From contig CAVUWV010000010.1 in the NCBI GenBank assembly GCA_963745075.1, positions 96,001 through 160,000 of the forward strand: a DNA stretch of 64,000 nucleotides, written 5' to 3'. A program made the translations under genes and the position numbers. The notes below the pieces were generated by a model. It did no database searches, was not told the origin of the DNA, and worked only from the letters and a program-made list of their open reading frames with translations. This stretch comes from Candidatus Hydrogenedentota bacterium (GTDB lineage Bacteria; Hydrogenedentota; Hydrogenedentia; Hydrogenedentales; SLHB01). Positions 1-64,000 of the stretch are shown here, one piece after another (within the stretch, counting starts at the first letter, position 1; each line of letters starts with the position of its first letter).

Positions 1-198
1 GCGGGGTACATTCTCGCGCAAGTGGTGTGCAGGGCTATCACGCGGTCCGATGTCGTTCACAACGATGGACCCTTGTCGGTCGCGGCCTCGTTCACCATGG
101 AAGAATTCCGTCACCTTGCTGCCGATGCGGGACTCCAAGGCTACTCCATTGCATGGCAGTGGCCGTTTCGCTTTTTATTCACGTGGAGCCGTCCGTGA
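1..198 (+). CDS. SAM-dependent methyltransferase, C-terminal fragment (5' end outside window)
   Basis: My frame-1 translation reads AGYILAQVVCRAITRSDVVHNDGPLSVAASFTMEEFRHLAADAGLQGYSIAWQWPFRFLFTWSRP*. This resembles the C-terminus of methyltransferases found beside type III PKS genes. The stop overlaps the next GTG (GTGA). Confidence 0.7.
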   Translation, partial: AGYILAQVVCRAITRSDVVHNDGPLSVAASFTMEEFRHLAADAGLQGYSIAWQWPFRFLFTWSRP

Positions 199-1374
199 AT
201 TCCGTTGCCCCGACGCTTTCGCCTGACGAGGCGGCCGCCGGAACCTGGGACGTGCTGGTCGTGGGCGCGGGATGCGCCGGCGCGCTTACTGCCCGCGAGG
301 TCGCGCGACGCGGACTCTCCGTCTTGCTCGTTGACAAGGCTGCGTTTCCCCGATGGAAAGTCTGCGGATGCTGCATCAATGCTCGGGCTCAAACGGCGTT
401 GGACGCCGCGGGCTTGACGCGACTGCTTGCGGAGAACGGAGCGGTTTCTCTGCATAGTCTTCGGGTCGCCGCACGAGGGCGTACCGCGACAGATCCCCCT
501 TCCCGGGTACGTGTCCCTGTCTCGTGAACGACTGGATGCCGCCCTCGTGCAAGAAGCCATCGAGGCCGGCGCACACTTCCTGCCCAAAACCCAGGCAACC
601 ATGGGTGCGGTCACGGACGCGAATCGTTCGTTGCTGTTGCGCAGTGGCGAGACCGAAGTCGAAGCGGTAACGCGTCTGGTTCTGGTCGCGGACGGCCTGG
701 GCGGACGTCTGCTGCGCGCGACGGATTCCTTCGACTCGCCCGCGGACGAGCACTCCCGAATCGGTGCGGGCGCGATCGCGGCGAACGTTCCGGAGACATA
801 CGCTGCCGGGATCATCCACATGGCCTGCAGCTACGGCGGCTACGTGGGACTTGTCCGTCTGGAGGATCACCGGCTCGACATTGCCGCGGCATTCGACACC
901 GAACTGGTTCGTCGCGAAGGCGGACTGGCCGGTGCGGCATCGCGTGTACTGGACGAAGCCGGATTCCCGGGAATCCCCGGCATTAACACGCTTACATGGC
1001 GTGGGACCCCCGCGCTGACCCGCACGGCCAGCCGTTTGTCCGCGCATCGGGCCCTGGTGCTGGGTGACGCGGCTGGTTACGTGGAACCCTTTACCGGCGA
1101 GGGGATCGCCTGGGCATTGACCTCCGCCCTTGCCGTGGCAGCACTTACGCCCGCTGCGGTCCAGCGTTTTGACACCGGAATCGAGCGGGCCTGGTCAAAA
1201 ACGCATCGGTCGATTGTTACGCGAAGGCAACTGGTATGCCGGGCCGTCTCGGCAGGATTGCGCCGTCCGGGAGTGGTTTGCCGCTCCATCGATCTGCTAT
1301 CGTGGGCGCCGGTTTTGGTGCGTCCCTTTGTTCGACACGTTAATGCACCCGTGCGTGCACGGAAGGGAGTCTAG
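195..1374 (+). CDS. FAD-dependent oxidoreductase (geranylgeranyl reductase-like), with a +1 frameshift near 489
   Basis: The N-terminal WDVLVVGAGCAG and KVCGCC motifs lie in the 27..527 frame. The C-terminal LVADG and LGDAAGYVEPFTGEGIAWA motifs lie in the 427..1374 frame. The halves join at ...GRTA/QIPLPG... Confidence 0.8.
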
Positions 1375-1379
1375 CTGCG

Positions 1380-2474
1380 ATGAGGTTCTCCATACTCGGG
1401 CAGGGTACCGCCGTCCCGCCGTATTCCTTGAGCTACGAAGAGGCCGTTGCCTATGCGCAGGCATCCTTTTGCGAGACGGAGGAACAACAGCGGCAAATCA
1501 AGCTGTTGTACCGCATGACGGGCGTGAAATCGCGCAATTGCTGCGTGCTGGACGGCCCCTCGGACATGCCGGACCGTCAGACTTTCTTCCCTGCACCGAA
1601 CGGGTCCGTCGGCAAGATGGGTCCCTCCATCCGCGAGCGCATGGCGAAGTACGAGGACAAGGCCCTCCCACTGGCGCTGGAAGCAAGCCGGGAAGCCTTC
1701 GAAGCTTCCGAAGTATTGCCAAGCGCGATTACGCACCTTGTCACGGTCTCGTGCAGCGGGTTCGCGGCGCCGGGCGTCGATATCGGGCTCATCAAGCAAC
1801 TGGGTCTGCCTCCGACCACCCAACGTGTGCACGTCGGGTTCATGGGCTGCCACGGCGCGCTGAACGGCATCCGTGCGGCCCGCGGGTTTGCGGAGAGCGA
1901 CCCCCATGCGCGTGTGCTGATCTGCGCCATCGAGTTGTGCAGCCTCCACTACCACTACGGCTGGAACCCGGACCAACTCGTCGCCAATGCCCTCTTTGCG
2001 GACGGTTCCGCCGCTATCGTCGGCGCCGCGACCGACGTTCAAAGCGAAGGTCCTTGGCAGGTCGCCGCCACCGGATCCTGCCTGATCCCCGATTCCGAAG
2101 AGGCCATGACCTGGCGCATCGGCAACAACGGCTTCATCATGTCCCTGTCCAGCCGCGTGCCCGAACTCATCGGCACGCACCTCCGTCCCTGGATGGAAGC
2201 GTGGCTCAAGGAGGCTGGGTTCACCATCCCCGACATCCAGTCCTGGGCCGTTCACCCCGGTGGCCCCCGCATACTCAGCTCCACCTGCAAGGCCCTCGGC
2301 CTCGAGAAAGACGCCGTCGCCGTCTCCCGCGAAGTCCTGAAGGAGCACGGCAACATGTCGTCTCCGACCATCCTCTTCATCCTCAAACGCCTGCGCGACC
2401 GCAACGCCCCCCGCCCCTGCGTTGCCCTCGGCTTCGGCCCGGGCCTGATGGCAGAGGCGACGTTGTTCGTGTAG
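1380..2474 (+). CDS. Type III polyketide synthase (chalcone/stilbene synthase family)
   Basis: 364 aa with the Cys-His-Asn catalytic triad motifs FMGCHG, VHPGGP and GNMSS, plus LFADG and a GFGPG tail. Confidence 0.95.
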   Translation: MRFSILGQGTAVPPYSLSYEEAVAYAQASFCETEEQQRQIKLLYRMTGVKSRNCCVLDGPSDMPDRQTFFPAPNGSVGKMGPSIRERMAKYEDKALPLALEASREAFEASEVLPSAITHLVTVSCSGFAAPGVDIGLIKQLGLPPTTQRVHVGFMGCHGALNGIRAARGFAESDPHARVLICAIELCSLHYHYGWNPDQLVANALFADGSAAIVGAATDVQSEGPWQVAATGSCLIPDSEEAMTWRIGNNGFIMSLSSRVPELIGTHLRPWMEAWLKEAGFTIPDIQSWAVHPGGPRILSSTCKALGLEKDAVAVSREVLKEHGNMSSPTILFILKRLRDRNAPRPCVALGFGPGLMAEATLFV

Positions 2475-2512
2475 CGCGGGCAGCCCCAACCAGAAACTGA
2501 GCGCTCCATCAA

Positions 2513-2551
2513 ATCGGACGGATCGGTCTGATCGGTCGGATCGGTCCGATC
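2513..2551. repeat. Short 9-bp-period tandem repeat (GATCGGTCN)
   Basis: atcggacg gatcggtct gatcggtcg gatcggtcc gatc, just downstream of the PKS stop. Confidence 0.7.
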
Positions 2552-2587
2552 AAAAACATGCCATCGGAAGCCGGCTTCGCGGCGCCC

Positions 2588-2785
2588 CCTTTGGAGTGCG
2601 GCCGCTTGCGGCTGCTTTTCTTTCGGTATTCTCGGTTACCTGATTCTCTTACGCTGCGAAACGGATCGCGCTACCCTCGGCAACGATTGCGCGCAGTCCA
2701 CCGCGCTCAATGCATTCGCCGGAGTGAAGTTAGGTGTTCGGCATACGTTCAAGAAAAGCAGCCGCAAGCGGCCGCACTCCAAAGG
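2588..2785. repeat. 198-bp element bounded by perfect 35-bp inverted repeats (REP/MITE-like)
   Basis: CCTTTGGAGTGCGGCCGCTTGCGGCTGCTTTTCTT at 2588-2622 is the exact reverse complement of 2751-2785. It lies between convergent genes. Confidence 0.85.
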
Positions 2786-2892
2786 TTGCCGCCTATGAAT
2801 TGCCGCAATTGCGACAAAGTAAGCATGCCTACGGAACCCGCAAGCTGTCAGAAGTGCTAGGCTGGTGCCTTCCCGTTGGTCGCAGAGTCGGC

Positions 2893-3961
2893 TCAGCGCG
2901 AGGCCGGTCGCAGCCGAATCTCGATTCCGCCGCATCGCCGCAGCATGCGAAATGCCGATCCGGCCAGAATGTACGTTACCGCCGCGGCTCCTGCGACTGT
3001 CACGATCATCGCAGTCGAATATCCCAGCAATGCCAGCGCCGTGACCAGCATATTATCCGGCGCTATTCCATAGGCCTCTTGGAATGCAGCGACGTTCGTG
3101 GCAGTCGTCTGAATCTCGAATCTCGCTGTCGTCTCACCAAATAGATAGGTTGGATTTCCAAACAGAACCGATGGAATATCCTTGCCGACGCCCAGCGCCA
3201 CCAACGCCATTACCGCCGCCAAGATGGACCTGATTCTCAGGGTTCCCCGATCGGCCCACCAGATCCACAACATTGATACCGCGACCGCGAGCGCCGGTCC
3301 GAGGGCAATGAAAAGCCAGTGGACCGGCCGCGGCAAGCCGAGCAGGAAGTACACTAACGAATCGGCCGCTTTGGATAGCACATCGCCGACAACACGAACA
3401 TCGGGAATGCACCACCTCAGCGCAACCAGCGCAAGAAATATCAGCGCGAAAGGGGACGGCTTACGATCCTGGTACCATACGTGTACGCCGCAACGTTCGC
3501 GCGCGTACCACCATCGCAATACGAGAAAGATCGCACCGGCGTTCAAGGCGGGCCCGAGCCAAATCACCGGTATCATGCGCGGATCGAACAAACCGATCGC
3601 CGACTGCGTGTCCAGAAAGAAAGCGATTAGCACCTTGATCGCTTCGAACGCAACACCAACCGTCAAGGTCAACAGCGCCACCGCCCCCAGCCGCCTCGGC
3701 AGGCTAATCGGACTCCGAAACGGCACCGTCTTTACACCCAACTCCGGAAACGCTCCCGGATCCCCGAAATGCTCCCGCGTCAACAACACCGCATCCGCTT
3801 CGGAGACGTCTTCTTCCCCCGACAGATATCCGAGCGTCTTGTCCTCCAGGTGCCCGTACAATTCTTCCAGGGTTTCAACGTTCAAATGGCGTGATCGGCC
3901 AATCTCCTTCGCCAGCTTTCGCAATGCCGCTTCGGGTATTCGGACTCAGTTGCTTGTCCAT
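2893..3961 (-). CDS. Multi-pass membrane protein with N-terminal helical PadR-partner (permease-prefix/HAAS-like) domain, copy 3; +1 frameshift near 3935
   Basis: ATG at 3961 gives MDKQLSPNT. Removing one base rejoins the 2893..3924 ORF (LRKLAKEI...EELYGHLEDKTLGYLSGEEDVSEADAVLLTREHFGDP), which is followed by hydrophobic helices. Confidence 0.75.
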
Positions 3962-4020
3962 AGCCTATTAACCCCAGTTTCGTGACCGTAATGTGAGTGC
4001 CTCTCGTTCATGAATATGCA

Positions 4021-5070
4021 TTATCGTGTGACAAGCCGGGCCCGTGGTGAAAGTCGGAAGAGACTCCGCGCGGTGAATGCCGCCAGTCCGGGTAACAGCA
4101 CTGCCATGACGTTCAGTACGATATAGAATTGAGATTGCGTTGCTTGCGTCGCGGTGCCGGTATAGAGGGGAAAGCTGGGCCCGCGCGCAAAGAGGTAGCG
4201 GCCCAAGCCGAGAGCCTGATGTGAAGCCAGCGACCCGGGCTGGCCATGTGCCAGGAACTCGAACGATGGCACAAGGGCAAACAGCAGGCCAAAACAGCAC
4301 CAGGCTGCGAACGCAAGAACGAGGCTTGCCCAGCGACGGTCGTCGCGGGTACACCACCAGAGCCAAGCCATGCATTGAACGATCAGCGCTGCCGGTATCA
4401 GGCCCAGGTTCACTGGCTTAAGAAGCCTCGTCCAACCGGTAGCGTGCGTCATGGGGAAAGTACTCCACCCTGCCAAGATTGTAGGCGGGATCAGTTTCGT
4501 CACAAAGACAAGTGCCACAAACATCAAAGAAAGGCCCAAGAGGGACTGGCGCATCGGCCATGGCATGTGCCCCATCTCAATTTGACGCTGTAACCGGCTT
4601 AGCGTCAGGCCAAAGAGTGCCGAAATGGCTATCAGCAAAACGGCGAGCACCGGCGGTCGCACCGGCTCGTACGTTGAAAACCCGAAACGGGACGAAGAAG
4701 CCACGAGCCCAGCCAGGACGAGGGCGCACCACACGGCATTCAAGGACGTGAGCAGGAGGGCCGCCGTAAGAACCCGGCGCGGAAACGCGCATTTCGCGTC
4801 GTCTGGCAGAAACATCATGTGCCGCTTTCTGTCGTTCTGTGAGTTGCAGCCCGAAGATGCTGTCAAGACGCCTCCAAAATGCTCCCACGTGAGCAACACC
4901 GCGTCCGCTTCGGAGATTTCTTCGTCGCCGGAGAGATACCCGAGCGTCTTGTCTTCGAGATGACCGTACAACTCTTCCTGGACCTCATCGCCCAAGCCGC
5001 GTGCCCGGCTGATTTCCCGCGCCAGTTTCTTGAGTGCTGCTTCGGTCTCGGAACTCAGCTGCTTATCCAT
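4021..5070 (-). CDS. Multi-pass membrane protein with N-terminal PadR-partner domain, copy 2 (intact)
   Basis: 349 aa, starting MDKQLSSETEAALKKLAREI...EELYGHLEDKTLGYLSGDEEISEADAVLLTWEHFG, followed by about 6 TM-like segments. Confidence 0.85.
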   Translation of the reverse strand: MDKQLSSETEAALKKLAREISRARGLGDEVQEELYGHLEDKTLGYLSGDEEISEADAVLLTWEHFGGVLTASSGCNSQNDRKRHMMFLPDDAKCAFPRRVLTAALLLTSLNAVWCALVLAGLVASSSRFGFSTYEPVRPPVLAVLLIAISALFGLTLSRLQRQIEMGHMPWPMRQSLLGLSLMFVALVFVTKLIPPTILAGWSTFPMTHATGWTRLLKPVNLGLIPAALIVQCMAWLWWCTRDDRRWASLVLAFAAWCCFGLLFALVPSFEFLAHGQPGSLASHQALGLGRYLFARGPSFPLYTGTATQATQSQFYIVLNVMAVLLPGLAAFTARSLFRLSPRARLVTR

Positions 5071-5247
5071 GGTTTCCCCCGTTGATGATGGCGGAGACTC
5101 CGCGCATTCACTCGAGTTGCAGGATAGAAAACGGTGTACAAAGCTAACGCCCTCCAGTTGCTGCGTCGGCCATGCCTTCGGCTCAGGGCCGACGTTATCT
5201 TGTTCCGGTAACCTCTGAATTCAGGCGTGTCCGGGAACGAATTGAAG

Positions 5248-6233
5248 TTAAACGACGGATCCAGCAACTCCTTCGCGATGACGGCTCCGATTTCGTACTT
5301 GGATAAACACAAAATACAGGGTCCCGGCCAGAATGGCTTTTCCGATATCTCCGGTCAGTAATCCTGTGCTAAACCGCAGTGGACTTTGAAGCAGGTATTC
5401 CAGGCTGGGAAAGAGACCTTGTGACATCGCCACGTCGACAAGATGGCGCATGGAAAAAACCGCGAATGCGAAGAGTACCGTGCTCAGGATCACCCACGTT
5501 GCCAGGGAAATCAGCACCGAGCGAGTACGGCGCGGAGGCCGATCCATCCACCAAATCCAGAGCAAGGGCCAACCTAGCGACGCGATCCACATACCATACG
5601 AGAAGAACGGACCGCCCGATCCATTCAACCGTTGAACCGGCTCCGAGAAGTCCGCTGGATTCATCTGGGGCGAGGGTACAGACGCGTACGTCACCAACAG
5701 TGCGACAGTGATCAGTGCTTGGCGCGCTAGGCTCCAACGCAGAATCTGCGTCCTTCTTCCGTCGTCCAACCAGCGTTGCCAGCGAAACAACACGTACCAT
5801 GCGATGGCCACTCCCAACACCATTGCGAAACCACCGCGCACGACAAAGATCAGAAGCAGCGCAACAACGTCCGATCCGGTCACGGTCGCTACCGCGGCTG
5901 CTCCCACTACTCCGACTGTAATCACGAGATAGACTGCCACGGAGACCATACTGACCGCCGCCAGCCGTTGTGCGACCGACAGGAGACGTTCTCCGCGATG
6001 AACGGCCCCGAGGAAGTCGCGCAACGCGCGCGGATCGCCAAAATGCTCCCGCGTCAGAAGCACCACGTCGGGCTGCGATAAGGACTCTTCGCCCGACAGG
6101 TACCCAATCGCCTTGTCTTCCATATGGCCGAACAACTCTTCCTGGATCTCTCATCCAGGTCGTGCGCCACACTCATTTCCCGCGCCAGATTCCTTAGCGC
6201 CGCCTCAGTTTCCGGACTCAGTTGCTTATCCAT
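5248..6233 (-). CDS. Multi-pass membrane protein with N-terminal PadR-partner domain, copy 1; -1 frameshift near 6150
   Basis: ATG at 6233 overlaps the padR stop and gives MDKQLSPETEAALRNLAREMSVAHDLDE. It then shifts into the 5248..6135 ORF (FGHMEDKAIGYLSGEE...LLTREHFGDP plus TM helices). Confidence 0.75.
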
Positions 6234-6561
6234 TGCGCGCTTCCCCGAGTTTCATGACCATGCCGTGCCAGCGTTCCCATTGCTCGAAGCCTTGGCCAAG
6301 GGCTTCGCGGCCGCCGGCGGTGATGTAGTAATACTTGCGGCGGCGCCCCGTGTCCGCCGTTTGCCATTGCGCGCGGACGAGGCCCTGCTTCTCGAGTTTG
6401 TGCAAGATGGGGTAGACCGTACCTTCCTGCCACTCGAAGAGCCCGTCCGCTTCCCGGTTGATGGCCTTGATGAGCCGATAGCCGTACGTGGCTTCCCGGG
6501 CCAGTACCGACAGCACGAGCAGGCTCGTGCTCGCGCCCACGAGTTCCTTGTCCAGTTTCAT
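6226..6561 (-). CDS. PadR-family transcriptional regulator
   Basis: 111 aa with the PadR wHTH signatures LVLSVL...YGYRLI...EGTVYPILHKLEKQGLV...RRKYYYITAGG. Confidence 0.93.
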   Translation of the reverse strand: MKLDKELVGASTSLLVLSVLAREATYGYRLIKAINREADGLFEWQEGTVYPILHKLEKQGLVRAQWQTADTGRRRKYYYITAGGREALGQGFEQWERWHGMVMKLGEARNG

Positions 6562-6573
6562 AATTGGTCCCTC

Positions 6574-6622
6574 TACTTTGGAGTTCAAGGTATAAAGTAC
6601 CATGAACCTCCAGGTATGTCAA
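6574..6622 (-). promoter_or_regulatory. sigma70-type padR promoter overlapped by two 19-bp TAC-N13-GTA candidate operators
   Basis: Minus strand TTGACA (6622-6617)-17 nt-TACTTT (6599-6594). The related imperfect palindromes are TACTTTGGAGTTCAAGGTA (6574-6592) and TACCATGAACCTCCAGGTA (6598-6616). Confidence 0.65.
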
Positions 6623-6683
6623 GCGGGAAGGCTGGAGTCTGGATGGCCTAGAACGGTTTCTCTCGTAGCCGCCACTGACCGCA

Positions 6684-6828
6684 CGTACTCGTTCTCGTAC
6701 TTCGTACTCGTACTCGGATCGTCGAGCAGGAAGAGTTGCAGTTTGGCTAATCCAACACGTCGTTTCTCCACCGCGACAAGAGATCGCATCTCGTCGAGTA
6801 CGAGTACGAGACCGAGTACGAAGTACGA
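6684..6828. repeat. Inverted pair of (GAGTAC)-unit repeat tracts
   Basis: TCGTACTTCGTACTCG (6695-6710) is the reverse complement of CGAGTACGAAGTACGA (6813-6828). Further GTACTC/GAGTAC units flank both arms. Confidence 0.75.
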
Positions 6829-6887
6829 TTGAGGGGACACGGAATAACTTAAAATGCTCAACAGTGAGCCTACAGTCTTTCTCGGGA

Positions 6888-6953
6888 GCATTTCTCACCG
6901 CACCCAGAGTTTATCGGTCCGCAAGAGGACAGCTTTTGGGCGGTGAGAAATGC
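6888..6953. repeat. 66-bp hairpin element (possible IS-end remnant or structured RNA)
   Basis: Perfect 14-bp arms GCATTTCTCACCGC / GCGGTGAGAAATGC with an internal GTCC-GCAAGA-GGAC stem. Confidence 0.6.
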
Positions 6954-7375
6954 GGACTAGGGACTCTATTCTGGCAACGGGAGACCAGCACCGGGGGCGA
7001 AGTTTGGGAGTATCGACCCCTCCGATCCTCCGCACGATCACCGCTCGCTCGTTGGGCCGAGGAACCGGTCACTCCTCACAACTCCAACCGGCACGACCTC
7101 CAGCCTCCAAAGTGCAACCCCCCGGTCCATATCTACAAGGAGAATTCTGGCCATGACAGACTACACCCGACGCGCCCGTCGTCCTCGCGAACGCCGGGAC
7201 CACCTCCTGCACCCCCCTCACCTTCAGCCTCCGCCTCAGTACACGTCTGTCATGCGCATAGGTGTACTCGTGAGCGGGCGAGTACAGCGCATTACAGCGG
7301 CTGAATCGCCGATCGGAAGTCATAAGAGGCAATCTGCAAGCAACTTATGATGTAGATAGGCCGTCTTGAGAATTC

Positions 7376-7391
7376 TGGCACGAATCGTGCT
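7376..7391 (+). promoter_or_regulatory. sigma54 (-24/-12) promoter
   Basis: TGGCACGAATCGTGCT matches TGGCAC-N5-TTGC with one mismatch and lies upstream of the receiver gene. Confidence 0.65.
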
Positions 7392-7550
7392 CTATAGGGT
7401 GCTGTGATGGCCGATAAGGGTCTGGATGGTCCTGACGGTTACTCCAAGACGGTCCTCGGAAATGGGGGATTCGGTTTCGATGCCCGACGAATTTCGGGGG
7501 ATTGACCGGCGACTCCAAGGGGGGACTTAATCGGAATGGTGGAGGCAGGC

Positions 7551-7970
7551 ATGTCGCGAATCGTAGTAATCGACGACGAACCGGTCCTGCGGCTGACCTT
7601 CCGGTTGATTCTGGAGCAAGACGGTCACGAAGTCTGGGACGCTGGAAATGGCCGAGACGGCTTGGACATATGCCGCCACGAGCGTCCAGACCTGGTCATC
7701 ACGGACATTATGATGCCGGAGCAGGAAGGCACGGAGACCATGTCCATCTTGCACGACGAATTCCCGGAATTGCCGGTAATCGTCATGTCGGGAGCGGGAA
7801 TCGTCTTCGCAGGATTAGGACCGGAAGAGAGCGAGAGCTACCGATACATCGCCAAGCCGGTCGACGGTCCGAACCTGCTCCAAGTGGTACACAGTTTGTT
7901 ACCGGATAACCAATGCCATGAACGGGAGGAATGTACGGCCAAAGGCGAGGAAAGCGAGTCAGAGCGATGA
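7551..7970 (+). CDS. Single-domain response regulator (CheY-like receiver)
   Basis: Receiver motifs IVVIDDE, VITDIMMP (phospho-Asp), VMSG and IAKP, with a GGAGG RBS before ATG 7551. Confidence 0.92.
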   Translation: MSRIVVIDDEPVLRLTFRLILEQDGHEVWDAGNGRDGLDICRHERPDLVITDIMMPEQEGTETMSILHDEFPELPVIVMSGAGIVFAGLGPEESESYRYIAKPVDGPNLLQVVHSLLPDNQCHEREECTAKGEESESER

Positions 7971-8146
7971 ACAACACCTACCTGACAGATCTGACAGACC
8001 TTTTCGACCAGCCCAAGCCTTCACATCCCACCTTTGTCACCAGGACAGCCTTGCAGCTAAGACCGATGATTGGGAGTCTTCAGCCGGCCGTTCCTCCCGT
8101 TTTGGATATATCGACATCAGATTTGGTTGGGGGGAGACATCCTTAG
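7967..8146 (+). CDS. Possible 59-aa hypothetical protein
   Basis: ATGA overlap with the receiver stop. No recognisable motif. Confidence 0.25.
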   Translation: MNNTYLTDLTDLFDQPKPSHPTFVTRTALQLRPMIGSLQPAVPPVLDISTSDLVGGRHP

Positions 8147-8182
8147 CCAATTCGGGGGAACTTGATTCCTCTGGGGGGAAGA

Positions 8183-8229
8183 GAATCCCGGCGACTTTCG
8201 GGGGAGAGACGCCGGGCTTCTCTATTTTT
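8183..8229 (+). terminator. Putative intrinsic terminator
   Basis: CCCGGCG...CGCCGGG stem followed by CTTCTCTATTTTT. Confidence 0.55.
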
Positions 8230-8254
8230 GGGCAGTCCCGCAGAAACTTAAATC

Positions 8255-8433
8255 CGAAATCCGAATATCGAAATCCGAAACAAATTCCAAATTCGAAATC
8301 CAAAATCACGCGGAAATACGTTCTATCAAACGAAGAGCGCGACGGGTACCGTAAAGGACTGCGTGCGATCTGTTTGGGACATTTCCCGTTTTGGTCATTC
8401 GAATTTGTTTCGGATTTCGATATTCGGATTTCG
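8255..8433. repeat. Element with perfect 33-bp inverted repeats built of AAATCCG-like heptamers
   Basis: CGAAATCCGAATATCGAAATCCGAAACAAATTC (8255-8287) is the reverse complement of 8401-8433. It lies between convergent genes. Confidence 0.85.
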
Positions 8434-8497
8434 TGCTTCGAATCTGAGATCCCAGCTTCGGCGCGGGCATGTTGAAATGCGATTCAGCCCCGATCCG

Positions 8498-9502
8498 TTA
8501 CTCCATCCAGGTCTCGAACACGGCTGCAATATTCTCCGCGGGGTCCCGGTTGCCCCACTCGCACTGGGCCATGACTCCGCCGTTCCCTTTGTCCAGCGCG
8601 GCCCGGACCCGCCGCACCGCCGCGCGCACCTCGTCAACCGTCCCGAACGGCAGAATGCGCTGCCGGCAGATCTCGCCCCAAAACGTGATTTTTCCCTGGA
8701 ACTGCCGCCCGATCTCTTCGATGTTCATGCAGAAGAGCTGGCTGTTCAAGGCGTCCACGCCGATCTCGATCAAGTCCGGAATGATCTCGCGGATATGCCC
8801 GTCCGAATGAAAGAAGACCCGCTTCCCGGATGACTTGATGATGTCGCAGTACTCGCGATACATCGGCTTGAAGAAGGACCGCCACAGCTCCGGATCGATC
8901 AGCAGGCTGCCCTGCGCGCCCCAATCGTCCATGAATTGGATTCCTTCGACTTCCGTGGCCGCCCACAGTTCCAGTTCGCGCAGGAAGAAACCGTGCACCA
9001 TGTCGCGCAGGGCAAACAGTTCGGCCGGTTGCACCATCAAATCCACGAGCAGATTCTCCGTGCCCCGAAGGAACTGCATCCGCTCGAAGGGCCGCACGCC
9101 CGTCCCGGTACGCGTAAAGCGATCCGACGCCCGGCAATAGGCCGTGATGCCGGAGAAATCGGCGTTGTCCAAGATTTCGTTGGGCGGCGTGAAATCCTCC
9201 AACGCCGACCACTCGGCCAGGGGTGACCGCTTCACTTCACCGCAGACTCCGGGTTCGGCGACGGTCCAGGTGCAGTCCCATTCGTCGGTGTAAGAGCCGA
9301 CCTCAGCCGGGGTGCCCGCCATGCGTGTGCAGGGCCCGTAGGGGCTGGGCGGGTTGTCAAAGTCGACGGGGAACCGCGCCAGCAGCGTTCGCAGTTCCTC
9401 CGAACGGTACCGCTCCACCCCGGCCAGCCGCCATAGGTCGCGGGGTGCCCGGTCCGGTGTATCAAAGTCTAAACAGCGGTTTACACGCTCACGTGAATTC
9501 AT
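8498..9502 (-). CDS. Uroporphyrinogen decarboxylase / MtaA-CmuA-like family protein
   Basis: Motifs MNSRERV...PDRAP, DEWDC, FLRGTENLL, DDWGAQ, FHSDG, IGVDALN and FWGEI. Confidence 0.85.
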   Translation of the reverse strand: MNSRERVNRCLDFDTPDRAPRDLWRLAGVERYRSEELRTLLARFPVDFDNPPSPYGPCTRMAGTPAEVGSYTDEWDCTWTVAEPGVCGEVKRSPLAEWSALEDFTPPNEILDNADFSGITAYCRASDRFTRTGTGVRPFERMQFLRGTENLLVDLMVQPAELFALRDMVHGFFLRELELWAATEVEGIQFMDDWGAQGSLLIDPELWRSFFKPMYREYCDIIKSSGKRVFFHSDGHIREIIPDLIEIGVDALNSQLFCMNIEEIGRQFQGKITFWGEICRQRILPFGTVDEVRAAVRRVRAALDKGNGGVMAQCEWGNRDPAENIAAVFETWME

Positions 9503-9623
9503 GGTTCCCCCCTTCAGAGACGATACCGGATTGACCCCTAATCCATCTGCGGGAAAAGTATACCATCGGAACAAAACGAGAATCCTGCGACCGGGAAATG
9601 GTACTATTTAGCGGGGGAACACC

Positions 9624-10790
9624 ATGGATTACGACGAGATTGGCGTCATGCTCGGGCAGGCACCTGCCGCTTTCCATTCGGGTGGAGATGCGGAGTCGTC
9701 GCTACGCGAGCGATTCCGCCGAACCATGTTTTTCCAGCACGTCGACCGGCGCCCGAACTTCGAGTTTGGATATTGGGCCCGCACCATTGAGGTCTGGCAT
9801 TCCCAGGGTCTACCGGATTCTGTCGTCGATGAAGCGACAGCGTACGATTACTTCGGGATCGAGTCGTGGCCGGTGTTGAATGTCACGTCCAATCCGTTGC
9901 CATTGTACGAACGCACGGTCCTCGAAGAAACCGACGAATACGAAACCTATTGCGACGAACTCGGATGTATTGCGCGCATCAACAAGCACGGCGACCAGTC
10001 CATCCCACATTTCCTCGAGTACCCCGTCAAAGACCGCGCGACGTGGGAACCCTTCAAGGCGGCGATGGACCCGAACGCTCCGGCGCGTTGGGAGGACTTC
10101 GAGGAATCGCTCGTCACACTCAGTCGCGTCGATGCGCCCATTGGCGTGTACGGCGGCAGCATGGCGGGCGTTCCGCGCAATCTGATCGGCTTCGAGCATA
10201 TCGCCACGTTGCCCTACGAAGACCCCGCGTTTCTTACAGAGATCATCGACGCGTTTGGCGCGTGTACGGTGGCCGTACTCGAACGTGTGCTGCCGCGCAT
10301 CCAGGTCGACTTCTGCATGGGCTGGGAAGATATCTGCTTCAACATGGGACCCATCATCCCGCCGGACTTCTTTCGGGCCGTCGTCGGTCCGTGGTATCGG
10401 CGCATCGCAGACCTGCTGACGGCGCACGGCTGCTGCGTGTACACGACTGACACTGACGGCAACATTCTTCCCGTGGTAGACGCCTTTCTCGACAACGGCC
10501 TCAACACCATGTTTCCAGTCGAAGTCCACGCCGGTTCCGATCCCTGCCGACTGCGGGACGTGTATGGGAAACGCATCCGATTATGGGGCGGCGTGTGTAA
10601 GCGGAAACTGGCCCATTCCCGCGACGCCATCGACGCGGAACTGGAGCGGTTGCGTCCCTATGTGGAGCAAGGCGGATTTATCCCGGGTGTCGACCACCGT
10701 GTGCCGGCCGACGTGCCGCTCGACCTGTACAAGTACTATCTCGACCGCAAGCGCGACGTGCTGCGCGTGGGCGGCGAACCCAAATATTGA
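9624..10790 (+). CDS. Uroporphyrinogen decarboxylase / MtaA-like family protein
   Basis: Motifs RERFRRTM...VDR, WEDICFNMGP, DTDGN, WGGVCK and GGFIPGVDHRVP. Confidence 0.85.
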   Translation: MDYDEIGVMLGQAPAAFHSGGDAESSLRERFRRTMFFQHVDRRPNFEFGYWARTIEVWHSQGLPDSVVDEATAYDYFGIESWPVLNVTSNPLPLYERTVLEETDEYETYCDELGCIARINKHGDQSIPHFLEYPVKDRATWEPFKAAMDPNAPARWEDFEESLVTLSRVDAPIGVYGGSMAGVPRNLIGFEHIATLPYEDPAFLTEIIDAFGACTVAVLERVLPRIQVDFCMGWEDICFNMGPIIPPDFFRAVVGPWYRRIADLLTAHGCCVYTTDTDGNILPVVDAFLDNGLNTMFPVEVHAGSDPCRLRDVYGKRIRLWGGVCKRKLAHSRDAIDAELERLRPYVEQGGFIPGVDHRVPADVPLDLYKYYLDRKRDVLRVGGEPKY

Positions 10791-11872
10791 GCGAAATTAT
10801 GAACGGCATCGAACGCATATCGAACATTCTCCGACGCAAACCGGTGGACCGGATCGGTTTGTTCGAACACTTCTGGGGCGACACGCAGAAGAAGTGGTCC
10901 GGGGAAGGCCATCTCGCGCCGGACGAATCGTTGGAGGAGCACTTCGGATTCGACATGCAGTTGTGCTGGCCGTTCAACATGACCGCCAACCTCGATCACG
11001 AACCCGAGGTGCTGGAGGAAACCGAAGAGACCATCCTCACGCGTGACGGAAATGGCGCCGTGCTGCGGCGGCATAAACTGCACGACGCCACTCCCGAGCA
11101 TATTGATTTCCTCGTCAAGGATCGGGCGGCCTGGGAGGAGCATATCAAACCCTATCTCGAACCCGAACGGGCACGCATCGATTTCGCCGCCTATCGCAAG
11201 GCCCGATGTGAAGCGGAGCACCGTGGCCGTTTCTTTGGGTGGTCGGGCGTCAATGTTTTCGAGTTGATGCATCCCGTTTGCGGGCACGAACACATGCTCG
11301 TGGGCATGGCGGTGGATCCGGACTGGATTCGGGATATGGTTGATACCTACGCAAACCTCACCGTCTCCCTCATGGAGATCCTCTTCGCCGAGGAAGGGTA
11401 CCCCGACGGCCTTTGGTTCTACGAAGATATGGGGTTTAAGAAACGATCCTTCTTTTCGCTGGATATGTACCGGGAAATCATCCAGCCCGGCCACCGCCGG
11501 ACCATCGACTTCGCCAAGAGCCACGGGTTACCGGTCATCATGCATTCCTGCGGCTACGTCGCGCCCCTAATTCCGGGGATGTTGGAGTCCGGCATCGACT
11601 GCCTCCAGGTCATCGAGGTCAAAGCCGGGATGGACCTCCTGGAACTCTACCGGGCCTACGGCGACCGGCTTTCGTTTATGGGCGGAATCGACGTTCGCGT
11701 CCTCTATACCAACGACCGGGAGCAAATCGAGGCCGAACTGGCCGCGAAGATTCCGGCCGTTAAGGAGCACTACGGATACGTGTTGCATTCGGACCACTCC
11801 ATCCCCGATCAAGTCGACTATGAGAGCTACCGGTTTTTTGTTGACCGGGGGATGGAAATCGGACGATACTAG
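10787..11872 (+). CDS. Uroporphyrinogen decarboxylase / MtaA-like family protein (retains HxC)
   Basis: Motifs ERISNIL...PVDRI, YEDMGF, MHSCG, MGGID and SDHSIP. The start could be TTG 10787 or ATG 10799. Confidence 0.85.
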   Translation: MSEIMNGIERISNILRRKPVDRIGLFEHFWGDTQKKWSGEGHLAPDESLEEHFGFDMQLCWPFNMTANLDHEPEVLEETEETILTRDGNGAVLRRHKLHDATPEHIDFLVKDRAAWEEHIKPYLEPERARIDFAAYRKARCEAEHRGRFFGWSGVNVFELMHPVCGHEHMLVGMAVDPDWIRDMVDTYANLTVSLMEILFAEEGYPDGLWFYEDMGFKKRSFFSLDMYREIIQPGHRRTIDFAKSHGLPVIMHSCGYVAPLIPGMLESGIDCLQVIEVKAGMDLLELYRAYGDRLSFMGGIDVRVLYTNDREQIEAELAAKIPAVKEHYGYVLHSDHSIPDQVDYESYRFFVDRGMEIGRY

Positions 11873-11905
11873 ATAGCACTGTATATGGGAAGAGAGGGAG
11901 ATGCC

Positions 11906-12574
11906 ATGGAAGAGATTCTGAAGAACATCGCAACGTGTATCGAGCGGGGCAAGGTCAATGCCGCGTCGCCGTATCCGCCGGACTTGAAGGGGCAGGACGG
12001 CGCCGACGAGTTGACGAAAGCCGCGCTGGACATGGGAATCGATCCCAATGACGTGCTTGCCCAAGGCCTCGTCGTCGGCATGAATGCGATCGGCCGGAAG
12101 TTCAGCGAAAACAAGGTGTTCGTGCCCGATCTGCTCATGGCTTCCAAGGCCATGCAGGCCGCCATGGCACACCTGAAGCCCTTCTTCGAATCCGGCCAGG
12201 CCAAGCACCGTGGATCGTTTATCGTCGGCACGGTCCAGGGTGACCTGCACGATATCGGCAAGAATCTGGTCAGCATGGTTATGGAAGGCGGGGGCTGGGA
12301 AGTCATTGACCTCGGCGTTGACGTAAGCGCCGAGAAATTCGTCGACGCCCTGCGCGAACGCCCGGGAAGCGCCATCGGACTCAGCGCGTTGTTGACCACG
12401 ACTATGGTCAACATGGAGAAGACCGTAACAGCCGTACGCCAGGAATTCCCCGACACCAAGATCATCGTAGGTGGCGCCCCCCTGACCGCGGAGTTCGCAA
12501 AGAAGATCGGCGCGGACGCCTATTCGCCCGATCCGCAAGGCGCTCTGGATTATCTCGCCGGCGCGGTGGCCTGA
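11906..12574 (+). CDS. Corrinoid (B12-binding) methyl-carrier protein, MtaC-like
   Basis: Cap domain (GMNAIGRKF...FVPDLL) plus GDLHDIGKN (DxHxxG), SALLTTT and IVGGAP. Confidence 0.93.
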   Translation: MEEILKNIATCIERGKVNAASPYPPDLKGQDGADELTKAALDMGIDPNDVLAQGLVVGMNAIGRKFSENKVFVPDLLMASKAMQAAMAHLKPFFESGQAKHRGSFIVGTVQGDLHDIGKNLVSMVMEGGGWEVIDLGVDVSAEKFVDALRERPGSAIGLSALLTTTMVNMEKTVTAVRQEFPDTKIIVGGAPLTAEFAKKIGADAYSPDPQGALDYLAGAVA

Positions 12575-12621
12575 GTGCGGGTTTCCTCGTCGCGCATCGG
12601 GGGAAGCTGAGAGGGGGACTG

Positions 12622-13317
12622 GTGATGGACGGCTCCGTCGAGGAGTACGCCGTTGATTTCGCGTCCATGGGGTTGACTCCTGCCCACGTCGAGTGGGCTA
12701 TGGGCTATCCCATGGGACAGGCGCCCGATCCGCTGCCGGTATTGATCGCGGAGTTGTTGGAGGAAGCCCCTCATCAGTCAGCGGGGCGCGTGGGCGCGCG
12801 TACGCTTCCACCGGGTAGGGTACGCGTCGGGGACGATTGCCTGAGTCTGGACGGCACGGTATTTAGGACCGGCCCGCAGATTGCCGCATTGATGAGTGAC
12901 TCGGAATCCGTCGTGGTCTTTGTGGCCACGGTTGGTCGCTCGATGGATGCGTGGATCAAGGGGTACTTCGAGCGCGGCGACCCGATGCGCGGTTACGTGG
13001 CGGACACCATCGGCTCGGAAGCCGTGGAAGGGGCCGCCAACTGGTTGGAAGAACGAATCATGGACCGCGCGATCGAATCCAGCCACTACACGACCAGCCG
13101 GTTCAGCCCCGGCTTTTGCGACTGGGACGTGGACGAGCAACATCGTTTGTTTTCGTTGCTGCCGGAAGGATTCTGCGGCATACAACTCACGGATAGCGCG
13201 CTGATGCTGCCGGTCAAGTCGGTCAGCGGCGTTCTCGGCATCGGAACGGATTGCGAACGCGTGGTGACGGCTTGCAGCGTCTGCACACTGGAAACCTGCT
13301 TTCGGCGCAGGCTATAG
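12622..13317 (+). CDS. Stand-alone B12-dependent methionine synthase activation (reactivation) domain protein
   Basis: Motifs FVATVG, DTIGSEAVE, RFSPGFCDW, LMLPVKSVSG and a C-terminal CxxCxxxxC. Confidence 0.85.
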   Translation: MMDGSVEEYAVDFASMGLTPAHVEWAMGYPMGQAPDPLPVLIAELLEEAPHQSAGRVGARTLPPGRVRVGDDCLSLDGTVFRTGPQIAALMSDSESVVVFVATVGRSMDAWIKGYFERGDPMRGYVADTIGSEAVEGAANWLEERIMDRAIESSHYTTSRFSPGFCDWDVDEQHRLFSLLPEGFCGIQLTDSALMLPVKSVSGVLGIGTDCERVVTACSVCTLETCFRRRL

Positions 13318-13335
13318 ACCGCCAAATGGGGGATC

Positions 13336-14232
13336 ATGAACTCAATCCTAAATGCACTTCGGGAACGCAAGTACCTCGTCTCTGACGGGGGATGGGGAAC
13401 CTTCCTCGTGGCGGCCGGTCTGGGGCCCGGAGAATGTCCGGAACTGTGGAACGCCGATCGCCCCGACGTGGTGCGTACCATTGCATCGACCTACGCAGAA
13501 GCCGGCGCCGACATCGTCATGACCAACAGCTTCGGCGGTTCGCGCATTACACTCGAACCGTACGGCCTTGCGTCGCGCGCGTCCGAGCTGAACGAAGCGG
13601 CCGCACGACTTTCTCGGGAAGCCGTCGGCGACCGAGCGCAGGTACTCGCCTCCGTGGGGCCCACGGGCAAGATTCTCATGATGGGCGACGTGACCGAAGA
13701 AGAACTCTATGACGCCTTCAAGGAGCAAGCGGAGGCCTTGGCTCGCGGCGGTGCGGACGCATGCAGCGTGGAAACCATGACCGCCATCGACGAGGCCGCC
13801 ATCGCCGCTCGGGCGGTAAAAGAAAACACCGACCTCGAGCTGGTCTGTTCGTTTACCTTCAGCATGCGGACCGACGACGGCTACCGAACCATGATGGGCG
13901 TTTCCGTCGCGGAAATGGCGGAGGCCATGCTTGCCGCGGGGGCCGACGTGCTCGGCGTGAACTGTAGTTTGGGGCCCAAAGAAATGGTCGAGGTCGTGCG
14001 AGATCTGCATGCTGCCGCTCCCGACACGCCGATCCTCGTTCATCCCAACGCCGGTATGCCGAAGCGCGCCGATGATGGGACGGTGACCTATCCCGAGTCT
14101 CCGGAAGGTATGGCGTGCCAAGTGCCCGCCCTGGTCGCGGCTGGAGCCAGCATCCTCGGCGGCTGTTGCGGTACCGGTCCCGATCACATTCGCGCTATCG
14201 CCCGGACGGTGCGGGAGTTGGCAAACCAGTAG
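13336..14232 (+). CDS. Stand-alone homocysteine S-methyltransferase domain protein (MetH N-terminal module)
   Basis: Motifs DGGWGT, AGADIVMTNSFG, ETM and PNAGMP, with the Zn-ligand motifs GVNC and GGCCGT. Confidence 0.92.
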   Translation: MNSILNALRERKYLVSDGGWGTFLVAAGLGPGECPELWNADRPDVVRTIASTYAEAGADIVMTNSFGGSRITLEPYGLASRASELNEAAARLSREAVGDRAQVLASVGPTGKILMMGDVTEEELYDAFKEQAEALARGGADACSVETMTAIDEAAIAARAVKENTDLELVCSFTFSMRTDDGYRTMMGVSVAEMAEAMLAAGADVLGVNCSLGPKEMVEVVRDLHAAAPDTPILVHPNAGMPKRADDGTVTYPESPEGMACQVPALVAAGASILGGCCGTGPDHIRAIARTVRELANQ

Positions 14233-14245
14233 GACAAGCAATACG

Positions 14246-15613
14246 ATGAAACGTTTCGAGTCCCTGGTCGTTTCCGATCTCGCCGAACTGCACTTCGGTC
14301 GCGCGCCGAACCCCGTCCAGATCGCTCCACACGTTGTCGTTGGAGCGGGGGAGACCATTCCCGAAGTCAACTACATTCTCCCGTACAACAGCGAAGTCAG
14401 CGCGGCGACGCTCGAGAACGTCGTCGAGTTGTACCGGACGATGGCGCGTGGCGTGCTTCAACGCGCGGTGGACCTCGAAATCCCGCGTCTGATAATCGAA
14501 ATCGAACTGGTGTTCGAACTGACGGCCGAACCGGAGTGGGGGGAACGGGTTATCCGGGCAACCCGCGAGGCGATCGACGAGTTCGCAGAGCGCGGCGTTC
14601 AAGCTGCGCTGCGCACCACCGTGGCCGATATCCGCGACCGCGTACGCCCACCCCGAAACCGGACCAGCGGCGAAACGGAACTCGTCTTTGAAGCTTTTGA
14701 ACGCTGTGCTCCCTACTCCGATATTCTCTCCATCGAGTCAACCGGTGGAAAGGAAGTCTCGGACAACGCGCTGCTGCATTGCAGTGCCGGAGAACTCGTC
14801 TATGCCCTCGGCGTACTGGCGTCCAACGACATGGAGTTTCTCTGGAAACGCGTGTGCGCCATCGCTGCATCCCATGGAAAAGTTGCCGGCGGTGACGCCG
14901 CATGCGGATTCGCCAACACCGCCATGCAACTTGCCCGGAAACACATGGTTCCCACGGTGTTCGCCGCCGTGGTCCGTGCCATGGGCGCGGCACGTTCACT
15001 CGTGGCCGTCGAGTGCGGCGCGACCGGTCCCGACAAGGACTGCGCCTACGAGGGCCCGGTCCTGAAGGTCATCTCGGGTATTCCCATTGCCATGGAGGGC
15101 AAGTCCGCGGCCTGCGCCCATTCCAGCCCCCTGGGGAACGTGGCGATGGCCTGTTGCGACACGTGGAGCAACGAATCCGTACCGTACACGCAACTGTTCG
15201 GCGGCTACTCGCCGGAAGTCATGCTCGAACAGCTTTGGTACGACTGCAAACTGATGAACGAGGCGCTTCGCAGCGGGGATGCCTTGGTTCTGCGCGATTT
15301 GCTCACCCGTTCCGATACGGGAACCAGCGCGGAGGCGTTGGTGTTGGCGCCCGAGTCCTCCCTGCGGATTGCGCGTGCCATTGTGACTACTCCCGACCGG
15401 GCCGAACGGACGTGCCGTGCTGCGCTGGAAGCGCTTGCAATCATCACCGAAGCCCACCGCGCGGGAGCGCTGACCTTGCCGGACATCGAAATTCCGTGGC
15501 TTGACCGCATCCGGGAAGAGTTGGAAGCGTTTGCATCGGATGGTCCGCGTGCAGTGGAAGGTCAAACGGCCGCGCTTGCGGGGCAGTTCGTCGCGGAAGA
15601 GTACGGACTCTAA
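14246..15613 (+). CDS. mtaB: Methanol:corrinoid methyltransferase MtaB family
   Basis: 455 aa with SIESTGGKE, GDAACGFANTAM, GPDKDCAYEG, EGKSAACAHS and DTWSNES. These match MtaB motifs, including the Glu/Cys/Cys Zn ligands. Confidence 0.9.
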   Translation: MKRFESLVVSDLAELHFGRAPNPVQIAPHVVVGAGETIPEVNYILPYNSEVSAATLENVVELYRTMARGVLQRAVDLEIPRLIIEIELVFELTAEPEWGERVIRATREAIDEFAERGVQAALRTTVADIRDRVRPPRNRTSGETELVFEAFERCAPYSDILSIESTGGKEVSDNALLHCSAGELVYALGVLASNDMEFLWKRVCAIAASHGKVAGGDAACGFANTAMQLARKHMVPTVFAAVVRAMGAARSLVAVECGATGPDKDCAYEGPVLKVISGIPIAMEGKSAACAHSSPLGNVAMACCDTWSNESVPYTQLFGGYSPEVMLEQLWYDCKLMNEALRSGDALVLRDLLTRSDTGTSAEALVLAPESSLRIARAIVTTPDRAERTCRAALEALAIITEAHRAGALTLPDIEIPWLDRIREELEAFASDGPRAVEGQTAALAGQFVAEEYGL

Positions 15614-15738
15614 CCCGTATTGCCGATTGGTGCAGCAGCTCTTGGCAGGGAATTCTTCCGGAACGCCCAGATCTTTCCCCTTGCGAATTCGCGCATTTCG
15701 TGGTTAGATCGTGATAGAGGCATATGGGAGGGGTTCCT

Positions 15739-16185
15739 ATGGCTCCGTTGCGCTTTATTGATGTCCTCCGGAAGGCCGAAGCGTTCCACCGGGATCTGAG
15801 CAACTTCTACCGTTCTCGTATCGCGGAAACTCAGGACGAGCACCTTCGGGTATTGCTGGACCATCTGAGCAGGCATGAAGCGTATATCGAGCACTGCCTC
15901 GAAGAATACGAACACGGCGCATCCAGAGGCGTGCTCGATGCCTGGTTCAAGATCTCACCTAATTTCCGTGCTCTTCCACGAATGCAGCAAATGCGGGTCG
16001 GAGAAGACCTGACACGGGACGCCTTGGTCCAAATGGGGCTCGACCTTGACCGCTTTCTCATCTCCATCTACCGGGAGCTTATCGGACGGGCCATCTCGAC
16101 CCCGCTGCGCGAGGCACTTACAGACTTGCTCGATATGGAGCACCGGGAAGAAATCAGGATGATGTGCAACGCTGCGGCCGACTGA
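15739..16185 (+). CDS. Hypothetical ferritin/rubrerythrin-like helical protein
   Basis: All-helical, with a pattern of FH..L..FY, LSRHE and LLDMEHREE. A GGGAGG RBS precedes ATG 15739. Confidence 0.6.
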   Translation: MAPLRFIDVLRKAEAFHRDLSNFYRSRIAETQDEHLRVLLDHLSRHEAYIEHCLEEYEHGASRGVLDAWFKISPNFRALPRMQQMRVGEDLTRDALVQMGLDLDRFLISIYRELIGRAISTPLREALTDLLDMEHREEIRMMCNAAAD

Positions 16186-16186
16186 G

Positions 16187-16381
16187 TCAGGATTGGTGAA
16201 GGCCACAAGTGTCGGAGTGGTTGCAGCTTCCGCAGTCGTGGCCCATACCTTCCAGGAGGTCGCAGTCGTCCGGTACGTTCGGCGTATTGCGGCGCACCCA
16301 TTGCTGCACCCCGACCCACACCACGGCGATGAATACCATTCCGCCGATTCCGATTCCAAAGGTGTAAAGCAGGTGCATCAT
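16187..16381 (-). CDS. Small single-TM, Cys4 protein at the end of the rnf operon
   Basis: 64 aa: an N-terminal hydrophobic helix, then DDCDLLEGMGHDCGSCNHSDTC. It has a GAGG RBS and starts 40 bp after rnfA. Confidence 0.7.
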   Translation of the reverse strand: MMHLLYTFGIGIGGMVFIAVVWVGVQQWVRRNTPNVPDDCDLLEGMGHDCGSCNHSDTCGLHQS

Positions 16382-16420
16382 GGTACGCGACCTCATCCGG
16401 TTAGCGTCTCGACGCTTTCT

Positions 16421-17005
16421 TTACGTAGTGCCCAAGCCCGCAAATCCCATGAAGGCCATGGATAGAATGCCTGCGACCATCAACGCGATCGCAGTACCTT
16501 TCGCGACACCGGGTACATCGGCCAGGTTAAGCTGTTCCCGAATACCCGACATGATGATCAGGGCCAGCGCGAAGCCCAAGCCGGAGCCGATGCTGAATAC
16601 GACGCTCTGGGCGAAACTGTACTCCCGAAGCGTTTGAAACAAGGCGACGCCAAGAATGGCGCAGTTGGTGGTAATAAGCGGGAGATAAATCCCCAACGCG
16701 CGGAAGAGCGCGGGACTTGTCTTCTTGATGAACATCTCGACCAACTGCACGGTCGAAGCAATGACCACAATATAGGCGATAATGCGGAGGTATTCGGCGC
16801 CCGTTGCGATCAGCAATTGGTTGATCCCGTAGGTCAGTGTCGAACTGACCATCATGACGAATATGACGGCGCCTCCCATTCGCGACGCAGTATCCAACTT
16901 TCCGGATACCCCGAGAAACGGACAGATGCCGAGGAATACGGCCAACACCAGGTTATTGATGAGGAGCGAGTCGATAAAGATAAACGAGAGGGATGCCGTA
17001 TTCAC
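16421..17005 (-). CDS. rnfA: Rnf complex subunit A
   Basis: Motifs NNLVL..FLGICPFLG, LGIYLPLITTNCAILG and MAFMGF. Confidence 0.95.
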   Translation of the reverse strand: MNTASLSFIFIDSLLINNLVLAVFLGICPFLGVSGKLDTASRMGGAVIFVMMVSSTLTYGINQLLIATGAEYLRIIAYIVVIASTVQLVEMFIKKTSPALFRALGIYLPLITTNCAILGVALFQTLREYSFAQSVVFSIGSGLGFALALIIMSGIREQLNLADVPGVAKGTAIALMVAGILSMAFMGFAGLGTT

Positions 17006-17652
17006 GATGCCTGCTCCTCTGCCGTTGCCAGGACGGCTTTCCGGTCCTTACGCTCTCGCCAAACGGCGAAGGCGAGGAGCCACGCGCCCAAGGTGAAGAA
17101 TCCGCCGCTGGGTAGGAGAAAGATCACCCAGGGCTCATAATGGGAGCCGAACAAGTGGACACCCAGGAAAGTGCCCGCGCCCAGGATCTCGCGTACACTT
17201 CCCAGGCTTAACAGCGCGAGCGAGAAGCCGAGCCCCATTCCCAACGCGTCCAAAATGGCGCGGAAAACGGTGTTCTTTGATGCGAAGGCTTCGGCACGAC
17301 CCAGGATAATGCAGTTCACCACGATAAGTGGGACGAACGGGCCCAACGCGCGGGAAACGGGGATGCTGACCGCTTGGAGGATGTAGTCCGCCGCCGTAAC
17401 AAAAGTCGAAATGATGAGAATGTACGTGGCGATGCGAACCTGTTTGGGAACGATTTTCCGAACCATCGATACGACCGTACTCGACATGACCAGGACAAAC
17501 ATCGTGGCCAACCCCATCGCGATGGCGTTTTGGACCGAGTTTGTCACTGCCAACAGGGGGCACATTCCCAGTACCTGCACAAATACCGGATTCTCTTTCC
17601 AAAGCCCGTTGAAGAGTATATCGGTTTGCGAAGATTTCGCCCCGTCGCTCAT
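17002..17652 (-). CDS. rnfE: Rnf complex subunit E
   Basis: Motifs ENPVFVQVLGMCPLLAVT and PLIVVNCIILGRAEAFASKN. Confidence 0.95.
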   Translation of the reverse strand: MSDGAKSSQTDILFNGLWKENPVFVQVLGMCPLLAVTNSVQNAIAMGLATMFVLVMSSTVVSMVRKIVPKQVRIATYILIISTFVTAADYILQAVSIPVSRALGPFVPLIVVNCIILGRAEAFASKNTVFRAILDALGMGLGFSLALLSLGSVREILGAGTFLGVHLFGSHYEPWVIFLLPSGGFFTLGAWLLAFAVWRERKDRKAVLATAEEQAS

Positions 17653-18350
17653 TGTGTGCCTGCCTTTCGAATCTCGTCCAGATGCTCCGTCACGATCGGG
17701 AGCATGGCATCCGTGCTAACGCGTATGATGTTGCCGACCGCCTTGGAAGAAATCGTTGCACCGGATATCGCGTCGATTTGCCATGGCTCGGACTTCGTCC
17801 CATGTTTTACCGTCACAATCTCATGGGCCGGCTTATCGGTTGTCGGATCTAACGCGACGTCGAGGTCGTTGAAATTGTCCAGGAACCCTGGGTCCGAAGC
17901 GATTTTCGCGCCCAGCCCGGGCGTTTCCTTGGATTCGAGCACCTTGAAGCCGTTGATGCACGCCTTGTCCGGTGAATAGCTGTAAAGCACATTGATGATA
18001 TCTTGATACCCGCGGCCGCTGGCCTCGATCGCGATGCCGGCTAGCTTCCCCGAGTCGTCGTAGCCCACGTAGATTTTCGGCAATGTGGACTTTTCATCCG
18101 GGTTTTCCGTGATGGTCCCATTCGCCAAATCGATCGCAAAGATCTTTTGCGTAGTTGCCGTTGACAGGACTTCGTTAACCGAATCCCGGATGACTTTCGC
18201 ACGATTCCGTGCGATCGCCGGACTGGCGAGTTGGAACACCGTCACAATCAATAGCCCGCAGAGCGTCGCGACCGCAGTCATGACCAGGATCATGTACGCG
18301 CTGCTCGTCTGCTTGGGCACGGGAGCGGCTTGTTCGGACGCCGCACTCAT
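17649..18350 (-). CDS. rnfG: Rnf complex subunit G (FMN-binding)
   Basis: N-terminal TM helix, ETPGLG and the flavinylation motif DAISGATISS. Confidence 0.93.
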   Translation of the reverse strand: MSAASEQAAPVPKQTSSAYMILVMTAVATLCGLLIVTVFQLASPAIARNRAKVIRDSVNEVLSTATTQKIFAIDLANGTITENPDEKSTLPKIYVGYDDSGKLAGIAIEASGRGYQDIINVLYSYSPDKACINGFKVLESKETPGLGAKIASDPGFLDNFNDLDVALDPTTDKPAHEIVTVKHGTKSEPWQIDAISGATISSKAVGNIIRVSTDAMLPIVTEHLDEIRKAGTQ

Positions 18351-19420
18351 TTCGATTCTCCCTTCTTTCGCACGCCGAAGATTCTTGGCTGCGTGAGATT
18401 ATCAATCAATGGGGTGCACGCGTTGCCGAGCAGGATGGCGTACATCGTCCCCTCGGGTAGTCCGCCTTTCAGGCGGATCACGATGGTCACCCCGCCAATC
18501 AGCGCGCCGTATATCCAGACCCCCAACGTGGTCGTCGGCGATCCCACCATATCCGAGGCCATGAACATGGCGCCCAGCATCAACCCGCCGGAAAACAGCA
18601 TGAATAACGGAGTGGGATAGACCTTGGGATCGGACAGGTAAAATGCCCCGCTGACCATCGCGGCCGTCAGCAGGATACTGACTGGTATCCGCCAGTTCAT
18701 CATTCCGCGGAACATGAGATATAGACCGCAGATCAAGATCAGGATGGATGACGTTTCACCGGTCGAGCCCGCGATTTTTCCAAAGAAGAGGTCCACCACC
18801 GCGGTCGCGTGATGGTCGAACTTCATCTGGGACAAGGGCGTGGCGCCCGAGAACCCGTCCAGCGATAGTCCCGAAAGAAACGACGGTGCGGTCTCCGGTC
18901 CCATGAACGGGAGCGACAAGGTTGCCGGATTGATCAGATGCATGAACCGGTCCGGGGACCACAAATCGGGCCAGAAACACGGGGCCCACGTGGTAATCGC
19001 GACGGGAAACGCCGCCTGAAGGAAAGCGCGCCCCACCAGCGCAGGGTTGAAGGGATTCATGCCCAATCCGCCGAAGAGTGCCTTGCCCAGTCCGATGGAA
19101 ATCACTCCGCCGACCATGGCCATCCAAAGCGGGAACGTGGGGGGCAACGTCAAGGCAAGCAGCAGTCCGGTAATCACCGCGCTGTAATCGCCGATCGTCG
19201 TTGGTTTGCCGGCCAATTTACAGAGCACATGCTCCGTCAAGATGCAGGTTCCCGTCGTCACTATGATGAGGAGCAACGCGCTTAACCCGAACGAGAAGAC
19301 GGCAAACGCCGTAACCGGCACCAGCGCGTAGACCACATTCAACATGATCGTATCCGTCCTCAGCCGCCCCTTGATATGGGGCGACGTCCGGATATCGATG
19401 GCATGGGTTCCTACACTCAT
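18347..19420 (-). CDS. rnfD: Rnf complex subunit D
   Basis: Motifs SPH, FGGLGMNPFNPALVGRAF, DGFSGATPL and GSTGETS. ATG 19420 overlaps the rnfC stop. Confidence 0.95.
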   Translation of the reverse strand: MSVGTHAIDIRTSPHIKGRLRTDTIMLNVVYALVPVTAFAVFSFGLSALLLIIVTTGTCILTEHVLCKLAGKPTTIGDYSAVITGLLLALTLPPTFPLWMAMVGGVISIGLGKALFGGLGMNPFNPALVGRAFLQAAFPVAITTWAPCFWPDLWSPDRFMHLINPATLSLPFMGPETAPSFLSGLSLDGFSGATPLSQMKFDHHATAVVDLFFGKIAGSTGETSSILILICGLYLMFRGMMNWRIPVSILLTAAMVSGAFYLSDPKVYPTPLFMLFSGGLMLGAMFMASDMVGSPTTTLGVWIYGALIGGVTIVIRLKGGLPEGTMYAILLGNACTPLIDNLTQPRIFGVRKKGESK

Positions 19421-20766
19421 GAGGGAACCTTTCTTTCGCGAGTAATCGCCTTGGCGACGCGGAAGTACTGCACCAAGGGGATGTTGGATGGACACACGAA
19501 CGAGCAACAGCCACATTCGAAACAGTCCATGAGATGGTATTCTTCGGCCATCAAGGCGTACTCCTTCTGGCGCGCCAACAGCCCCAGTTCCGAAGGATTC
19601 AGGTGCATGGGACAGGCCTCGACACAGGAAGCGCACTTGATGCATGGAAAGACGCGGCCGTTACGTATGGCCAGCGGATGATCCTTGGCGATGGCGAGAA
19701 TTCCGGTGACGCCCTTGGTAACCGGCAAATCCAGCGAACTCACGGCCGTCCCCATCATGGGGCCGCCCAGGATTACCTGGCATTCCCGCTCTTTGAACCC
19801 AACCTGGTCCATAATGAAGCGTAGCGGCGTTCCAAGTGCCATCAGATAGTTGCCCGGATTGCGGACCCCCGTCCCCGAGACGGTCACGACCCGTTCGATG
19901 AGACCTTGCCGGACCGGCAGCAACTCGCCGATCTGCGCAAGGGTTGCTACGTTGAATACCGCCACGCCCACGTCGATGGGGATTCCACCCGAGGGCACTT
20001 CTCGATTCAACAAGGCTTTGGTCAGCATCTTTTCCGCGCCCTGGGGATACTTGGCCTCGATGGCTTCGACCGTACACGGAACCCCTTCCGGGATGCCGGC
20101 ACGCATCGTTGCGACCGCGTCCATCTTGTTGGTTTCGATCCCGACGATCGCGCGTTTTGCGCCGAGCGCGCGAAGAACGATTCGTATGCCCTTGTAGATG
20201 CTGTCGACCTGCTCGAGCATCACGCGGTGGTCGGTCGTCAGGAAGGGTTCGCATTCGCACCCGTTGACGATCACCGTGTCCACCGACTTTCCTTCGGGCA
20301 GCGCGAGTTTGACGTGCGTGGGAAAGGCTGCGCCCCCCAGTCCGACCACGCCGGTTGCCTGGACCGCTTTGACCAGTTCCTGCGGGGAGAGGCTGTCGAT
20401 ATCCGTCTCCGCCCCGTACAGGATCTCCTGATTGGCGGCCTGGTATTGCTCGATAAAGATGGCAGGGGACATCGTGCCGCGGACGTCACGCGCCAAGCCG
20501 ATCTTTTCGATCCGGCCCGTGACCGGCGCGTGCATCGGAACCGAAACAAATCCACCGGGCTCGGCGATCGGCTCTCCGCGGGCGACCTCCTGGCCTTCGC
20601 GCACGATGGGTTTTGCCGGGGCGCCGGTGTGTTGAGACAAGGGAATGACTAAATGGGGCGCGAAGGGCAGCCGCCGAATCGGCTTGTCCTTGGTCAGGTC
20701 CTTACTCTCGGGAGGATGAATGCCGTGCGAAAAAGTCTTTCGCGACGTTAGCGCGGATAGCCACAT
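19417..20766 (-). CDS. rnfC: Rnf complex subunit C
   Basis: Motifs GIHPP, GLGGAAFPT, NGCECEP, KYPQGAEK and GGPMMG, with two CxxCxxCxxxCP motifs. Confidence 0.95.
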   Translation of the reverse strand: MWLSALTSRKTFSHGIHPPESKDLTKDKPIRRLPFAPHLVIPLSQHTGAPAKPIVREGQEVARGEPIAEPGGFVSVPMHAPVTGRIEKIGLARDVRGTMSPAIFIEQYQAANQEILYGAETDIDSLSPQELVKAVQATGVVGLGGAAFPTHVKLALPEGKSVDTVIVNGCECEPFLTTDHRVMLEQVDSIYKGIRIVLRALGAKRAIVGIETNKMDAVATMRAGIPEGVPCTVEAIEAKYPQGAEKMLTKALLNREVPSGGIPIDVGVAVFNVATLAQIGELLPVRQGLIERVVTVSGTGVRNPGNYLMALGTPLRFIMDQVGFKERECQVILGGPMMGTAVSSLDLPVTKGVTGILAIAKDHPLAIRNGRVFPCIKCASCVEACPMHLNPSELGLLARQKEYALMAEEYHLMDCFECGCCSFVCPSNIPLVQYFRVAKAITRERKVPS

Positions 20767-20873
20767 CCCTCAATTATCCCTTCATCATCGCGTCGAGACG
20801 CGCTGCCGCGACGCGTACGTGATAAGAGGCCCGGCGCCATGTGTTGGTATCACTTCGCGCCGGGCCCATCGAT

Positions 20874-23800
20874 TTACGAGTTATACTTCGCCGCCCGCTT
20901 GACCAGTTTTTCGATCTCTTTTCCGGACTTGTCGGCCGGGATACCCGGTTGAATTGCCCGCGCGGCGCACTTTTCTGCGGCCTTCACCAAATCTTTGAAT
21001 GGGCCGCCTTTCGCGTTTTTGATGACCGCCTGCTTCTTGTCGTTCCAACCGAAGATCTTCGGATTCACGAGAACGCATTCGCCGCATCCCGTGCACTCGT
21101 TCGAGTCGAGATAGGGCGCGATGAACCCGTCACTCCCGGACGAACCGTTCCCCGATGCGGGCGCTACGGCCGTTTCCTTCGGAGCGGGTCCCGCGGATGC
21201 TTCCACCGGCGTCATCGCCGGCATGGGCGCGGATGGCATCACCATCGGCGCCGCGCCGTCTCCGCCCCCCGCGAGTTCGAGCAGCCCGGCGGTCAGTTTC
21301 TGCACGACATCCACACGGGTCTCATCTTTGATCGCCTGGATATCAACGTCTTTGCCGACACCTGCCAGTGCTTTCAACATGACCCAGAAGTTCCGGCGAT
21401 CTTCACACGCCTTGACGACCGGCTCGGCCACAATGACCCGGCTCAGCCGGTTCTTTTTGTCCACTGCCCACACGAAGGGGAACTTGCCCTCGCGGTCGTC
21501 CGCATCCAGTTGCAGGAACTCCGCCACCGGGACCATGTCATCGTTCCACGTATCCCGCGGGGCTTTCTTGAAGTGTTTGCGGAACCGCGCCTCCGTGACG
21601 GCGAAGTCGGCGAAGGTCAGCGGCAACTCCATGGAGCCCGGGCTTCCGTCTTCGTCCACATACGTCAACGTATAGGAAGGCCAATCGTCATCCAGAGCGG
21701 GGTTGCCGTCCAGATTGAAGCACTCTTCCGGCAACAGACCCTTGTCCGGGTCGTAGGTGAACACCGGATAGGCCCGCGACTCGAGGGCCAGCTTGCTCTG
21801 ATGCTTGCCCAGGTCGTCGCCGATGCCGTGTTCCGGCATACAGGCCGAGTACAGGTTAAAGAGGGCCGGCCGCTTGGCGATGATGCCGCGAATCATACCT
21901 TCGATGAGGTGCGACGTGTTCGCCATCGTACCTTGGAGCACATAGGTTGTCCGGTGGGCCATGCCGATGAGGCCGATTTCCTTCCGGATTTCTTCCTTAC
22001 CCTTGTGGGCCTTGCCGTACTGTGCCATATCCGACACCTGGCCGAAGAACCCGGACGTGCATGCCTGGCCGCCCGTGTTCGAATACACCTGCGTGTCGAG
22101 CACGACCACCTTGATGGGTTTGCCCGTCATCATCAGGCGGGAAAGGTTCTGGAAGCCGATGTCGTACATCGCGCCGTCGCCGCCCACGGCTACGACCGGC
22201 GGACACAGTGCGAATTCTTCATCCGAGAACTTGGTCCAGTCGAAGTACCGGAAGAAGTCATCGTGTTCCGCCGAATTGAACTTACCTTCGAGTTCCAACT
22301 CGGCCATGCGAATCGCTTTGAAGCCGTCGGCCATCTTGGCCATGTGGCCCTCAAAGACGCCCAAGGCCATGGAGGCGCTGTCCTGGAACAAGTGGTTCGC
22401 CCAGGGGAAGGGGTAGGGGTTGTAGGGATAGGTCGAACCCCACACCGAGGTGCAGCCCGTGCTGTTGATCATGCCCAGGCTCGAGCGTCCACGGCCGGTG
22501 GTGCCCTGGGTGTACTGCCATTTCAGATGCTTCAGTTTGGCCAGGAGCTGCGTGACGCGTTTCAGCCAATCGCTGTCCAACGGCGCACTCACTTTCGCTT
22601 TGTCGAGAGCGCCGGACAAATTCGACAGCGTCAGGTCCTTGTTCTTCAGCGCATCGATAGCGGAAACCATGGCGCTCGTATCGCCCACGTCGACCGATTC
22701 GGCCAGCTTCAGGCGGATATGCTTCTCAAGGCCCTGGATCATCTCTTCAATCTTGGTGATATGCCGTGCCACGCGGGGCCGCATCAGCGCTTCGACTGTC
22801 GCCGTGAACAGGTGCATGACGGTCTTCTCGCCGCACCCCAGGCAGGCGCCGTCGCCGCCGACCATCGATTTGTAGTTGGTCTTGTCGAGCAGCAACGTTT
22901 CGAGCGCACCGATGGCCTCCTCGAGATCGTCGATGCGGATGTAATCCTGGGAGGTATTCGGCAAGTCCAGCCAGAACCCCCAGTTCTTGCGCAAGGTCGT
23001 GACCGAATCCGACGTCTGCACCGTCATGTGCAGCGCATCATCCGGGCAAACCTGCACGCATTCCTTACAGCCTTTGCAGGTATACGGGTCGATGGTGATG
23101 GACAACAAGCCGCCGCTACCCGCTGCTTCCTTCTCCTTAAGGGAGTAGAAGGGTTTGGTCAGGGCGAACTTGAAGTCGCGGACTTCTTCCAGGAACCAGT
23201 CCAGTTCCTGCGACAGCTCGGCGCGCTCCGCTTCGGGGAGCGTGTGATCCTGCCGCAGGGCGTCCACCGCGATCTCGAGGTATGAATCGACCGCCGCGTC
23301 TTCGCCGCCCGCATTCATGAGGTCGCGCAGTTTGCGTTCCATCGTCCGGGACGCTTTGCGCAGGTGACGCACCGTTTTGCCGCCGACTTCAACGCGCTTG
23401 ATGGCGGTTTCAAACACTTCCGATACGGAGTTCACCAGACCGGGAATTGCGGAGTCGGGGCAGATCGTCCAGCACGAACCGCACCCGGTACATTTCTGCG
23501 GATCCCATTCCGGATGGTTGAACCGGATCTGCGTCATATCGCGGAACACGCCCGTCGCCGCCGGAATACAACTCATGCCGATAAACGGGTCGGTCAAATT
23601 GTCGCCGCCCTTACCGGTGAGGTAGAAGTTTCCGGTTTGTTCCCAGAACCGGTGGATGTCCGTCGCCGGGGCTTCACTTCCGGGCTGCTCCTTAAGCATC
23701 ACGGGAATCGCAATCTCTTTGCGGAGCGACGGGCTCTGGTCTTCGGACAAGGTCTTCTCGGTGATTTCCACGGATTCCACGAACCCGCGGCGCACCACTT

Positions 23801-25853
23801 TCACGTTGTCTTCGACGATGCGCGCGCCCTTGCCCCCGAACTTGTGCTGCAACTGGTCTTCAATCGCTTTGAACAGCGCCTCTTCGCTGAGGTTCGCCTG
23901 CTTCATCACCGGCGAGGCGTGGAAGAACGCGCCCATGAACGCGATGCCCTGCATGCGGAACTGCAGTTCCGGGTCGGTCGCGATTTCGCGCGCGACCTTA
24001 AACCCGTCGAGGTAGAAGACCCGGAGGTCGTTTTCAATGATGATCTGCTGGAACCGCCGTGGGATCTGTTTAGCCCAGACTTCCTGCGGATCTTCGTATT
24101 CGCTCTGGATGATGAAGACGCCGCCCTTCTTGAGACCGGCCAAGGGATTTGAATGCCCGAATACGTTCGGGTCCGGCGACAGCACAACGTCGACGTAGTA
24201 GTATTCGGAGTTGATGCGAATGGGTTCCGGCGCGGCCGACAGGTAGTATGTGGTCGGCTGGCCCTTCTTTTCGGAACCGTACTTCGGGTTCGCCTTGATG
24301 TAGTATCCGAGCAGGTCGAACAGCGTCATCGCCAGGTTCTTACCGGTGGTGATAGCGCCCCAGCCGCCCACCGAGTGGAACCGCACCGTGATGGCGTCTT
24401 TCGGCATCAGGTTCGGGTTCTCGCTGCCCCGCACCGCCAGGTCTTTAATGTTCGGATAGCCGTCGAGGATCTGTTGTTGGTAGATTTCCTGCTTCGGCGT
24501 AAACGGCTTGTCATGGATAAAGTCGATGGACATGTAGAACATCTTCTTCTTCTTGCCGTCCGGCAACATGTTTTCGATGGCGCCGATCACGCCTTCCGGC
24601 TGAAGGTCGCGGCTGCCCAGTCCATACGAGCCGGAATACAACGCCGGCAAATCTTCCGATTTCTTGTAGGTGTCGTACTTGGGATACACGAGGCCTTTGC
24701 CGTTGGACTTTCCGTTCTCGATACACTTGTTCAACGTGGCGCGAACTTCGCGCATCAAGGGAAGGTCCTCGGCCAGCGGCTGGTCGGTGCGTTCCAGTAC
24801 CGCGACGCCCTTGCGGCCCCTCAGAATCGGTCCCAACAGGTCGCCCGGGAACGGCCGGAACATGGTCATGTTCACCACGCCGATCTTGATGCCGCGCGTG
24901 TCGCGCAGGTAGTCCGCGACCACTTCCGCGCTCGGCACAAGGCTGCCTTGGCCGATGATGAGGTAGTCGGCGTCTTCGCAGCGATACGTGGAAACGCGCG
25001 AGTAGCGCCGCCCGGTCAGCTCGTAGAACTCCGACATGGCCTGTTCGGCCAGCTCGGCGATGTGGTCGAAGAAGAAGGGCCGTTGCGCGGCGACACTCTG
25101 CATGTACGAGTCCTGGTTCTGCACCGTGCCCGCCATGACCGGATTGTCCACGCTCCACAATTCGGGGATGCGCCGGCGGTATTCACCGAAGATCAGCCGC
25201 TGCGCCGGCGTCGGTGTTTCGATGATGTCGTCCGGGTGGCCGAGGTAATCTTCGATCAGTTCCCGTTCGGGGAGCATCAGGGATTCAATGAGGTGGGTGG
25301 TAAGGAATCCGTCCTGAGCGCAGATCCCCGGATTCAGCGAGAGTTCGGCGATTCGGTGCGAGATGATATTCAGATCGCTGACCTCTTGCACGTCTTTCCC
25401 GAAGACCTGGAAGAAACCCGTATCGTCCACGCAGTGATAGTCGTCGTGGCCCGCATGCACGTTAAGTGTTGCTTTGGTCATGGCGCGGCAGCCCATATTG
25501 AGCACGTAGGTCAGCCGTTTGCCGACCGCCGCGTACAGGGATTCGTGCATGTAGGCGATGCCTTGCCCGGAAGAGAAATTCGTCGAGCGGAGACCCGTCA
25601 TTGACAGGCCTGCCGTCACGGCCGCGGCGGCGTGTTCGCCTTCTGGCTCGATAAAGATCAAGGGGCGCCCCGACACATTGATGTGCCCGGCCGCCGCATT
25701 TTCCGCCCAGTACTCGCCCATCTGCGTGGACGGGGTAATGGGATACGCGCCGGCGGCGTCCGTGGATTCACGTTCGCACATGACGACCGCGGTGTTTCCA
25801 TCCATCGCGTCCCGTTTGCCGGGGTACTTAAACGTCTTTTCCTTAGCTTTCAT
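20874..25853 (-). CDS. Single-chain pyruvate/2-oxoacid:ferredoxin oxidoreductase (long form with insertions and an extra C-terminal ferredoxin)
   Basis: 1659 aa with YPITPS, EGEHAA, HSVGGWG, KYGSEKKG, two [4Fe-4S] motifs, GACLGCGE, the TPP motif GGDGAMYDIG and YSNTGGQ. A C-terminal CTGCGEC...EKC domain follows. Confidence 0.92.
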   Translation of the reverse strand: MKAKEKTFKYPGKRDAMDGNTAVVMCERESTDAAGAYPITPSTQMGEYWAENAAAGHINVSGRPLIFIEPEGEHAAAAVTAGLSMTGLRSTNFSSGQGIAYMHESLYAAVGKRLTYVLNMGCRAMTKATLNVHAGHDDYHCVDDTGFFQVFGKDVQEVSDLNIISHRIAELSLNPGICAQDGFLTTHLIESLMLPERELIEDYLGHPDDIIETPTPAQRLIFGEYRRRIPELWSVDNPVMAGTVQNQDSYMQSVAAQRPFFFDHIAELAEQAMSEFYELTGRRYSRVSTYRCEDADYLIIGQGSLVPSAEVVADYLRDTRGIKIGVVNMTMFRPFPGDLLGPILRGRKGVAVLERTDQPLAEDLPLMREVRATLNKCIENGKSNGKGLVYPKYDTYKKSEDLPALYSGSYGLGSRDLQPEGVIGAIENMLPDGKKKKMFYMSIDFIHDKPFTPKQEIYQQQILDGYPNIKDLAVRGSENPNLMPKDAITVRFHSVGGWGAITTGKNLAMTLFDLLGYYIKANPKYGSEKKGQPTTYYLSAAPEPIRINSEYYYVDVVLSPDPNVFGHSNPLAGLKKGGVFIIQSEYEDPQEVWAKQIPRRFQQIIIENDLRVFYLDGFKVAREIATDPELQFRMQGIAFMGAFFHASPVMKQANLSEEALFKAIEDQLQHKFGGKGARIVEDNVKVVRRGFVESVEITEKTLSEDQSPSLRKEIAIPVMLKEQPGSEAPATDIHRFWEQTGNFYLTGKGGDNLTDPFIGMSCIPAATGVFRDMTQIRFNHPEWDPQKCTGCGSCWTICPDSAIPGLVNSVSEVFETAIKRVEVGGKTVRHLRKASRTMERKLRDLMNAGGEDAAVDSYLEIAVDALRQDHTLPEAERAELSQELDWFLEEVRDFKFALTKPFYSLKEKEAAGSGGLLSITIDPYTCKGCKECVQVCPDDALHMTVQTSDSVTTLRKNWGFWLDLPNTSQDYIRIDDLEEAIGALETLLLDKTNYKSMVGGDGACLGCGEKTVMHLFTATVEALMRPRVARHITKIEEMIQGLEKHIRLKLAESVDVGDTSAMVSAIDALKNKDLTLSNLSGALDKAKVSAPLDSDWLKRVTQLLAKLKHLKWQYTQGTTGRGRSSLGMINSTGCTSVWGSTYPYNPYPFPWANHLFQDSASMALGVFEGHMAKMADGFKAIRMAELELEGKFNSAEHDDFFRYFDWTKFSDEEFALCPPVVAVGGDGAMYDIGFQNLSRLMMTGKPIKVVVLDTQVYSNTGGQACTSGFFGQVSDMAQYGKAHKGKEEIRKEIGLIGMAHRTTYVLQGTMANTSHLIEGMIRGIIAKRPALFNLYSACMPEHGIGDDLGKHQSKLALESRAYPVFTYDPDKGLLPEECFNLDGNPALDDDWPSYTLTYVDEDGSPGSMELPLTFADFAVTEARFRKHFKKAPRDTWNDDMVPVAEFLQLDADDREGKFPFVWAVDKKNRLSRVIVAEPVVKACEDRRNFWVMLKALAGVGKDVDIQAIKDETRVDVVQKLTAGLLELAGGGDGAAPMVMPSAPMPAMTPVEASAGPAPKETAVAPASGNGSSGSDGFIAPYLDSNECTGCGECVLVNPKIFGWNDKKQAVIKNAKGGPFKDLVKAAEKCAARAIQPGIPADKSGKEIEKLVKRAAKYNS

Positions 25854-25917
25854 GGCTCCACCTCAGTCTGTTTCAAGTGATTCCACGTGGCCGTCGTCCG
25901 ATACGCAGGATGTCATC

Positions 25918-26787
25918 TCAACCGACCGGCAATGCCGATTTTCGCGTGATCTTCCGTGCCGCCGCGCCTTTTCGTGTTCCCTCTTTTTCATCCAACCACA
26001 CAATCGCGCCCGTGGGGCAGCGCTGGATCGCGTCCTGCGAAGCTGCCTCGTTGCGCGAGTAATCGACTATGGCAAGATTATTTTTGATTTCGATCAATCC
26101 GGGAGCCGCGTCTGCCGCGCACAGACCGCAGCCGGTGCACGCAACCTCGCACTCCCGTTCCGCCTCGTCGCCTTTGGCGAGGCTTTTGCACGCCACCCAA
26201 AGACGGTGGCTTACCGGCTGAATGGAGAATAAGGCGCGCGGACAAATCGCTACGCAATCGCCGCACGCCGTACACTTCTCCGTATCCACCATCGGCAAGC
26301 CATGTTCGTCCATGGTGATCGCCCCGAAGTCACAGACATCGCGGCAATCACCAAACCCGAGACATCCCCAGGCACAACCCTTCCCGCCGCCGGCCACCAA
26401 TGCCGCCGCGCGACAGGTCGGGATACCCTCGTAATGGGCCCGAATCCGCGCTACGTGGGTTCCCCCCGCGCACGCAAGACGAGCCACGCGCTTTTCCTCT
26501 CGACCGGCCAACACGCCAAGCAAATCCGCGATCTGCTGCGTCATTTCCGGCGAATTCACCGTGCACTTGCCGGGAGTAATTTCGCCTTTGACCGCCATCT
26601 CTGCGAAGGCGCGGCACCCCGGTGTTCCGCATGCCCCGCAATTCGCTTTGGGGAGCATGTCTTCGACTTGGTCGATCCGGGGATCTTCGTAAACATAGAG
26701 TTTTCTATTCGCTACGGCCAGGATCGCCGAAAGGGCGCCTCCCAAACCAATCATGATACTCCCTGCTGTAACGATTTCTGTAAGCAT
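25918..26787 (-). CDS. rnfB: Rnf complex subunit B (polyferredoxin)
   Basis: N-terminal TM helix, LPKANCGACGTPGC, CAWGCLGFGDCRDVC, CTACGDCVAICP and CTGCGLC. Confidence 0.93.
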   Translation of the reverse strand: MLTEIVTAGSIMIGLGGALSAILAVANRKLYVYEDPRIDQVEDMLPKANCGACGTPGCRAFAEMAVKGEITPGKCTVNSPEMTQQIADLLGVLAGREEKRVARLACAGGTHVARIRAHYEGIPTCRAAALVAGGGKGCAWGCLGFGDCRDVCDFGAITMDEHGLPMVDTEKCTACGDCVAICPRALFSIQPVSHRLWVACKSLAKGDEAERECEVACTGCGLCAADAAPGLIEIKNNLAIVDYSRNEAASQDAIQRCPTGAIVWLDEKEGTRKGAAARKITRKSALPVG

Positions 26788-27061
26788 TCCACCAGGCCTT
26801 CGACGTTGCCTTGGCTCGTTGCCAAGACCCACCAGACTGTTAGCTGACAGCCTATACGCTATTTAGTATGCAACTTCAGTGCCAGTGGGTTTTCGATGTT
26901 GTCTCGATGTCTTAACATTCTCGTATGCAATTGTTTGCGATTGTTTTGGGTGACGGAACATCGTGTCCTCATTTGGTCTGCAGTTCTGCTCATGACATGA
27001 GTGTGCAGGACATATATGTCATGTGAAGATCTTCGGCAATCACCGCGATCGCCGGGAAAGA

Positions 27062-27095
27062 CAAAACGGCGCGTCCCGCATTCAGGACGCGCCGT
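27062..27095 (-). terminator. Intrinsic terminator of the surface-protein operon
   Basis: 11-bp stem ACGGCGCGTCC/GGACGCGCCGT followed by TTT(G)TCTTT on the minus strand. Confidence 0.7.
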
Positions 27096-27140
27096 CATTC
27101 TAGGCCTCTGTTGCAGATTTATGCAACTCTGTGCATTGAA

Positions 27141-30100
27141 TCATGGAACCGCGGTCATGCTTACCGGGATTCCGAGAACGTTGCCTCCATTGGACAACAC
27201 GTCGATGGTGGTGTTTACCGTGGCGCCGGTCGCAACGGCGGTGGGATCCACCGTGACAAAGACCGTGTCCACTTCAGTTGTCGTGGATCCGGACGACGCC
27301 ACGATGGATTCGATCCACGCGGGCAATCCGTCTGTCGGGATCTGCCAGTTCATGGTGCTTTGGCCGGTGTTCTGGATGGTGAAGGTCGCCATTTGCGATC
27401 CGCCGGCCTGCGACACGTTGCCGAAGGCCAAATTAGCCGTATCGTTGACGGTAAGTTCCGGGGGCCGGATTTGGATGCGCATCATCACCGGAATGGTGCC
27501 GAAAACGCCCAGTGTTCCGGTGGAATAGCGGATGCTCAACACACTGTTGTATGTGCCCGCGGCGATCGTGCGATCCACCAGCACGACCAGCGTGTCAATC
27601 GAGGTGGTCGTGTTCAACGTACCCTCATCCGGAGTCACACTTCCCACGAAGATCGGAATATCTTCCACGCTCCATTCCAGATAGACCTGGTTAACCGGGC
27701 CGTAGGGATACGTGCCACCGATGTTGCGGACATTTATCGTGGTGTCGTTCGTGCCGGTTCCGAAGTCGATTACCACCGGATCGACGAACGGCGTTGGAAG
27801 CGCGGGCGCCAGGAACGGATCCCCATCCACGTCGATGGCATCCGGAAAGATGAAATACTTCGGCTCGGGATCGCCGGCGTAAATCGTATTGTCGACGTCC
27901 AGGTCTACTGTGAAGGGACCGCCGACCCCAGCGAAGTCCAGACGGACGAGATCGCCGAAGGTACCGTAAGGCAGTACGTCAGCGGGAGTGGGGGCGGACA
28001 GGTTGTACGTGCCAACGCCCAGCGGGGTCAGCGTCCATCCCGAGACCGCGCCGCCCTCGTCCAACGGGACGATGGAGACCGTCGGGGCCGGGCCGGTTGA
28101 ACTCACAGTAAACTCGATCTGGTTGATGTTGCGCGGGGCGTAATCGAGCCGCAACGTCACCTGCGAGGCGCCACCGACGATACCCGGCGTCCGCATCGAG
28201 ATTTGGCCCATGCGGATGTCGCCTACGACGGTCGAGAGATCGACATTTTGTTCGTCCAGTGTCCCCTGAACGATTCCCTGGTCGGGGTTGTCATAGGGAT
28301 TGTCGAGCGCGCCGTCGAAACGAAGCGGCACATTTTCTTCCTCGTTCAGCGACACGTAGCTCAGGACCGTGTGGGAGGCGAGGTCCGTATTGCATTCGTC
28401 CACCTTATCCATGAAGTTTGCGACAACCGGATCGCCGTTCGAGTCCAATTGGCTCAGATAGTAGTGACCGCCGGTTCCGCTGGCAAGGCGCGCCATGGGT
28501 TCGTGGTTCACATCCACGCCCCAACCCAGGGAGAAGATCTGCACCTTGAGCGCGATGAGATAGTCGATGGTGTCCTGGATCTCGCCGGGCGGCGTTGTGA
28601 GGCGCCCGTCCGAGAACATCGCCACCGCCCGGATATCCGCGTCGTCGAAGGGAAGCAGCGGGAAATCCTGTTGCGCCAACTCGTTCCCCGCTTCCTCGAC
28701 AGCGGGTAGAATCGCGGACGCACCATGATCGGTCACGTTGATGTTCTGCAATGCGGCGTGCAAGGTTGCCCGGTCGTCTGTAAAGTCCTGAATCACGGAT
28801 GCCGGCGCATTGCGATCGTGGAACTCCATGATCGCCATTTGAGCGAATCCGCGTTCGACGTTGGCGAACAGATCGAAGAAGTTGTCGATGAACTGCCCCC
28901 CCGTGGTTTCATATAAGGTCTGCACGTCGGTGCCAACGGATGCCGCCGCGTTGGCGACACTTCCCGAGTAGTCGAGCAGCAAGACGACCTTCGTGCGTAA
29001 ATCCATGCGGTAATCGGATAACGGTTCGGTAACGGTGCTGTTCTGAAGCAGGAGAACTTGCGAGGTTTCCGCGGGTTGCTCGATCTGCTCGCCATCTTCG
29101 AAAATCCGGTATGCGCCGGTGAGGAGTTCCGGCGCCATCACGAACGACTGGTCGTGGATGTCGCGCATGAGGAAACTCCAGCGCACCATCGACGGTATGC
29201 GGGTCCGTGCGATTGCGGTGTGGAAGGACAGCGGCGTCGCCTCCACGGAAATCGTCACCTCGGCCGGTTCCACGTCCGGCCGGATGTTGCCCAGCGAATC
29301 CAGCGCGTACACGGTGAACGTGCCGGTGGCCCCGGTGCTTTCCAGAAGGCTGCGGTCGATCGATACGTTGATCGGCTGGAAGTCTTTGATCGGGCTGCTG
29401 GTCCCGATGCTGGTTCCCGTCGACGGACTGTGGAACAGCCAGATCCGATCGCTGACCACGAGGAAGTTCAGTACGGTTCCCGGATCGCCAATGTTGGCGA
29501 CGAAGAATGTTGCGGTATTCCCGGACAATCCGAAGTCCAGGTTGTCCGGCGACACACCGATGACGGGACGGAGCGGCACTTGGATGGTGACATCCAGCGT
29601 GCGGGTTCCGCCGTTCGACGTAACCGGGATATAGGCAACGTAACCGCCGGGCGCCAGTGTCGAACGATCGACGGTGATCGTCAGGTTGGTGAATTGCCCG
29701 TTGATATTGGAACCCGCCACCGGCGCAATAGTCAGCCAGGTCGGGAACGAGTTCGGATCGATGTTCCAATTCAATGTGCCCGTGCCAATATTCTCAATGG
29801 TGAAGCCGTACGTCGTGGCCGTATCGCCAAGGGGGGCCAAGGGCTGCCCGCTGCTGTTGACGAAACCGGTATCGACGCTCAATATGGGCACTTCGGCGAC
29901 TGTCAGGTTGACGGTGACATCCACGTCACCCGCGTTGCTGGTGACCGGGAACGTGAACGTGTGAACGCCCACGGAGAGCCCGGTCCGGTCAACCATGAGA
30001 ATGACGGACTGCGTATCCGTCGTTACGCTACCGTTCGTCGGGACGGGCGATACCACGCTCAACCAACTCGGGAACGTCCCCGTGTTCACACTCCAGTTGA

Positions 30101-31196
30101 CCGTGCCGGTGCCGCCATTGCTCACGATAAAGAGCTTCGTCGTGGCGAATTTTCCGAAGTTCAGCGTCGTCGGCGTAACCACGAGTTGCGCCGGCGCCAC
30201 GGTCAAGTTGGCGGTGACGTTCGCCGATCCGCCGTCCGACGTTATGGCGAGTATCCCCGTATAATCGTCCGGACTCAGCCCGGTCCGGTCCACATCCACG
30301 GTGATAATCTCCGTTTCCGTTGTGGTGGACCCGGAGAGGGGGCTAGCCGTGAGCCATGGGATGGATTCGGCGATATTCCAATTCAATGTTCCGGTCCCGG
30401 TATTGCGGATCGTGAACGTCAATTCGGTCAGATTCGTTCCAAACTCCAAGACGGTGGTTGATACGGACAATTGCGGCGTCGGACCCGGCACGGTCATGGT
30501 CACCGGGACCGTCACGTCGCCGCCGTTGGATGTAAACTCGATGTTGTCGCTGTAGATTCCCGGAGACAAACCGGTCCGGTTCACCGTGACAATGACGGTC
30601 GTCGGCGTCCCGCCGGTGCTGCCTTGAACCGCTGACGTTGAGAGCCAGGGGATGGTTTCTGCAAGCTGCCAGTCAACGGTACCCGTGCCTGCGTTGGCGA
30701 CCGACAAGTTCTCGGACACGTCCGTGTCGCCAAAATCGAGACTGGCAGGGGTGACTTGAAGCGTGGGGGGGAGTGGCGGTGCGGCCACTTGGATCGTCAC
30801 GCTCACGATCCGATTCCCGCCATTCGATGCGATCATGAACTCGCCGTTGTACGTTCCGGGCGACAAACCGGTCCGGTCCACGTTCATCGTGACGGTCGTC
30901 GGGCCGCCCACCGGTGTACTGCCCGAAGTTGGGCTGACCGACAACCAGGAAGGCGTCGGCCCGATGTTCCAGGCCAGCACGCCATCGCCCGCGTTGGAAA
31001 CCGCGAAGGTATCCGTGACCGTGGTCGCGCCAAGGTTAAACGCGGCCGGGTTGACCTGGATCGCGGCGTCTCCCGTCGAATTGGTGCCCGTAGGACAGCC
31101 TGCGGCGCCTAACAGCACTACGGCTGCCAACGCCAGTTGTCCCATCCAGGAACGTGTGGCGCGGGATCCGATAACCTGTTTGAGAGTTCGCTTCAT
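27141..31196 (-). CDS. Large lipoprotein with about 8 BACON/Ig-like repeats and a VWA domain
   Basis: Signal peptide ending AAGC. Roughly 95-aa repeats contain W..V.P..G...VDRTGLSPG.Y...SNGG. The VWA MIDAS motifs are LLDYSGS and FSDG. Confidence 0.85.
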   Translation of the reverse strand: MKRTLKQVIGSRATRSWMGQLALAAVVLLGAAGCPTGTNSTGDAAIQVNPAAFNLGATTVTDTFAVSNAGDGVLAWNIGPTPSWLSVSPTSGSTPVGGPTTVTMNVDRTGLSPGTYNGEFMIASNGGNRIVSVTIQVAAPPLPPTLQVTPASLDFGDTDVSENLSVANAGTGTVDWQLAETIPWLSTSAVQGSTGGTPTTVIVTVNRTGLSPGIYSDNIEFTSNGGDVTVPVTMTVPGPTPQLSVSTTVLEFGTNLTELTFTIRNTGTGTLNWNIAESIPWLTASPLSGSTTTETEIITVDVDRTGLSPDDYTGILAITSDGGSANVTANLTVAPAQLVVTPTTLNFGKFATTKLFIVSNGGTGTVNWSVNTGTFPSWLSVVSPVPTNGSVTTDTQSVILMVDRTGLSVGVHTFTFPVTSNAGDVDVTVNLTVAEVPILSVDTGFVNSSGQPLAPLGDTATTYGFTIENIGTGTLNWNIDPNSFPTWLTIAPVAGSNINGQFTNLTITVDRSTLAPGGYVAYIPVTSNGGTRTLDVTIQVPLRPVIGVSPDNLDFGLSGNTATFFVANIGDPGTVLNFLVVSDRIWLFHSPSTGTSIGTSSPIKDFQPINVSIDRSLLESTGATGTFTVYALDSLGNIRPDVEPAEVTISVEATPLSFHTAIARTRIPSMVRWSFLMRDIHDQSFVMAPELLTGAYRIFEDGEQIEQPAETSQVLLLQNSTVTEPLSDYRMDLRTKVVLLLDYSGSVANAAASVGTDVQTLYETTGGQFIDNFFDLFANVERGFAQMAIMEFHDRNAPASVIQDFTDDRATLHAALQNINVTDHGASAILPAVEEAGNELAQQDFPLLPFDDADIRAVAMFSDGRLTTPPGEIQDTIDYLIALKVQIFSLGWGVDVNHEPMARLASGTGGHYYLSQLDSNGDPVVANFMDKVDECNTDLASHTVLSYVSLNEEENVPLRFDGALDNPYDNPDQGIVQGTLDEQNVDLSTVVGDIRMGQISMRTPGIVGGASQVTLRLDYAPRNINQIEFTVSSTGPAPTVSIVPLDEGGAVSGWTLTPLGVGTYNLSAPTPADVLPYGTFGDLVRLDFAGVGGPFTVDLDVDNTIYAGDPEPKYFIFPDAIDVDGDPFLAPALPTPFVDPVVIDFGTGTNDTTINVRNIGGTYPYGPVNQVYLEWSVEDIPIFVGSVTPDEGTLNTTTSIDTLVVLVDRTIAAGTYNSVLSIRYSTGTLGVFGTIPVMMRIQIRPPELTVNDTANLAFGNVSQAGGSQMATFTIQNTGQSTMNWQIPTDGLPAWIESIVASSGSTTTEVDTVFVTVDPTAVATGATVNTTIDVLSNGGNVLGIPVSMTAVP

Positions 31197-31296
31197 GGCT
31201 TACTCCTCGGCGAAAAACGCCGGCCTTCTTCTGTTCGCCGATAGCAGCGGCTCATTCGTATTTCCCCTGGCCGCCGATTTCGGCGGCGTGAATGTC

Positions 31297-33798
31297 TCAT
31301 GGTTCCTTGGGCAACGGTAGCTGACTGACGCCGACCGCTGGGTCGTCAAAGTCCGTTATGCTGTCATCGTCGTAGTCGTAGGCATCGGTCGCGTCGGGAT
31401 CGAACCCGTCTTCAAGCAAGAGTGGTATCACGTCCGTTTGCGTCGTTCCCGTCGTCACTTGGAGCCCCGTCGGGTATTGGAAATACTTCGTGAACGGAGG
31501 ATTCACGTAGACTTGGTTGTCCACGCGGAATGCAATGGTCACGTCACCCGCCAGACCCGAGTAGTTAATTTGGAACAGGTTGCCGAAGTCCCCGTACCGA
31601 AGGGGGGTGGTCTCGGCGGTGAGCGCGGTATAAACGCCGCCGCCTTCGTCGAGCAATACCCAGTCGCTGATGAGTCCGTTCGGGTCGATGGATAGCGTGT
31701 ACGGATCGGTGGACGCCACGCGTATGCGGATTTGACTGATGTTTCTCGGGATGTAGTCCGCCCGAATGTCTACCCGTGCGCTGTTATCCGGCTGGAGCCC
31801 GGTGGTATGCAGCGCAAGTTGACCCGCGCGCACGTCCCCATCGAGGGCGATGACGGCGTCCTTCTGGAAGCTCCCCTCGAGGCCCTGGTAGTTTCCGGAA
31901 ATCAGATAGTTGTGCGATCCGTCCTGGAACAGCGAGATGTACGTCAATACGATCTGGCGTTTCAGCTCTTTCACGATTTTTCCCGGGGCCCCGGCGCCCA
32001 GGATTGCCTCGTTCTGCAGGAGATTGACCAGGTCCGCAACCGTTGGCGCCGGATAGTAGTGGCCGCCGGTCTCGGTGGCCATTTCAATCAATGCCGATGC
32101 CCGCACGTTTTCGCCAAAGCCGATGGGGTAGAGGCGAACGCGTTTGTCCTGAGCCTCTGTGATGACGTTGTCGACCGCGTTAACCGAAGAGGTGTCCCGT
32201 CCATCCGAAATGAACACGACCGCGCGAACGTCCGTGTCATTGAAGGGGAATACGCCGAGATCTTCGTTCTCAATGCGTTGGCACGCTTCGATGATCGCAT
32301 CGTTCACTTCCGAGGCGCCGTGCTCCCCGACGGGAACCGAAAATGCCTGCAACTCCGCGGCGAGGGTCGCCTTGTTGGTCGAGAAGTTGTGGATCAATCG
32401 GTCGGTTTGCTGCCGCTCGTGGTATTCCATGAGCGCCATGCGGTACGAGTCGGGCAAATCGTTAATGAAATCGACCGACGCATTCACCATCTGGTCGATC
32501 GCCGTCCCGCTGCCCGGAGGCGCGTTGTACATACTGCCCGTGTAGTCGAGCAGCAGCACGAGGTTGTATTTTAGATTCTCCGCGCTCGTCACGAAGAGAT
32601 TGGTTTCATCCACGTCGAGAGGAACCATGTCCTCTTCCACGGTGAAAGCCGTCTGCAGGTCGTTGAGCACGTCGGGGTCCGTCGTGTCGATTGCTTCGCC
32701 CACGGCGTTGCGCAGCAGAAATATGAAGCGCAGAATAAAGGGCGGCCGCGACCGGTTCTGGGCGCCCTCGAAGATCAGCGGCGACGCTTCCACATTCACG
32801 ACCACGTCAACTGGATCGAGCCCGTCCGCGGTGACCGTAATCGTTCCGCCGTCGGTTTCACCGGTAAGTGCGCCGCGGTCGATCGTCACGGTTATCGGTA
32901 CCCGATCGTAATTGAGCGGATTCCCGGTACCCGTACTTGAACCCGAATCCGGTTCGAAATAAATCAAATCCGGGCGGTCCGTCGACAACGTGAAATCGAG
33001 TGCGCTGCCGGCAGCGCCCGTATTGAACACGTCAAAGGTTAGCTGGCTGAGCGTGGTTCCGTAGTCGAGCACTTCCGGTTCCACGCCGATTTCCGCGCTC
33101 GCGCCCGCCGATATGTTCAATGCGACGGTTACGTCGCCCACAGTCGTCTGAACGATAATTAAAAATCCATAGACACCGGGGTCGAGTTGGCCTCGGTCGA
33201 TTTGGATGTCGACCGTACTGTTGGCGCCCGCTTGCGTCGTTCCGCCGCCGGGCGAAATGGTCAGGTAGGCCGGCGCCGTAATCTCCGTACCCGGATCGTC
33301 GGCGCTTTCCAAACGAAGATTCCAGGTGAGCGGCCCGTCCCCGTTGTTCGAAATCGTAAACTGGGTCGCTTCCTGGTTGTTGAGAAGGCTCAACGTCAGC
33401 GGCGTCACGTCCACCGTGGGCGTTCCCGGCACCTGCATGGCAACCGGCACGGTTTTGTTTCCGGCGCTGGACGATACGATGATGTTGCCGTTGTAGCTTC
33501 CAGGGGTGAGCCCCGTGCGGTCCACCGTGAAATAAACGCGGTCCAGTTCCGTCGTGGTGGTGCCGTTGGTGACGTTGGCGGTCAACCAGGGGATGCTTTC
33601 CGAAATGGTCCACGTGATCGCGCCCGAACCGGTATTCGTGATGCCGATGCTCTTTTCGTCGGCCAGCGAGCCAAAGTTGAGCGCGGCGGGTTTCACGTTG
33701 AGCACCACGCTGGTCGTACCACCGGTGGGGCACCCCGTCAACGCCAGACTGCCGAGGCAAAGGACCAAGATGGGCACTGTGGCCAATAGACGTTTCAT
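31297..33798 (-). CDS. Lipoprotein with 3 BACON/Ig-like repeats and a VWA domain (paralog of neighbour)
   Basis: MKRLL...LTGC lipobox, VDRTGLTPG repeats, LLDYTGS, FISDG, ETGGHYY and an Asp-rich tail. Confidence 0.85.
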   Translation of the reverse strand: MKRLLATVPILVLCLGSLALTGCPTGGTTSVVLNVKPAALNFGSLADEKSIGITNTGSGAITWTISESIPWLTANVTNGTTTTELDRVYFTVDRTGLTPGSYNGNIIVSSSAGNKTVPVAMQVPGTPTVDVTPLTLSLLNNQEATQFTISNNGDGPLTWNLRLESADDPGTEITAPAYLTISPGGGTTQAGANSTVDIQIDRGQLDPGVYGFLIIVQTTVGDVTVALNISAGASAEIGVEPEVLDYGTTLSQLTFDVFNTGAAGSALDFTLSTDRPDLIYFEPDSGSSTGTGNPLNYDRVPITVTIDRGALTGETDGGTITVTADGLDPVDVVVNVEASPLIFEGAQNRSRPPFILRFIFLLRNAVGEAIDTTDPDVLNDLQTAFTVEEDMVPLDVDETNLFVTSAENLKYNLVLLLDYTGSMYNAPPGSGTAIDQMVNASVDFINDLPDSYRMALMEYHERQQTDRLIHNFSTNKATLAAELQAFSVPVGEHGASEVNDAIIEACQRIENEDLGVFPFNDTDVRAVVFISDGRDTSSVNAVDNVITEAQDKRVRLYPIGFGENVRASALIEMATETGGHYYPAPTVADLVNLLQNEAILGAGAPGKIVKELKRQIVLTYISLFQDGSHNYLISGNYQGLEGSFQKDAVIALDGDVRAGQLALHTTGLQPDNSARVDIRADYIPRNISQIRIRVASTDPYTLSIDPNGLISDWVLLDEGGGVYTALTAETTPLRYGDFGNLFQINYSGLAGDVTIAFRVDNQVYVNPPFTKYFQYPTGLQVTTGTTQTDVIPLLLEDGFDPDATDAYDYDDDSITDFDDPAVGVSQLPLPKEP

Positions 33799-33945
33799 CG
33801 CGTACGTCCCTCTAACTGGCGCGGGTACCCGTCGGCATCCCGGGCCATATGTTTTGGAAGCGGCCGGTTCTCCGGCTGCCCCCATTGCCGCAGCATCGAA
33901 CGCGGTGAAAACGAATCCGCCTTCGGGCGGGCCAAGTTCACGCCG

Positions 33946-34533
33946 CTAGGCCTGCTGGTCGCCGCTACTGCAACAAACTACGTTTACACCCTGTCCCTCA
34001 AGGTACGGGATGTCGAAGTCGTTCGCCTGATCGCCCAGCGAGTCGCAGGTAACGTTCACAAAATCGCCCGGCCCAAGGCCTCCATTCACGGAGTTGGTTA
34101 CCAACGGCTGAATATCCGTCACGAGCGTGCCGCAAAGACTCACGGAGTCGAGATTGGGAAGACCTGCGAGAGCAGAGACCTCGAACACGTCCGTGCCGTC
34201 GATATTCAGACTGAGAAGATTTACCAGACTGGAGAGAGGGGTGATGTCAGATACGGGGTTTCCGCTGATATCCAGATACGTCAGATTCGTGCAATACTCC
34301 AGGCCCGACAGGCTCCGGATGTTCAGATTGCGAACGTCCAGGCTGCTCAGCGTCAACACGTCCGCACGCGTCAGGAATCCCAGAGGGTGACTGAGCGCTT
34401 CCCGCACCGCCGCATCCAACACGTCATCATTGAACACCACAATAGTCGTCGCCGCCGGACAGCCCGACATGGTGACGACCAGCAGCACGGTCAACGCCGT
34501 GAATCCAAACCGTTTTATCCAATTCGTTCGCAT
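33946..34533 (-). CDS. Internalin-like leucine-rich-repeat lipoprotein
   Basis: MSGC lipobox, an F.D..L..AVR cap and the repeats IRSLSGLEYCTNLTYLDISGNPVSDITPL. Confidence 0.88.
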   Translation of the reverse strand: MRTNWIKRFGFTALTVLLVVTMSGCPAATTIVVFNDDVLDAAVREALSHPLGFLTRADVLTLSSLDVRNLNIRSLSGLEYCTNLTYLDISGNPVSDITPLSSLVNLLSLNIDGTDVFEVSALAGLPNLDSVSLCGTLVTDIQPLVTNSVNGGLGPGDFVNVTCDSLGDQANDFDIPYLEGQGVNVVCCSSGDQQA

Positions 34534-34622
34534 GGCGCCCCCTTAAGGTATGAGCCTACGCGATCTCCAGCCCCAGCGCCGGAGAACCCATTCTTGCGGT
34601 TCAACGTACACAACCAGTCGAT

Positions 34623-34734
34623 ATTATGGGTCAAACCGGGCCATTTGTCAATAGTTTTCCTGTGGCCGGTACCGCTTGATGGCCCCCTGACGTGAAGCTC
34701 TACGTATTATACACCGAAAACTCCGCAGTGTCAG
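34623..34734 (-). promoter_or_regulatory. Two tandem sigma70-type promoters for the LRR/BACON operon
   Basis: TTGACA(34651-46)-17-CATAAT(34628-23) and CTGACA(34734-29)-17-TATAAT(34711-06). Confidence 0.6.
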
Positions 34735-34851
34735 GCCGTTTGACGCAAAATTATCGAAATACTTTCCGATACCAGAACTCCCTGCTATAATATTTAGTAA
34801 GAATGCTTGATTAAAGATGCAAATACTGTCACAAAAGCCCTCCTCAATACA

Positions 34852-34886
34852 CAAAAGTCCCAAGGCGGTACTCCCCCTTGGGACTT
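34852..34886 (-). terminator. Intrinsic terminator after the small-peptide gene
   Basis: AAGTCCCAAGG/CCTTGGGACTT stem running into TTTTG on the minus strand. Confidence 0.7.
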
Positions 34887-34923
34887 CTCATGGTACTTCT
34901 GTGGACGAGCCACCCTGCCGATT

Positions 34924-35100
34924 CTACGTCTCCAGGATCGGATTCGGCTGGCACTTTTCATCCAAATAGGTCAGAAACGGCACCGAGCCGCCCTTTGCGC
35001 CGAGCAATCCGACCACCACGCCAGCGAGTTGACACAAGACATCCTGCCACACCGCCGCTTTCGCGGGGGACCCCTTCGATACCTGCCTGATGTGCTTCAT
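34924..35100 (-). CDS. 58-aa small protein of unknown function
   Basis: MKHIRQVSKGSPAKAAVWQDVLCQLAGVVVGLLGAKGGSVPFLTYLDEKCQPNPILET, with an AGGAGG RBS and its own candidate promoter and terminator. Confidence 0.75.
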   Translation of the reverse strand: MKHIRQVSKGSPAKAAVWQDVLCQLAGVVVGLLGAKGGSVPFLTYLDEKCQPNPILET

Positions 35101-35224
35101 AACGCTAGACCTCCTAAGATCTTCCCGACTCAGTTCAACCCTGATGTTATGTACGATTGTCGCCTGACACCCGCCCCGATCACCTACGCGGGGGCAGAGC
35201 ACATTCGGCGCCCTTCTTGTCAAG

Positions 35225-35254
35225 AGTTTACTCTCGTCCCCCGCGCTTTGTCAA
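35225..35254 (-). promoter_or_regulatory. sigma70-type promoter of the small-peptide gene
   Basis: TTGACA-18 nt-TAAACT on the minus strand. Confidence 0.55.
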
Positions 35255-35371
35255 CCCGACTGCGCCGCCGGGCGCGCCCCAGCGGTACGTACTATACGAG
35301 TCAAGCGGCCCTTCGTTTCGCGAAACCGTTCCCGTCTCCCCAATCGAGCCAGCGAAATCCCAACAAACGAG

Positions 35372-35417
35372 CGGGTCCGGTCCCGCGGGTGAGGGAGACT
35401 CCGCGGGACCGGACCCG
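35372..35417 (-). terminator. Strong hairpin after glnK
   Basis: Perfect 17-bp inverted repeat CGGGTCCGGTCCCGCGG with only a weak U-tract. Confidence 0.55.
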
Positions 35418-35449
35418 TGCACGCTGAAGTGCGAGGACTTGTGTATGGA

Positions 35450-35791
35450 TCAGCCGATGGCCGCCCCGCTGGTTTCACCGGTACGGATGCGGATGCAGTC
35501 GGCGAGGTCGATCACGAAGATCTTGCCATCTCCGATTTCGCCCGTCTTGGCGCCTTTGATGATTCCATCGATCGTCGGTTTAACGTAGTCGTCGTTGACG
35601 GCGATCTCGAGGCGCACTTTCTTCAAGAGGTTGACTTCCACGTCCACCCCGCGATAGGACTCGTGGTATCCCATCTGCTGGCCGCACCCGAGCGCGTTGG
35701 TGACGGACATCTTGGTCACTTCCCGTTCGTACAGCGCCTGTTTGACGGCATTGAGCCGTTCCGGCTGAATGTATGCAACGATCAGTTTCAT
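35450..35791 (-). CDS. glnK: P-II nitrogen regulator
   Basis: 113 aa, [10 protein letters not shown]...[10 protein letters not shown]...IRIRTGE, directly downstream of amtB. Confidence 0.95.
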
Positions 35792-35825
35792 TCAAATTGT
35801 CTCCTTGCCTCGTGAGGCGTCGTTC

Positions 35826-37241
35826 TTATTGCGTGGTGAAGATCTGGAAGCCGCTGTACGCCTCCATACCGTGCTCGCCGATATCCAGGCCGCGGATCTC
35901 TTCGGCTTCGCTGACCCGAAGTCCGATCGTGTATTTCAGCCCGAGGAACAGCACCACACCTGCGCCGAAGGCCCACACGAAGGCGGACACGACACCGATT
36001 GTCTGCGTGGCGAACTGAGCGAACCCGCCGCCATAGAGCAGCCCGCCGTCCAGGTTGAACAGTCCGCAAGACAAGGTGCCCCACGCACCGCATACACCAT
36101 GGACGCTGACTGCGCCCACCGGGTCGTCAATCTTCAGCACGCGGTCGATGAACAGTACGCTGAATACCACCAGAACGCCGGCGATGGCGCCGATCGCGCA
36201 TGCGCCGACGGCGCTTACGGTGTAACACGGCGCCGTGATCGCAACCAGACCGGCCAGCACGCCGTTAAACGTCATCGACGGTTCGGGCTTCTTGAAGATC
36301 ACCCACGACGCCATCATGGCCGTTATCGCGGCGCACGCTGCCGCCAGATTGGTCGTGATTGCGACGTAACCGATCTCACCGTTCGCCGTCGTCGTGCTGC
36401 CCGGATTGAACCCGAACCAGCCGAGCCACAGGATGAACACGCCCAGCGCCGCCAATCCGAAGTTGTGGCCGGGAATTGCTTTCGGCTTTCCATCCGGACC
36501 GTATTTGCCGATGCGCGGACCCAGAATCAGGGCGCCCGCCAAGGCCAGCCAGCCGCCGACCGAGTGCACGACCGTTGAACCGGCAAAGTCGACGAATGCC
36601 GGCAAATGCATGGCCGCCAACTGGCCACCGTCCGGCGCTTCCAACCACCCTGCCGAGGCTCCGTTAAAATCGGCATACAACCCGTTCCACGCCCAGGAAC
36701 CGAAGATGGGGTAAATGAAGGCGCTGATCAATACGCTATACACAAGGTACGACACGAACTTGGTCCGTTCTGCCATGGCGCCCGAAACGATCGTGGCTGC
36801 CGTCGCACAGAAGACCGTCTGAAACAAGAGGAAGGTCCAGGGCCACTGGGAAATCGCGTCACTCGCTCCCCAATTCACATCGCTCAACATAAACCCCGAC
36901 GTTCCGAACAGTCCTTTCGATGCGCCGAACATGATGCCGAATCCGATGACGAAGAACGCCACCGATCCGAAGGCAAAGTCCATCAGGTTCTTCATCAGGA
37001 TGTTCAGAGAGTTCTTCGCCCGGGTCATTCCCATCTCGACCATGGCGAACCCGGCCTGCATGAACATGACCAAGAACGCGGCGACGCAGGTCCACACCGC
37101 GTTCGCGTTGTACTGGAGTTGTTCCTGCACCGCGGCAACGGTGGGCGCTGCCGCGGGGTCGTCCTGGGCTATCGCCCAGGGCGCGCCAATCACCATCAGC
37201 ACCATGGCGATCGGCAAGATTCGTTTGGTTAAGTTAGCCAT
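35826..37241 (-). CDS. amtB: Ammonium transporter
   Basis: Motifs FMQAGFAMVE, SGAMAER, DFAGSTVVH, GWFGFNPGS and IDDPVGAVSVH (twin His). Confidence 0.97.
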   Translation of the reverse strand: MANLTKRILPIAMVLMVIGAPWAIAQDDPAAAPTVAAVQEQLQYNANAVWTCVAAFLVMFMQAGFAMVEMGMTRAKNSLNILMKNLMDFAFGSVAFFVIGFGIMFGASKGLFGTSGFMLSDVNWGASDAISQWPWTFLLFQTVFCATAATIVSGAMAERTKFVSYLVYSVLISAFIYPIFGSWAWNGLYADFNGASAGWLEAPDGGQLAAMHLPAFVDFAGSTVVHSVGGWLALAGALILGPRIGKYGPDGKPKAIPGHNFGLAALGVFILWLGWFGFNPGSTTTANGEIGYVAITTNLAAACAAITAMMASWVIFKKPEPSMTFNGVLAGLVAITAPCYTVSAVGACAIGAIAGVLVVFSVLFIDRVLKIDDPVGAVSVHGVCGAWGTLSCGLFNLDGGLLYGGGFAQFATQTIGVVSAFVWAFGAGVVLFLGLKYTIGLRVSEAEEIRGLDIGEHGMEAYSGFQIFTTQ

Positions 37242-37333
37242 GCTTCTCAGTCTCCTTTTTCACTCGCTGCGTTCACTTCTGTTTCAGGCCACCGACACCC
37301 GAGTTGTGCGGGATTTCCGCTGGCCGGAATGGG

Positions 37334-37349
37334 AGCAAATGCTATGCCA
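37334..37349 (-). promoter_or_regulatory. sigma54 promoter of amtB-glnK
   Basis: Minus strand TGGCATAGCATTTGCT, with an AT-rich tract immediately upstream. Confidence 0.85.
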
Positions 37350-37420
37350 ACAATCTATGTAGGCGAGAGGAATAAGCAATAAGATATTAGTAGATATGCA
37401 CTTAAATGGAAAATTCTATG

Positions 37421-37468
37421 TTTACGAGTCGGTAGGTCGGTTTGGGTATTCCTACCATCCGGTAGGAA
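37421..37468. promoter_or_regulatory. Candidate upstream activator sites (CCTACC-N4-GGTAGG)
   Basis: Perfect TTCCTACC-ATCC-GGTAGGAA at 37449-37468 and degenerate TTTACG-AGTC-GGTAGG at 37421-37436. Confidence 0.7.
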
Positions 37469-37522
37469 GGGCTGGGGCGCGTCCCTACGCGCCGGTAACC
37501 TTTTCGGCGCGGGCGCCTCTCA

Positions 37523-38503
37523 CTACCCGGTCGAGCGGTAATTCCGGGGTTCGATTCCGTACTTGCGAACGCGTAACCCCATAAGCCGCTCGGTGATGCC
37601 CAATTGCTGCGCCGCTCTGGAGCGGTTTCCGTTCGACGCGCGCAACGCATCGATAATCAGCGTGCGTTCCACGGATTCGAGCGTGGCGGGCAGGGAATCC
37701 TCCGTTACGGAAACCGCCGGTTCTGTTTGCTGTACCGGTGGCGGAAGGTGTTCCAGCTCGATCGTGTCCGACGTGCAGAGCATTACGGCGTGTTCGATAC
37801 AACGGTCGAGTTCGGTCAGGTTTCCCGGCCAGGTGTACTCCAGCAGAAGGCTGGCCACGCGGGAGGACAACCGCTGAATCGGTTTTTCGGCCGCTTCCGC
37901 GTATCGGCGTAAGAAGTGTTGCGCCAGCAGCAGGATGTCCGTTTTACGTTCGCGGAGTGGCGGTATCCGGATGGTAACGATCGTCAGTTCGTCGCAGAAG
38001 TCTTTAAGAAACCGGCCGTCTTCGATCAGGCGATCCAACTCGCGCCGGCTGGCGGCGATGACCCGGACGTCGGCCGGTTGTGGCGAATTTGCCCCCGGCT
38101 TCATGAACGAGCGCTCTCGAATGCACCGCATAAGCTTGGCCTGCATCGCTAAGCTGAAATCGCCGATTTCTTCGATGAATAAGGTGCCGCCTTCCGCTTC
38201 TTCGATCTTGCCCTGCGGCGGAACCGACCCGTGCGCAGCCGATGCGGCGCCGAAGAGTTCGCCTTCGACAAACGACTCCGTTACTTCCGGCCAACGGACC
38301 GTCACGAACGGATTGTGCGCACGTGCACTTAGATTGTGGATGGCACGCGCGATCGCCTCCGCGCCGGTCCCGCGCTCACTGCGCAGAAGCACCGCGACGT
38401 TGCCGCGCGCCACGTGCGTCGCCAGGCTGTAGACCTGTTCCATGGCAGGAGAGCGCTCGACCCGGTCAAAGCGGTCTATCTCGTCATCCCGGAAAGCGTT
38501 CAT
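37523..38503 (-). CDS. sigma54 activator-like protein with degenerate AAA+ motifs and intact Fis-type HTH (pseudo-ATPase)
   Basis: 326 aa from ATG 38503, colinear with the AAA+/HTH part of 38826..40415 but with the catalytic motifs altered. It has no sensory domain. Confidence 0.85.
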   Translation of the reverse strand: MNAFRDDEIDRFDRVERSPAMEQVYSLATHVARGNVAVLLRSERGTGAEAIARAIHNLSARAHNPFVTVRWPEVTESFVEGELFGAASAAHGSVPPQGKIEEAEGGTLFIEEIGDFSLAMQAKLMRCIRERSFMKPGANSPQPADVRVIAASRRELDRLIEDGRFLKDFCDELTIVTIRIPPLRERKTDILLLAQHFLRRYAEAAEKPIQRLSSRVASLLLEYTWPGNLTELDRCIEHAVMLCTSDTIELEHLPPPVQQTEPAVSVTEDSLPATLESVERTLIIDALRASNGNRSRAAQQLGITERLMGLRVRKYGIEPRNYRSTG

Positions 38504-38526
38504 ATAGAAACTCCGGGAGGGGGGAG

Positions 38527-38542
38527 AGCAACGGGCGTGCCA
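38527..38542 (-). promoter_or_regulatory. sigma54 promoter of the pseudo-ATPase gene
   Basis: Minus strand TGGCACGCCCGTTGCT is a consensus match, 23 nt upstream of the ATG. Confidence 0.85.
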
Positions 38543-38678
38543 ACTCGGGTTGAGTTGAACCGGTCGCGCGCGGGGCGAACTTTGAGGCTGTATCAACTTC
38601 TTTCGGGAATTGGACTTAGAAGGTCCTCGCCAGATGAACGGTTGGGTTTCAGAGCGGTATGACTCGGATTCAAGCGAG

Positions 38679-38694
38679 CCTACCAAATTGTAGG
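38679..38694. promoter_or_regulatory. Candidate upstream activator site
   Basis: CCTACC-AAAT-TGTAGG, about 137 bp upstream of the -24 element. Confidence 0.65.
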
Positions 38695-38766
38695 GAGTCC
38701 GGGGGATTCCAACCAGCACGTACGAACGAATGCGGTGAGAAGCCTGCGGAAAACCGCGCTTTCATT

Positions 38767-38811
38767 GTCCGTACTTGTCCGTGCAGGTCCGTGTCAGTCC
38801 GGGTAAGGTCG
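38767..38811. repeat. 10-bp-period GTCCG(T) repeat
   Basis: tgtccgtact tgtccgtgca ggtccgtgtc agtccgggta. Confidence 0.55.
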
Positions 38812-38825
38812 ATTTGCCCCCGGTC

Positions 38826-40415
38826 TTACACCAGTCGGGCTGTGCGGTATTGGCGCGGGTTAATATTGTGCTTCCGCACCCGGAGCCCCATGATTCGCTC
38901 GGTAATCCCAGCGACTTCCGCCGCCTTGGCTTTGTTGCCGCGGGAGTTTTTCAGCGCTTCAATCAGCATCTCCCGTTCCACGTTGTCCAATGTGGCTTCG
39001 AGCGTCTCTTTCATGATGGTGCCCGAGGCTTCCGCCGTCTGCAGGGTGGGGGGGAGGTGATGTCCGTGGACCACGTCGTCATTGCTCAGCAACACGGCGC
39101 GTTCGATGCAGTTTTCCAATTCGCGAACGTTGCCGGGCCAATGGTAGCTCGACAGCATGTCGATAGCGGGGGTCGAGATCCGGCGAATGTCTTTTCCGGC
39201 GGACTTGCTGGCTTTCTCGACGAAGTGGTTGGCCAAGTCGAGGATGTCCGCCCGGCGTTCACGGAGCGGCGGGATGTGGATGGGAAACACGTTCAGGCGA
39301 TAGTACAGATCCTGCCGGAACGTTTCGTCTTCCATGAGGGTTTCCAGTTCCCGATTGGTCGCGGCGATGATCCGCACGTCTACCTTGATGGTTTCGGTGC
39401 CGCCGACCCGTTCAAACTCGCGTTCCTGCAGGACCCGCAGCAACCGGATCTGCATCGTCGGTGCGAGATCCCCGATTTCATCCAGGAAGATCGTGCCGCC
39501 ATCAGCCAGTTCGAATCGTCCTTTGCGCTGCTGCAACGCGTTAGTGAAGGCGCCTTTCTCATGGCCGAAGAGTTCACTCTCGATTATGGACTCCGGCAGG
39601 GCCGCGCAATTCACTTTCACGAAGGGCTTGGAGGCCCGCAGGCTGTTGTAGTGGATCGCGCTGGCCACCAGCTCTTTGCCCACGCCGCTTTCGCCGCGGA
39701 TCAGCACGGTCGCGTCGCTCTTGGCCACTTGTCCGATCAGGTCGAAGACCTTCTGCATGGCGTTCGAACGGCCGATGATGTTCGCCGGACGGAATCGATC
39801 TTTCAACTCGTTTTGCAGCCGGAGATTCTCTTCGCGCAGCCGCTGCTGCTCTTCCATGGCGGACTGGCGCAGGCGCACCGCTTGCGCGATCATCGACGCG
39901 ATAATCGAAAGGAGGCGAATGTCTTCGTCCAACGAAACCGGACCCGAAAACAGGCGGTCGACGCTCAGCGCCCCGATGGTCTCATTGCCCAACTTGATGG
40001 GCACACAGATGAAGGAGACTTCGTCCTTCTTGACCTTTTGCCGGGCGCCCGTTTTGTCTAGAAAAGTCGGCTCGTCGGAGATGCGCGGAATCGCCACGGC
40101 GCGTCCCGTTTCCACCACCATCCCGGTGACGCCTTCGCCCCTCCGGTAGTGGCCGCGTTCCCGCTGGCTTTCCGACAGCCCGTGCGCCGCCTCGATGAAC
40201 AGTTCTCCGGTGTCGCGGTTCAACAGCGTGAGGGTACCGCGCACCATTCCCGTGTTGTTGGCGATGGCTTTTAAGAGGGTGCCGACCTCGTCGCGCAAGT
40301 CCAGGCTGCGGTCCAGGGTCTGGCTGATCTCGAAGAGCAGGGACAACTCGCCGAGATCCTTCTTGATATCCGGACCCGTCCGTCGGCGGTGAACCTTCGT
40401 TTTTGTCTGTGACAT
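38826..40415 (-). CDS. NifA-like GAF-AAA+-HTH sigma54-dependent activator
   Basis: GAF domain ([14 protein letters not shown]), [41 protein letters not shown] and an HTH. Confidence 0.93.
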
Positions 40416-40456
40416 GATGCAAATCTACCCGAAATGTAAGTAGCTGGCTACGGAAA

Positions 40457-40493
40457 CGTACCATATGGTAGGATTCTGATTCGGCAATGTCAA
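40457..40493 (-). promoter_or_regulatory. sigma70-type promoter of the activator, with the operator overlapping -10
   Basis: TTGACA(40493-88)-17-TACCAT(40470-65). CGTACC-ATAT-GGTAGG (40457-40472) covers the -10. Confidence 0.7.
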
Positions 40494-40697
40494 GTGGGAC
40501 GATTCACTGATCGGCATTGCGCTCTTCCCGGTACTTGGTCACGGCCGTCGAAAGATGAAATCCATTTCCGCTATCATCTCGGTAACCGGCTCAGCGGAGA
40601 TCTCGCAGCCCACGGGACGATCGATCTTCCCCGTCGCGTGCACGCGTTCTACTGTGCCATATGTCTGTTTTTCCGACGATCGACACAAGGAAGACCA

Positions 40698-43151
40698 ATG
40701 ACTTTTCACTCAGGTGTTTCGCGTTCGACCTTACTGTGCGGGCTGCTTGCGGTTAGTTTGTTGTCCTCCCCAATCGCCGATGCCGAAGACCCCATCGATC
40801 TGACGCAATGCGCTGTCCTTTCCGAGACCGCAACGCCGGTTGTTACAAAAGCGAGTGAGATGTTGATCGAAGAGATCGGCGAACGCACCGGGTTGCATCT
40901 GCCCGCCGTCACGACGATCGATCGGGATGCCCCCGCGATCGTCCTCAGCACGGAGGATGGATTGTCCGTACCCGTGCCGGTCTATCCCGAAGGGATAACC
41001 GTGCCGGAGCGCGCGGATGGGTACGCGCTGTGGCTTGACAACGACGGACCCGCTCCCCGCGTGTACGTCGTCGGTCATGACGCGCGCGGCGTGTTATTCG
41101 GCGTGGGACGTCTTCTGCGGACACTGCAGATGCGGGATGGGGAGATCGCGTTGGATCCCACGTTTCGGATTGCCACCGCGCCTCACGATCGGATTCGGGG
41201 TCATCAACTGGGCTATCGCGCTGCCAACAACACGATCGACGCCTGGAACGTTGCCCGGTTCGAGCAGTACATCCGCGACCTCATCGTTTTCGGCGCCAAC
41301 TGTATCGAATTGATTCCCGACTTCGACCGGGGCCCCAAGGACAGCCCGCACATGCCCTTGACGACCTCCGAGATGAACCGGCAATTGTGCGGCATCATCT
41401 CGTTATACGGACTGGATGTCTGGAGCTGGCATGCGCTGCACGGCGATGTGTCCGACGAGTCTGTAGCAAAAGCGGAATTGGAGCGCAGCCGACGCGACTT
41501 CGCGGATCTTCCGGAACTCGACGCGGTATTCGTGCCGAGCGGCGATCCCGGTGAGACTCCGGCCGACAAGTTGTTACCGTTCCTCGCGCGATTCGCGGGG
41601 GTCCTTCACGAAGTGCACCCGGACGCCGAACTCTGGGTGTCGACGCAAGGGTTTACCGACGAGGAGAACGAGTATTTCTTTCACTACCTTGCGACGGAAC
41701 AACCAGACTGGCTGACCGGCGTGGTTTTCGGCCCCTGGGCCAAGTTGACTCTGCGGGAACTGCGCCAGCGCATCCCGCAGCAATACCCGGTGCGTTCCTA
41801 TCCCGACATCACCCATACTGTGCGCTGTCAGTATCCCGTCCCCCACTGGGATCGCGCGTTTGCCCATACCTTGGGCCGTGAACCGGCCAATCCCCGGCCC
41901 GTGGCGGAGGCGCACATCCATGAACTGGAAACGGATCTGTGCGAAGGATTCATCACCTATTCGGATGGCGTGAACGACGACGTGAACAAGATGATCTGGT
42001 CCGCCTGCGGCTGGGATCCACAGGTGGACGTGCAGGAAGTATTGGAAGACTACAGCCGCTACTTTTTCGGACCGGACTTCGCGGCTGACGGAGCGGCGGG
42101 GTTGCTCGCCGAGGAGAACAACTGGAAGGGTCCATTGGGGGCCAACAAGGGAGTCGATCGGACGCTGGAGCACTGGCAGGCCATGGAGCACCGCGCCGAC
42201 GCGAAATTGCTCGGCAACTGGCGCTTTCAGCAGGGATTGCTGCGCGCCTACTACGACGCGTACGTCAAGGCCCGTCTCGTGCAAGCGATTGATGCGGAGT
42301 CCCGTGCTTACGCCGAACTGGCCAAAGCGAACGACATCGGCGCCCCCGCGGCACTGGACGCCGCAGATACCGCCCTCGGTATGTACGACGATTTTCCTGC
42401 TGCGCCCGATCTTCGCATGCGTATCGACGAGTTGGGCAAACAACTCTACGAGAGCATCGGCATGCAACTCAGTGTTGAAACGTACGGAGCCAGCGGCAAA
42501 GAGCGGGGCGCCGTGCTGGACGGACTGGATTCGCCGCTTAACGACCGGGCTTGGCTTGAATCGCAGTTTGCCGCACTACGTGCCGAGTCGAAGGCCGAAA
42601 CGCAATTGGCGGGTATCGAACGCCTCGTGAATTGGGAGAAGCCCACGTCCGACGCCTTCTACGATGATTTGGGCAACGGAGAAAAAGAACCACACCTCGT
42701 CTATCAGAAAACGTGGGCGGAAGATCCGGGATTTGTCGAATCGCCTCAGGACGAATTCTCCATGAGCCCGCTCGAACCCCAGGATCCCCTTCAACTCGAA
42801 CCCAAAGCCGAACCCCGGGCATCGAACGTCTCTCCTCCGCGCTTGTCCTGGCTCGATCAGGGGGAAACTTTGTATCGCACCGATTTGCTCATGCGCTACG
42901 AACATCTCGATCCGAAGAAGACTTATACACTGCGCGCGGTCTATGCCGGCCGGTTTCACGCTACCATGAAACTCATGGCCGATGATACGTATGAGGTCCA
43001 TGGGCCCATACCGTACAGCGAGCCCCTCGAAGTGCATGAGTTCCCCATCCCGGCCGACGCGACGAAGGACGGTGTTTTGAACCTGCGCTGGATCGCAGTT
43101 GAAGGAAGGGGACCCCAAGTCGCCGAGGTCTGGCTCGTTCCGAATTCGTAA
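40698..43151 (+). CDS. Secreted hypothetical protein with a GH20/GH67-like N-terminal domain (putative glycoside hydrolase)
   Basis: Signal peptide, then DGYALW...VVGHDARGVLFGVGRLLR and RGHQLGYR. 817 aa from ATG 40698. Confidence 0.6.
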   Translation: MTFHSGVSRSTLLCGLLAVSLLSSPIADAEDPIDLTQCAVLSETATPVVTKASEMLIEEIGERTGLHLPAVTTIDRDAPAIVLSTEDGLSVPVPVYPEGITVPERADGYALWLDNDGPAPRVYVVGHDARGVLFGVGRLLRTLQMRDGEIALDPTFRIATAPHDRIRGHQLGYRAANNTIDAWNVARFEQYIRDLIVFGANCIELIPDFDRGPKDSPHMPLTTSEMNRQLCGIISLYGLDVWSWHALHGDVSDESVAKAELERSRRDFADLPELDAVFVPSGDPGETPADKLLPFLARFAGVLHEVHPDAELWVSTQGFTDEENEYFFHYLATEQPDWLTGVVFGPWAKLTLRELRQRIPQQYPVRSYPDITHTVRCQYPVPHWDRAFAHTLGREPANPRPVAEAHIHELETDLCEGFITYSDGVNDDVNKMIWSACGWDPQVDVQEVLEDYSRYFFGPDFAADGAAGLLAEENNWKGPLGANKGVDRTLEHWQAMEHRADAKLLGNWRFQQGLLRAYYDAYVKARLVQAIDAESRAYAELAKANDIGAPAALDAADTALGMYDDFPAAPDLRMRIDELGKQLYESIGMQLSVETYGASGKERGAVLDGLDSPLNDRAWLESQFAALRAESKAETQLAGIERLVNWEKPTSDAFYDDLGNGEKEPHLVYQKTWAEDPGFVESPQDEFSMSPLEPQDPLQLEPKAEPRASNVSPPRLSWLDQGETLYRTDLLMRYEHLDPKKTYTLRAVYAGRFHATMKLMADDTYEVHGPIPYSEPLEVHEFPIPADATKDGVLNLRWIAVEGRGPQVAEVWLVPNS

Positions 43152-43212
43152 CCGGGGATCGCTGCGAGCATTGTTGCGTGGAATGAACGACGTGCCGCAC
43201 AAATGTTCCAGT

Positions 43213-43283
43213 TCGTAATCGTAATCGTAATCGTAATCGTAATCGTAATCGTAATCGTAATCGCGTAATCGTAATCGTAATCG
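43213..43283. repeat. (TCGTAA)n microsatellite
   Basis: Eight perfect units at 43213-43260, a 2-bp interruption, then about 3 more units. It lies between convergent genes. Confidence 0.95.
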
Positions 43284-43338
43284 AATGCAGAACGAGGCAG
43301 TCTCAACGTTTACCCAATGAGACGTTGCGCTCGTCCTA

Positions 43339-44208
43339 TCACTGCTTCGCACCGTACGCCCGTGCTTCATCTTCGAAGTAGGTGTGCAGTGATTCCGTTC
43401 CGAAGGGTTCTCCAATCATGTCGCGCGTCAGGACGGTCAGGAAGAATTCGATGGGGCCGTATGACTTCGATGAGGTACACGCGTGAAGCGCCGGAATTGC
43501 GAGGTGTGCAAGAAACGACGGTACGCACGTGATCCGCACGGGCTTCTTCAACGCCTGGAATGCGGCGCTCGCGATCTCGCGATGGGTCAATACCGCGGGA
43601 CCGCCAAAATTGAATTCGCGCGCGTTGGATTCGATCGCGTTTACACAGGCCTTGGCGACGTTGCGTCCGTGAACCGGATTCATCCGAAAATCGCCGTTTC
43701 CGAATAAATAGATCCTGCCCTTTCGCGCCATCTTCAGGAATTCGCCCATGTCGGAGAAGTAGCCGTTGGGCCGCATGACGGCGTAGTCCAGCTCCGAGGC
43801 CGCCAGTTCGGCCGCGAACCGCTCTTTTGCGGCGGTCATCTTCAGGTGGGGCATTGCATCCGCGCCCAATGCTGACACATAGATGAATTTCCGGACGCCC
43901 GCGCGCTTCGATTCTTCCAGAAGATTCACGTTGCCTTGATAGTCGACGTCCTCGTATGTCAAACCATCCTTTTGCCGTGTGATACCGATGGCGGAAACGA
44001 CTGCGTCGATACCGTCTGCGATGCCGCGAAGGGAACTTGGCTCCGTTACCTGGCCGACAACGGTTTCGTCCGCGTCCACCGCCGCGGCCTTGTCGCGCGT
44101 TCGGGCCAATGCGCGAACCCGGTAGCCCCGTTTCTTGAGGATTTCCAACAGGTACCCACCGAGGTATCCCGTTGCACCGGCCACCAGGACGCGTTCCCGT
44201 TGGTTCAT
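43339..44208 (-). CDS. NAD(P)-binding atypical SDR (NmrA/epimerase-like)
   Basis: Motifs VLVAGATGYLG, VDYQGN, RPNGYF and NPVHG. Confidence 0.88.
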   Translation of the reverse strand: MNQRERVLVAGATGYLGGYLLEILKKRGYRVRALARTRDKAAAVDADETVVGQVTEPSSLRGIADGIDAVVSAIGITRQKDGLTYEDVDYQGNVNLLEESKRAGVRKFIYVSALGADAMPHLKMTAAKERFAAELAASELDYAVMRPNGYFSDMGEFLKMARKGRIYLFGNGDFRMNPVHGRNVAKACVNAIESNAREFNFGGPAVLTHREIASAAFQALKKPVRITCVPSFLAHLAIPALHACTSSKSYGPIEFFLTVLTRDMIGEPFGTESLHTYFEDEARAYGAKQ

Positions 44209-44221
44209 GATTGGTTTTCGC

Positions 44222-45490
44222 CTACAGTTTTACCACGCGACAACCGGGCGCCGGCTCGAGGTCCTTCGTCGCGTTTCGTGCATCGAAGACGAGACCTGGC
44301 TGACGGAGTACGGCAGCATAGTCGAAGGCTTGGTGGTCGGTTACGATCGCGACGCAGTCAAACGACGCGACCCCTTGCTCGAGCGGGTAGGCGTGGAATC
44401 GCTGGCCCAACACCTCCAGTTCCGGCACGTACGGGTCGGCGTACGAGACCTCGGCGCCCCGCTGGCGCAAGAGACCGATGATATCCAGCGCGGGGGATTC
44501 CCGGGTATCGCTCACATCCGGCTTGTACGCCACGCCGAGCACGAGAATCCGGCTCCCGTTGATGCTTTTCTTACACGCGTCCAGCGCGTTGTGAATTCGG
44601 CTCACCACGTATTCCGGCATGCTCGAATTGATTGCGCTGGCGAGTTCGATGAACCGGGCTGTATAGTCAATGGTCTTCAACTTCCAGGACAGGTAGAGCG
44701 GGTCGATCGGGATGCAGTGTCCCCCCAGGCCGGGTCCGGGGTAGAACGGCATGAAACCGAAGGGTTTCGTCTTCGCCGCATCGATCACCTCCCAGACATC
44801 TACGCCGAGCCGGTCGCACATGATCGCCAGCTCGTTGACCATCCCAATGTTGATAGCACGAAACGTATTTTCGAGTAGCTTGACCATTTCGGCGGCCCGC
44901 GCGCTCTTCACCGGCACCACCGAGTCAATGGCATGCCGGTACAACTCGGTCGCGCGTGCGGTACATTCCGGAGTCACACCACCAACGACCTTCGGAGTAT
45001 TGCGGGTCGTATACCGATCGTTTGCCGGGTCGACACGCTCCGGCGAAAACGCAAGATAGAAATCCTTGCCGACGACGAGCCCGGTTTCTCCCAACCGCGG
45101 CAGGACCAGTTCCTCCGTCGTTCCGGGATACGTGGTGCTTTCGAGTACGACCAGCATTCCCGGGTGAAGCCGGGGCGCGATCGCTTCCACCGCGTTGACG
45201 ATGTATGAGATGTCCGGGTCCATGCTCTTGCGCAACGGAGTTGGCACGCAGATGCACACGGCGTCGGCGTCCACCAAGGCGTCATAGTCCCCGGTAGCCC
45301 GAAAACGCCCGGAGTTGACCAACTCACCCACGGTGGCATCGGGCACGTCCAACACGTATGACCGCCCGTCGTTGATCGCCTCCACCTTGGATTCGTCGAC
45401 GTCGATCCCCACCACGTCCAGTCCCCCGCGGGCAAACTCCACGCACAATGGCAGTCCCACGTACCCGAGCCCGATCACTGCTACGCCCAC
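44222..45490 (-). CDS. Nucleotide-sugar dehydrogenase (UDP-GlcNAc 6-dehydrogenase, WbpA-like)
   Basis: Motifs GLGYVGLP, ICVPTP, LESTTYPGTT, FSPER, GGHCIPIDP and AYKPDVSDTRESP. Confidence 0.92.
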   Translation of the reverse strand: MGVAVIGLGYVGLPLCVEFARGGLDVVGIDVDESKVEAINDGRSYVLDVPDATVGELVNSGRFRATGDYDALVDADAVCICVPTPLRKSMDPDISYIVNAVEAIAPRLHPGMLVVLESTTYPGTTEELVLPRLGETGLVVGKDFYLAFSPERVDPANDRYTTRNTPKVVGGVTPECTARATELYRHAIDSVVPVKSARAAEMVKLLENTFRAINIGMVNELAIMCDRLGVDVWEVIDAAKTKPFGFMPFYPGPGLGGHCIPIDPLYLSWKLKTIDYTARFIELASAINSSMPEYVVSRIHNALDACKKSINGSRILVLGVAYKPDVSDTRESPALDIIGLLRQRGAEVSYADPYVPELEVLGQRFHAYPLEQGVASFDCVAIVTDHQAFDYAAVLRQPGLVFDARNATKDLEPAPGCRVVKL

Positions 45491-45989
45491 TGAAGACCCC
45501 TCCCTTATCCATATTCCTCACCGTACCGCGAAACTCCGATTTGCGAGACGAAGCCGACGGCGCGGCGAGAATTCCGGGCTGAATCGAAGAATGCGAAACG
45601 AAACTCAGCATACCTAACCCGTTTAACTGGCGTCCAGTACTCGTTTTGAAAGCACCGGGAACTGGCGCCTTCGTCGGGGCTTACGAACCAAGGAGGAAAT
45701 CGTTTCTCTCCTCGTGACGGATCGAATTATGTTCCGGACTCTATCCCCTGGGAAGACAAAATTACCCCATCCGCCACAATAGTTACTCACTGTGACTTAT
45801 AAGTTGTCATGGTTGACAATTTTGTGATTAGATAATCTATTGTCAAACGTCATTATGCTTGCGAAATTCTATGAAATCGTGTAATATCGAACGTGGAACG
45901 AAATGCGCCAGTGGCGGATAGTGTGGTATCCCTTGAGCGAATGTACCATATATTGGGTTGAGCGTGCACACGCTCGATTCTGTGGATCG

Positions 45990-46005
45990 TGGCACGTGGC
46001 TTGCT
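45990..46005 (+). promoter_or_regulatory. sigma54 promoter heading the EPS/exosortase cluster
   Basis: TGGCACGTGGCTTGCT is a consensus match. Confidence 0.8.
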
Positions 46006-46105
46006 CCCTGTACGAACGTCTTCGGGCAGTTCCGGAGTCAACTGCCGGAACTCGGATCCGGCATGGCAATTCTCGTTCGAACGGATTGGATGTAGATTGA
46101 GCACG

Positions 46106-47164
46106 ATGAACCAGATGCAGACGAGCGATAACATCATCCGTGCGCCCCTGAACGAAGGTCTATTGGGGGTAAGCAAAGCCATCGCCGAAGTCCGTGAAAT
46201 GGTAGTGCGGTTGGCGCAATCGGATATTACCGTGCTGATAAGCGGCGAGAGCGGTACCGGAAAGGACATCGCGGCCCGCATGCTTCACAAGAACTCCGCC
46301 CGGTACGGAAAACCGTTCATCAAGGTGAACTGTCCCGCGATTCCGGAGAGCATCCTGGAGAGCGAACTATTCGGATACGAACGCGGCGCGTTCACGGGCG
46401 CACGGAGCGCCAAGCCCGGCCGGTTTGAATTGGCGAACCACGGCACGATATTTCTTGACGAGATTGCAGAGACTTCGTACACTGTCCAAGGCAAGCTGTT
46501 GCAGGTACTTGACGGCGAGCCGCCAATGCGCATCGGTGGGGTGAGCCCGATCCCGGTCGATGTGCGCATCGCGGCTGCGACCAACGTCCCGCTGGAGGAC
46601 ACCGTGCGCCGCGGGGCGATGCGGGAAGATTTGTTCTTTCGGCTGAGCGACGTGATCGTTCGGATGCCGTCGTTGCGCGAGCGCCGGGAGGACATCCCAT
46701 TGCTCGCCGAGCACTTCAATTTTAATTACTCCGATCGGTTGGGTAAGCCGTACGAGCCTATCGCGCAAGACTTTCAGGAACGGATCGCGAGTCTCGACTG
46801 GCCGGGAAACGTGCGGGAACTGGGGGCGTGCGTCAAGAAGTTCGTCGCCACCGGCGACCCGGAGACGCTGTTTGGCGATAGCGGTCAATCACCTGAACCC
46901 GTTGCCGTAGCGCTGCGAGACGGCGGTCAAGTCTCGCTGCCCGCGGCCCCGCAACAGGCGGACACCAGCCCGCCTGGGAAAAAGTTCGTATCGTTGAAGG
47001 CGGCAACCCAGAAAGCAATCGAAGAGACGGAGCGGGCACTTATCGAGGAAGCGTTGCGTTATACCTTGTGGAATCGTCGAAAGGCGGCCAAACTGCTGGA
47101 AATCAGCTATAGTTCGTTGTTGCGCCGCATCGACGCCTACCATATTGGGAAGGACAATGGGTAG
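46106..47164 (+). CDS. sigma54-dependent activator lacking an N-terminal regulatory domain
   Basis: Motifs GESGTGKD, GAFTGA, FLDEI and WPGNVREL with a C-terminal HTH. The AAA+ domain begins about 20 aa after the start. Confidence 0.9.
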   Translation: MNQMQTSDNIIRAPLNEGLLGVSKAIAEVREMVVRLAQSDITVLISGESGTGKDIAARMLHKNSARYGKPFIKVNCPAIPESILESELFGYERGAFTGARSAKPGRFELANHGTIFLDEIAETSYTVQGKLLQVLDGEPPMRIGGVSPIPVDVRIAAATNVPLEDTVRRGAMREDLFFRLSDVIVRMPSLRERREDIPLLAEHFNFNYSDRLGKPYEPIAQDFQERIASLDWPGNVRELGACVKKFVATGDPETLFGDSGQSPEPVAVALRDGGQVSLPAAPQQADTSPPGKKFVSLKAATQKAIEETERALIEEALRYTLWNRRKAAKLLEISYSSLLRRIDAYHIGKDNG

Positions 47165-47302
47165 CCCGGGATTCCCAGACGCGCGTACGACCGGGTGTGT
47201 ATCCATCGACCATATCGAGGGTTCTGCGTAATGATAGAGAAACCAATTCCGTCAACGTACGCGCGAGAATTGCGGATTAGTACAATTGGAGGAGCCCGCA
47301 GC

Positions 47303-48562
47303 ATGAGCCGATTTGCAGTGCGCTGGGTCGTGATACTGATTTTTGTGGTGGTGTGGTCCGTCACTCCCGATGCCACCGCGTTCCCATGGGGAAAGAAGAA
47401 GCGGGTGGACCCGGAGGATTTAGTTCGGGGAGTCCGTTCGGAGGTTGTCGAGGATCATGCAACCATCGACATTCCCGGCGAGGGGAAAATAGAAACGCCC
47501 GAGCCGGATGAATTCGCAGAAAATGGACCGATTCCGGAATCCCTTCCGGATACCGAATACACCATTGGGCCGGGGGACGTAATAGGTTTTCAGTCCTTTG
47601 ACGACCCGTCCCTGTCGCGAGAGTCGGTCGTCGTTTTGTTTGATGGCACCTTGTCCCTTCCCCTGATTCCGGATCTGAATGTGAACGGATTGACCCGCGA
47701 GGAAGCGGAGAAGAAGATCCACGACTCCTATGCCGATGGGGTCTTCAAGGACCCCCAATTGACGGTTAGCGTGCGGACCACGGGCAGCAAGTACTATTAC
47801 GTGTTGGGTGACGTGCTGCGCGCGAGCCGGTATCCCTACGAGCAACCGATCAGCGTTCTCGCGGCGATCAACATCGCAGGCGGGCTTCGCACGTCTTCCC
47901 GGTCCGATGGCCAGGACGTTGCGGCGTCCCCGGGAACGCTCACCACTGCCTTTATCATTCGCGACCGCCACGGCAAACGGCAGGTCATCGAGCTCGATCT
48001 CAGCTATCTGACCAACAAGGGTCCGCACCCGTCGGAGACGCTCGTGTTGCCGGGCGACTTTGTGTACATCCCCGAAGGCGTCAACCTCGTTTATGTGTTG
48101 GGCGAGGTGCGCAATCCAAACGTATTCCAGTTAGCGGAAGGTCAGACCCTTACCCAGACACTGACTCGCGCCGGCGGGCCCGTCGAGAGTACCGGGAAGC
48201 TGAAGAGCGTGGTGCTCATGCGCGAAGTGGACAGCACCCATCGCGACGTCCTCGTAATCAATTGGAAGGAGATTATGCGGACTGGGTACGACATTCCACT
48301 ACGGCCCGGGGACGTTGTCTATGTGCCTCGAAAAGGGTTGGTTCGACTCGACGAGTTCGTGTCGCGGGTAACGGGGCCGCTGTCACAAGTCATGGGACTT
48401 TATTCGCAGTACTGGGATACCTACTATGCTGAAGACCGCAACAAGATTTTGGTCGACACGAGCACCGGAAACGGAGCGGTTGGTATCCTGCAGAACGTGC
48501 GGAACTTCGGCCAATTGCTGCAACAATTTCAGACCAGTGGACAACCGATCCCGACGCCTTAG
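47303..48562 (+). CDS. Polysaccharide export protein (Wza-like, SLBB domains)
   Basis: Motifs EYTIGPGD, DGTLSLPLI, VYVLGEV and LRPGDVVYVP. Confidence 0.88.
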   Translation: MSRFAVRWVVILIFVVVWSVTPDATAFPWGKKKRVDPEDLVRGVRSEVVEDHATIDIPGEGKIETPEPDEFAENGPIPESLPDTEYTIGPGDVIGFQSFDDPSLSRESVVVLFDGTLSLPLIPDLNVNGLTREEAEKKIHDSYADGVFKDPQLTVSVRTTGSKYYYVLGDVLRASRYPYEQPISVLAAINIAGGLRTSSRSDGQDVAASPGTLTTAFIIRDRHGKRQVIELDLSYLTNKGPHPSETLVLPGDFVYIPEGVNLVYVLGEVRNPNVFQLAEGQTLTQTLTRAGGPVESTGKLKSVVLMREVDSTHRDVLVINWKEIMRTGYDIPLRPGDVVYVPRKGLVRLDEFVSRVTGPLSQVMGLYSQYWDTYYAEDRNKILVDTSTGNGAVGILQNVRNFGQLLQQFQTSGQPIPTP

Positions 48563-48586
48563 CTCACGAGATAGGAACATATTGCC

Positions 48587-50917
48587 ATGACGACCGATTT
48601 TACAAGCGATGTTTCCGTAACGTCACTGGGCCAGGCGGGTGCGGCCGGGGTGTCGCCGCGTAACCTCAATTTTAAGCGGTTGATTCGCATGCGCGGACCG
48701 CTGATGATCTTGGTCGCGGTGGTGGTCGCGCTACCGTTGCTGGTGGCCGTCTGGTTTGTCGTTCCGCGGGAGTACAACGCGACTGCCCGCATCCGCTTCT
48801 CCAACAGCCGGCCTACCGTGCTGACCAATACCGGCGGCACGGCGATTTCCTCGGACTACGTGACCCACGTTCAGACGCAGGTCAATATTATCAAGGGGGC
48901 GGCCGTGCTGGGCCGGGTGGTTGAACGACAAGACATTCGGAATCTGCCGCTGATCCAGAAACAGGCCGATCCGTTGCTGTTTCTGGAAAACAACGTATCG
49001 TCGCGACTCATCCCCATGACCGAACTCGTGGAAGTTTCATTTCAATCCAGCGATCGCGAAACCGCCATGGCGATTGTGCAGGCCACGGTGGACGAGTACT
49101 TGAAGTTCGCCACCTCTGCCGAAAAGGCCCGCAACGATACGATCACGCGTCAGCTCATCGATGAGCGCGATACCCTCGATAAGCGCGTTACGGACCTGCG
49201 CGCCGCGGTGACCGAAAAACGCGAAGCCATCCGCGGCGTGCAATTGCCCGGCGTCAACAGCGTGGACGCCGAGACTCGTGCCTACTACGACAACCAATCC
49301 AAGGCGCTGAGTGACAAGACGACGGCCGAGAAGAAGATCGAACAAATCGAAAAGGAAATCAGCGATATCGAATCCTTGATGGCCGAGCAGGAGAAGAATC
49401 CCGAGCAGCCGATTTACAAGTACGGCGTGGAAGAGGCCGTCACGCAGGATAATGCCGTGGTCGTACAGACTCAGATGCTGGCCACCCACGAGGCGGATTT
49501 GGCGCAGGCCAAGAGCCGGTACGTCGAGGATCATCCCCAAGTCCGATTGAAAACGGAAGCCCGCGACGCGTCCAAGAAGGAACTGGTCCAGGCGCAAGCC
49601 ACCGCCCGCGCCAAAATCCTCCGGTCCCGCTACGAACAGAAGAGGGAAGAGTTGGATACGGCGCACAAAGCCCTGGAAGATGCCGAGCAACGTATTGCGG
49701 ATTTTGACGCGGAGCTGGAGAAGCAATCGGAAGAGTCCGTGGAAGTGACCAAAGCGTTGACCGCCGTGCGCGAGGCGGAAGAGTCGTTGAACGACGCCCG
49801 CGACGACCTCAAGACGGTCCAGGACCGAATTCGATCGCTGCACGTGGAAAGCCGGGCCCCTGCCACCGTGGAAGTTGCCGTCGGCGCCCATGCCCCCACC
49901 GAGCCGGATTATGGAAAACGGCTGAAATATATGGCGCTCGTGATGATGGGCTCCTGTGGCGTCGGGTTTGGCATCGGAATGTGGCGTGAGATCACCGACC
50001 AACAGGTCCGGTCCGCCCAGGACATCGGCTACTGCACCGAACTGCCGTTAATGGGAGTGATTCCACACGCGAGCGTGGACAAGATCCCCGAGAACGCGAA
50101 CCTGGCAACAATCGCCGCCGATCACCCCGACTGCATTTCGGCCGACGCCGTTCGCCGCGTCATAACGCGCATCATCTATCCGCCCGAGGGTTCTGCCGAG
50201 TTGAATACCTGTCTCGTAACCAGTGCGAGTCGCGGCGACGGCAAGACGACCATTGCGTGCAATCTGGCCATCGCGCTGGCCCAGGCCAATCGCCGGGTGC
50301 TGTTGGTGGATTTGAGCGCGCGCCGTCCCAACGTCGAAAAACGCTTGGGTCTGGAGCCCGCAGAAGGCCTCAGCGAAGTCTTCACGCGAGATATCCGAAC
50401 CGAAGACGCCATCCGGGAATCCCAATACCCGAATTTGTCGGTGCTGGGGCCGGGTCTGAACGGAAAAGTGTTGATTGGGCGTTTAGCTTCGCGAGAAACG
50501 GTTCAGTTCCTGGAACAGGCAGAAGAGGCGTTTGAACACGTGATTATCGATACGCCGCCCGTGTTGCTGATGTCGGATGCCAAACTTCTCGCGCCGATTG
50601 TGGATGGGGTGATCGTCGTTGTGGGCGCCGAGGTGTCCATGCTGGGCATGGTCCGTCGCACGTTGCGTGACCTCCAGCAGATCGGCTCGAACGTAGTCGG
50701 CGTGGTTTTGAACGGAGTGAAACATATGCCCGGCGGCTACATGCGCCGCAATCTGACCAGTTACTACAACTACGGGTCCGAACACACCGATGTCCGGCCC
50801 GGCGACGACCAACCGCTCCGTCCCGAGCCGGTAACCGATGCGGACGCGGAGGATATGCCTTCGATCATGCTGGTGGACGACGATGACGGTGTGCGGCCGA
50901 AGCGTGACGAATTCTGA
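48587..50917 (+). CDS. Polysaccharide co-polymerase / tyrosine autokinase (Wzc-like)
   Basis: Two TM helices flank a coiled coil. Walker A GDGKTT, VLLVD, IIDTPP and a Tyr-rich tail (SYYNY) follow. Confidence 0.9.
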   Translation: MTTDFTSDVSVTSLGQAGAAGVSPRNLNFKRLIRMRGPLMILVAVVVALPLLVAVWFVVPREYNATARIRFSNSRPTVLTNTGGTAISSDYVTHVQTQVNIIKGAAVLGRVVERQDIRNLPLIQKQADPLLFLENNVSSRLIPMTELVEVSFQSSDRETAMAIVQATVDEYLKFATSAEKARNDTITRQLIDERDTLDKRVTDLRAAVTEKREAIRGVQLPGVNSVDAETRAYYDNQSKALSDKTTAEKKIEQIEKEISDIESLMAEQEKNPEQPIYKYGVEEAVTQDNAVVVQTQMLATHEADLAQAKSRYVEDHPQVRLKTEARDASKKELVQAQATARAKILRSRYEQKREELDTAHKALEDAEQRIADFDAELEKQSEESVEVTKALTAVREAEESLNDARDDLKTVQDRIRSLHVESRAPATVEVAVGAHAPTEPDYGKRLKYMALVMMGSCGVGFGIGMWREITDQQVRSAQDIGYCTELPLMGVIPHASVDKIPENANLATIAADHPDCISADAVRRVITRIIYPPEGSAELNTCLVTSASRGDGKTTIACNLAIALAQANRRVLLVDLSARRPNVEKRLGLEPAEGLSEVFTRDIRTEDAIRESQYPNLSVLGPGLNGKVLIGRLASRETVQFLEQAEEAFEHVIIDTPPVLLMSDAKLLAPIVDGVIVVVGAEVSMLGMVRRTLRDLQQIGSNVVGVVLNGVKHMPGGYMRRNLTSYYNYGSEHTDVRPGDDQPLRPEPVTDADAEDMPSIMLVDDDDGVRPKRDEF

Positions 50918-51072
50918 GGCGTGTGAAGGAATGGCTCTATGCTCGGGAAGGATTCCCGTCTGCCGGTGACAGGCCATGTCGTCCCCTTCTCCGCATACGC
51001 GCGGGAGGAACCGAACGCATGAGGGGACACCCATTCGGTAACCCCATGACCCTCACGTCGATAGGCGGTGGT

Positions 51073-51858
51073 ATGCAAGGCACAACGGAAAAAACGGTCG
51101 AACTGTTCGGCGTCCGGTTTAACGACCTGACGTTTGACGAATTGTGCAGCCGTGTCCTCCGTTTCGTTCGTGCTGGACAACGTTCCTATATGGTGACCGC
51201 CAACGTCGATCATATCTGCCGGTGTCAAACGGATGCCGCCTTTCGCGAGGCATACGCCAATGCCGGCACCGTCGTTTGTGACGGGAAACCCTTGATTTGG
51301 ATGTCTCGACTGCTGGGCCGGCCGCTCCGGGAAAAACTGAGTGGATCAGACCTCGTGGTCGCCTTGTCGGAGTTCGCCGCCAATGAAGGGCTCAGCGTGT
51401 TTCTGTTCGGGGCCGCGGAAGGCGTGGCCGTTCAGGCCGCGGACAATCTTCGGAGCCGTTTTCCGGAACTGAAGGTGGCGGGCGTATGCAGTCCGCCCAT
51501 GGGGTTCTATGCGGACGACGGCATGAACGCGGATGCGGTCCGCACAATTGCGGAAACGTCACCGCACATTTGTTTCGTTGCCCTCGGCTCGCCCCAGCAG
51601 GAACTGTGGATGAATCGCTGCCATCAACTATGCAACACCACGGTCCTGATAGGAATCGGCGCTTCATTCGATTTCCTTGCGGGCCGGGTGAAGCGCGCGC
51701 CGCGTTGGATGCAGCAAGGCGGCGTGGAATGGGTATGGCGGTTGTATCAGGAACCGCGCCGTCTGTGGCGCCGGTATCTGGTGGATGACATGAAGATCGT
51801 TGGATTGTTGTGGCGCGAACTGCGACGGAATCGCAACCGCCAAACCCGGATGACATAG
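51073..51858 (+). CDS. WecB/TagA/CpsF-family glycosyltransferase
   Basis: Motifs VTANVDH, CDG, GSDL, LGSPQQE, GASFDF and RAPRWMQ...EPRRLWRRY. Confidence 0.92.
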   Translation: MQGTTEKTVELFGVRFNDLTFDELCSRVLRFVRAGQRSYMVTANVDHICRCQTDAAFREAYANAGTVVCDGKPLIWMSRLLGRPLREKLSGSDLVVALSEFAANEGLSVFLFGAAEGVAVQAADNLRSRFPELKVAGVCSPPMGFYADDGMNADAVRTIAETSPHICFVALGSPQQELWMNRCHQLCNTTVLIGIGASFDFLAGRVKRAPRWMQQGGVEWVWRLYQEPRRLWRRYLVDDMKIVGLLWRELRRNRNRQTRMT

Positions 51859-51878
51859 TGCGACGAGGTCGTTAGTTT

Positions 51879-54800
51879 ATGGTTGGATCATTATGGAAGT
51901 GGATTGTAGGTGCCATCGTGCTCATTGCAGTGCTCGCGGTGGGGGCGTATTTCGGACTCGAAATGTACATCGCGCACCGCAACCAGCAATGGCTGGCGGA
52001 AGCGGACGCAGCGTACGACTCCGGCGATTGGCAATTGGCCAAGAATTACTTCGAACGCTACATTCCGCAGGACAAAGATAACGTGGAACTCTTGCTGCGC
52101 TACGCCGATGCGTGCCAGCGCGTATTGAACGGTCGTGTGGCGGCGCTACAAGGGGCCGCTACCGCGTACCAGCAGGTGCTTACCCTCGATCCGGACAATC
52201 GGGAGATTCGCGAAAAGCTACTCCGTCTGTACAAGAAGATGGGGGCGTGGGGGAACCTCGAGTACTACACGGAAGAATGGTTGTCTTCCCACCCCGACGA
52301 CCCGGAACTCAGGTACGACCATGCGCTCGCACTTGACCGGCTCGGCCGTCGTGACGAAGCCATCGAGGAATACCGGATGCTCGCCGAGGCGAACACTGAC
52401 TATTCGCAAGCTTACGCCGACTATGCCCGGCTGCTCCACGATCGCGGCCTCGACATCGAGGCCGAAAAAGTCTTGCGCGACGCGGTCGAGCGACGGCCGA
52501 ATGACGCACAAGTCCGGATCGATTACGCCCGTTTTCTGGCCCGAAAACGCGATTGGGACCAAGTGGATGCGTTGCTCCAGGAAGCCATCACGATGGCGCC
52601 CGACAATCCCGACGTATTGATCGCGCAAGCGCAGGCGGCCGGCCTTCGCGAGAATTATGACCAAGTCATCGAGTGCCTGCGCAAAGCCACCATAGTCGAT
52701 CCGGACAACGCCACCGCTCACCTCATGCTGGCGGGCGCCTACGTGGCCATGGACGATGTTCCCAGCGCGGTGGATACCTTGCGCGACGTCGATCCGATCG
52801 TGCAGGTCGACAATCCCTCGATTCTGATCACGCTGGGCGATTTGCAACTGAGTCTGCGCCAGTTCGACGAAGCCCATGCAACACTCCAACGATACACTAA
52901 CGCGTATTCCGAACAGCTTCCGGTCAATGAGTATTTTGCCGCCAAAGAACTGCTCGTGAAAGGGAGCCCCCGCGACGCCATCAAGAAACTGGCAACCGTC
53001 GTGGAACTCCGCCCGAATTTCCTCCAAGCGCAATACACGTTGGCCGTCGCTTATATTGACGCAGGCGACATGGAACTGGCCAGAAACGCCCTCGATGCGT
53101 ACCTGGACAAGAATCCGAGCGACGTACGCGCTCGTGACCTGCTCCTGCGGAATTTCGGCGAGCCGATTTCGTATGAGGATACCGTCGCGCGTGCCAATGA
53201 AACCCTGGACAACGCCGATGCGGGCGCCGAAGCGCTCTACGCCGCTGGATTCGCGCTCTTTGAAATGTCCCGCCGGTCGGGCGCGCTCGAATCCAACCAG
53301 GACACCATCCGGCGATTGCTGCGGCGCAGCATCGAAAAGGCGCCCCGGAAAGCCAACGCCTACCGGACCCTGGTGGAACTCGAGTTGTCTGACGGCCAGA
53401 TTCGCAACGCCTCCAGTATCGTGGATGAGGCCACGCAGGCGGGCGTTCCCGAATCCGACCTCGCGAAGCCGCGCGTGGCAATCGCACTGGCATCCGGCGA
53501 TAACGACAAAGCGCACGAGATCGTCTCGGAATCGTTCGCGGACACGGCCGTGCCCGCCGTTGAAACGTACATCGAGTGGGGGCAGTTTCTCGCGTCCCAC
53601 GGTGCGTACGACGAGGCGGCGAGCGTGCTGGATGAAGGCGCGAGCAAAATTCCCGGCGAGGACGCCAAGAACAAACTCGCATTGGTCCGCATATCTCTGG
53701 ACACCCGGCGCGGCAATATCGACGACGCCATCAAACGCTTGCAGGAACTCGATGCGCAAGTGCCGCTCGACAGCCCCCAGCGTCACGAATTCAATGCCGC
53801 GCGATTGGAGGTCGTTCAGTATTTATTGGGGTCCGATTCCGGCGAAGGAGGCGACCGCGTCGTGTCTCTTGCAGACGCGGTCCGTAAAGAGGAACCGGAC
53901 AATTCCGTCCTCAAGACCATCGACGGCTTTCTTCTTTTGCGAAAAGATCCACCGGACGTGGACCAGGCCAAAACGTTGTTCGAAAGCGCCGCAGCCGCGA
54001 GCCCGCGCGACGTGAATGCCTTTTGGGGCCTGGCCCGAGTGGCCTCTCTGGAACAAGACTATCCCCGTGCGCTGGTCTTCGCCGAGCGGGCGGCCGCGCT
54101 GGCTCCGGATGTTCCTGCATTGCAACTTCAGCTCGGCGAAATCCTGTCCGCCTTGGGCCGGCGTTTGGAAGCGGAGAAAGCGCTCAAACAAGTGTTGAAA
54201 GATGAACCGCAGAATCTGCGTGCCCTCCAGCTCCTGATCGGGAGTTTGATCGATCGAAAACAGATTCGACAGGCCCGGGAGCTTCTGGCCCAACTGGAGC
54301 GCGACAATGGTTTGGATCCGGCCGACGCGGCTGCCGTACGCAGCCTGCGCGGCCGATTGCTGATGTCGCAAGGGGACAACGTGGAAGCCGAACAACTGCT
54401 CAGGGAGCAGTACGCGAACGATCCGGACAACATCGATTTGGCCCGAAACCTCGCCAGGACGATGCTGAACCAGGGGCGCTCGGAAGAAGCCGTTCGGTTC
54501 CTGGGTGAATTCGCGCAGAAGCATGCATCTCGGCCCGAAGGATGGGTGGCGCTCGCCCGGCTCTACACGACCGAAGGTGGCGATGCGAACCTTGCGCGGG
54601 CCTCTACGGCACTGACGCGTGCACTCGTCGCAGACCCGCACTTCGCCCCCGCGCTGCGCGACATGCTCGGTGTCCGGATCAAGCAAGGCAACTTGGGCGA
54701 GGCAATCGGCCTCTGCGACCGCTATCTCGAGAAGAGTCCGGACAGTCCGGATATCCTGAACACGAAAGCGCTGCTATTGGCCGATACGCGTGGGCAATTG

Positions 54801-55124
54801 GATGCCGCAGAGACGACCATCGAACGGGCGATTGCGCTGGACAATCAGCCCGAGTACGTGGCTACACGGGGTATGATTCTACTCCGGAAGGGCGAATCGC
54901 GCCGGGCCCTCGAGGATCTGCAGTCCGCGGCCGCGAATATGTCTTCCACCACGGCCACAATCGATTTGGCCCTCGCCGAAGCTTATCTCGCCGAAGGCGA
55001 TCCGTCGTCGGCGCAGCGATACTACAATTCGGCCGTGCGCAAATCAGACCAGGGCGAGCCCGTGGATCGCAGCCGACTCACTCGAGTGGGTCAGATGCTT
55101 GAAAAACAAGGGGCTGCAGCATGA
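51879..55124 (+). CDS. Membrane-anchored TPR-repeat protein
   Basis: N-terminal TM helix followed by many TPR-like helical repeats over 1081 aa. Confidence 0.85.
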   Translation: MVGSLWKWIVGAIVLIAVLAVGAYFGLEMYIAHRNQQWLAEADAAYDSGDWQLAKNYFERYIPQDKDNVELLLRYADACQRVLNGRVAALQGAATAYQQVLTLDPDNREIREKLLRLYKKMGAWGNLEYYTEEWLSSHPDDPELRYDHALALDRLGRRDEAIEEYRMLAEANTDYSQAYADYARLLHDRGLDIEAEKVLRDAVERRPNDAQVRIDYARFLARKRDWDQVDALLQEAITMAPDNPDVLIAQAQAAGLRENYDQVIECLRKATIVDPDNATAHLMLAGAYVAMDDVPSAVDTLRDVDPIVQVDNPSILITLGDLQLSLRQFDEAHATLQRYTNAYSEQLPVNEYFAAKELLVKGSPRDAIKKLATVVELRPNFLQAQYTLAVAYIDAGDMELARNALDAYLDKNPSDVRARDLLLRNFGEPISYEDTVARANETLDNADAGAEALYAAGFALFEMSRRSGALESNQDTIRRLLRRSIEKAPRKANAYRTLVELELSDGQIRNASSIVDEATQAGVPESDLAKPRVAIALASGDNDKAHEIVSESFADTAVPAVETYIEWGQFLASHGAYDEAASVLDEGASKIPGEDAKNKLALVRISLDTRRGNIDDAIKRLQELDAQVPLDSPQRHEFNAARLEVVQYLLGSDSGEGGDRVVSLADAVRKEEPDNSVLKTIDGFLLLRKDPPDVDQAKTLFESAAAASPRDVNAFWGLARVASLEQDYPRALVFAERAAALAPDVPALQLQLGEILSALGRRLEAEKALKQVLKDEPQNLRALQLLIGSLIDRKQIRQARELLAQLERDNGLDPADAAAVRSLRGRLLMSQGDNVEAEQLLREQYANDPDNIDLARNLARTMLNQGRSEEAVRFLGEFAQKHASRPEGWVALARLYTTEGGDANLARASTALTRALVADPHFAPALRDMLGVRIKQGNLGEAIGLCDRYLEKSPDSPDILNTKALLLADTRGQLDAAETTIERAIALDNQPEYVATRGMILLRKGESRRALEDLQSAAANMSSTTATIDLALAEAYLAEGDPSSAQRYYNSAVRKSDQGEPVDRSRLTRVGQMLEKQGAAA

Positions 55125-56701
55125 GCACCGAATCCACCACATCCCGCAATTCACAGCCCCGCGACGATCGGACAGCCGCCGAAACCCCGTCCCGGCGCCC
55201 CCCATGGTTTATGGCAAGTCTTTTTATTGTCGCGCTGGTTGTCCTTTACTGGCGGGCGGCCGGCGAGCTTTACACGAACTGGACCTTGACCGATTCGTAC
55301 TACACGCACGGGTTCCTCATTCCCTTCGTCAGCGCCTATTTCATTTGGAAAGACCGCGCGTATCTTTCCAAGCTTCCGATTGCCCCGTCTGCGTCCGGCG
55401 TGGTCTGGATTGCGTTTGCGGCGCTGTTGCTGTTGTTGGGGGACTTTCTGGGCTTCCGCGTATTCGCCCATTTGTCGTTGATTCCCATGCTCGCCGGGAT
55501 GATCGCCGTGCTCCTGGGCGCGCAGTGGGTGCGACGCATGTGGTTTCCGCTGGTATTTCTGATTTTCATGATACCGATTCCGCCGTCATTGACACAGAAC
55601 ATTGCCCTGAAGCTGAAGCTGCTGGCCGCACAAAGTGCCGTGGCACTCGCCAACGCCGTCACGCTGCCCATGGTACAGGAAGGATCCTGGATTCACTTTG
55701 GCGACGACCGCTTGCTCGTTGGAGACGTCTGTGGCGGGCTGCGTTCCTTGATCGCGTTACTGGCATTGGGTGCGGTTTTCGCATACATCAGCAAGGTTCG
55801 GACTTGGGCCAAGGTCTTCATCATGGCCATGGCGGGTCCCATTGCGGTTGCGGCGAACATCGTGCGGATCTTCTTCCTCTGCGTCGTCGCCTACTTCTGG
55901 GGCAGCGAGGTGGCCGGCGGCAAAGTCCACGATTACTCCGGAATCCTGATCTTTGCCGTAGCGATTTTGCTCTTTACCGCGCTGGATGCGCCGCTGCGCC
56001 GCTTCGCTGCGGAGAAGGAGGATTCTGCCGAACCGGGGTCGCCGGCTCCGGCACGTCCCGGCAAATCGCGTCGCGGTCCGATTGCGTTCGCGCTCGCGAT
56101 CCTCATTACCGCTACAGCCGGCCATCTCGGGATCCTTCGCGCCCAAACCCAGGGGCAAGTCGACGCAAGCGCGAAGCCGATCCTTGACATCCCCGCTACT
56201 ATCGTCGATTACAAACAGATGGGCAGCGACAGTGAAGTGGACGAACGCACTCGCGAGATCCTGGAAACCAGTACGATCCTCATTCGCAACTACCAGTCGC
56301 CGGTTACGCATCGTCCCATCCAGTTGAGTATCGTGCACGCGGGGACGACGCGCCGCAGTCTGCACTTTCCCGAGGTCTGCCTGGTGGGTGATGGCTGGGA
56401 AATCGTGAAACAGGATGATGTGCCGGTCGGTATCCTGTTTACCGCACGCCGGCTCGTATTGATGAAAGGAAACCAATACGAAGCGGTGTTGTACTGGTTC
56501 AAAACCGGGGACTACGTAACGGGGAACTTTTTCGCAAACGCGTTATACTGGGCCAAGAACCAGATTACCTTCGGATCGCCCAGCTCCGCGATGATAAAGC
56601 TGAGCACCCCGATCGTCTCCGACGGAGATGCCGCCGCGTTTGCGGCACTCGACGATTTCGCCATGAAATTCACGCCGATTATGATGCAGAAAATCAATTA
56701 G
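55121..56701 (+). CDS. Exosortase (EpsH) fused to an EpsI-family domain
   Basis: HGFLIP and the Cys-Arg-His triad (VCGGLRS, NIVRI, VHD). The C-terminal domain has HFPEVCL..GW and VLYWF. Confidence 0.9.
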   Translation: MSTESTTSRNSQPRDDRTAAETPSRRPPWFMASLFIVALVVLYWRAAGELYTNWTLTDSYYTHGFLIPFVSAYFIWKDRAYLSKLPIAPSASGVVWIAFAALLLLLGDFLGFRVFAHLSLIPMLAGMIAVLLGAQWVRRMWFPLVFLIFMIPIPPSLTQNIALKLKLLAAQSAVALANAVTLPMVQEGSWIHFGDDRLLVGDVCGGLRSLIALLALGAVFAYISKVRTWAKVFIMAMAGPIAVAANIVRIFFLCVVAYFWGSEVAGGKVHDYSGILIFAVAILLFTALDAPLRRFAAEKEDSAEPGSPAPARPGKSRRGPIAFALAILITATAGHLGILRAQTQGQVDASAKPILDIPATIVDYKQMGSDSEVDERTREILETSTILIRNYQSPVTHRPIQLSIVHAGTTRRSLHFPEVCLVGDGWEIVKQDDVPVGILFTARRLVLMKGNQYEAVLYWFKTGDYVTGNFFANALYWAKNQITFGSPSSAMIKLSTPIVSDGDAAAFAALDDFAMKFTPIMMQKIN

Positions 56702-56715
56702 TGAAGGGAACTTCC

Positions 56716-59590
56716 ATGAACGCATTACACACCGCCCGGTCCCGCTGGTTCGGGTTCGTCCTGATCGGATTGTGCGGGTTGCTGATCCTCAGTTCCGGTT
56801 GCGGGAGCCGTCGCAGTCAACAGTATACGGAACAGGGCGAAACCTACCTGCTGATCGGGAATCTCGATGCGGCGGAAAAATCTTTTGACCGCGCGTTCGA
56901 GCTGGATGCAACGAACGCCCGCGCCAAGATGGGTCTTGCCCGCTGCTACTGGTTGATGAAGAAACCAAAGGACGCGATTGCAGCGTACAAAGAGGCGCAG
57001 CAAATCGACCCGAAACTCGACAAAGCGTATCTCGAGGCGGCTCGCATATCGCTTGTCACCGGCGACGCGCCGGGTGCGAAAGAAATCGTGCAGCGCTACA
57101 AGGCGGTCGATCCCGTTGCGGGCGGAATCCTGGAAGGCTTTGTGCTTCGTGAATCGGGGGACGTAGACGGCGCGCTCAAAGTCCTCACGGAACTCTCTGA
57201 CGAGCACCCCAAAAACGTCGAACGTCCGCGTCAGTCTGGCCGCGGCCTATCGCGCGGCAAATGAGTTCGGAAAAGCGGAGGATGAACTCAACTACGTATT
57301 GGACAACCTCGACAACTCCTCGTTGGCGGCCCGCATGCTGCTTGTGGAAGTGTATCAAGCCGAAGGAAAGTCGGACGAAATCGTAAACGAACTCCGCGAT
57401 TTGGCCGCACAGCAACCGAAGAACGAGAGCATTCAATTGGCGTACGCCCGCAGTTTGTTGGCGGTCGACCGGTTCGATGAAGCCGAGGCGATTGCCCGTC
57501 CGATCCTTGAACGCACGCCCGAGTCGCCGTGGGCGAACTTCGTGGTCGGCTCGTGTTTGGTTCATAAGAAGAAATACGCGGACGCCATCGACTGCCTCAT
57601 GGCTGCCTTTGGTGGGCTCCCGAATGAACCCGCGATTGCCCGAATGCTCGCCATCGCAAAGCGAGCCGGCACCGAGGAAGCTCCGCCCGAGAAACCCGAG
57701 GTGGCGACGAAGCCTGCAGAAGAGAAAGCCTCCGCGCAAACCTGGCAGGACCTGTGGAACGATGCCAGTCTGCGCGAGCTAGTCGATCAACGGACGGCGT
57801 TTCTCGCCCAGGACAAAGCTCCCATGCTCGCCCGGACCCTCCTTATGGCGGCCCTGTTCATTCAAAACGGTGATGCCATGCGCGAGATACTGCCAAAAGT
57901 GCCGGAAGACAGCCCGGGGCGGCAACTGGTCGAGGCGCTGATCGCACAGGACGGGGAAAAAGCCCGGCAGGTCGTCGACAACTGGAAGGCCACAACCGAG
58001 GATGAGGAAATCCTGAGCGGAAATGCGCGCGGTTTCTTGTACGCCATGGCCGGTTCGCGCGCCCGCGCCCTCGAATCGTTCACCCAGGTTTCCGCAAAGT
58101 ATCCCGAAAACGGGGTGGCACTGTACAACATCGCGACCATGTACCGCGGGGCCGGTATGCCCAGGTTCGCCATTGCCGCGTTGCGCCAACTGATCCTCCG
58201 CCACGGACAAAACCGCGAAGCCCGTCAGGTGCTCTTTGACGTACTCATGCAATCGGGCAGTCACGAGGAGGCGCGACAGTTGGCGGAATCGACCTTCGCA
58301 ATGTTCCCGCAGGATCCCATTTCCACGCTCATGCTTGCCCGGGCGTACCGGGAAGCCGGGGATTCGGATTTGGCCAAGGACGTGCTCCAGCGGAGAATTG
58401 AACGCGATCCCGCGTCGAAGATTCTCGCCGTCGCGTTGGGCGAAGTTCTCTTGGACGCAGGGCAGGTGGACGAGGCCGTGGCCGCCTTGGACAAGGCCGC
58501 GTCCGATACCCGGCTCGCGAAGCAGGTGGCTGTTCTGAAGGCCTTCGCCGCCGCCGACCAGAAGGACTGGCAGAAAGTCCTCGATATCTGCGCGAGTCAG
58601 GCTGGCGCATCCTATCCCATGGCGCTGCGGCTCTTACACGTCGCCGCCCTGATCGATACCGGCGATACCGAACACGCCTTTGAGCCTTTGCTGTCCGCCG
58701 ACGGCACGCCAATCAGCAGCCCCGTAACGACCGTGCTGCTGGCCGTGTATGGAAAGCTGGCCGGGGAAGCGTCTCCCGGCGATGCCGCGCTCGCGGACGC
58801 ACTGAAGCCGGAACCGGCAAACGTCGCGCTGTTCGCCTACGCATTGGCCTGCCGCGATACCCATTTTTCGAGAAAGGCGTACGATCTCTTCGTGGAATTG
58901 GACGGGCGCCTCCCCGCCAAGCCGCGTATCGTCGCCTATATGCTGACCGCGCTGGCCAACGCCAACGATCTCCCCGATCGGGAACAGAAGGCCACGCACT
59001 ATACCGAGGAGTATCCCGCGTTGCCTGCCGCTTGGCTGGGGCTGGCCGACGTGGAGCAGGCCCTTGGCAACGTCGATGCGGAACGATCGGCCCTCGAGAA
59101 AGCTGTCGAAGTGGGGCCGGATGATATCGACGCGTGGTTGCAATACGCGCGCTTTCTCGACGAGCAATCGGACCACGAGGGGATGTTGAAATCCTATCGC
59201 AAACTGCACCAATTATTGCCGGGGGATCCATTCATCGCCAACAATCTCGCGTACTGCATATTGCAGTCCAATGGCGATGCAAAGGAGGCCTTGAGTCTCG
59301 CGGAAAGCGCGTATAAAGACGCCAAATCCAGCTCGAACGTGCTGCATACCCTCGGTCTTGCCCAACTCAAAACGGGCGACCTGGACGAAGGATCCAAGAA
59401 CCTGCGCCGCGCCCTGGAAATGCGTCCCGGCGATCCGACGTTGCTGTTCGACGCCGGCAAAGCGCTGCTCGCCCAGGGGAAAGAGAAAGACGGCCACGAC
59501 TACATCGCGTACGCGCTGCACTACGCGCAACAACTCGGCCTCGACTTTTCCGGCAAAGACGAAGCCGAAAAGCTGCTTGCGGGAAGTTGA
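56716..59590 (+). CDS. TPR-repeat lipoprotein, with a +1 frameshift near 57221
   Basis: The SSGC lipobox and TPRs are in 56701..57264. Deleting one A gives HPKNVDVRVSLAAAYRAANEFGKAEDEL, continuous with 57299..59590. Confidence 0.8.
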
Positions 59591-59629
59591 GATGTTCGTG
59601 GTATCGGATAACATTCGGATCGTCGTGAT

Positions 59630-61015
59630 ATGAGCGGTCCGATAGCAGCCGGCGCCGTCGGCAGCGAAGACGTGCCTCCGACGGATTTGGGGGAGGTGAG
59701 TTCTCCGTCGACGTCGTTGAGGTCCCTGGCGGTCCGTGGTTCGACGTGGACGCTCGTCGAATACGGGGGCAGTCAAGTACTGCGCCTCGCCACCAACATC
59801 ATTCTCACCCGTCTGCTTGTTCCCGAGGCCTTCGGCCTCATGCTGGTCGTGAACGCGGTGATCCAGGGGCTGGACATGTTCAGCGACCTCGGCTTGGGGC
59901 AGAGTATCATTCAGCACAAACGTGGGGAAAATACATCGTTCCTCCATACTGCCTGGACGATGCAAGTTGGGCGTGGGGTACTGCTGTTTGTGGCCTCTCT
60001 GGTCATCGCGCAGATCAGTACGTACGTGTACGACGACATGCCGGAGTTGCGCTACCTGATCCCGGCGTGCGCCATTGGAACCCTCATCAACGGATTCTGT
60101 TCCGTCAATATGATCTTGTTGAACCGGCGCCTCCAACTGTTTCGGCTGGCGGCGATCAATCTTGGCGTTCAAATCACGACATTGATCTTCATGATCGCGT
60201 GGGCGTTGGTTTCGCCAACGGTATGGGCCCTGGTGAGTGCCCATGTGGTTGCCGGCGTCGCGCGGCTTGTGGCGAGCCACACGATATGTCCCGGTCCCCG
60301 CGCGCGGTTTCATTGGGACCGCGCCGCGGCCTGGTCCGTCTTTCGTTTTGGCCGTTGGATATTCCTCAGTACGGTCTTTGGGTTTGTTGCCATGCGCGGC
60401 GACGCGTTTATTTTCGGGCTTTTCGAAACGAAGACGTTCCTCGGCATCTACGCGGTGGCTATGTTTCTCAATCAAGGGATGGTGCAGGCGCTGCATACGA
60501 TTTCCAGCCGCGTGCTGTTCCCGGTCTATTCGCGCCTCGCCGAATCCGGTCCCGAGCGCTTGCGGCATCAGATGTTTCGGATGCGGGCGGTGCTCATGAT
60601 CGTGAGCGTGCCGTCAATCTGTTTCGTCGTCGTATTTGGCGGCACTATTGTGTCTGTTCTTTACGATGACCGTTATCTCGATGCGGGTTGGATTCTCCAA
60701 CTCCTCTCCGTCGGCGCCGTTGCCTCGATTATCGGGAGTACCATCGGGCCTGTCCTGCTCGCTGTGGGTGATTCGTTTCGCTTCATGCTGCTGATGGCCC
60801 TGCGCACGGTCGTCTTGTTGGCGGGTATGGCGTTGTTCGGTTGGCTTTACGGAACCGTCGGACTTATCTTTGGTGTGGCCATTCCAGATTGCATCACGTA
60901 TCCCATTTTGATCGTCATGGTTCGCAAATACCGGGTTTGGCACTACTGGCTGGACCTGGCCGGTTTTCTCAGCGCACTTATTCTCATACATATAGGTTGG
61001 GCGATATGGTCTTGA
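59630..61015 (+). CDS. Oligosaccharide flippase (Wzx-like)
   Basis: Motifs LTRLLVPEAFG, SDLGLGQSIIQ, LGIYAVA and VLFPVYS, with about 12 TM segments. Confidence 0.88.
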   Translation: MSGPIAAGAVGSEDVPPTDLGEVSSPSTSLRSLAVRGSTWTLVEYGGSQVLRLATNIILTRLLVPEAFGLMLVVNAVIQGLDMFSDLGLGQSIIQHKRGENTSFLHTAWTMQVGRGVLLFVASLVIAQISTYVYDDMPELRYLIPACAIGTLINGFCSVNMILLNRRLQLFRLAAINLGVQITTLIFMIAWALVSPTVWALVSAHVVAGVARLVASHTICPGPRARFHWDRAAAWSVFRFGRWIFLSTVFGFVAMRGDAFIFGLFETKTFLGIYAVAMFLNQGMVQALHTISSRVLFPVYSRLAESGPERLRHQMFRMRAVLMIVSVPSICFVVVFGGTIVSVLYDDRYLDAGWILQLLSVGAVASIIGSTIGPVLLAVGDSFRFMLLMALRTVVLLAGMALFGWLYGTVGLIFGVAIPDCITYPILIVMVRKYRVWHYWLDLAGFLSALILIHIGWAIWS

Positions 61016-61923
61016 ACGAAAACGTACCCAGTGTCAGCGTGCTGATGCCGGTTTATAACAATGCGCGTCATCTGAAACCCGCCGTCGCCAGTATTCTGGC
61101 CCAGACCTACGGCGATTTCGAGTTCATCATCATTAACGACGGTTCGCAAGACGATTCCAGTGAGATTCTCAACGACTTTGCGCGTTCCGATTCGCGAATT
61201 CGCCTGTACGAGCGGGCCAACACCGGTTACTGCCGCGCCCTGAACGAAGGCCTCGGCTACGCGCGCGGCGAATTTATCGCCCGCATGGACGCGGACGATA
61301 TTGCCGTGCCCGATCGCTTCGATCGTCAGGTGGGGTATCTCCGCGAACATCCCGAGTGCATCGCCTTAGGCGGGCGCGTGCTCCTGATCGACGACGACGA
61401 TGACCCCATTCGCGAGATGTGTCAGGAACAGACCCACGAGGAAATCGACAACGCCCATATGGAAGGGAAAGGGGGAACCATCATCCACCCCGCCATGATG
61501 GCCCGGCGCGCCGCCATCGAGGCCATTGGCGGGTACGATGAGCGCTTTCATTTCGCGGAGGATCTCGACTTCTTTCTCCGTTTGGCGGAGTATGGCCGCG
61601 TTGCGAATCTTCCCGAAATCGTGCTCCATTATCGCCAGCATCTTTCAAGCATCGGCTATTCGAAATCGGAAATACAGCAGCGGTCCGCCATTGACGCACT
61701 GCAAGCCGCTTACGAGCGCCGTGGGTTGCCGGCGCCACCCAGTCTCGAATCGTTCACGCCGGTCAAAACCACCGTGGCCGACGTTCATCGCAAATGGGTG
61801 TGGTGGGCGCTCGGCGACGGCCATGTGTCGAGCGCGCGAAAACACGCGCGTGTGGCATTGTTCCGCGATCCGTTCAATCTGGAATCGTGGCGCGCGGCCG
61901 CCTGCGCGTTGCGCGGACACTAG
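61006..61923 (+). CDS. Glycosyltransferase family 2
   Basis: Motifs VSVLMPVYN, INDGSQD, ARMDADD and AEDLDF. Confidence 0.92.
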   Translation: MVLNENVPSVSVLMPVYNNARHLKPAVASILAQTYGDFEFIIINDGSQDDSSEILNDFARSDSRIRLYERANTGYCRALNEGLGYARGEFIARMDADDIAVPDRFDRQVGYLREHPECIALGGRVLLIDDDDDPIREMCQEQTHEEIDNAHMEGKGGTIIHPAMMARRAAIEAIGGYDERFHFAEDLDFFLRLAEYGRVANLPEIVLHYRQHLSSIGYSKSEIQQRSAIDALQAAYERRGLPAPPSLESFTPVKTTVADVHRKWVWWALGDGHVSSARKHARVALFRDPFNLESWRAAACALRGH

Positions 61924-61933
61924 GGGCGTCCTC

Positions 61934-63019
61934 ATGCGCGTAACGTTCGTGTGTCCGCCGCCAGGACTCTCCGGTGGAATCCGCGTGATCGCAATTTACG
62001 CCGAACGGTTGGCTGCGCGCGGGCATGAGGTGGCCGTCGTGTATCCGCCAAATCCCCAGCCTACCACGCGCGATCGCGTACGCAGCTTGATTCGCGGGGA
62101 AGGGTGGGCCCGCATTCCGCACGTCTACCCGTCGCACCTGGATACGATCGAACCGTATTGTCACATTCTCGACCGGTGGCGGCCCCTCGAGGATCGCGAT
62201 GTGCCCGATGCCGACGTGGTGGTCGCGACGTGGTGGGAAACGGCGGAATGGGTAGACACGCTTTCTCCCGAGAAGGGGGCGAAGGCGTACTTCATCCAGC
62301 ACTACGAGACCCATGGCGGTCAGCCCGTCGAACGCGTTCAGCAGACGTGGCGCTTGAACATGCACAAGGTCGTCGTCGCTCGCTGGCTGTCCGACATCGC
62401 ACGCGACGAATACGGCGATTCTGACGTTTCCATCGTGCCGAACAGCGTCGATCTGGATATGTTTCACGCTGAAAAGCGCGGCAAACAGACCGCGCCGGCC
62501 GTGGGTTTCCTGTATTCGACCGCGTATTGGAAAGGCGCCGATATCGCCGCGCGCGCAATTGAAATCGCTCGGGAAACCGTGCCGGAGATTCAATCCGCCG
62601 CTTTCGGGATGATGGATCCTGAGCCGGAGTTACCCGTGCCGCGCGATACGCGTTTTTACAAATTGCCGGACCAAGACGCGATCCGCGCAATCTACGCGTC
62701 GTGCGACGTTTGGCTTATGGCCAGCCGCACCGAGGGATTTGGTTTGCCCATCCTGGAAGCCATGGCCTGCCGCACCCCCGTGATCGCGACGCCCGTAGGC
62801 GCCGCGCCGGAGCTGATCGGTCCGGGTGGCGGCCGCCTCGTGGCGAACGAGGATCCCGCGAGCATGGCCGAGGCTATCGTCGATATCGCACGCATGCCGG
62901 AGTCCGATTGGTCCGCCATGTCCGATTGTGCGTATGAGACCGCGACGCGGTACACTTGGGACGACGCAACCGAGGCGTTTGAACGTGCGTTGGAACGCGC
63001 AATGACCACCGCGGAGTAG
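61934..63019 (+). CDS. Glycosyltransferase family 4
   Basis: Motifs SGGIRV, ATWWET, IQHYE and EGFGLPILEAMAC (EX7E). Confidence 0.92.
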   Translation: MRVTFVCPPPGLSGGIRVIAIYAERLAARGHEVAVVYPPNPQPTTRDRVRSLIRGEGWARIPHVYPSHLDTIEPYCHILDRWRPLEDRDVPDADVVVATWWETAEWVDTLSPEKGAKAYFIQHYETHGGQPVERVQQTWRLNMHKVVVARWLSDIARDEYGDSDVSIVPNSVDLDMFHAEKRGKQTAPAVGFLYSTAYWKGADIAARAIEIARETVPEIQSAAFGMMDPEPELPVPRDTRFYKLPDQDAIRAIYASCDVWLMASRTEGFGLPILEAMACRTPVIATPVGAAPELIGPGGGRLVANEDPASMAEAIVDIARMPESDWSAMSDCAYETATRYTWDDATEAFERALERAMTTAE

Positions 63020-63025
63020 TCGAGC

Positions 63026-64000
63026 ATGCACGAGGGGACAACCGTAGTCGCGATTACGCTGTTCGGGTGGCCCTTTGTGCTCGCCACGCTCTACCTCATG
63101 CTGCCCGCGCAACGTGCGGTTATCGTTGCCTTCCTGTTTGCGTGGCTCTTCCTTCCCATAGCCGAGTACGAGTTTCAGGGGTTTCCGGAATACAACAAGA
63201 TGACGGCCACGTGTGTGGGCGCTTTTGCGGCGACTTTCGTTTTCGATGTGAACCGTATCGTCAGTTTCCGGCCCCGGTGGGTCGACCTTATCTGCCTCGT
63301 TCTGTGTTTCTGCCCGCTCGCGTCTTCCCTGACCAACGGACTCGGCGTGTATGATGGCCTTTCCGAGAGTCTGCGGCTTATCATTCGGTGGGGACTTCCG
63401 TATTTCATCGGCCGCATTTATTTTAACGATCTGCGGGGGTTGCGTGAACTCGCCATCGGAATCTTTATCGGCGGCGTCGTCTATGTGCCGCTGTGCTGGT
63501 TTGAACTCCGCTTCAGTCCCCAATTGCATCGGTTGGTCTATGGGTATCATCAGCACGGCTTCGTCCAGACCTTGCGGTACGGCGGCTACCGGCCGATGGT
63601 GTTCCTGCAACACGGTCTGATGGTCGGTACCTGGATGTCCACTGCGGCGTTGGTTGGGGTCGCCTTGTGGGGCACGGGCAGCATCCGGACGTTTCGAGGG
63701 GTTCCCTTCTACGTATTCGTTGCAGCGGTTTTCGTCACGGCGATCTTGTGTAAGTCCACCGGCGCGATCCTGCTCCTGATTCTCGGGATCGGAACGATGG
63801 TGGCCACGCGATACCTGCGCAATTCGCTCCCCTTGATCGCCGTCTCACTAATCTATGTGGTGTACGTGTCCCTTCGCGCGAGCGGGCTCTGGTCCGGCAC
63901 GGAACTCGTCACCGCCGCGAACCAGGTTTTTGGCGAGGATCGCGCCGCATCGATCGATGTCCGTATCACCAACGAAAACGCGCTGGTTGGAAGGGCCACG
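63026..64000 (+). CDS. O-antigen ligase/polymerase (Wzy-like) membrane protein, truncated by window end
   Basis: My translation from ATG 63026 gives MHEGTTVVAITLFGWPF...FAWLFLP...SPQLHR...RYGGYRPMVFLQHGLMVG...CKSTGA, and it stays open to the end. Confidence 0.75.
   Translation, partial: MHEGTTVVAITLFGWPFVLATLYLMLPAQRAVIVAFLFAWLFLPIAEYEFQGFPEYNKMTATCVGAFAATFVFDVNRIVSFRPRWVDLICLVLCFCPLASSLTNGLGVYDGLSESLRLIIRWGLPYFIGRIYFNDLRGLRELAIGIFIGGVVYVPLCWFELRFSPQLHRLVYGYHQHGFVQTLRYGGYRPMVFLQHGLMVGTWMSTAALVGVALWGTGSIRTFRGVPFYVFVAAVFVTAILCKSTGAILLLILGIGTMVATRYLRNSLPLIAVSLIYVVYVSLRASGLWSGTELVTAANQVFGEDRAASIDVRITNENALVGRAT

Follow-up and report, generated by a model that had tools for sequence, protein, structure and literature searches.

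Published work already describes the logic of a methionine synthase divided among separate proteins, with MttB (Williams 2022) or MtgB (Mausz 2025) as the donor. For Electryoneota and other bacteria, Williams et al. (2022; PMC9324843) describe three MetH modules out of four as separate genes, with an MttB-family protein standing in for the folate module and an ordinary MetH encoded as well; they hypothesize that methionine is made with a methyl group of unknown origin. Excerpts on MtgBCDE, from Ruegeria pomeroyi and Phaeobacter inhibens, present it as a split methionine synthase combined with a glycine betaine methyltransferase hub (PMC12478193; PMC5764234). MesA–MesC, the core folate-independent methionine synthases, are proposed in the excerpt of PMC7857596 to take a methyl group from a methyl-corrinoid protein directly to homocysteine. 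Type 1 mlp clusters, in the sections of Kountz and Balskus (PMC10418091) that describe them, combine a number of methyltransferases of the URO-D superfamily with a single corrinoid protein and lack a folate methyltransferase, and a link to methionine is proposed; the same sections describe Mlps as sharing over 25% identity with CoM methyltransferases, as having His-Cys-Cys zinc ligands and as coming with RamA in the cluster. Our literature search found no publication on an MtaB/URO-D version of a split methionine synthase.

Here we describe seven genes in the window, by which we mean the whole 64,000-nucleotide stretch of Candidatus Hydrogenedentota DNA that was analysed (Table 1). They appear to combine a split methionine synthase with a methanol enzyme and three URO-D-family proteins, and probably allow methionine to be made from methanol or other donors without folate.

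A cluster of seven genes

The preliminary description of this DNA had recognized four adjacent, co-oriented genes, for a corrinoid protein, a MetH-type reactivation domain, a homocysteine methyltransferase and MtaB. These identities hold; each of the four genes (11885–15613) is assigned by Pfam and their zinc and B12 motifs are intact. The cluster itself is larger: three URO-D-family genes (8498–11872) lie directly upstream and had been overlooked. The six plus-strand genes, from uroD2 to MtaB, are separated in order by a 4-nt overlap and then by 12, 47, 18 and 13 nt, the 12-nt gap being that between the uroD3 stop and the corrinoid ORF. uroD2 is the first gene of this operon, and uroD1 is divergent from it. 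Counterparts of the homocysteine, B12 and reactivation modules of MetH are thus encoded as three separate genes and not as a single polypeptide. Pfam and NCBIfam profiles also bear out the earlier statement that the four-gene stretch contains no pterin-binding or RACE gene.

An alternative start for uroD3, the ATG at 10799, gives a protein of 357 aa. The corrinoid protein likely starts at the ATG at 11906, as in the preliminary description; this second ATG of the ORF yields 222 aa, the same length as most orthologues. An Rnf operon is located just downstream of the cluster and a PFOR-like gene is nearby, so the host organism looks anaerobic.

Table 1. Genes of the cluster, with positions in the window and Pfam matches.
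Gene or product	Position	Strand	Pfam match
uroD1, URO-D superfamily, 358 aa	8498..9574	-	URO-D, E = 5.9e-12
uroD2, URO-D superfamily, 388 aa	9624..10790	+	URO-D, E = 1.1e-05
uroD3, URO-D superfamily, 361 aa from TTG	10787..11872	+	URO-D, E = 1.8e-16
Corrinoid protein, cap + Rossmann	11885..12574	+	B12-binding, E = 1.1e-25; B12-binding_2, E = 3.5e-18
MetH-type reactivation protein, stand-alone, TM0269-like	12622..13317	+	Met_synt_B12, E = 2.6e-10
Homocysteine S-methyltransferase, stand-alone, MetH Hcy-module type, 298 aa	13336..14232	+	S-methyl_trans, E = 8e-73
MtaB, methanol:corrinoid methyltransferase, 455 aa	14246..15613	+	MtaB, E = 3.9e-144

Separate proteins resembling modules of MetH

The B12-binding motif of the corrinoid protein, D120-x-H122-x-x-G125, is invariant in 40 aligned sequences. 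Its top NCBIfam models are of the MtgC and pyl_corrinoid types, none reaching its cut-off; MtgC-type models score higher than the MtaC models, which give 101–110 bits against cut-offs of 420–450. Besides this protein, MetH and a MerR/CarH-like regulator, the genome encodes no further corrinoid protein of the methyltransferase type.

The reactivation protein matches Met_synt_B12 (PF02965) only at profile positions 120–246 of 273. Its best and only solved relative is 1J6R (E = 1e-9), a 214-residue protein deposited as 'methionine synthase', which we take to be TM0269, the separate reactivation protein of Thermotoga maritima. An R-x-S-P-G-[FY] stretch is conserved, and 18 of 20 family members have a C-terminal CxxCx4C and two more conserved cysteines; 1J6R has other residues at both aligned cysteine positions, and the alignment ends ahead of the tail.

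For the homocysteine enzyme, the top solved relatives are the N-terminal modules of MetH (E = 5e-46). The cysteines at positions C207, C272 and C273 of T. maritima MetH (1Q7M), presumably the zinc ligands, are conserved in the alignment, as are the residues of MtaB at E164, C220 and C269 of 2I2X chain A (E = 4.5e-89), which we likewise assume to bind zinc. With the C/C/C and E/C/C positions conserved, the claim of intact zinc sites in both enzymes is upheld. MtaB is single-copy in the genome and scores 418.7 bits on the NCBIfam model MtaB_Meth, below the methanogen equivalog cut-off of 720. On the NCBIfam 'betaine--homocysteine S-methyltransferase' model, which we take to be of the S. meliloti Bhmt/MtgE type, the homocysteine enzyme scores 238 bits (cut-off 338).

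Stand-alone PF02574 proteins with non-corrinoid donors exist, and the homocysteine enzyme could be one of these, an MmuM-type protein that uses S-methylmethionine or SAM and is clustered for regulation, with the corrinoid protein serving another acceptor. MmuM (5DML) and BHMT are among its matches, but they are weaker (E = 1e-14 and 2e-17) than the Hcy modules of MetH. Its genomic distribution bears on the same question. Orthologues with at least 49% identity are present in 82 of 135 Hydrogenedentota genomes, and in 49 of the 82 a corrinoid gene lies no more than 6 kb away, usually directly adjoining, which argues for corrinoid dependence; the other 33, of which 16 are flanked by 3 kb or more on each side, lack one within that distance, so this enzyme is not always encoded with a carrier. 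Genomes without MetH cluster it with corrinoid and pterin-binding proteins, as in a split MetH. Overall, we consider a corrinoid-independent homocysteine enzyme very doubtful. The homology and gene content support a reading of the homocysteine, corrinoid and reactivation proteins as a split methionine synthase without a folate module.

A conserved core with variable partners

Across the 49 loci that have the corrinoid and homocysteine enzyme genes as a pair, the commonest third partner is a URO-D gene (36 loci), followed by a reactivation gene (13), MtaB (10), RamA (4) and a pterin-binding gene (3); an eleventh MtaB case, in genome G124, runs off the contig edge. Three genomes of the same genus have an identical cluster minus MtaB. 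The conserved core is therefore the corrinoid protein and the homocysteine methyltransferase, and the donor module varies.

Five well-assembled genomes, 93–100% complete, have no match to MetH. All five have a stand-alone pterin-binding gene, which is inside the paired cluster in G084 and G088 and adjoins the corrinoid gene in G093, and PF01717 is absent from four of them. Where no other methionine synthase is present, the gene content suggests that the orthologous pair does the work of one. Because URO-D and pterin-binding genes share one cluster in G084 and G088, the URO-D proteins are probably not simply a folate module.

Starting instead from MtaB, we compared 60 loci from many phyla. A homocysteine enzyme is present at 11 (8 in Hydrogenedentota and 3 in Bacteroidota) and a pterin-binding MT2 at 9 (all of Bacillota/Clostridia type, mainly Acetobacterium), but none of the loci has both. 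This lends some weight to the proposal in the preliminary description that MtaB replaces the folate module, in that MtaB occupies the place of the pterin-binding MT2 of acetogens. It is not the defining feature, however, given the same-genus clusters without MtaB and the greater frequency of URO-D genes, and the proposal is supported in part: MtaB would be an optional input, one of several, to a split methionine synthase that is modular and does without folate. The four-gene set that had been proposed for a neighbourhood survey recurs in another phylum, at three Bacteroidota loci (L044, L052 and L056), in different gene orders.

Five Bacteroidales genomes have a module of AraC, corrinoid, MtaB and RamA genes. 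In four of these a homocysteine enzyme (51–55% identical) is encoded elsewhere, beside a reactivation gene in three, with a corrinoid gene alongside as well in two (one of them fragmented). The only pterin-binding genes in these Bacteroidales are folP-like or belong to MetH.

The URO-D-family proteins

All three URO-D proteins are remote from characterized families. On MtaA/CmuA models they score at most 38 bits (37.6 for uroD1) against a cut-off of 235, and no solved relative was found by sequence; uroD2 is barely past the Pfam cut-off and has no NCBIfam match. They are nonetheless maintained, with uroD1 orthologues (58–73% identity) at the same position in related clusters and uroD2 orthologues (64–79% identity) within related clusters. 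Of the genes that neighbour the corrinoid gene, uroD3 is the most conserved; it carries an H-x-C motif, with histidine and aspartate residues as the third site; H253-S-C255 and H334-S-D336-H337 are invariant in 24 orthologues. The AF2 model of uroD3 (pLDDT 91) has a fold equidistant from UroD and Methanosarcina mazei MtaA (TM about 0.7, 12–17% identity).

The predicted complex of the corrinoid protein with uroD3 scores 0.73, and the best of three controls scores 0.00. Among solved complexes, 116 of 157 attain the mark for this score, and among mismatched pairs only 2 of 215 do; these counts are rough, since our own alignments were used here. Contact agreement between runs is at least 92%, the partner pLDDT is at least 90, and the modelled interface takes in the DxHxxG loop of the carrier (residues 124–127) and G197-A198. 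The score may be due in part to resemblance to solved corrinoid–methyltransferase complexes.

This passing model, the invariant MtaA-like H253-x-C255 and the clusters L008 and L013, which have uroD2-uroD3-corrinoid-MtaB and no homocysteine enzyme and look from their gene content like complete MtaABC-type systems with a URO-D protein as MT2, all suggest a catabolic role. MtaB would load the corrinoid protein, uroD3 would be the MT2 that hands the methyl group to tetrahydrofolate or another carrier to be oxidized, and the homocysteine enzyme would be a side branch. MTHFR is encoded and the Rnf operon is just downstream, as such a role would have it, and the excerpt of PMC10907483 reports URO-D-type MtaA in non-methanogens such as Desulfofundulus kuznetsovii. 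We think it unlikely all the same, because among the 36 clusters that combine URO-D, corrinoid and homocysteine enzyme genes, 26 (3 of them in the same genus) lack MtaB and would then have no donor enzyme, URO-D and pterin-binding genes share a cluster in MetH-less genomes, the MtaA/CmuA scores are only 36–38 bits, and no CdhC was found in the genome.

Metagenome orthologues of uroD3 (66–76% identical) have a corrinoid gene nearby in 22 of 80 cases; where 2.5 kb or more of downstream sequence is available, the count is 16 of 52. Because most lack one, the corrinoid dependence of the family is not secure. Among 14 loci with full flanks, chosen from 58 uroD3 loci without a corrinoid neighbour, 7 have genes of GH4, GH10, GH13, GH43, GH130, fucosidase or apiosidase-like type beside uroD3. 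These neighbours favour a demethylation machine, the methyl-disposal variant of the preliminary description, in which URO-D proteins would strip methyl groups from methylated substrates and the methyl groups would leave as methanol through reversed MtaB, or as methionine. By our own estimate, the need for methionine is probably too low to absorb the methyl groups of bulk demethylation. The MtaB half-reaction is near equilibrium. To our knowledge, though, no reverse MtaB reaction is known; MtaB is missing from most clusters with URO-D, corrinoid and homocysteine enzyme genes, and in the Bacteroidales modules, which have no URO-D, methanol is simpler as a donor. We regard this reading as improbable. 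We rate as quite unlikely the specific version in which the hub is an anaerobic machine for methyl groups of plant polysaccharides, with uroD3 as a corrinoid-dependent O-demethylase of sugars like 4-O-methyl-glucuronate and the methyl groups parked on the single corrinoid protein, to leave as methionine, or as methanol via reversed MtaB. It draws on the uroD3 family, which is 66–76% identical over distant phyla and often beside glycoside-hydrolase genes; if true, it would be a sugar demethylation route for fermenters without the Wood–Ljungdahl pathway.

Proposed role and genomic context

The reading that we somewhat favour is that the seven genes form a modular corrinoid-dependent methyl-transfer hub with methionine as its output, accessory and folate-sparing. 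The corrinoid protein would be the methyl carrier, and the homocysteine enzyme would move the methyl group from methyl-Co(III) to form methionine, like the Hcy module of MetH. The TM0269-like protein would use SAM to re-methylate oxidized Co(II), possibly assisted by the lone RamA/RACE protein. MtaB and methanol would load the carrier in place of the missing folate module, and the URO-D-family proteins probably load it too, from further methyl donors, so that folate-bound C1 units would be spared whenever methanol or other methylated compounds are on hand. The analysis shows which domains and catalytic residues the proteins have, how tightly the operon is packed, and how the set is conserved and varies in its modules from genome to genome. 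The direction of flow, homocysteine as acceptor, methanol as donor and the loading of the carrier by URO-D proteins are inferred.

Elsewhere, the genome (89.7% complete) encodes a full-length MetH (1239 aa, contig C11), MTHFR, and two short MetE-like PF01717 genes outside the cluster. PF00809 matches only folP (in the order ftsH-folP-glmM) and this MetH. The genome search suggested earlier for metH, metE and a pterin-binding methyltransferase thus finds the first, only short forms of the second, and none of the third beyond folP and MetH. With a canonical MetH alongside MTHFR, the route would be accessory and not the sole methionine synthase; given the MetE-like genes as well, the genome has no need for it. 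The reported lack of a RamA/RACE activase applies to the four-gene stretch but not genome-wide, as one ATP-dependent activase is encoded on contig C20. Neither MttB (PF06253) nor CdhC was found in the genome.

Comparison with known systems

The Electryoneota cluster is similar in its separate MetH modules, apparently replaced folate module and additional MetH. Its donor is a non-pyrrolysine MttB-family protein, whereas here there are MtaB and three URO-D proteins in a genome without the MttB family.

MtgBCDE likewise separates the corrinoid protein from the homocysteine module (the counterpart of MtgE), a likeness of domains and profile scores. In the excerpts, its corrinoid protein is common to the catabolic donor methyltransferase and MtgE, and a RamA-like activase is encoded apart, as here. 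The excerpts also describe aerobes in which MetH is replaced, the donor is of the MttB family and the pterin-binding MtgD is essential to both functions. In contrast, the present cluster has no pterin-binding partner and includes a reactivation protein of MetH/TM0269 type, its genome keeps MetH and its host looks anaerobic.

With the MtaABC methanol methyltransferase systems of methanogens and acetogens (solved complex 2I2X; Acetobacterium L039) the window shares adjacent genes for an E/C/C MtaB and a cap-plus-Rossmann corrinoid protein. In Acetobacterium L039 a pterin-binding MT2 follows MtaC, and the window has the homocysteine methyltransferase at that position. In methanogens, MtaA methylates CoM; the URO-D proteins of the window are distant from MtaA. 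The stand-alone reactivation protein resembles the split MetH of Thermotoga maritima, which we take to be TM0268 plus TM0269. There, unlike in the window, the Hcy, folate and B12 modules are in a single chain, and the extra conserved cysteines are those of the window's reactivation protein.

The folate-free methyl transfer proposed here resembles that in the excerpt on MesA–MesC, and the two short PF01717 genes of this genome are outside the cluster. As in Type 1 mlp clusters, several URO-D-superfamily genes accompany a single corrinoid protein in the present cluster, which has no folate methyltransferase. It differs in that its URO-D proteins are weak on MtaA models, the third site of uroD3 is H/D and RamA is on another contig. 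Type 1 mlp clusters as excerpted lack a homocysteine methyltransferase, MtaB and a MetH-type reactivation protein, whereas the window has all three.

The cluster and its genes

The cluster consists of six closely spaced genes on the plus strand and one divergent gene. The preliminary description had seen four of them, as a split methionine synthase with MtaB in place of the folate module. All four gave strong Pfam scores, and the zinc sites are intact as it had claimed, both in MtaB aligned to 2I2X and in the homocysteine S-methyltransferase (the homocysteine enzyme) aligned to 1Q7M; the conserved positions in these structures we take, from the structure papers, to be zinc ligands. The extent of the gene set did not stand, because three genes of the URO-D superfamily upstream of the corrinoid gene (uroD1, uroD2 and uroD3) belong to the same conserved unit and had been overlooked. 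The corrinoid protein (the carrier) has a DxHxxG motif that does not vary across 40 sequences. A search of window positions 6500-17000 for riboswitches or RNA leaders gave 0 Rfam matches at E up to 1. Scans of 7000-17000 found promoter-like sites (4 vs. 3.3 expected from shuffled sequence) and terminator-like sites (9 vs. 8.4) at shuffle level, so they are uninformative about the operon ends.

Features of the window, with two short MetE-like genes from other contigs of the same genome
Feature	Position	Strand	Remarks
Five consecutive ORFs	2893-7304		146-349 aa, without Pfam match at E 1e-5 or better
Response-regulator receiver gene	7536-7970		lone gene, just upstream of the cluster
uroD1	8498-9574	-	URO-D superfamily
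uroD2	9624-10790	+	URO-D superfamily
uroD3	10787-11872	+	URO-D superfamily
Corrinoid protein	11885-12574	+	
MetH-type reactivation protein	12622-13317	+	
Homocysteine S-methyltransferase	13336-14232	+	
MtaB	14246-15613	+	
Rnf set	16421-20766 and 25918-26832	-	convergent to the operon; Rnf-Nqr subunits, FMN_bind, RnfD, RnfC, Fe-S RnfB-like protein
1659-aa ORF	20874-25853	-	very long pyruvate:ferredoxin-oxidoreductase-like fusion; POR_N, PFOR_II, POR, several Fer4, TPP_enzyme_C
Two large BACON_2 proteins	27141-33885	-	1351 aa with four BACON_2 stretches; 862 aa with BACON_2 and VWA
Exopolysaccharide/exosortase locus	47195-63019	+	Poly_export, AAA_31 (chain-length-type), WecG, long TPR proteins, EpsH with DUF3485, Polysacc_synt_3, GT4 glycosyltransferase
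Short MetE-like gene	contig C20 (L067:8140-9210)	-	
Short MetE-like gene	contig C23 (L157:3598-4590)	+	adjoins esterase (BD-FAE) and heparinase-like gene

At a related locus (L013), MtaB is followed by an Rnf fragment.

The sole solved relative of the reactivation protein, which is TM0269-like, is 1J6R, a stand-alone protein of 214 aa. Stand-alone reactivation proteins (the window protein and 19 relatives) have conserved cysteines in the motifs SPG[FY]C, xCG and C-terminal CxxCx4C, the last of these in 18 of the 20 family members. 1J6R has no cysteine at the two cysteine positions that are aligned, and its alignment ends ahead of the cysteine-rich tail. The conserved cysteines may form a metal-binding or iron-sulfur site through which electrons enter.

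Methionine synthesis genes elsewhere in the genome

The preliminary description had proposed searching the genome for metH, metE and MeTr. Outside the cluster the genome (6.8 Mb, 36 contigs, with the window at C10:96001-160000) has genes for a complete, five-domain MetH (1239 aa), two short MetE-like proteins, MTHFR and one RamA/RACE activase, and its only pterin-binding gene besides MetH is folP, in the order ftsH-folP-glmM. Among the PF02310 matches examined, all but four of those in the genome, no methyltransferase-type corrinoid protein turned up besides the carrier, MetH and a MerR/CarH-like regulator; the remainder are radical-SAM proteins and a B12-binding protein of 231 aa encoded in a polysaccharide locus. 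Neither CdhC nor the MttB family was found in the genome, which is 89.7% complete, and a Wood-Ljungdahl reading, judged on CdhC, was rejected.

Conservation of the cluster

Among 135 Hydrogenedentota genomes, MetH is present, full-length or fragmented, in 116 and MtaB in 34, and the homocysteine enzyme has a match at E 1e-40 or better in 111. We kept the 82 genomes with a best match of 49% identity or more, short pieces excluded, leaving out 27 in which it is 36-47% identical (another paralogue) and two fragments (G059 and G122). Neighbours of these 82 genes within 6 kb were surveyed by tblastn (21 queries, E 1e-5 or better), and 60 MtaB loci from across phyla were surveyed for neighbours within the same distance.

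Genes near the homocysteine enzyme in Hydrogenedentota and near MtaB across phyla (counts out of 49 are loci that also have a corrinoid gene)
Neighbour	Homocysteine-enzyme loci	MtaB loci	Remarks
Corrinoid gene	49/82	42/60	
URO-D	36/49	22/60	
MtaB	10/49		eleventh MtaB neighbour (G124) at a contig end
Homocysteine enzyme		11/60	8 Hydrogenedentota, 3 Bacteroidota
Pterin-binding gene	3/49	9/60	MT2 in MtaB loci; Bacillota/Clostridia-type records, mostly Acetobacterium
Reactivation gene	13/49	11/60	
RamA	4/49	10/60	
No URO-D, pterin-binding gene or MtaB	10/49		reactivation gene also in G125
No corrinoid gene	33/82		in 16 of these, flanks of 3 kb or more on either side

The cluster is a real, conserved feature. 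MtaB, which had been put forward as a defining part of it, turned out to be an optional last gene, because three genomes of the same genus (G105-G107) have the same cluster, with homocysteine enzymes 82% identical, without MtaB. A reading in which MtaB works in reverse for methyl disposal we regard as a long shot. In a quick tree of 89 homocysteine enzymes, rooted on the MetH module, MtaB-linked rows are scattered in at least four places, so the tree gives no single origin and is not used to order events.

None of the 60 MtaB loci combines a homocysteine enzyme with a pterin-binding MT2 (the protein that unloads the carrier); Acetobacterium has the textbook order MtaB, MtaC, pterin-binding MtaA. 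In five Bacteroidales with an AraC-corrinoid-MtaB-RamA module, the only pterin-binding genes are folP-like and MetH. Four of the five have a homocysteine enzyme (51-55% identical) away from this module, adjoining a reactivation gene in three cases and a corrinoid gene too in two (one fragmented). The Bacteroidales triad of corrinoid, homocysteine methyltransferase and reactivation genes is a small operon of its own (L152:6317-8565, L151 and L153, in genomes G136, G138 and G135), more than 1 Mb from the MtaB module in the sole Bacteroidales genome with both on one contig. As triad and module stand apart, two similar carriers occur there.

Genomes without MetH

As a natural control we used five genomes, 93-100% complete, out of the 19 without a MetH match. 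All five have a second, stand-alone pterin-binding gene, and PF01717 is absent from four. In G084 and G088 a URO-D gene, the corrinoid protein, the homocysteine enzyme and the pterin-binding protein are clustered together, and in G093 the pterin-binding gene adjoins the corrinoid gene. A folate module is therefore present where the hub (carrier and homocysteine enzyme with their donor enzymes) must be the sole methionine synthase. Judged by gene content, the homocysteine enzyme and carrier are thereby supported as real parts of a methionine synthase. A homocysteine enzyme acting independently of corrinoid would suit the 33 loci without a corrinoid gene, set against these genomes and the 49 loci with one, and we consider it very improbable. 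The joint occurrence of URO-D and folate module speaks against URO-D being merely the folate module.

The URO-D proteins

The three URO-D proteins are only 25-29% identical to one another and score far under the cut-offs of MtaA/CmuA models. A sequence search of solved structures with uroD3 gave nothing better than a UroD at E 0.039, and its subfamily is not assignable because structure comparison places its fold equally close to UroD and M. mazei MtaA. We think a role of URO-D as MT2 of a catabolic methanol pathway unlikely, and the MtaA/CmuA model scores count against it. The carrier gene's usual neighbour is uroD3, in which H253-S-C255 and H334-S-D336-H337 are invariant across 24 orthologues. 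A carrier-uroD3 complex model scored 0.73 (best of 3 controls, 0.00), with at least 92% contact agreement between runs and partner pLDDT of at least 90; of 157 solved complexes 116 pass the mark applied to such models, as do 2 of 215 mismatches, counts that are rough because our own alignments were used. The model supports the predicted binding of uroD3 to the carrier.

The uroD3 family is unusually conserved, at 66-76% identity across phyla (P0155, P0160, P0171; loci L158-L237), and its holders named in the records include the cultured Firmicutes Mahella australiensis and Caldicoprobacter guelmensis. A fixed tie to corrinoid is doubtful, because a corrinoid gene lies within 6 kb of the orthologue in no more than 22 of 80 metagenome loci. 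Among 14 full-flank loci picked from the 58 corrinoid-less ones, glycoside-hydrolase genes occur within 4 kb in seven, a lead that may point the family towards methylated sugars.

A predicted folate-free methionine synthase

We incline, at slightly better than even odds, to read the cluster as a split methionine synthase that is modular and independent of folate. MtaB would load the carrier, as the URO-D proteins probably would too; the homocysteine enzyme would unload it to give methionine, and the TM0269-like protein, perhaps with RamA, would repair it. This modularity, in which exchangeable donor enzymes serve a single carrier and a single homocysteine enzyme, can be tested in vitro. If this reading is true, methanol set free from pectin and from other methylated compounds would pass directly into methionine and SAM in non-methylotrophic, polysaccharide-degrading anaerobes (Hydrogenedentota and Bacteroidales) that are neither methanogens nor acetogens, and a further B12-dependent link would join carbon turnover to the supply of methionine. 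Metagenomic MtaB genes would then no longer mark methylotrophy alone, and attention would turn to a large, highly conserved and unassigned URO-D family as candidate demethylases.

Full-text searches brought up no paper in which a homocysteine methyltransferase is fed by MtaB or URO-D proteins, though related clusters may be listed in the supplements of Williams et al. 2022. Related systems are published: a split MetH with RamA (Price et al., PMC5764234), folate-independent Mes synthases (Price et al., PMC7857596), and one corrinoid protein that, by genetic evidence, serves both glycine betaine demethylation and methionine synthesis in a system including the pterin-binding MtgD (Mausz et al. 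2025, PMC12478193). In Williams et al. 2022 (PMC9324843), methionine synthesis from an unknown donor is hypothesised for a cluster with an MttB homologue; that cluster has the same three MetH-module genes as ours, but with MttB where ours has MtaB and URO-D.

Follow-up and report, generated by a model that had tools for sequence, protein, structure and literature searches.

A degenerate twin of a NifA-like activator in Hydrogenedentota, with a possible role as a feedback brake on nitrogen control

The window (a 64,000-nt stretch of DNA from a Candidatus Hydrogenedentota bacterium) carries genes for a NifA-like activator, the ammonium transporter AmtB and the PII protein GlnK. It also carries a shorter pseudo-bEBP related to the activator, which we call the twin. 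Table 1 lists these genes with the predicted promoters and operators around them.

Table 1. Genes and predicted regulatory features of the locus (positions are those of the window)
Feature	Position	Strand	Remarks
glnK / PII, 113 aa	35450..35791	-	PF00543, 1e-24
amtB, ammonium transporter, 471 aa	35826..37241	-	PF00909, 8e-121
amtB-glnK sigma-54 -24/-12 promoter, TTGGCATagcatTTGCT / TTGGCATAGCATTTGCT	37334..37350	-	Predicted
Half-site ACCTACC	37431..37437		Conserved, upstream of amtB
Main amtB UAS (predicted), CCTACCggatGGTAGG / CCTACCGGATGGTAGG	37451..37466 (37466..37451)		Perfect dyad
Imperfect second palindrome, TTACCGGCGCGTAGGG	37483..37498		Upstream of amtB; conserved in 4/4 aligned genomes
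Twin, 326-aa GAF-less pseudo-bEBP	37523..38503	-	Degenerate AAA+ core, lid, HTH_8
Twin sigma-54 -24/-12 promoter (predicted), TTGGCACgcccgTTGCT / TTGGCACGCCCGTTGCT	38527..38543 (38543..38527)	-	Followed by SD GGAG and ATG at 38503
Twin UAS (predicted), CCTACAatttGGTAGG / CCTACAATTTGGTAGG	38679..38694 (- strand 38694..38679)		One mismatch from perfect dyad
NifA-like activator, 529 aa	38826..40415	-	GAF, sigma-54 AAA+, lid, HTH_8; catalytic motifs all intact; L1 loop GAFTNA
Operator copy, CGTACCATATGGTAGG (+ strand)	40457..40472		11/12 match to dyad; contains activator -10; predicted repression site
-35 hexamer TTGACA of the activator's sigma-70-type promoter (predicted)	40488..40493	-	TTGACA-17-TACCAT, 10/12

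In BLASTP, the twin matches the adjacent activator at 145 of 320 positions (45% identity, E=8e-98). In Pfam, the two proteins have Sigma54_activat, AAA_lid_14 and HTH_8 in common, and GAF is seen in the activator only; the twin scores 1.1e-40 for PF00158 (139.5 bits, against 251.1 for the activator), 6.7e-25 for PF25601 and 1.2e-10 for PF02954. Only 15 residues stand ahead of the twin's AAA+ core and Pfam places no N-terminal domain there; the twin is a natural delta-N form, in which the coiled-coil linker preceding the activator's AAA+ domain is missing. It scores 231.5 bits on the NifA model TIGR01817 and passes no NCBIfam cut-off.

The original prediction described the twin as an intact GAF-less copy of the activator with altered catalytic motifs, and every substitution that it listed is present. 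From activator to twin, Walker A changes from GESGVGKE to SERGTGAE, the switch Asn motif from VNCAA to VRWPE, the L1 loop from GAFTNA to AASAAH, Walker B from FLDEIG to FIEEI (losing the Asp), the arginine fingers from FRQDLYYRL to FLKDFCDEL, and sensor II from GNVREL to GNLTEL (losing the Arg); the last twin-side entry in this motif list is GITERLMGLRVRK. Compared with functional sigma-54 activators, the twin has the AAA+ (PF00158), lid and HTH_8 domains but is without the Walker A Lys, GAFTGA, DE, arginine fingers and sensor II Arg. In the HTH, the recognition helix hardly differs from the activator's, so sequence comparison also bears out the claim that this helix is nearly unchanged. An AF2 model of the twin (mean pLDDT 85) lies closest, among solved folds, to bEBP AAA+ domains: a fold search matches it to ZraR, NtrC1, LuxO and FleQ, and Brucella NtrX is one of its best matches over the full length. 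We give about even chances to the twin being a pseudo-enzyme derived from a NifA-like nitrogen activator, one that is stripped of the GAF sensor and of all residues for ATP hydrolysis and sigma-54 contact but has kept the AAA+ fold and its parent's DNA-reading helix.

Orthologous pairs do exist in related genomes: the twin is present in 12 of 135 Hydrogenedentota genomes, in 11 of these in tandem, directly downstream of the activator, and more divergent members occur in metagenomes. None of the 12 genomic copies has a broken reading frame, nor does any metagenomic member. We surveyed the motifs of 20 twins and of 10 intact relatives; GAFTNA, in the window activator, was scored as GAFTGA-present. 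All motifs are found in the relatives (10/10). None of the 20 twins has the GAFTGA loop, the switch Asn or the sensor II Arg; one keeps Walker B DE, and all retain TER[LM]MGLRV. The Walker A Lys is kept in nine twins and lost in 11 (nine of a genus-level clade plus two metagenomic members), so the predicted loss of catalytic motifs is complete in the window's twin but, for this residue, limited to that clade and those two members.

Fold-defining blocks (GGTLF, IPPLRERK.DIL.LA and WPGN..EL) are conserved among the twins, and twin-specific conserved residues include ERGT and Trp71. Values of dN/dS, which are rough because dS exceeds 1 for most pairs, are ~0.07-0.2 for the twin overall, 0.03-0.08 for its HTH (activator 0.02-0.055) and 0.06-0.2 for its AAA core (activator 0.01-0.06). 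Constraint on the HTH is thus as strong in the twin as in the activator. With orthologs at hand and per-domain dN/dS well below 1, the twin is not decaying neutrally; it is confirmed as a real gene under selection. Its branches are long in a quick tree. Several other sequences were considered as twins and rejected: in the short NifA-like proteins P0022, P0050, P0098, P0107 and P0108 the motifs are intact, and these proteins resemble truncated activators or fragments of them; short matches in genomes G024, G056, G126 and G132 come from activators cut at contig ends or from other bEBPs. A metagenome scan for the genomic context of one divergent twin, P0138, gave only an unrelated match of 31% identity.

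Both a consensus sigma-54 promoter of the twin's own and an upstream copy of the amtB palindrome had been described, and both sequences are present. In a six-genome alignment (43% mean identity), only three conserved islands lie upstream of the twin: the TAC-N6-GTA palindrome, an invariant block ~140 nt upstream of the promoter; the -24/-12 promoter; and the SD. The promoter is conserved among orthologs, being an exact consensus at nine of 12 loci and near-consensus at two (G117 and G029); it was not read in G118. Activator and twin do not share one operator, as had been proposed; there are instead separate copies, a third of which lies on the activator's promoter. That copy encloses the activator's -10 hexamer, TACCAT (40470..40465, minus strand), and the overlap recurs in G000 (the window's genome), G003, G004, G021 and G029. 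The -35 hexamer is conserved in G003, G004 and G021 and reads CTTGCA in G029. An operator over the activator's -10 is a predicted second, simpler route to negative feedback, one that the original prediction missed.

In the 6.8-Mb genome, the dyad is matched 12/12 at the amtB site alone, and three of the ten best matches (at least 11/12) fall in this 3-kb locus; the clustering of matches here therefore exceeds chance. Genome-wide, the strict palindrome is not over-represented (8 observed vs ~23 expected from base composition). A relaxed palindrome lies 40-300 nt upstream of 7 of 79 promoter-like sites, where palindrome density would give ~0.4, and four of the seven make up the activator's predicted regulon: amtB-glnK, a second PII-amtB operon (PII-amtB2), glnA and the twin. 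In the 29 best-matching palindromes, no further site stands beside a recognisable nitrogen gene, and the clearly non-coding sites examined flank unrelated genes and genes that we take, from sequence appearance rather than a family search, to be acyl-CoA-dehydrogenase-like. Enterobacterial NAC is a sigma-54-induced second-tier regulator downstream of a nitrogen activator but, unlike the twin, a LysR protein with its own operator; a NAC-like extended regulon for the twin is unsupported among the best palindrome matches.

The description of the activator as NifA-like holds for its sequence, which scores 546.9 bits on TIGR01817 (NCBIfam cut-off 528.85). It does not extend to the targets: for nifH, this genome (89.7% complete) has no match above the cut-off (best 47.8 bits vs 394.35), and the conserved dyad CCTACC-N4-GGTAGG (i.e., TAC-N6-GTA) is unlike the NifA UAS consensus, TGT-N10-ACA. 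The genome does contain rpoN. A search of sequencing runs listed this genome in two DNA runs, as a small share of each, and in no RNA run.

The best explanation, to which we assign a probability of about 0.5, is that the twin acts as an activator-induced, signal-blind repressor or competitor at common operators and so provides negative feedback. Under nitrogen limitation, the activator would bind the TAC-N6-GTA palindromes and fire the sigma-54 promoters of amtB-glnK, PII-amtB2, glnA and the twin. Accumulating twin would occupy the identical palindromes without activating, displacing the activator from its UASs (the twin's own included) and masking the -10 in the activator's sigma-70 promoter. 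This would damp the synthesis of activator along with the output, a negative feedback independent of the metabolic signal. The twin's DNA binding, the sign of its effect and its timing are what we infer here; as to timing, throughout the genus the twin UAS departs by a single mismatch from the perfect dyad of amtB, a hint that the twin may be induced late. Of the anti-activator reading put forward originally, the selected gene, the conserved sigma-54 promoter and palindrome, and the kept helix with the activation residues gone all stand, and the function itself is read from this architecture. Two observations count against a brake: the twin is absent from 123 of the 135 genomes, which have the same activator, and other paralogous bEBP pairs (VnfA1/VnfA3, HrpR/HrpS) co-activate rather than inhibit, as far as the available parts of the sources describe them. 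Furthermore, DNA competition alone would need no more than a bare HTH, yet purifying selection across families maintains the AAA+ and lid domains as well, which points to some additional protein-protein or ligand function.

That selection (dN/dS 0.06-0.2), the conserved fold-defining blocks and the delta-N form would also fit a twin whose AAA+ domain joins the activator in mixed oligomers unable to hydrolyse ATP or engage sigma-54, with DNA binding serving only for localisation. However, bEBP ring assembly usually depends on nucleotide, and the twin has neither the inter-subunit arginine fingers nor the linker found ahead of the AAA+ domain in the activator; in this clade its Walker A Lys is missing as well. 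A complex prediction for activator residues 205-529 with the full twin (both as alignments) scored 0.21 (mark, 0.32), which counts neither for nor against contact. For RedR1/RedR2 of Aromatoleum anaerobium, the available text reports that when either paralog is in an inactive form its active counterpart no longer activates, the block acting via the central domains (PMC10084136); this is a precedent for the operator-level brake as well. Hexamer poisoning by the twin is possible but gained no support from the analysis; as the twin's main role, we judge it unlikely. A more far-reaching reading, which we regard as doubtful, makes the twin family the first example in nature of a poison subunit that acts on an AAA+ transcription activator: a parent-induced, sensor-less pseudo-ATPase that competes for operators and also forms dead rings with its parent, and whose AAA+ shell may dock a partner (e.g., GlnK/PII), making the signal-blind brake nitrogen-responsive.

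It is rather unlikely that the twin is an ordinary DNA-binding regulator, sigma-54-induced yet acting on sigma-70 promoters, possibly with a regulon wider than the activator's. VpsR (PMC6158489) and Caulobacter NtrC (10.1101/2023.06.06.543975) are described, in the parts of these papers available to us, as just such regulators: GAFTGA-less bEBP homologs, unable to contact sigma-54, that act at sigma-70 promoters. One operator at the locus does sit on a sigma-70-type promoter (the activator's), and the structural match to Brucella NtrX points the same way, but the 29 best palindrome matches yielded no additional nitrogen-gene site, and the twin, unlike regulators of the VpsR/NtrX type, lacks a sensor domain; its Walker A Lys is also missing in this clade. 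The twin could also aid the activator, as VnfA3, HrpR and FleT do for their partners: it might pre-mark the UAS or bend it, nucleate assembly, or shield the activator. FleQ/FleT is a co-activating bEBP pair, as are most known paralogous pairs (VnfA1/VnfA3, HrpRS) in the source text available, and the activator-twin tandem is conserved. This reading is nevertheless improbable: the RedR central domains are identical, with GAFTGA and Walker motifs according to the same partial text, whereas all 20 twins have lost GAFTGA, and a twin on the same single dyad should exclude the activator. As for a functionless duplicate heading for loss, the lost catalytic motifs, patchy distribution (12/135) and long branches would suit it, but the intact frames, the dN/dS well below 1 in every domain, the twin-specific conserved residues and the conserved promoter, UAS and SD rule out neutral decay and leave this reading scarcely credible.

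GAFTGA-less bEBP-like regulators and paralogous bEBP pairs are both known, and the twin with its parent is a variant of these. Rhodobacter NtrC and TyrR are further regulators without GAFTGA. Those of the TyrR, VpsR and NtrX type keep an N-terminal sensor domain and nucleotide binding and are stand-alone masters; the twin, with neither a sensor domain nor (in this clade) the Walker A Lys, is instead a copy placed under an intact parent with the same operator. The anti-activators of the NifL-NifA, FleN-FleQ and PspA-PspF systems bind the bEBP AAA+ domain and are dedicated negative regulators, as proposed for the twin, but to our knowledge none is a paralog of its activator or has its DNA-binding specificity. 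HrpV is another bEBP antagonist unrelated to its activator. Shortened dominant-negative forms, in which the DNA-binding or dimerisation part is kept but the activating part is not, antagonise the full protein and include TrlR (against TraR) and the LIP isoform of C/EBP-beta; TrlR, unlike the twin, loses DNA binding rather than activation, and TrlR, LIP and NAC belong to protein families unrelated to the twin's.

RedR1 and RedR2, according to the text available, are two paralogous bEBPs on the same promoters, one induced by the other, in which an inactive form blocks via hetero-oligomers; these are 97% identical, with identical and functional central domains, and activate jointly, whereas the twin is 45% identical, permanently dead and sensor-less (PMC10084136). 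VnfA1/VnfA3 (PMC9542535) and HrpR/HrpS (PMC3105312) are likewise described, in the portions available, as interacting paralogs with the same targets and adjacent or co-regulated genes, but they are co-activators and both partners are competent ATPases. Judged by its motifs, the twin's central domain is probably not competent, which sets it apart from all three pairs. Myxococcus PexR, as far as the available text goes, is a GAF-bEBP that works from dyad repeats to activate sigma-54 promoters and also holds down a sigma-70 promoter, so bEBP operators can double as repressor sites; there, a single protein does both jobs, with no dead paralog (PMC12754779). MphX (PMC3063778), a repressor of an XylR-type bEBP, was discarded as a precedent: it is not a bEBP homolog. 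In the literature searched, we found no dedicated dead-paralog feedback inhibitor.

Sigma-54 activators are a standard example of ATP-driven transcription control. A selected, activation-dead paralog downstream of its parent and with a common operator would, if true, differ from the known antagonists in being negative feedback by a pseudo-enzyme, and the poison-subunit reading, if true, would open a route from pseudo-enzymes to feedback inhibitors of their source machines. With the twin, one could ask in a natural setting how many dead subunits, or how many occupied enhancers, a bEBP system can bear; the twin would also be a small component (326 aa, with a 16-bp operator) with which to tune sigma-54 circuits. 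Our literature search found no paper addressing nitrogen regulation in Hydrogenedentota. In this uncultured phylum, a NifA-like GAF activator appears, from its predicted sites, to take the role that NtrC has in proteobacteria.

The twin, a GAF-less paralog of the neighbouring NifA-like activator, sits in a minus-strand run of four genes in the order activator, twin, amtB and glnK/PII. The activator exceeds the cut-off of the NCBI NifA model (546.9 bits vs 528.85), and the twin reaches that of no curated NCBI model. The window's own genome (G000) encodes rpoN (456 bits, above cut-off); it has no nifH match above cut-off at 89.7% completeness, so the NifA-like activator is not a nif regulator here. 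Residue 292 of the activator lies in GAFTNA, with Gly (GAFTGA) in the other 29 aligned NifA-like proteins. This Gly-to-Asn replacement takes two base changes and may mean weaker sigma-54 contact, or else be a strain or assembly peculiarity.

Genes and predicted sigma-54 promoters of the activator-twin-amtB locus (window coordinates)
Feature	Position	Strand	Remarks
Activator	38826-40415	-	529 aa; GAF, sigma-54 AAA+, lid, HTH_8
Twin promoter	38543..38527		consensus TTGGCACgcccgTTGCT, then GGAG, then ATG
Twin	37523-38503	-	326 aa; no GAF
amtB promoter	37350..37334	-	TTGGCATagcatTTGCT
amtB	35826-37241	-	
glnK/PII	35450-35791	-	

The twin shares 145 of 320 residues with the activator (BLASTP, E=8e-98), which is its nearest paralog among the genome's 28 bEBP-like loci (45%, runner-up 38%). 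The original prediction held that its catalytic motifs are altered throughout, and alignment recovered every substitution named: Walker A is SERGTGAE, the switch is VRWPE, the GAFTGA loop is absent, Walker B is EE, and FLKDFCDEL and GNLTEL stand at the arginine-finger and sensor II motifs. The HTH helix, said to be almost unchanged, is one conservative residue apart from the activator's (ITERLMGLRVRK being one of the two versions compared). The AlphaFold2 model (30 aligned sequences as input, mean pLDDT 85) keeps the AAA+ fold intact, together with the lid and a three-helix HTH; its closest solved structures are ZraR, NtrX, NtrC1, LuxO and FleQ.

These features hold across the family. GAFTGA, the switch Asn and the sensor II Arg are missing in 20/20 twins, Walker B DE is retained in one and the Walker A Lys in nine (it is missing in the window's clade, P0133 and P0146), while all 20 keep the HTH core TER[LM]MGLRV; intact NifA-like relatives retain every motif (10/10). 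Conserved twin-specific residues include ERGT and Trp71, which replaces the switch-region Cys. Four full-length, GAF-containing metagenomic NifA-like proteins of about 500-510 aa (P0220, P0174, P0189, P0236) also lack the GAFTGA loop, some of them further motifs too, so loss of activation function in this lineage is not limited to GAF-less twins.

Orthologs of the twin do exist in related genomes, as a conserved family: full-length GAF-less matches occur in 12 of 135 Hydrogenedentota genomes (G000-G005, G010, G021, G029, G115, G117, G118) among the best 150 of 1434 matches, so very divergent twins were possibly missed. An activator ortholog is present in nearly all 135. The ambiguous short matches that were checked proved to be either activators cut by a contig end or other bEBPs, and were rejected as extra twins. 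In 11 of the 12 genomes the twin is the gene that immediately follows the activator; the exception is G010, whose twin is not linked to the activator but still comes ahead of amtB. Leaving aside G001 (contig ends) and the downstream side of G118, amtB comes next after the twin in seven loci (G000, G003, G004, G005, G010, G021, G029) and not in G002, G115 or G117. Apart from the window's own, 10 twin clusters came from a word-index protein search, and profile searching against 1.84 billion representatives added another six members, more divergent and each about 326 aa long (P0133, P0138, P0140, P0146, P0147, P0150). Among one-genome-per-species records, 9 of 51 confirmed loci were of the twin type. 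Two records with twin loci, L037 and L077, are titled "uncultured Nitrospiraceae"; genome search places them in the window's genus (G005) and order (G029), so the titles look like mislabels. In L079, a Planctomycetota MAG record, the NifA-like activator gene runs into a nonsense frame past the AAA+ core, which is a frameshift or assembly error.

A quick maximum-likelihood tree (46 rows) puts 21 twins on one side of a branch (SH-aLRT 100) and leaves their attachment point within the NifA-like group unsettled; the twins have terminal branches several times as long as those of the activators, and the grouping may come through long-branch attraction. Per-domain dN/dS (Nei-Gojobori; rough, as dS >1 in most pairs) indicates purifying selection in every region of the twin. 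Twin and activator values are 0.07-0.2 and 0.01-0.06 overall, 0.06-0.2 and 0.01-0.06 for the AAA+ core, 0.05-0.19 and 0.007-0.10 for the lid, and 0.03-0.08 and 0.02-0.055 for the HTH; the HTH ranges do not hold for G003-G004, a closely related pair separated by few changes. In G001-G002, the informative pair with the least saturation, the values are 0.069 vs 0.012. On these rough values, selection on the ATPase part is relaxed about three- to five-fold relative to the activator, and that on the DNA-binding part is not.

The twin was also predicted to have its own sigma-54 promoter and an upstream copy of the amtB palindrome, and both are there: the dyad CCTACAatttGGTAGG (TAC-N6-GTA, a predicted UAS) lies about 140 nt upstream of the consensus promoter. 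Ahead of amtB lie two dyads, one perfect (CCTACCggatGGTAGG) and one imperfect, as well as a half-site. Nine of the 12 loci have the exact sigma-54 consensus upstream of the twin and two, G117 and G029, a near-consensus; for G118 the sequence covered ends short of the promoter. The activator-twin spacer (six aligned genomes, mean identity 43%) has three invariant islands, at the dyad, the -24/-12 element and the SD, and the twin-amtB spacer has a like pattern (four genomes). A third dyad, CCTACCATATGGTACG, contains the -10 of a sigma-70-type promoter (TTGACA-N17-TACCAT) found upstream of the activator by an independent promoter scan; any protein occupying this dyad should keep RNA polymerase off the promoter. 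The same overlap occurs in G003, G004, G021 and G029, and G010 has the dyad without a clear -35.

Across the whole genome the dyad shows no enrichment, with strict matches numbering 8 vs about 23 expected by base composition. Ten sites match at least 11 of its 12 positions, three of them in this locus; the amtB dyad is the sole 12/12 match, and within the window's genus the twin UAS is always one mismatch off it. Relaxed dyads lie 40-300 nt upstream of 7 of 79 sigma-54-promoter-like sites, against about 0.4 expected from dyad density. Four of these precede the twin, amtB-glnK, a second PII-amtB operon (C24, about 318900-321100) and glnA (C34, about 27200-29400); in the other three the dyads are different or weak. 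The C24 operon and glnA each follow a consensus sigma-54 promoter that has two or three TAC-N6-GTA-like dyads ahead of it, and they probably make up the remainder of the regulon of the activator.

The twin is incapable of activation, because ATP hydrolysis and sigma-54 contact are predicted lost, and it cannot sense the signal because it has no GAF domain; the dyads it is predicted to read are very probably those of the activator. It would be made solely while the activator is active, and the simplest outcome would be negative feedback through two routes, competition at the UASs (its own included) and repression of the activator's promoter. The single mismatch in its UAS would delay its induction. 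Operator competition does not account for selection on the retained AAA+ shell, which leaves room for the twin to poison the activator through hetero-oligomers or to bind another partner. An inactive bEBP paralog can silence an active one, as experiments on RedR1/RedR2 demonstrate (PMC10084136).

Interacting bEBP paralogs and unrelated anti-activators are already known. VnfA1/VnfA3 (PMC9542535) is a co-activating pair and HrpRS is reportedly another, and such pairs call for caution over the sign of the twin's effect. VpsR (PMC6158489) and Caulobacter NtrC (10.1101/2023.06.06.543975) are GAFTGA-less homologs acting as ordinary regulators. Full-text literature searches outside subscription-only papers yielded neither a sensor-less, catalytically dead paralog under its parent's control with a shared operator nor anything on nitrogen regulation in Hydrogenedentota.

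Two copies of a different dyad, TGTACAAAAATGTACA, precede a consensus sigma-54 promoter on contig C31 of G000 (about 152574-152700), followed by an ORF of response-regulator type, judged by its N-terminal sequence; the pair is probably another bEBP's autoregulated enhancer. Matches of 11/12 to the nitrogen dyad at C13:35589 and C36:194353 lie in short non-coding stretches with no sigma-54 promoter nearby and are either chance or another regulator's site. We take the adjoining genes to resemble long acyl-CoA dehydrogenases. In G010 (L032, about 5925-5995), a dockerin/beta-propeller gene precedes the twin, and the stretch from that gene to the sigma-54 promoter of the twin holds a long inverted repeat, ACGCCTGGGTAGG ... 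CCTACCCAGGCGT. The repeat may form a terminator hairpin, with a dyad-like CTAC-N6-GTAG inside it. Within the window, a simple hexanucleotide-type repeat (about 43150-43310), reading DYDYDY or ITITIT depending on frame, lies directly downstream of an 885-aa ORF (40494-43151).
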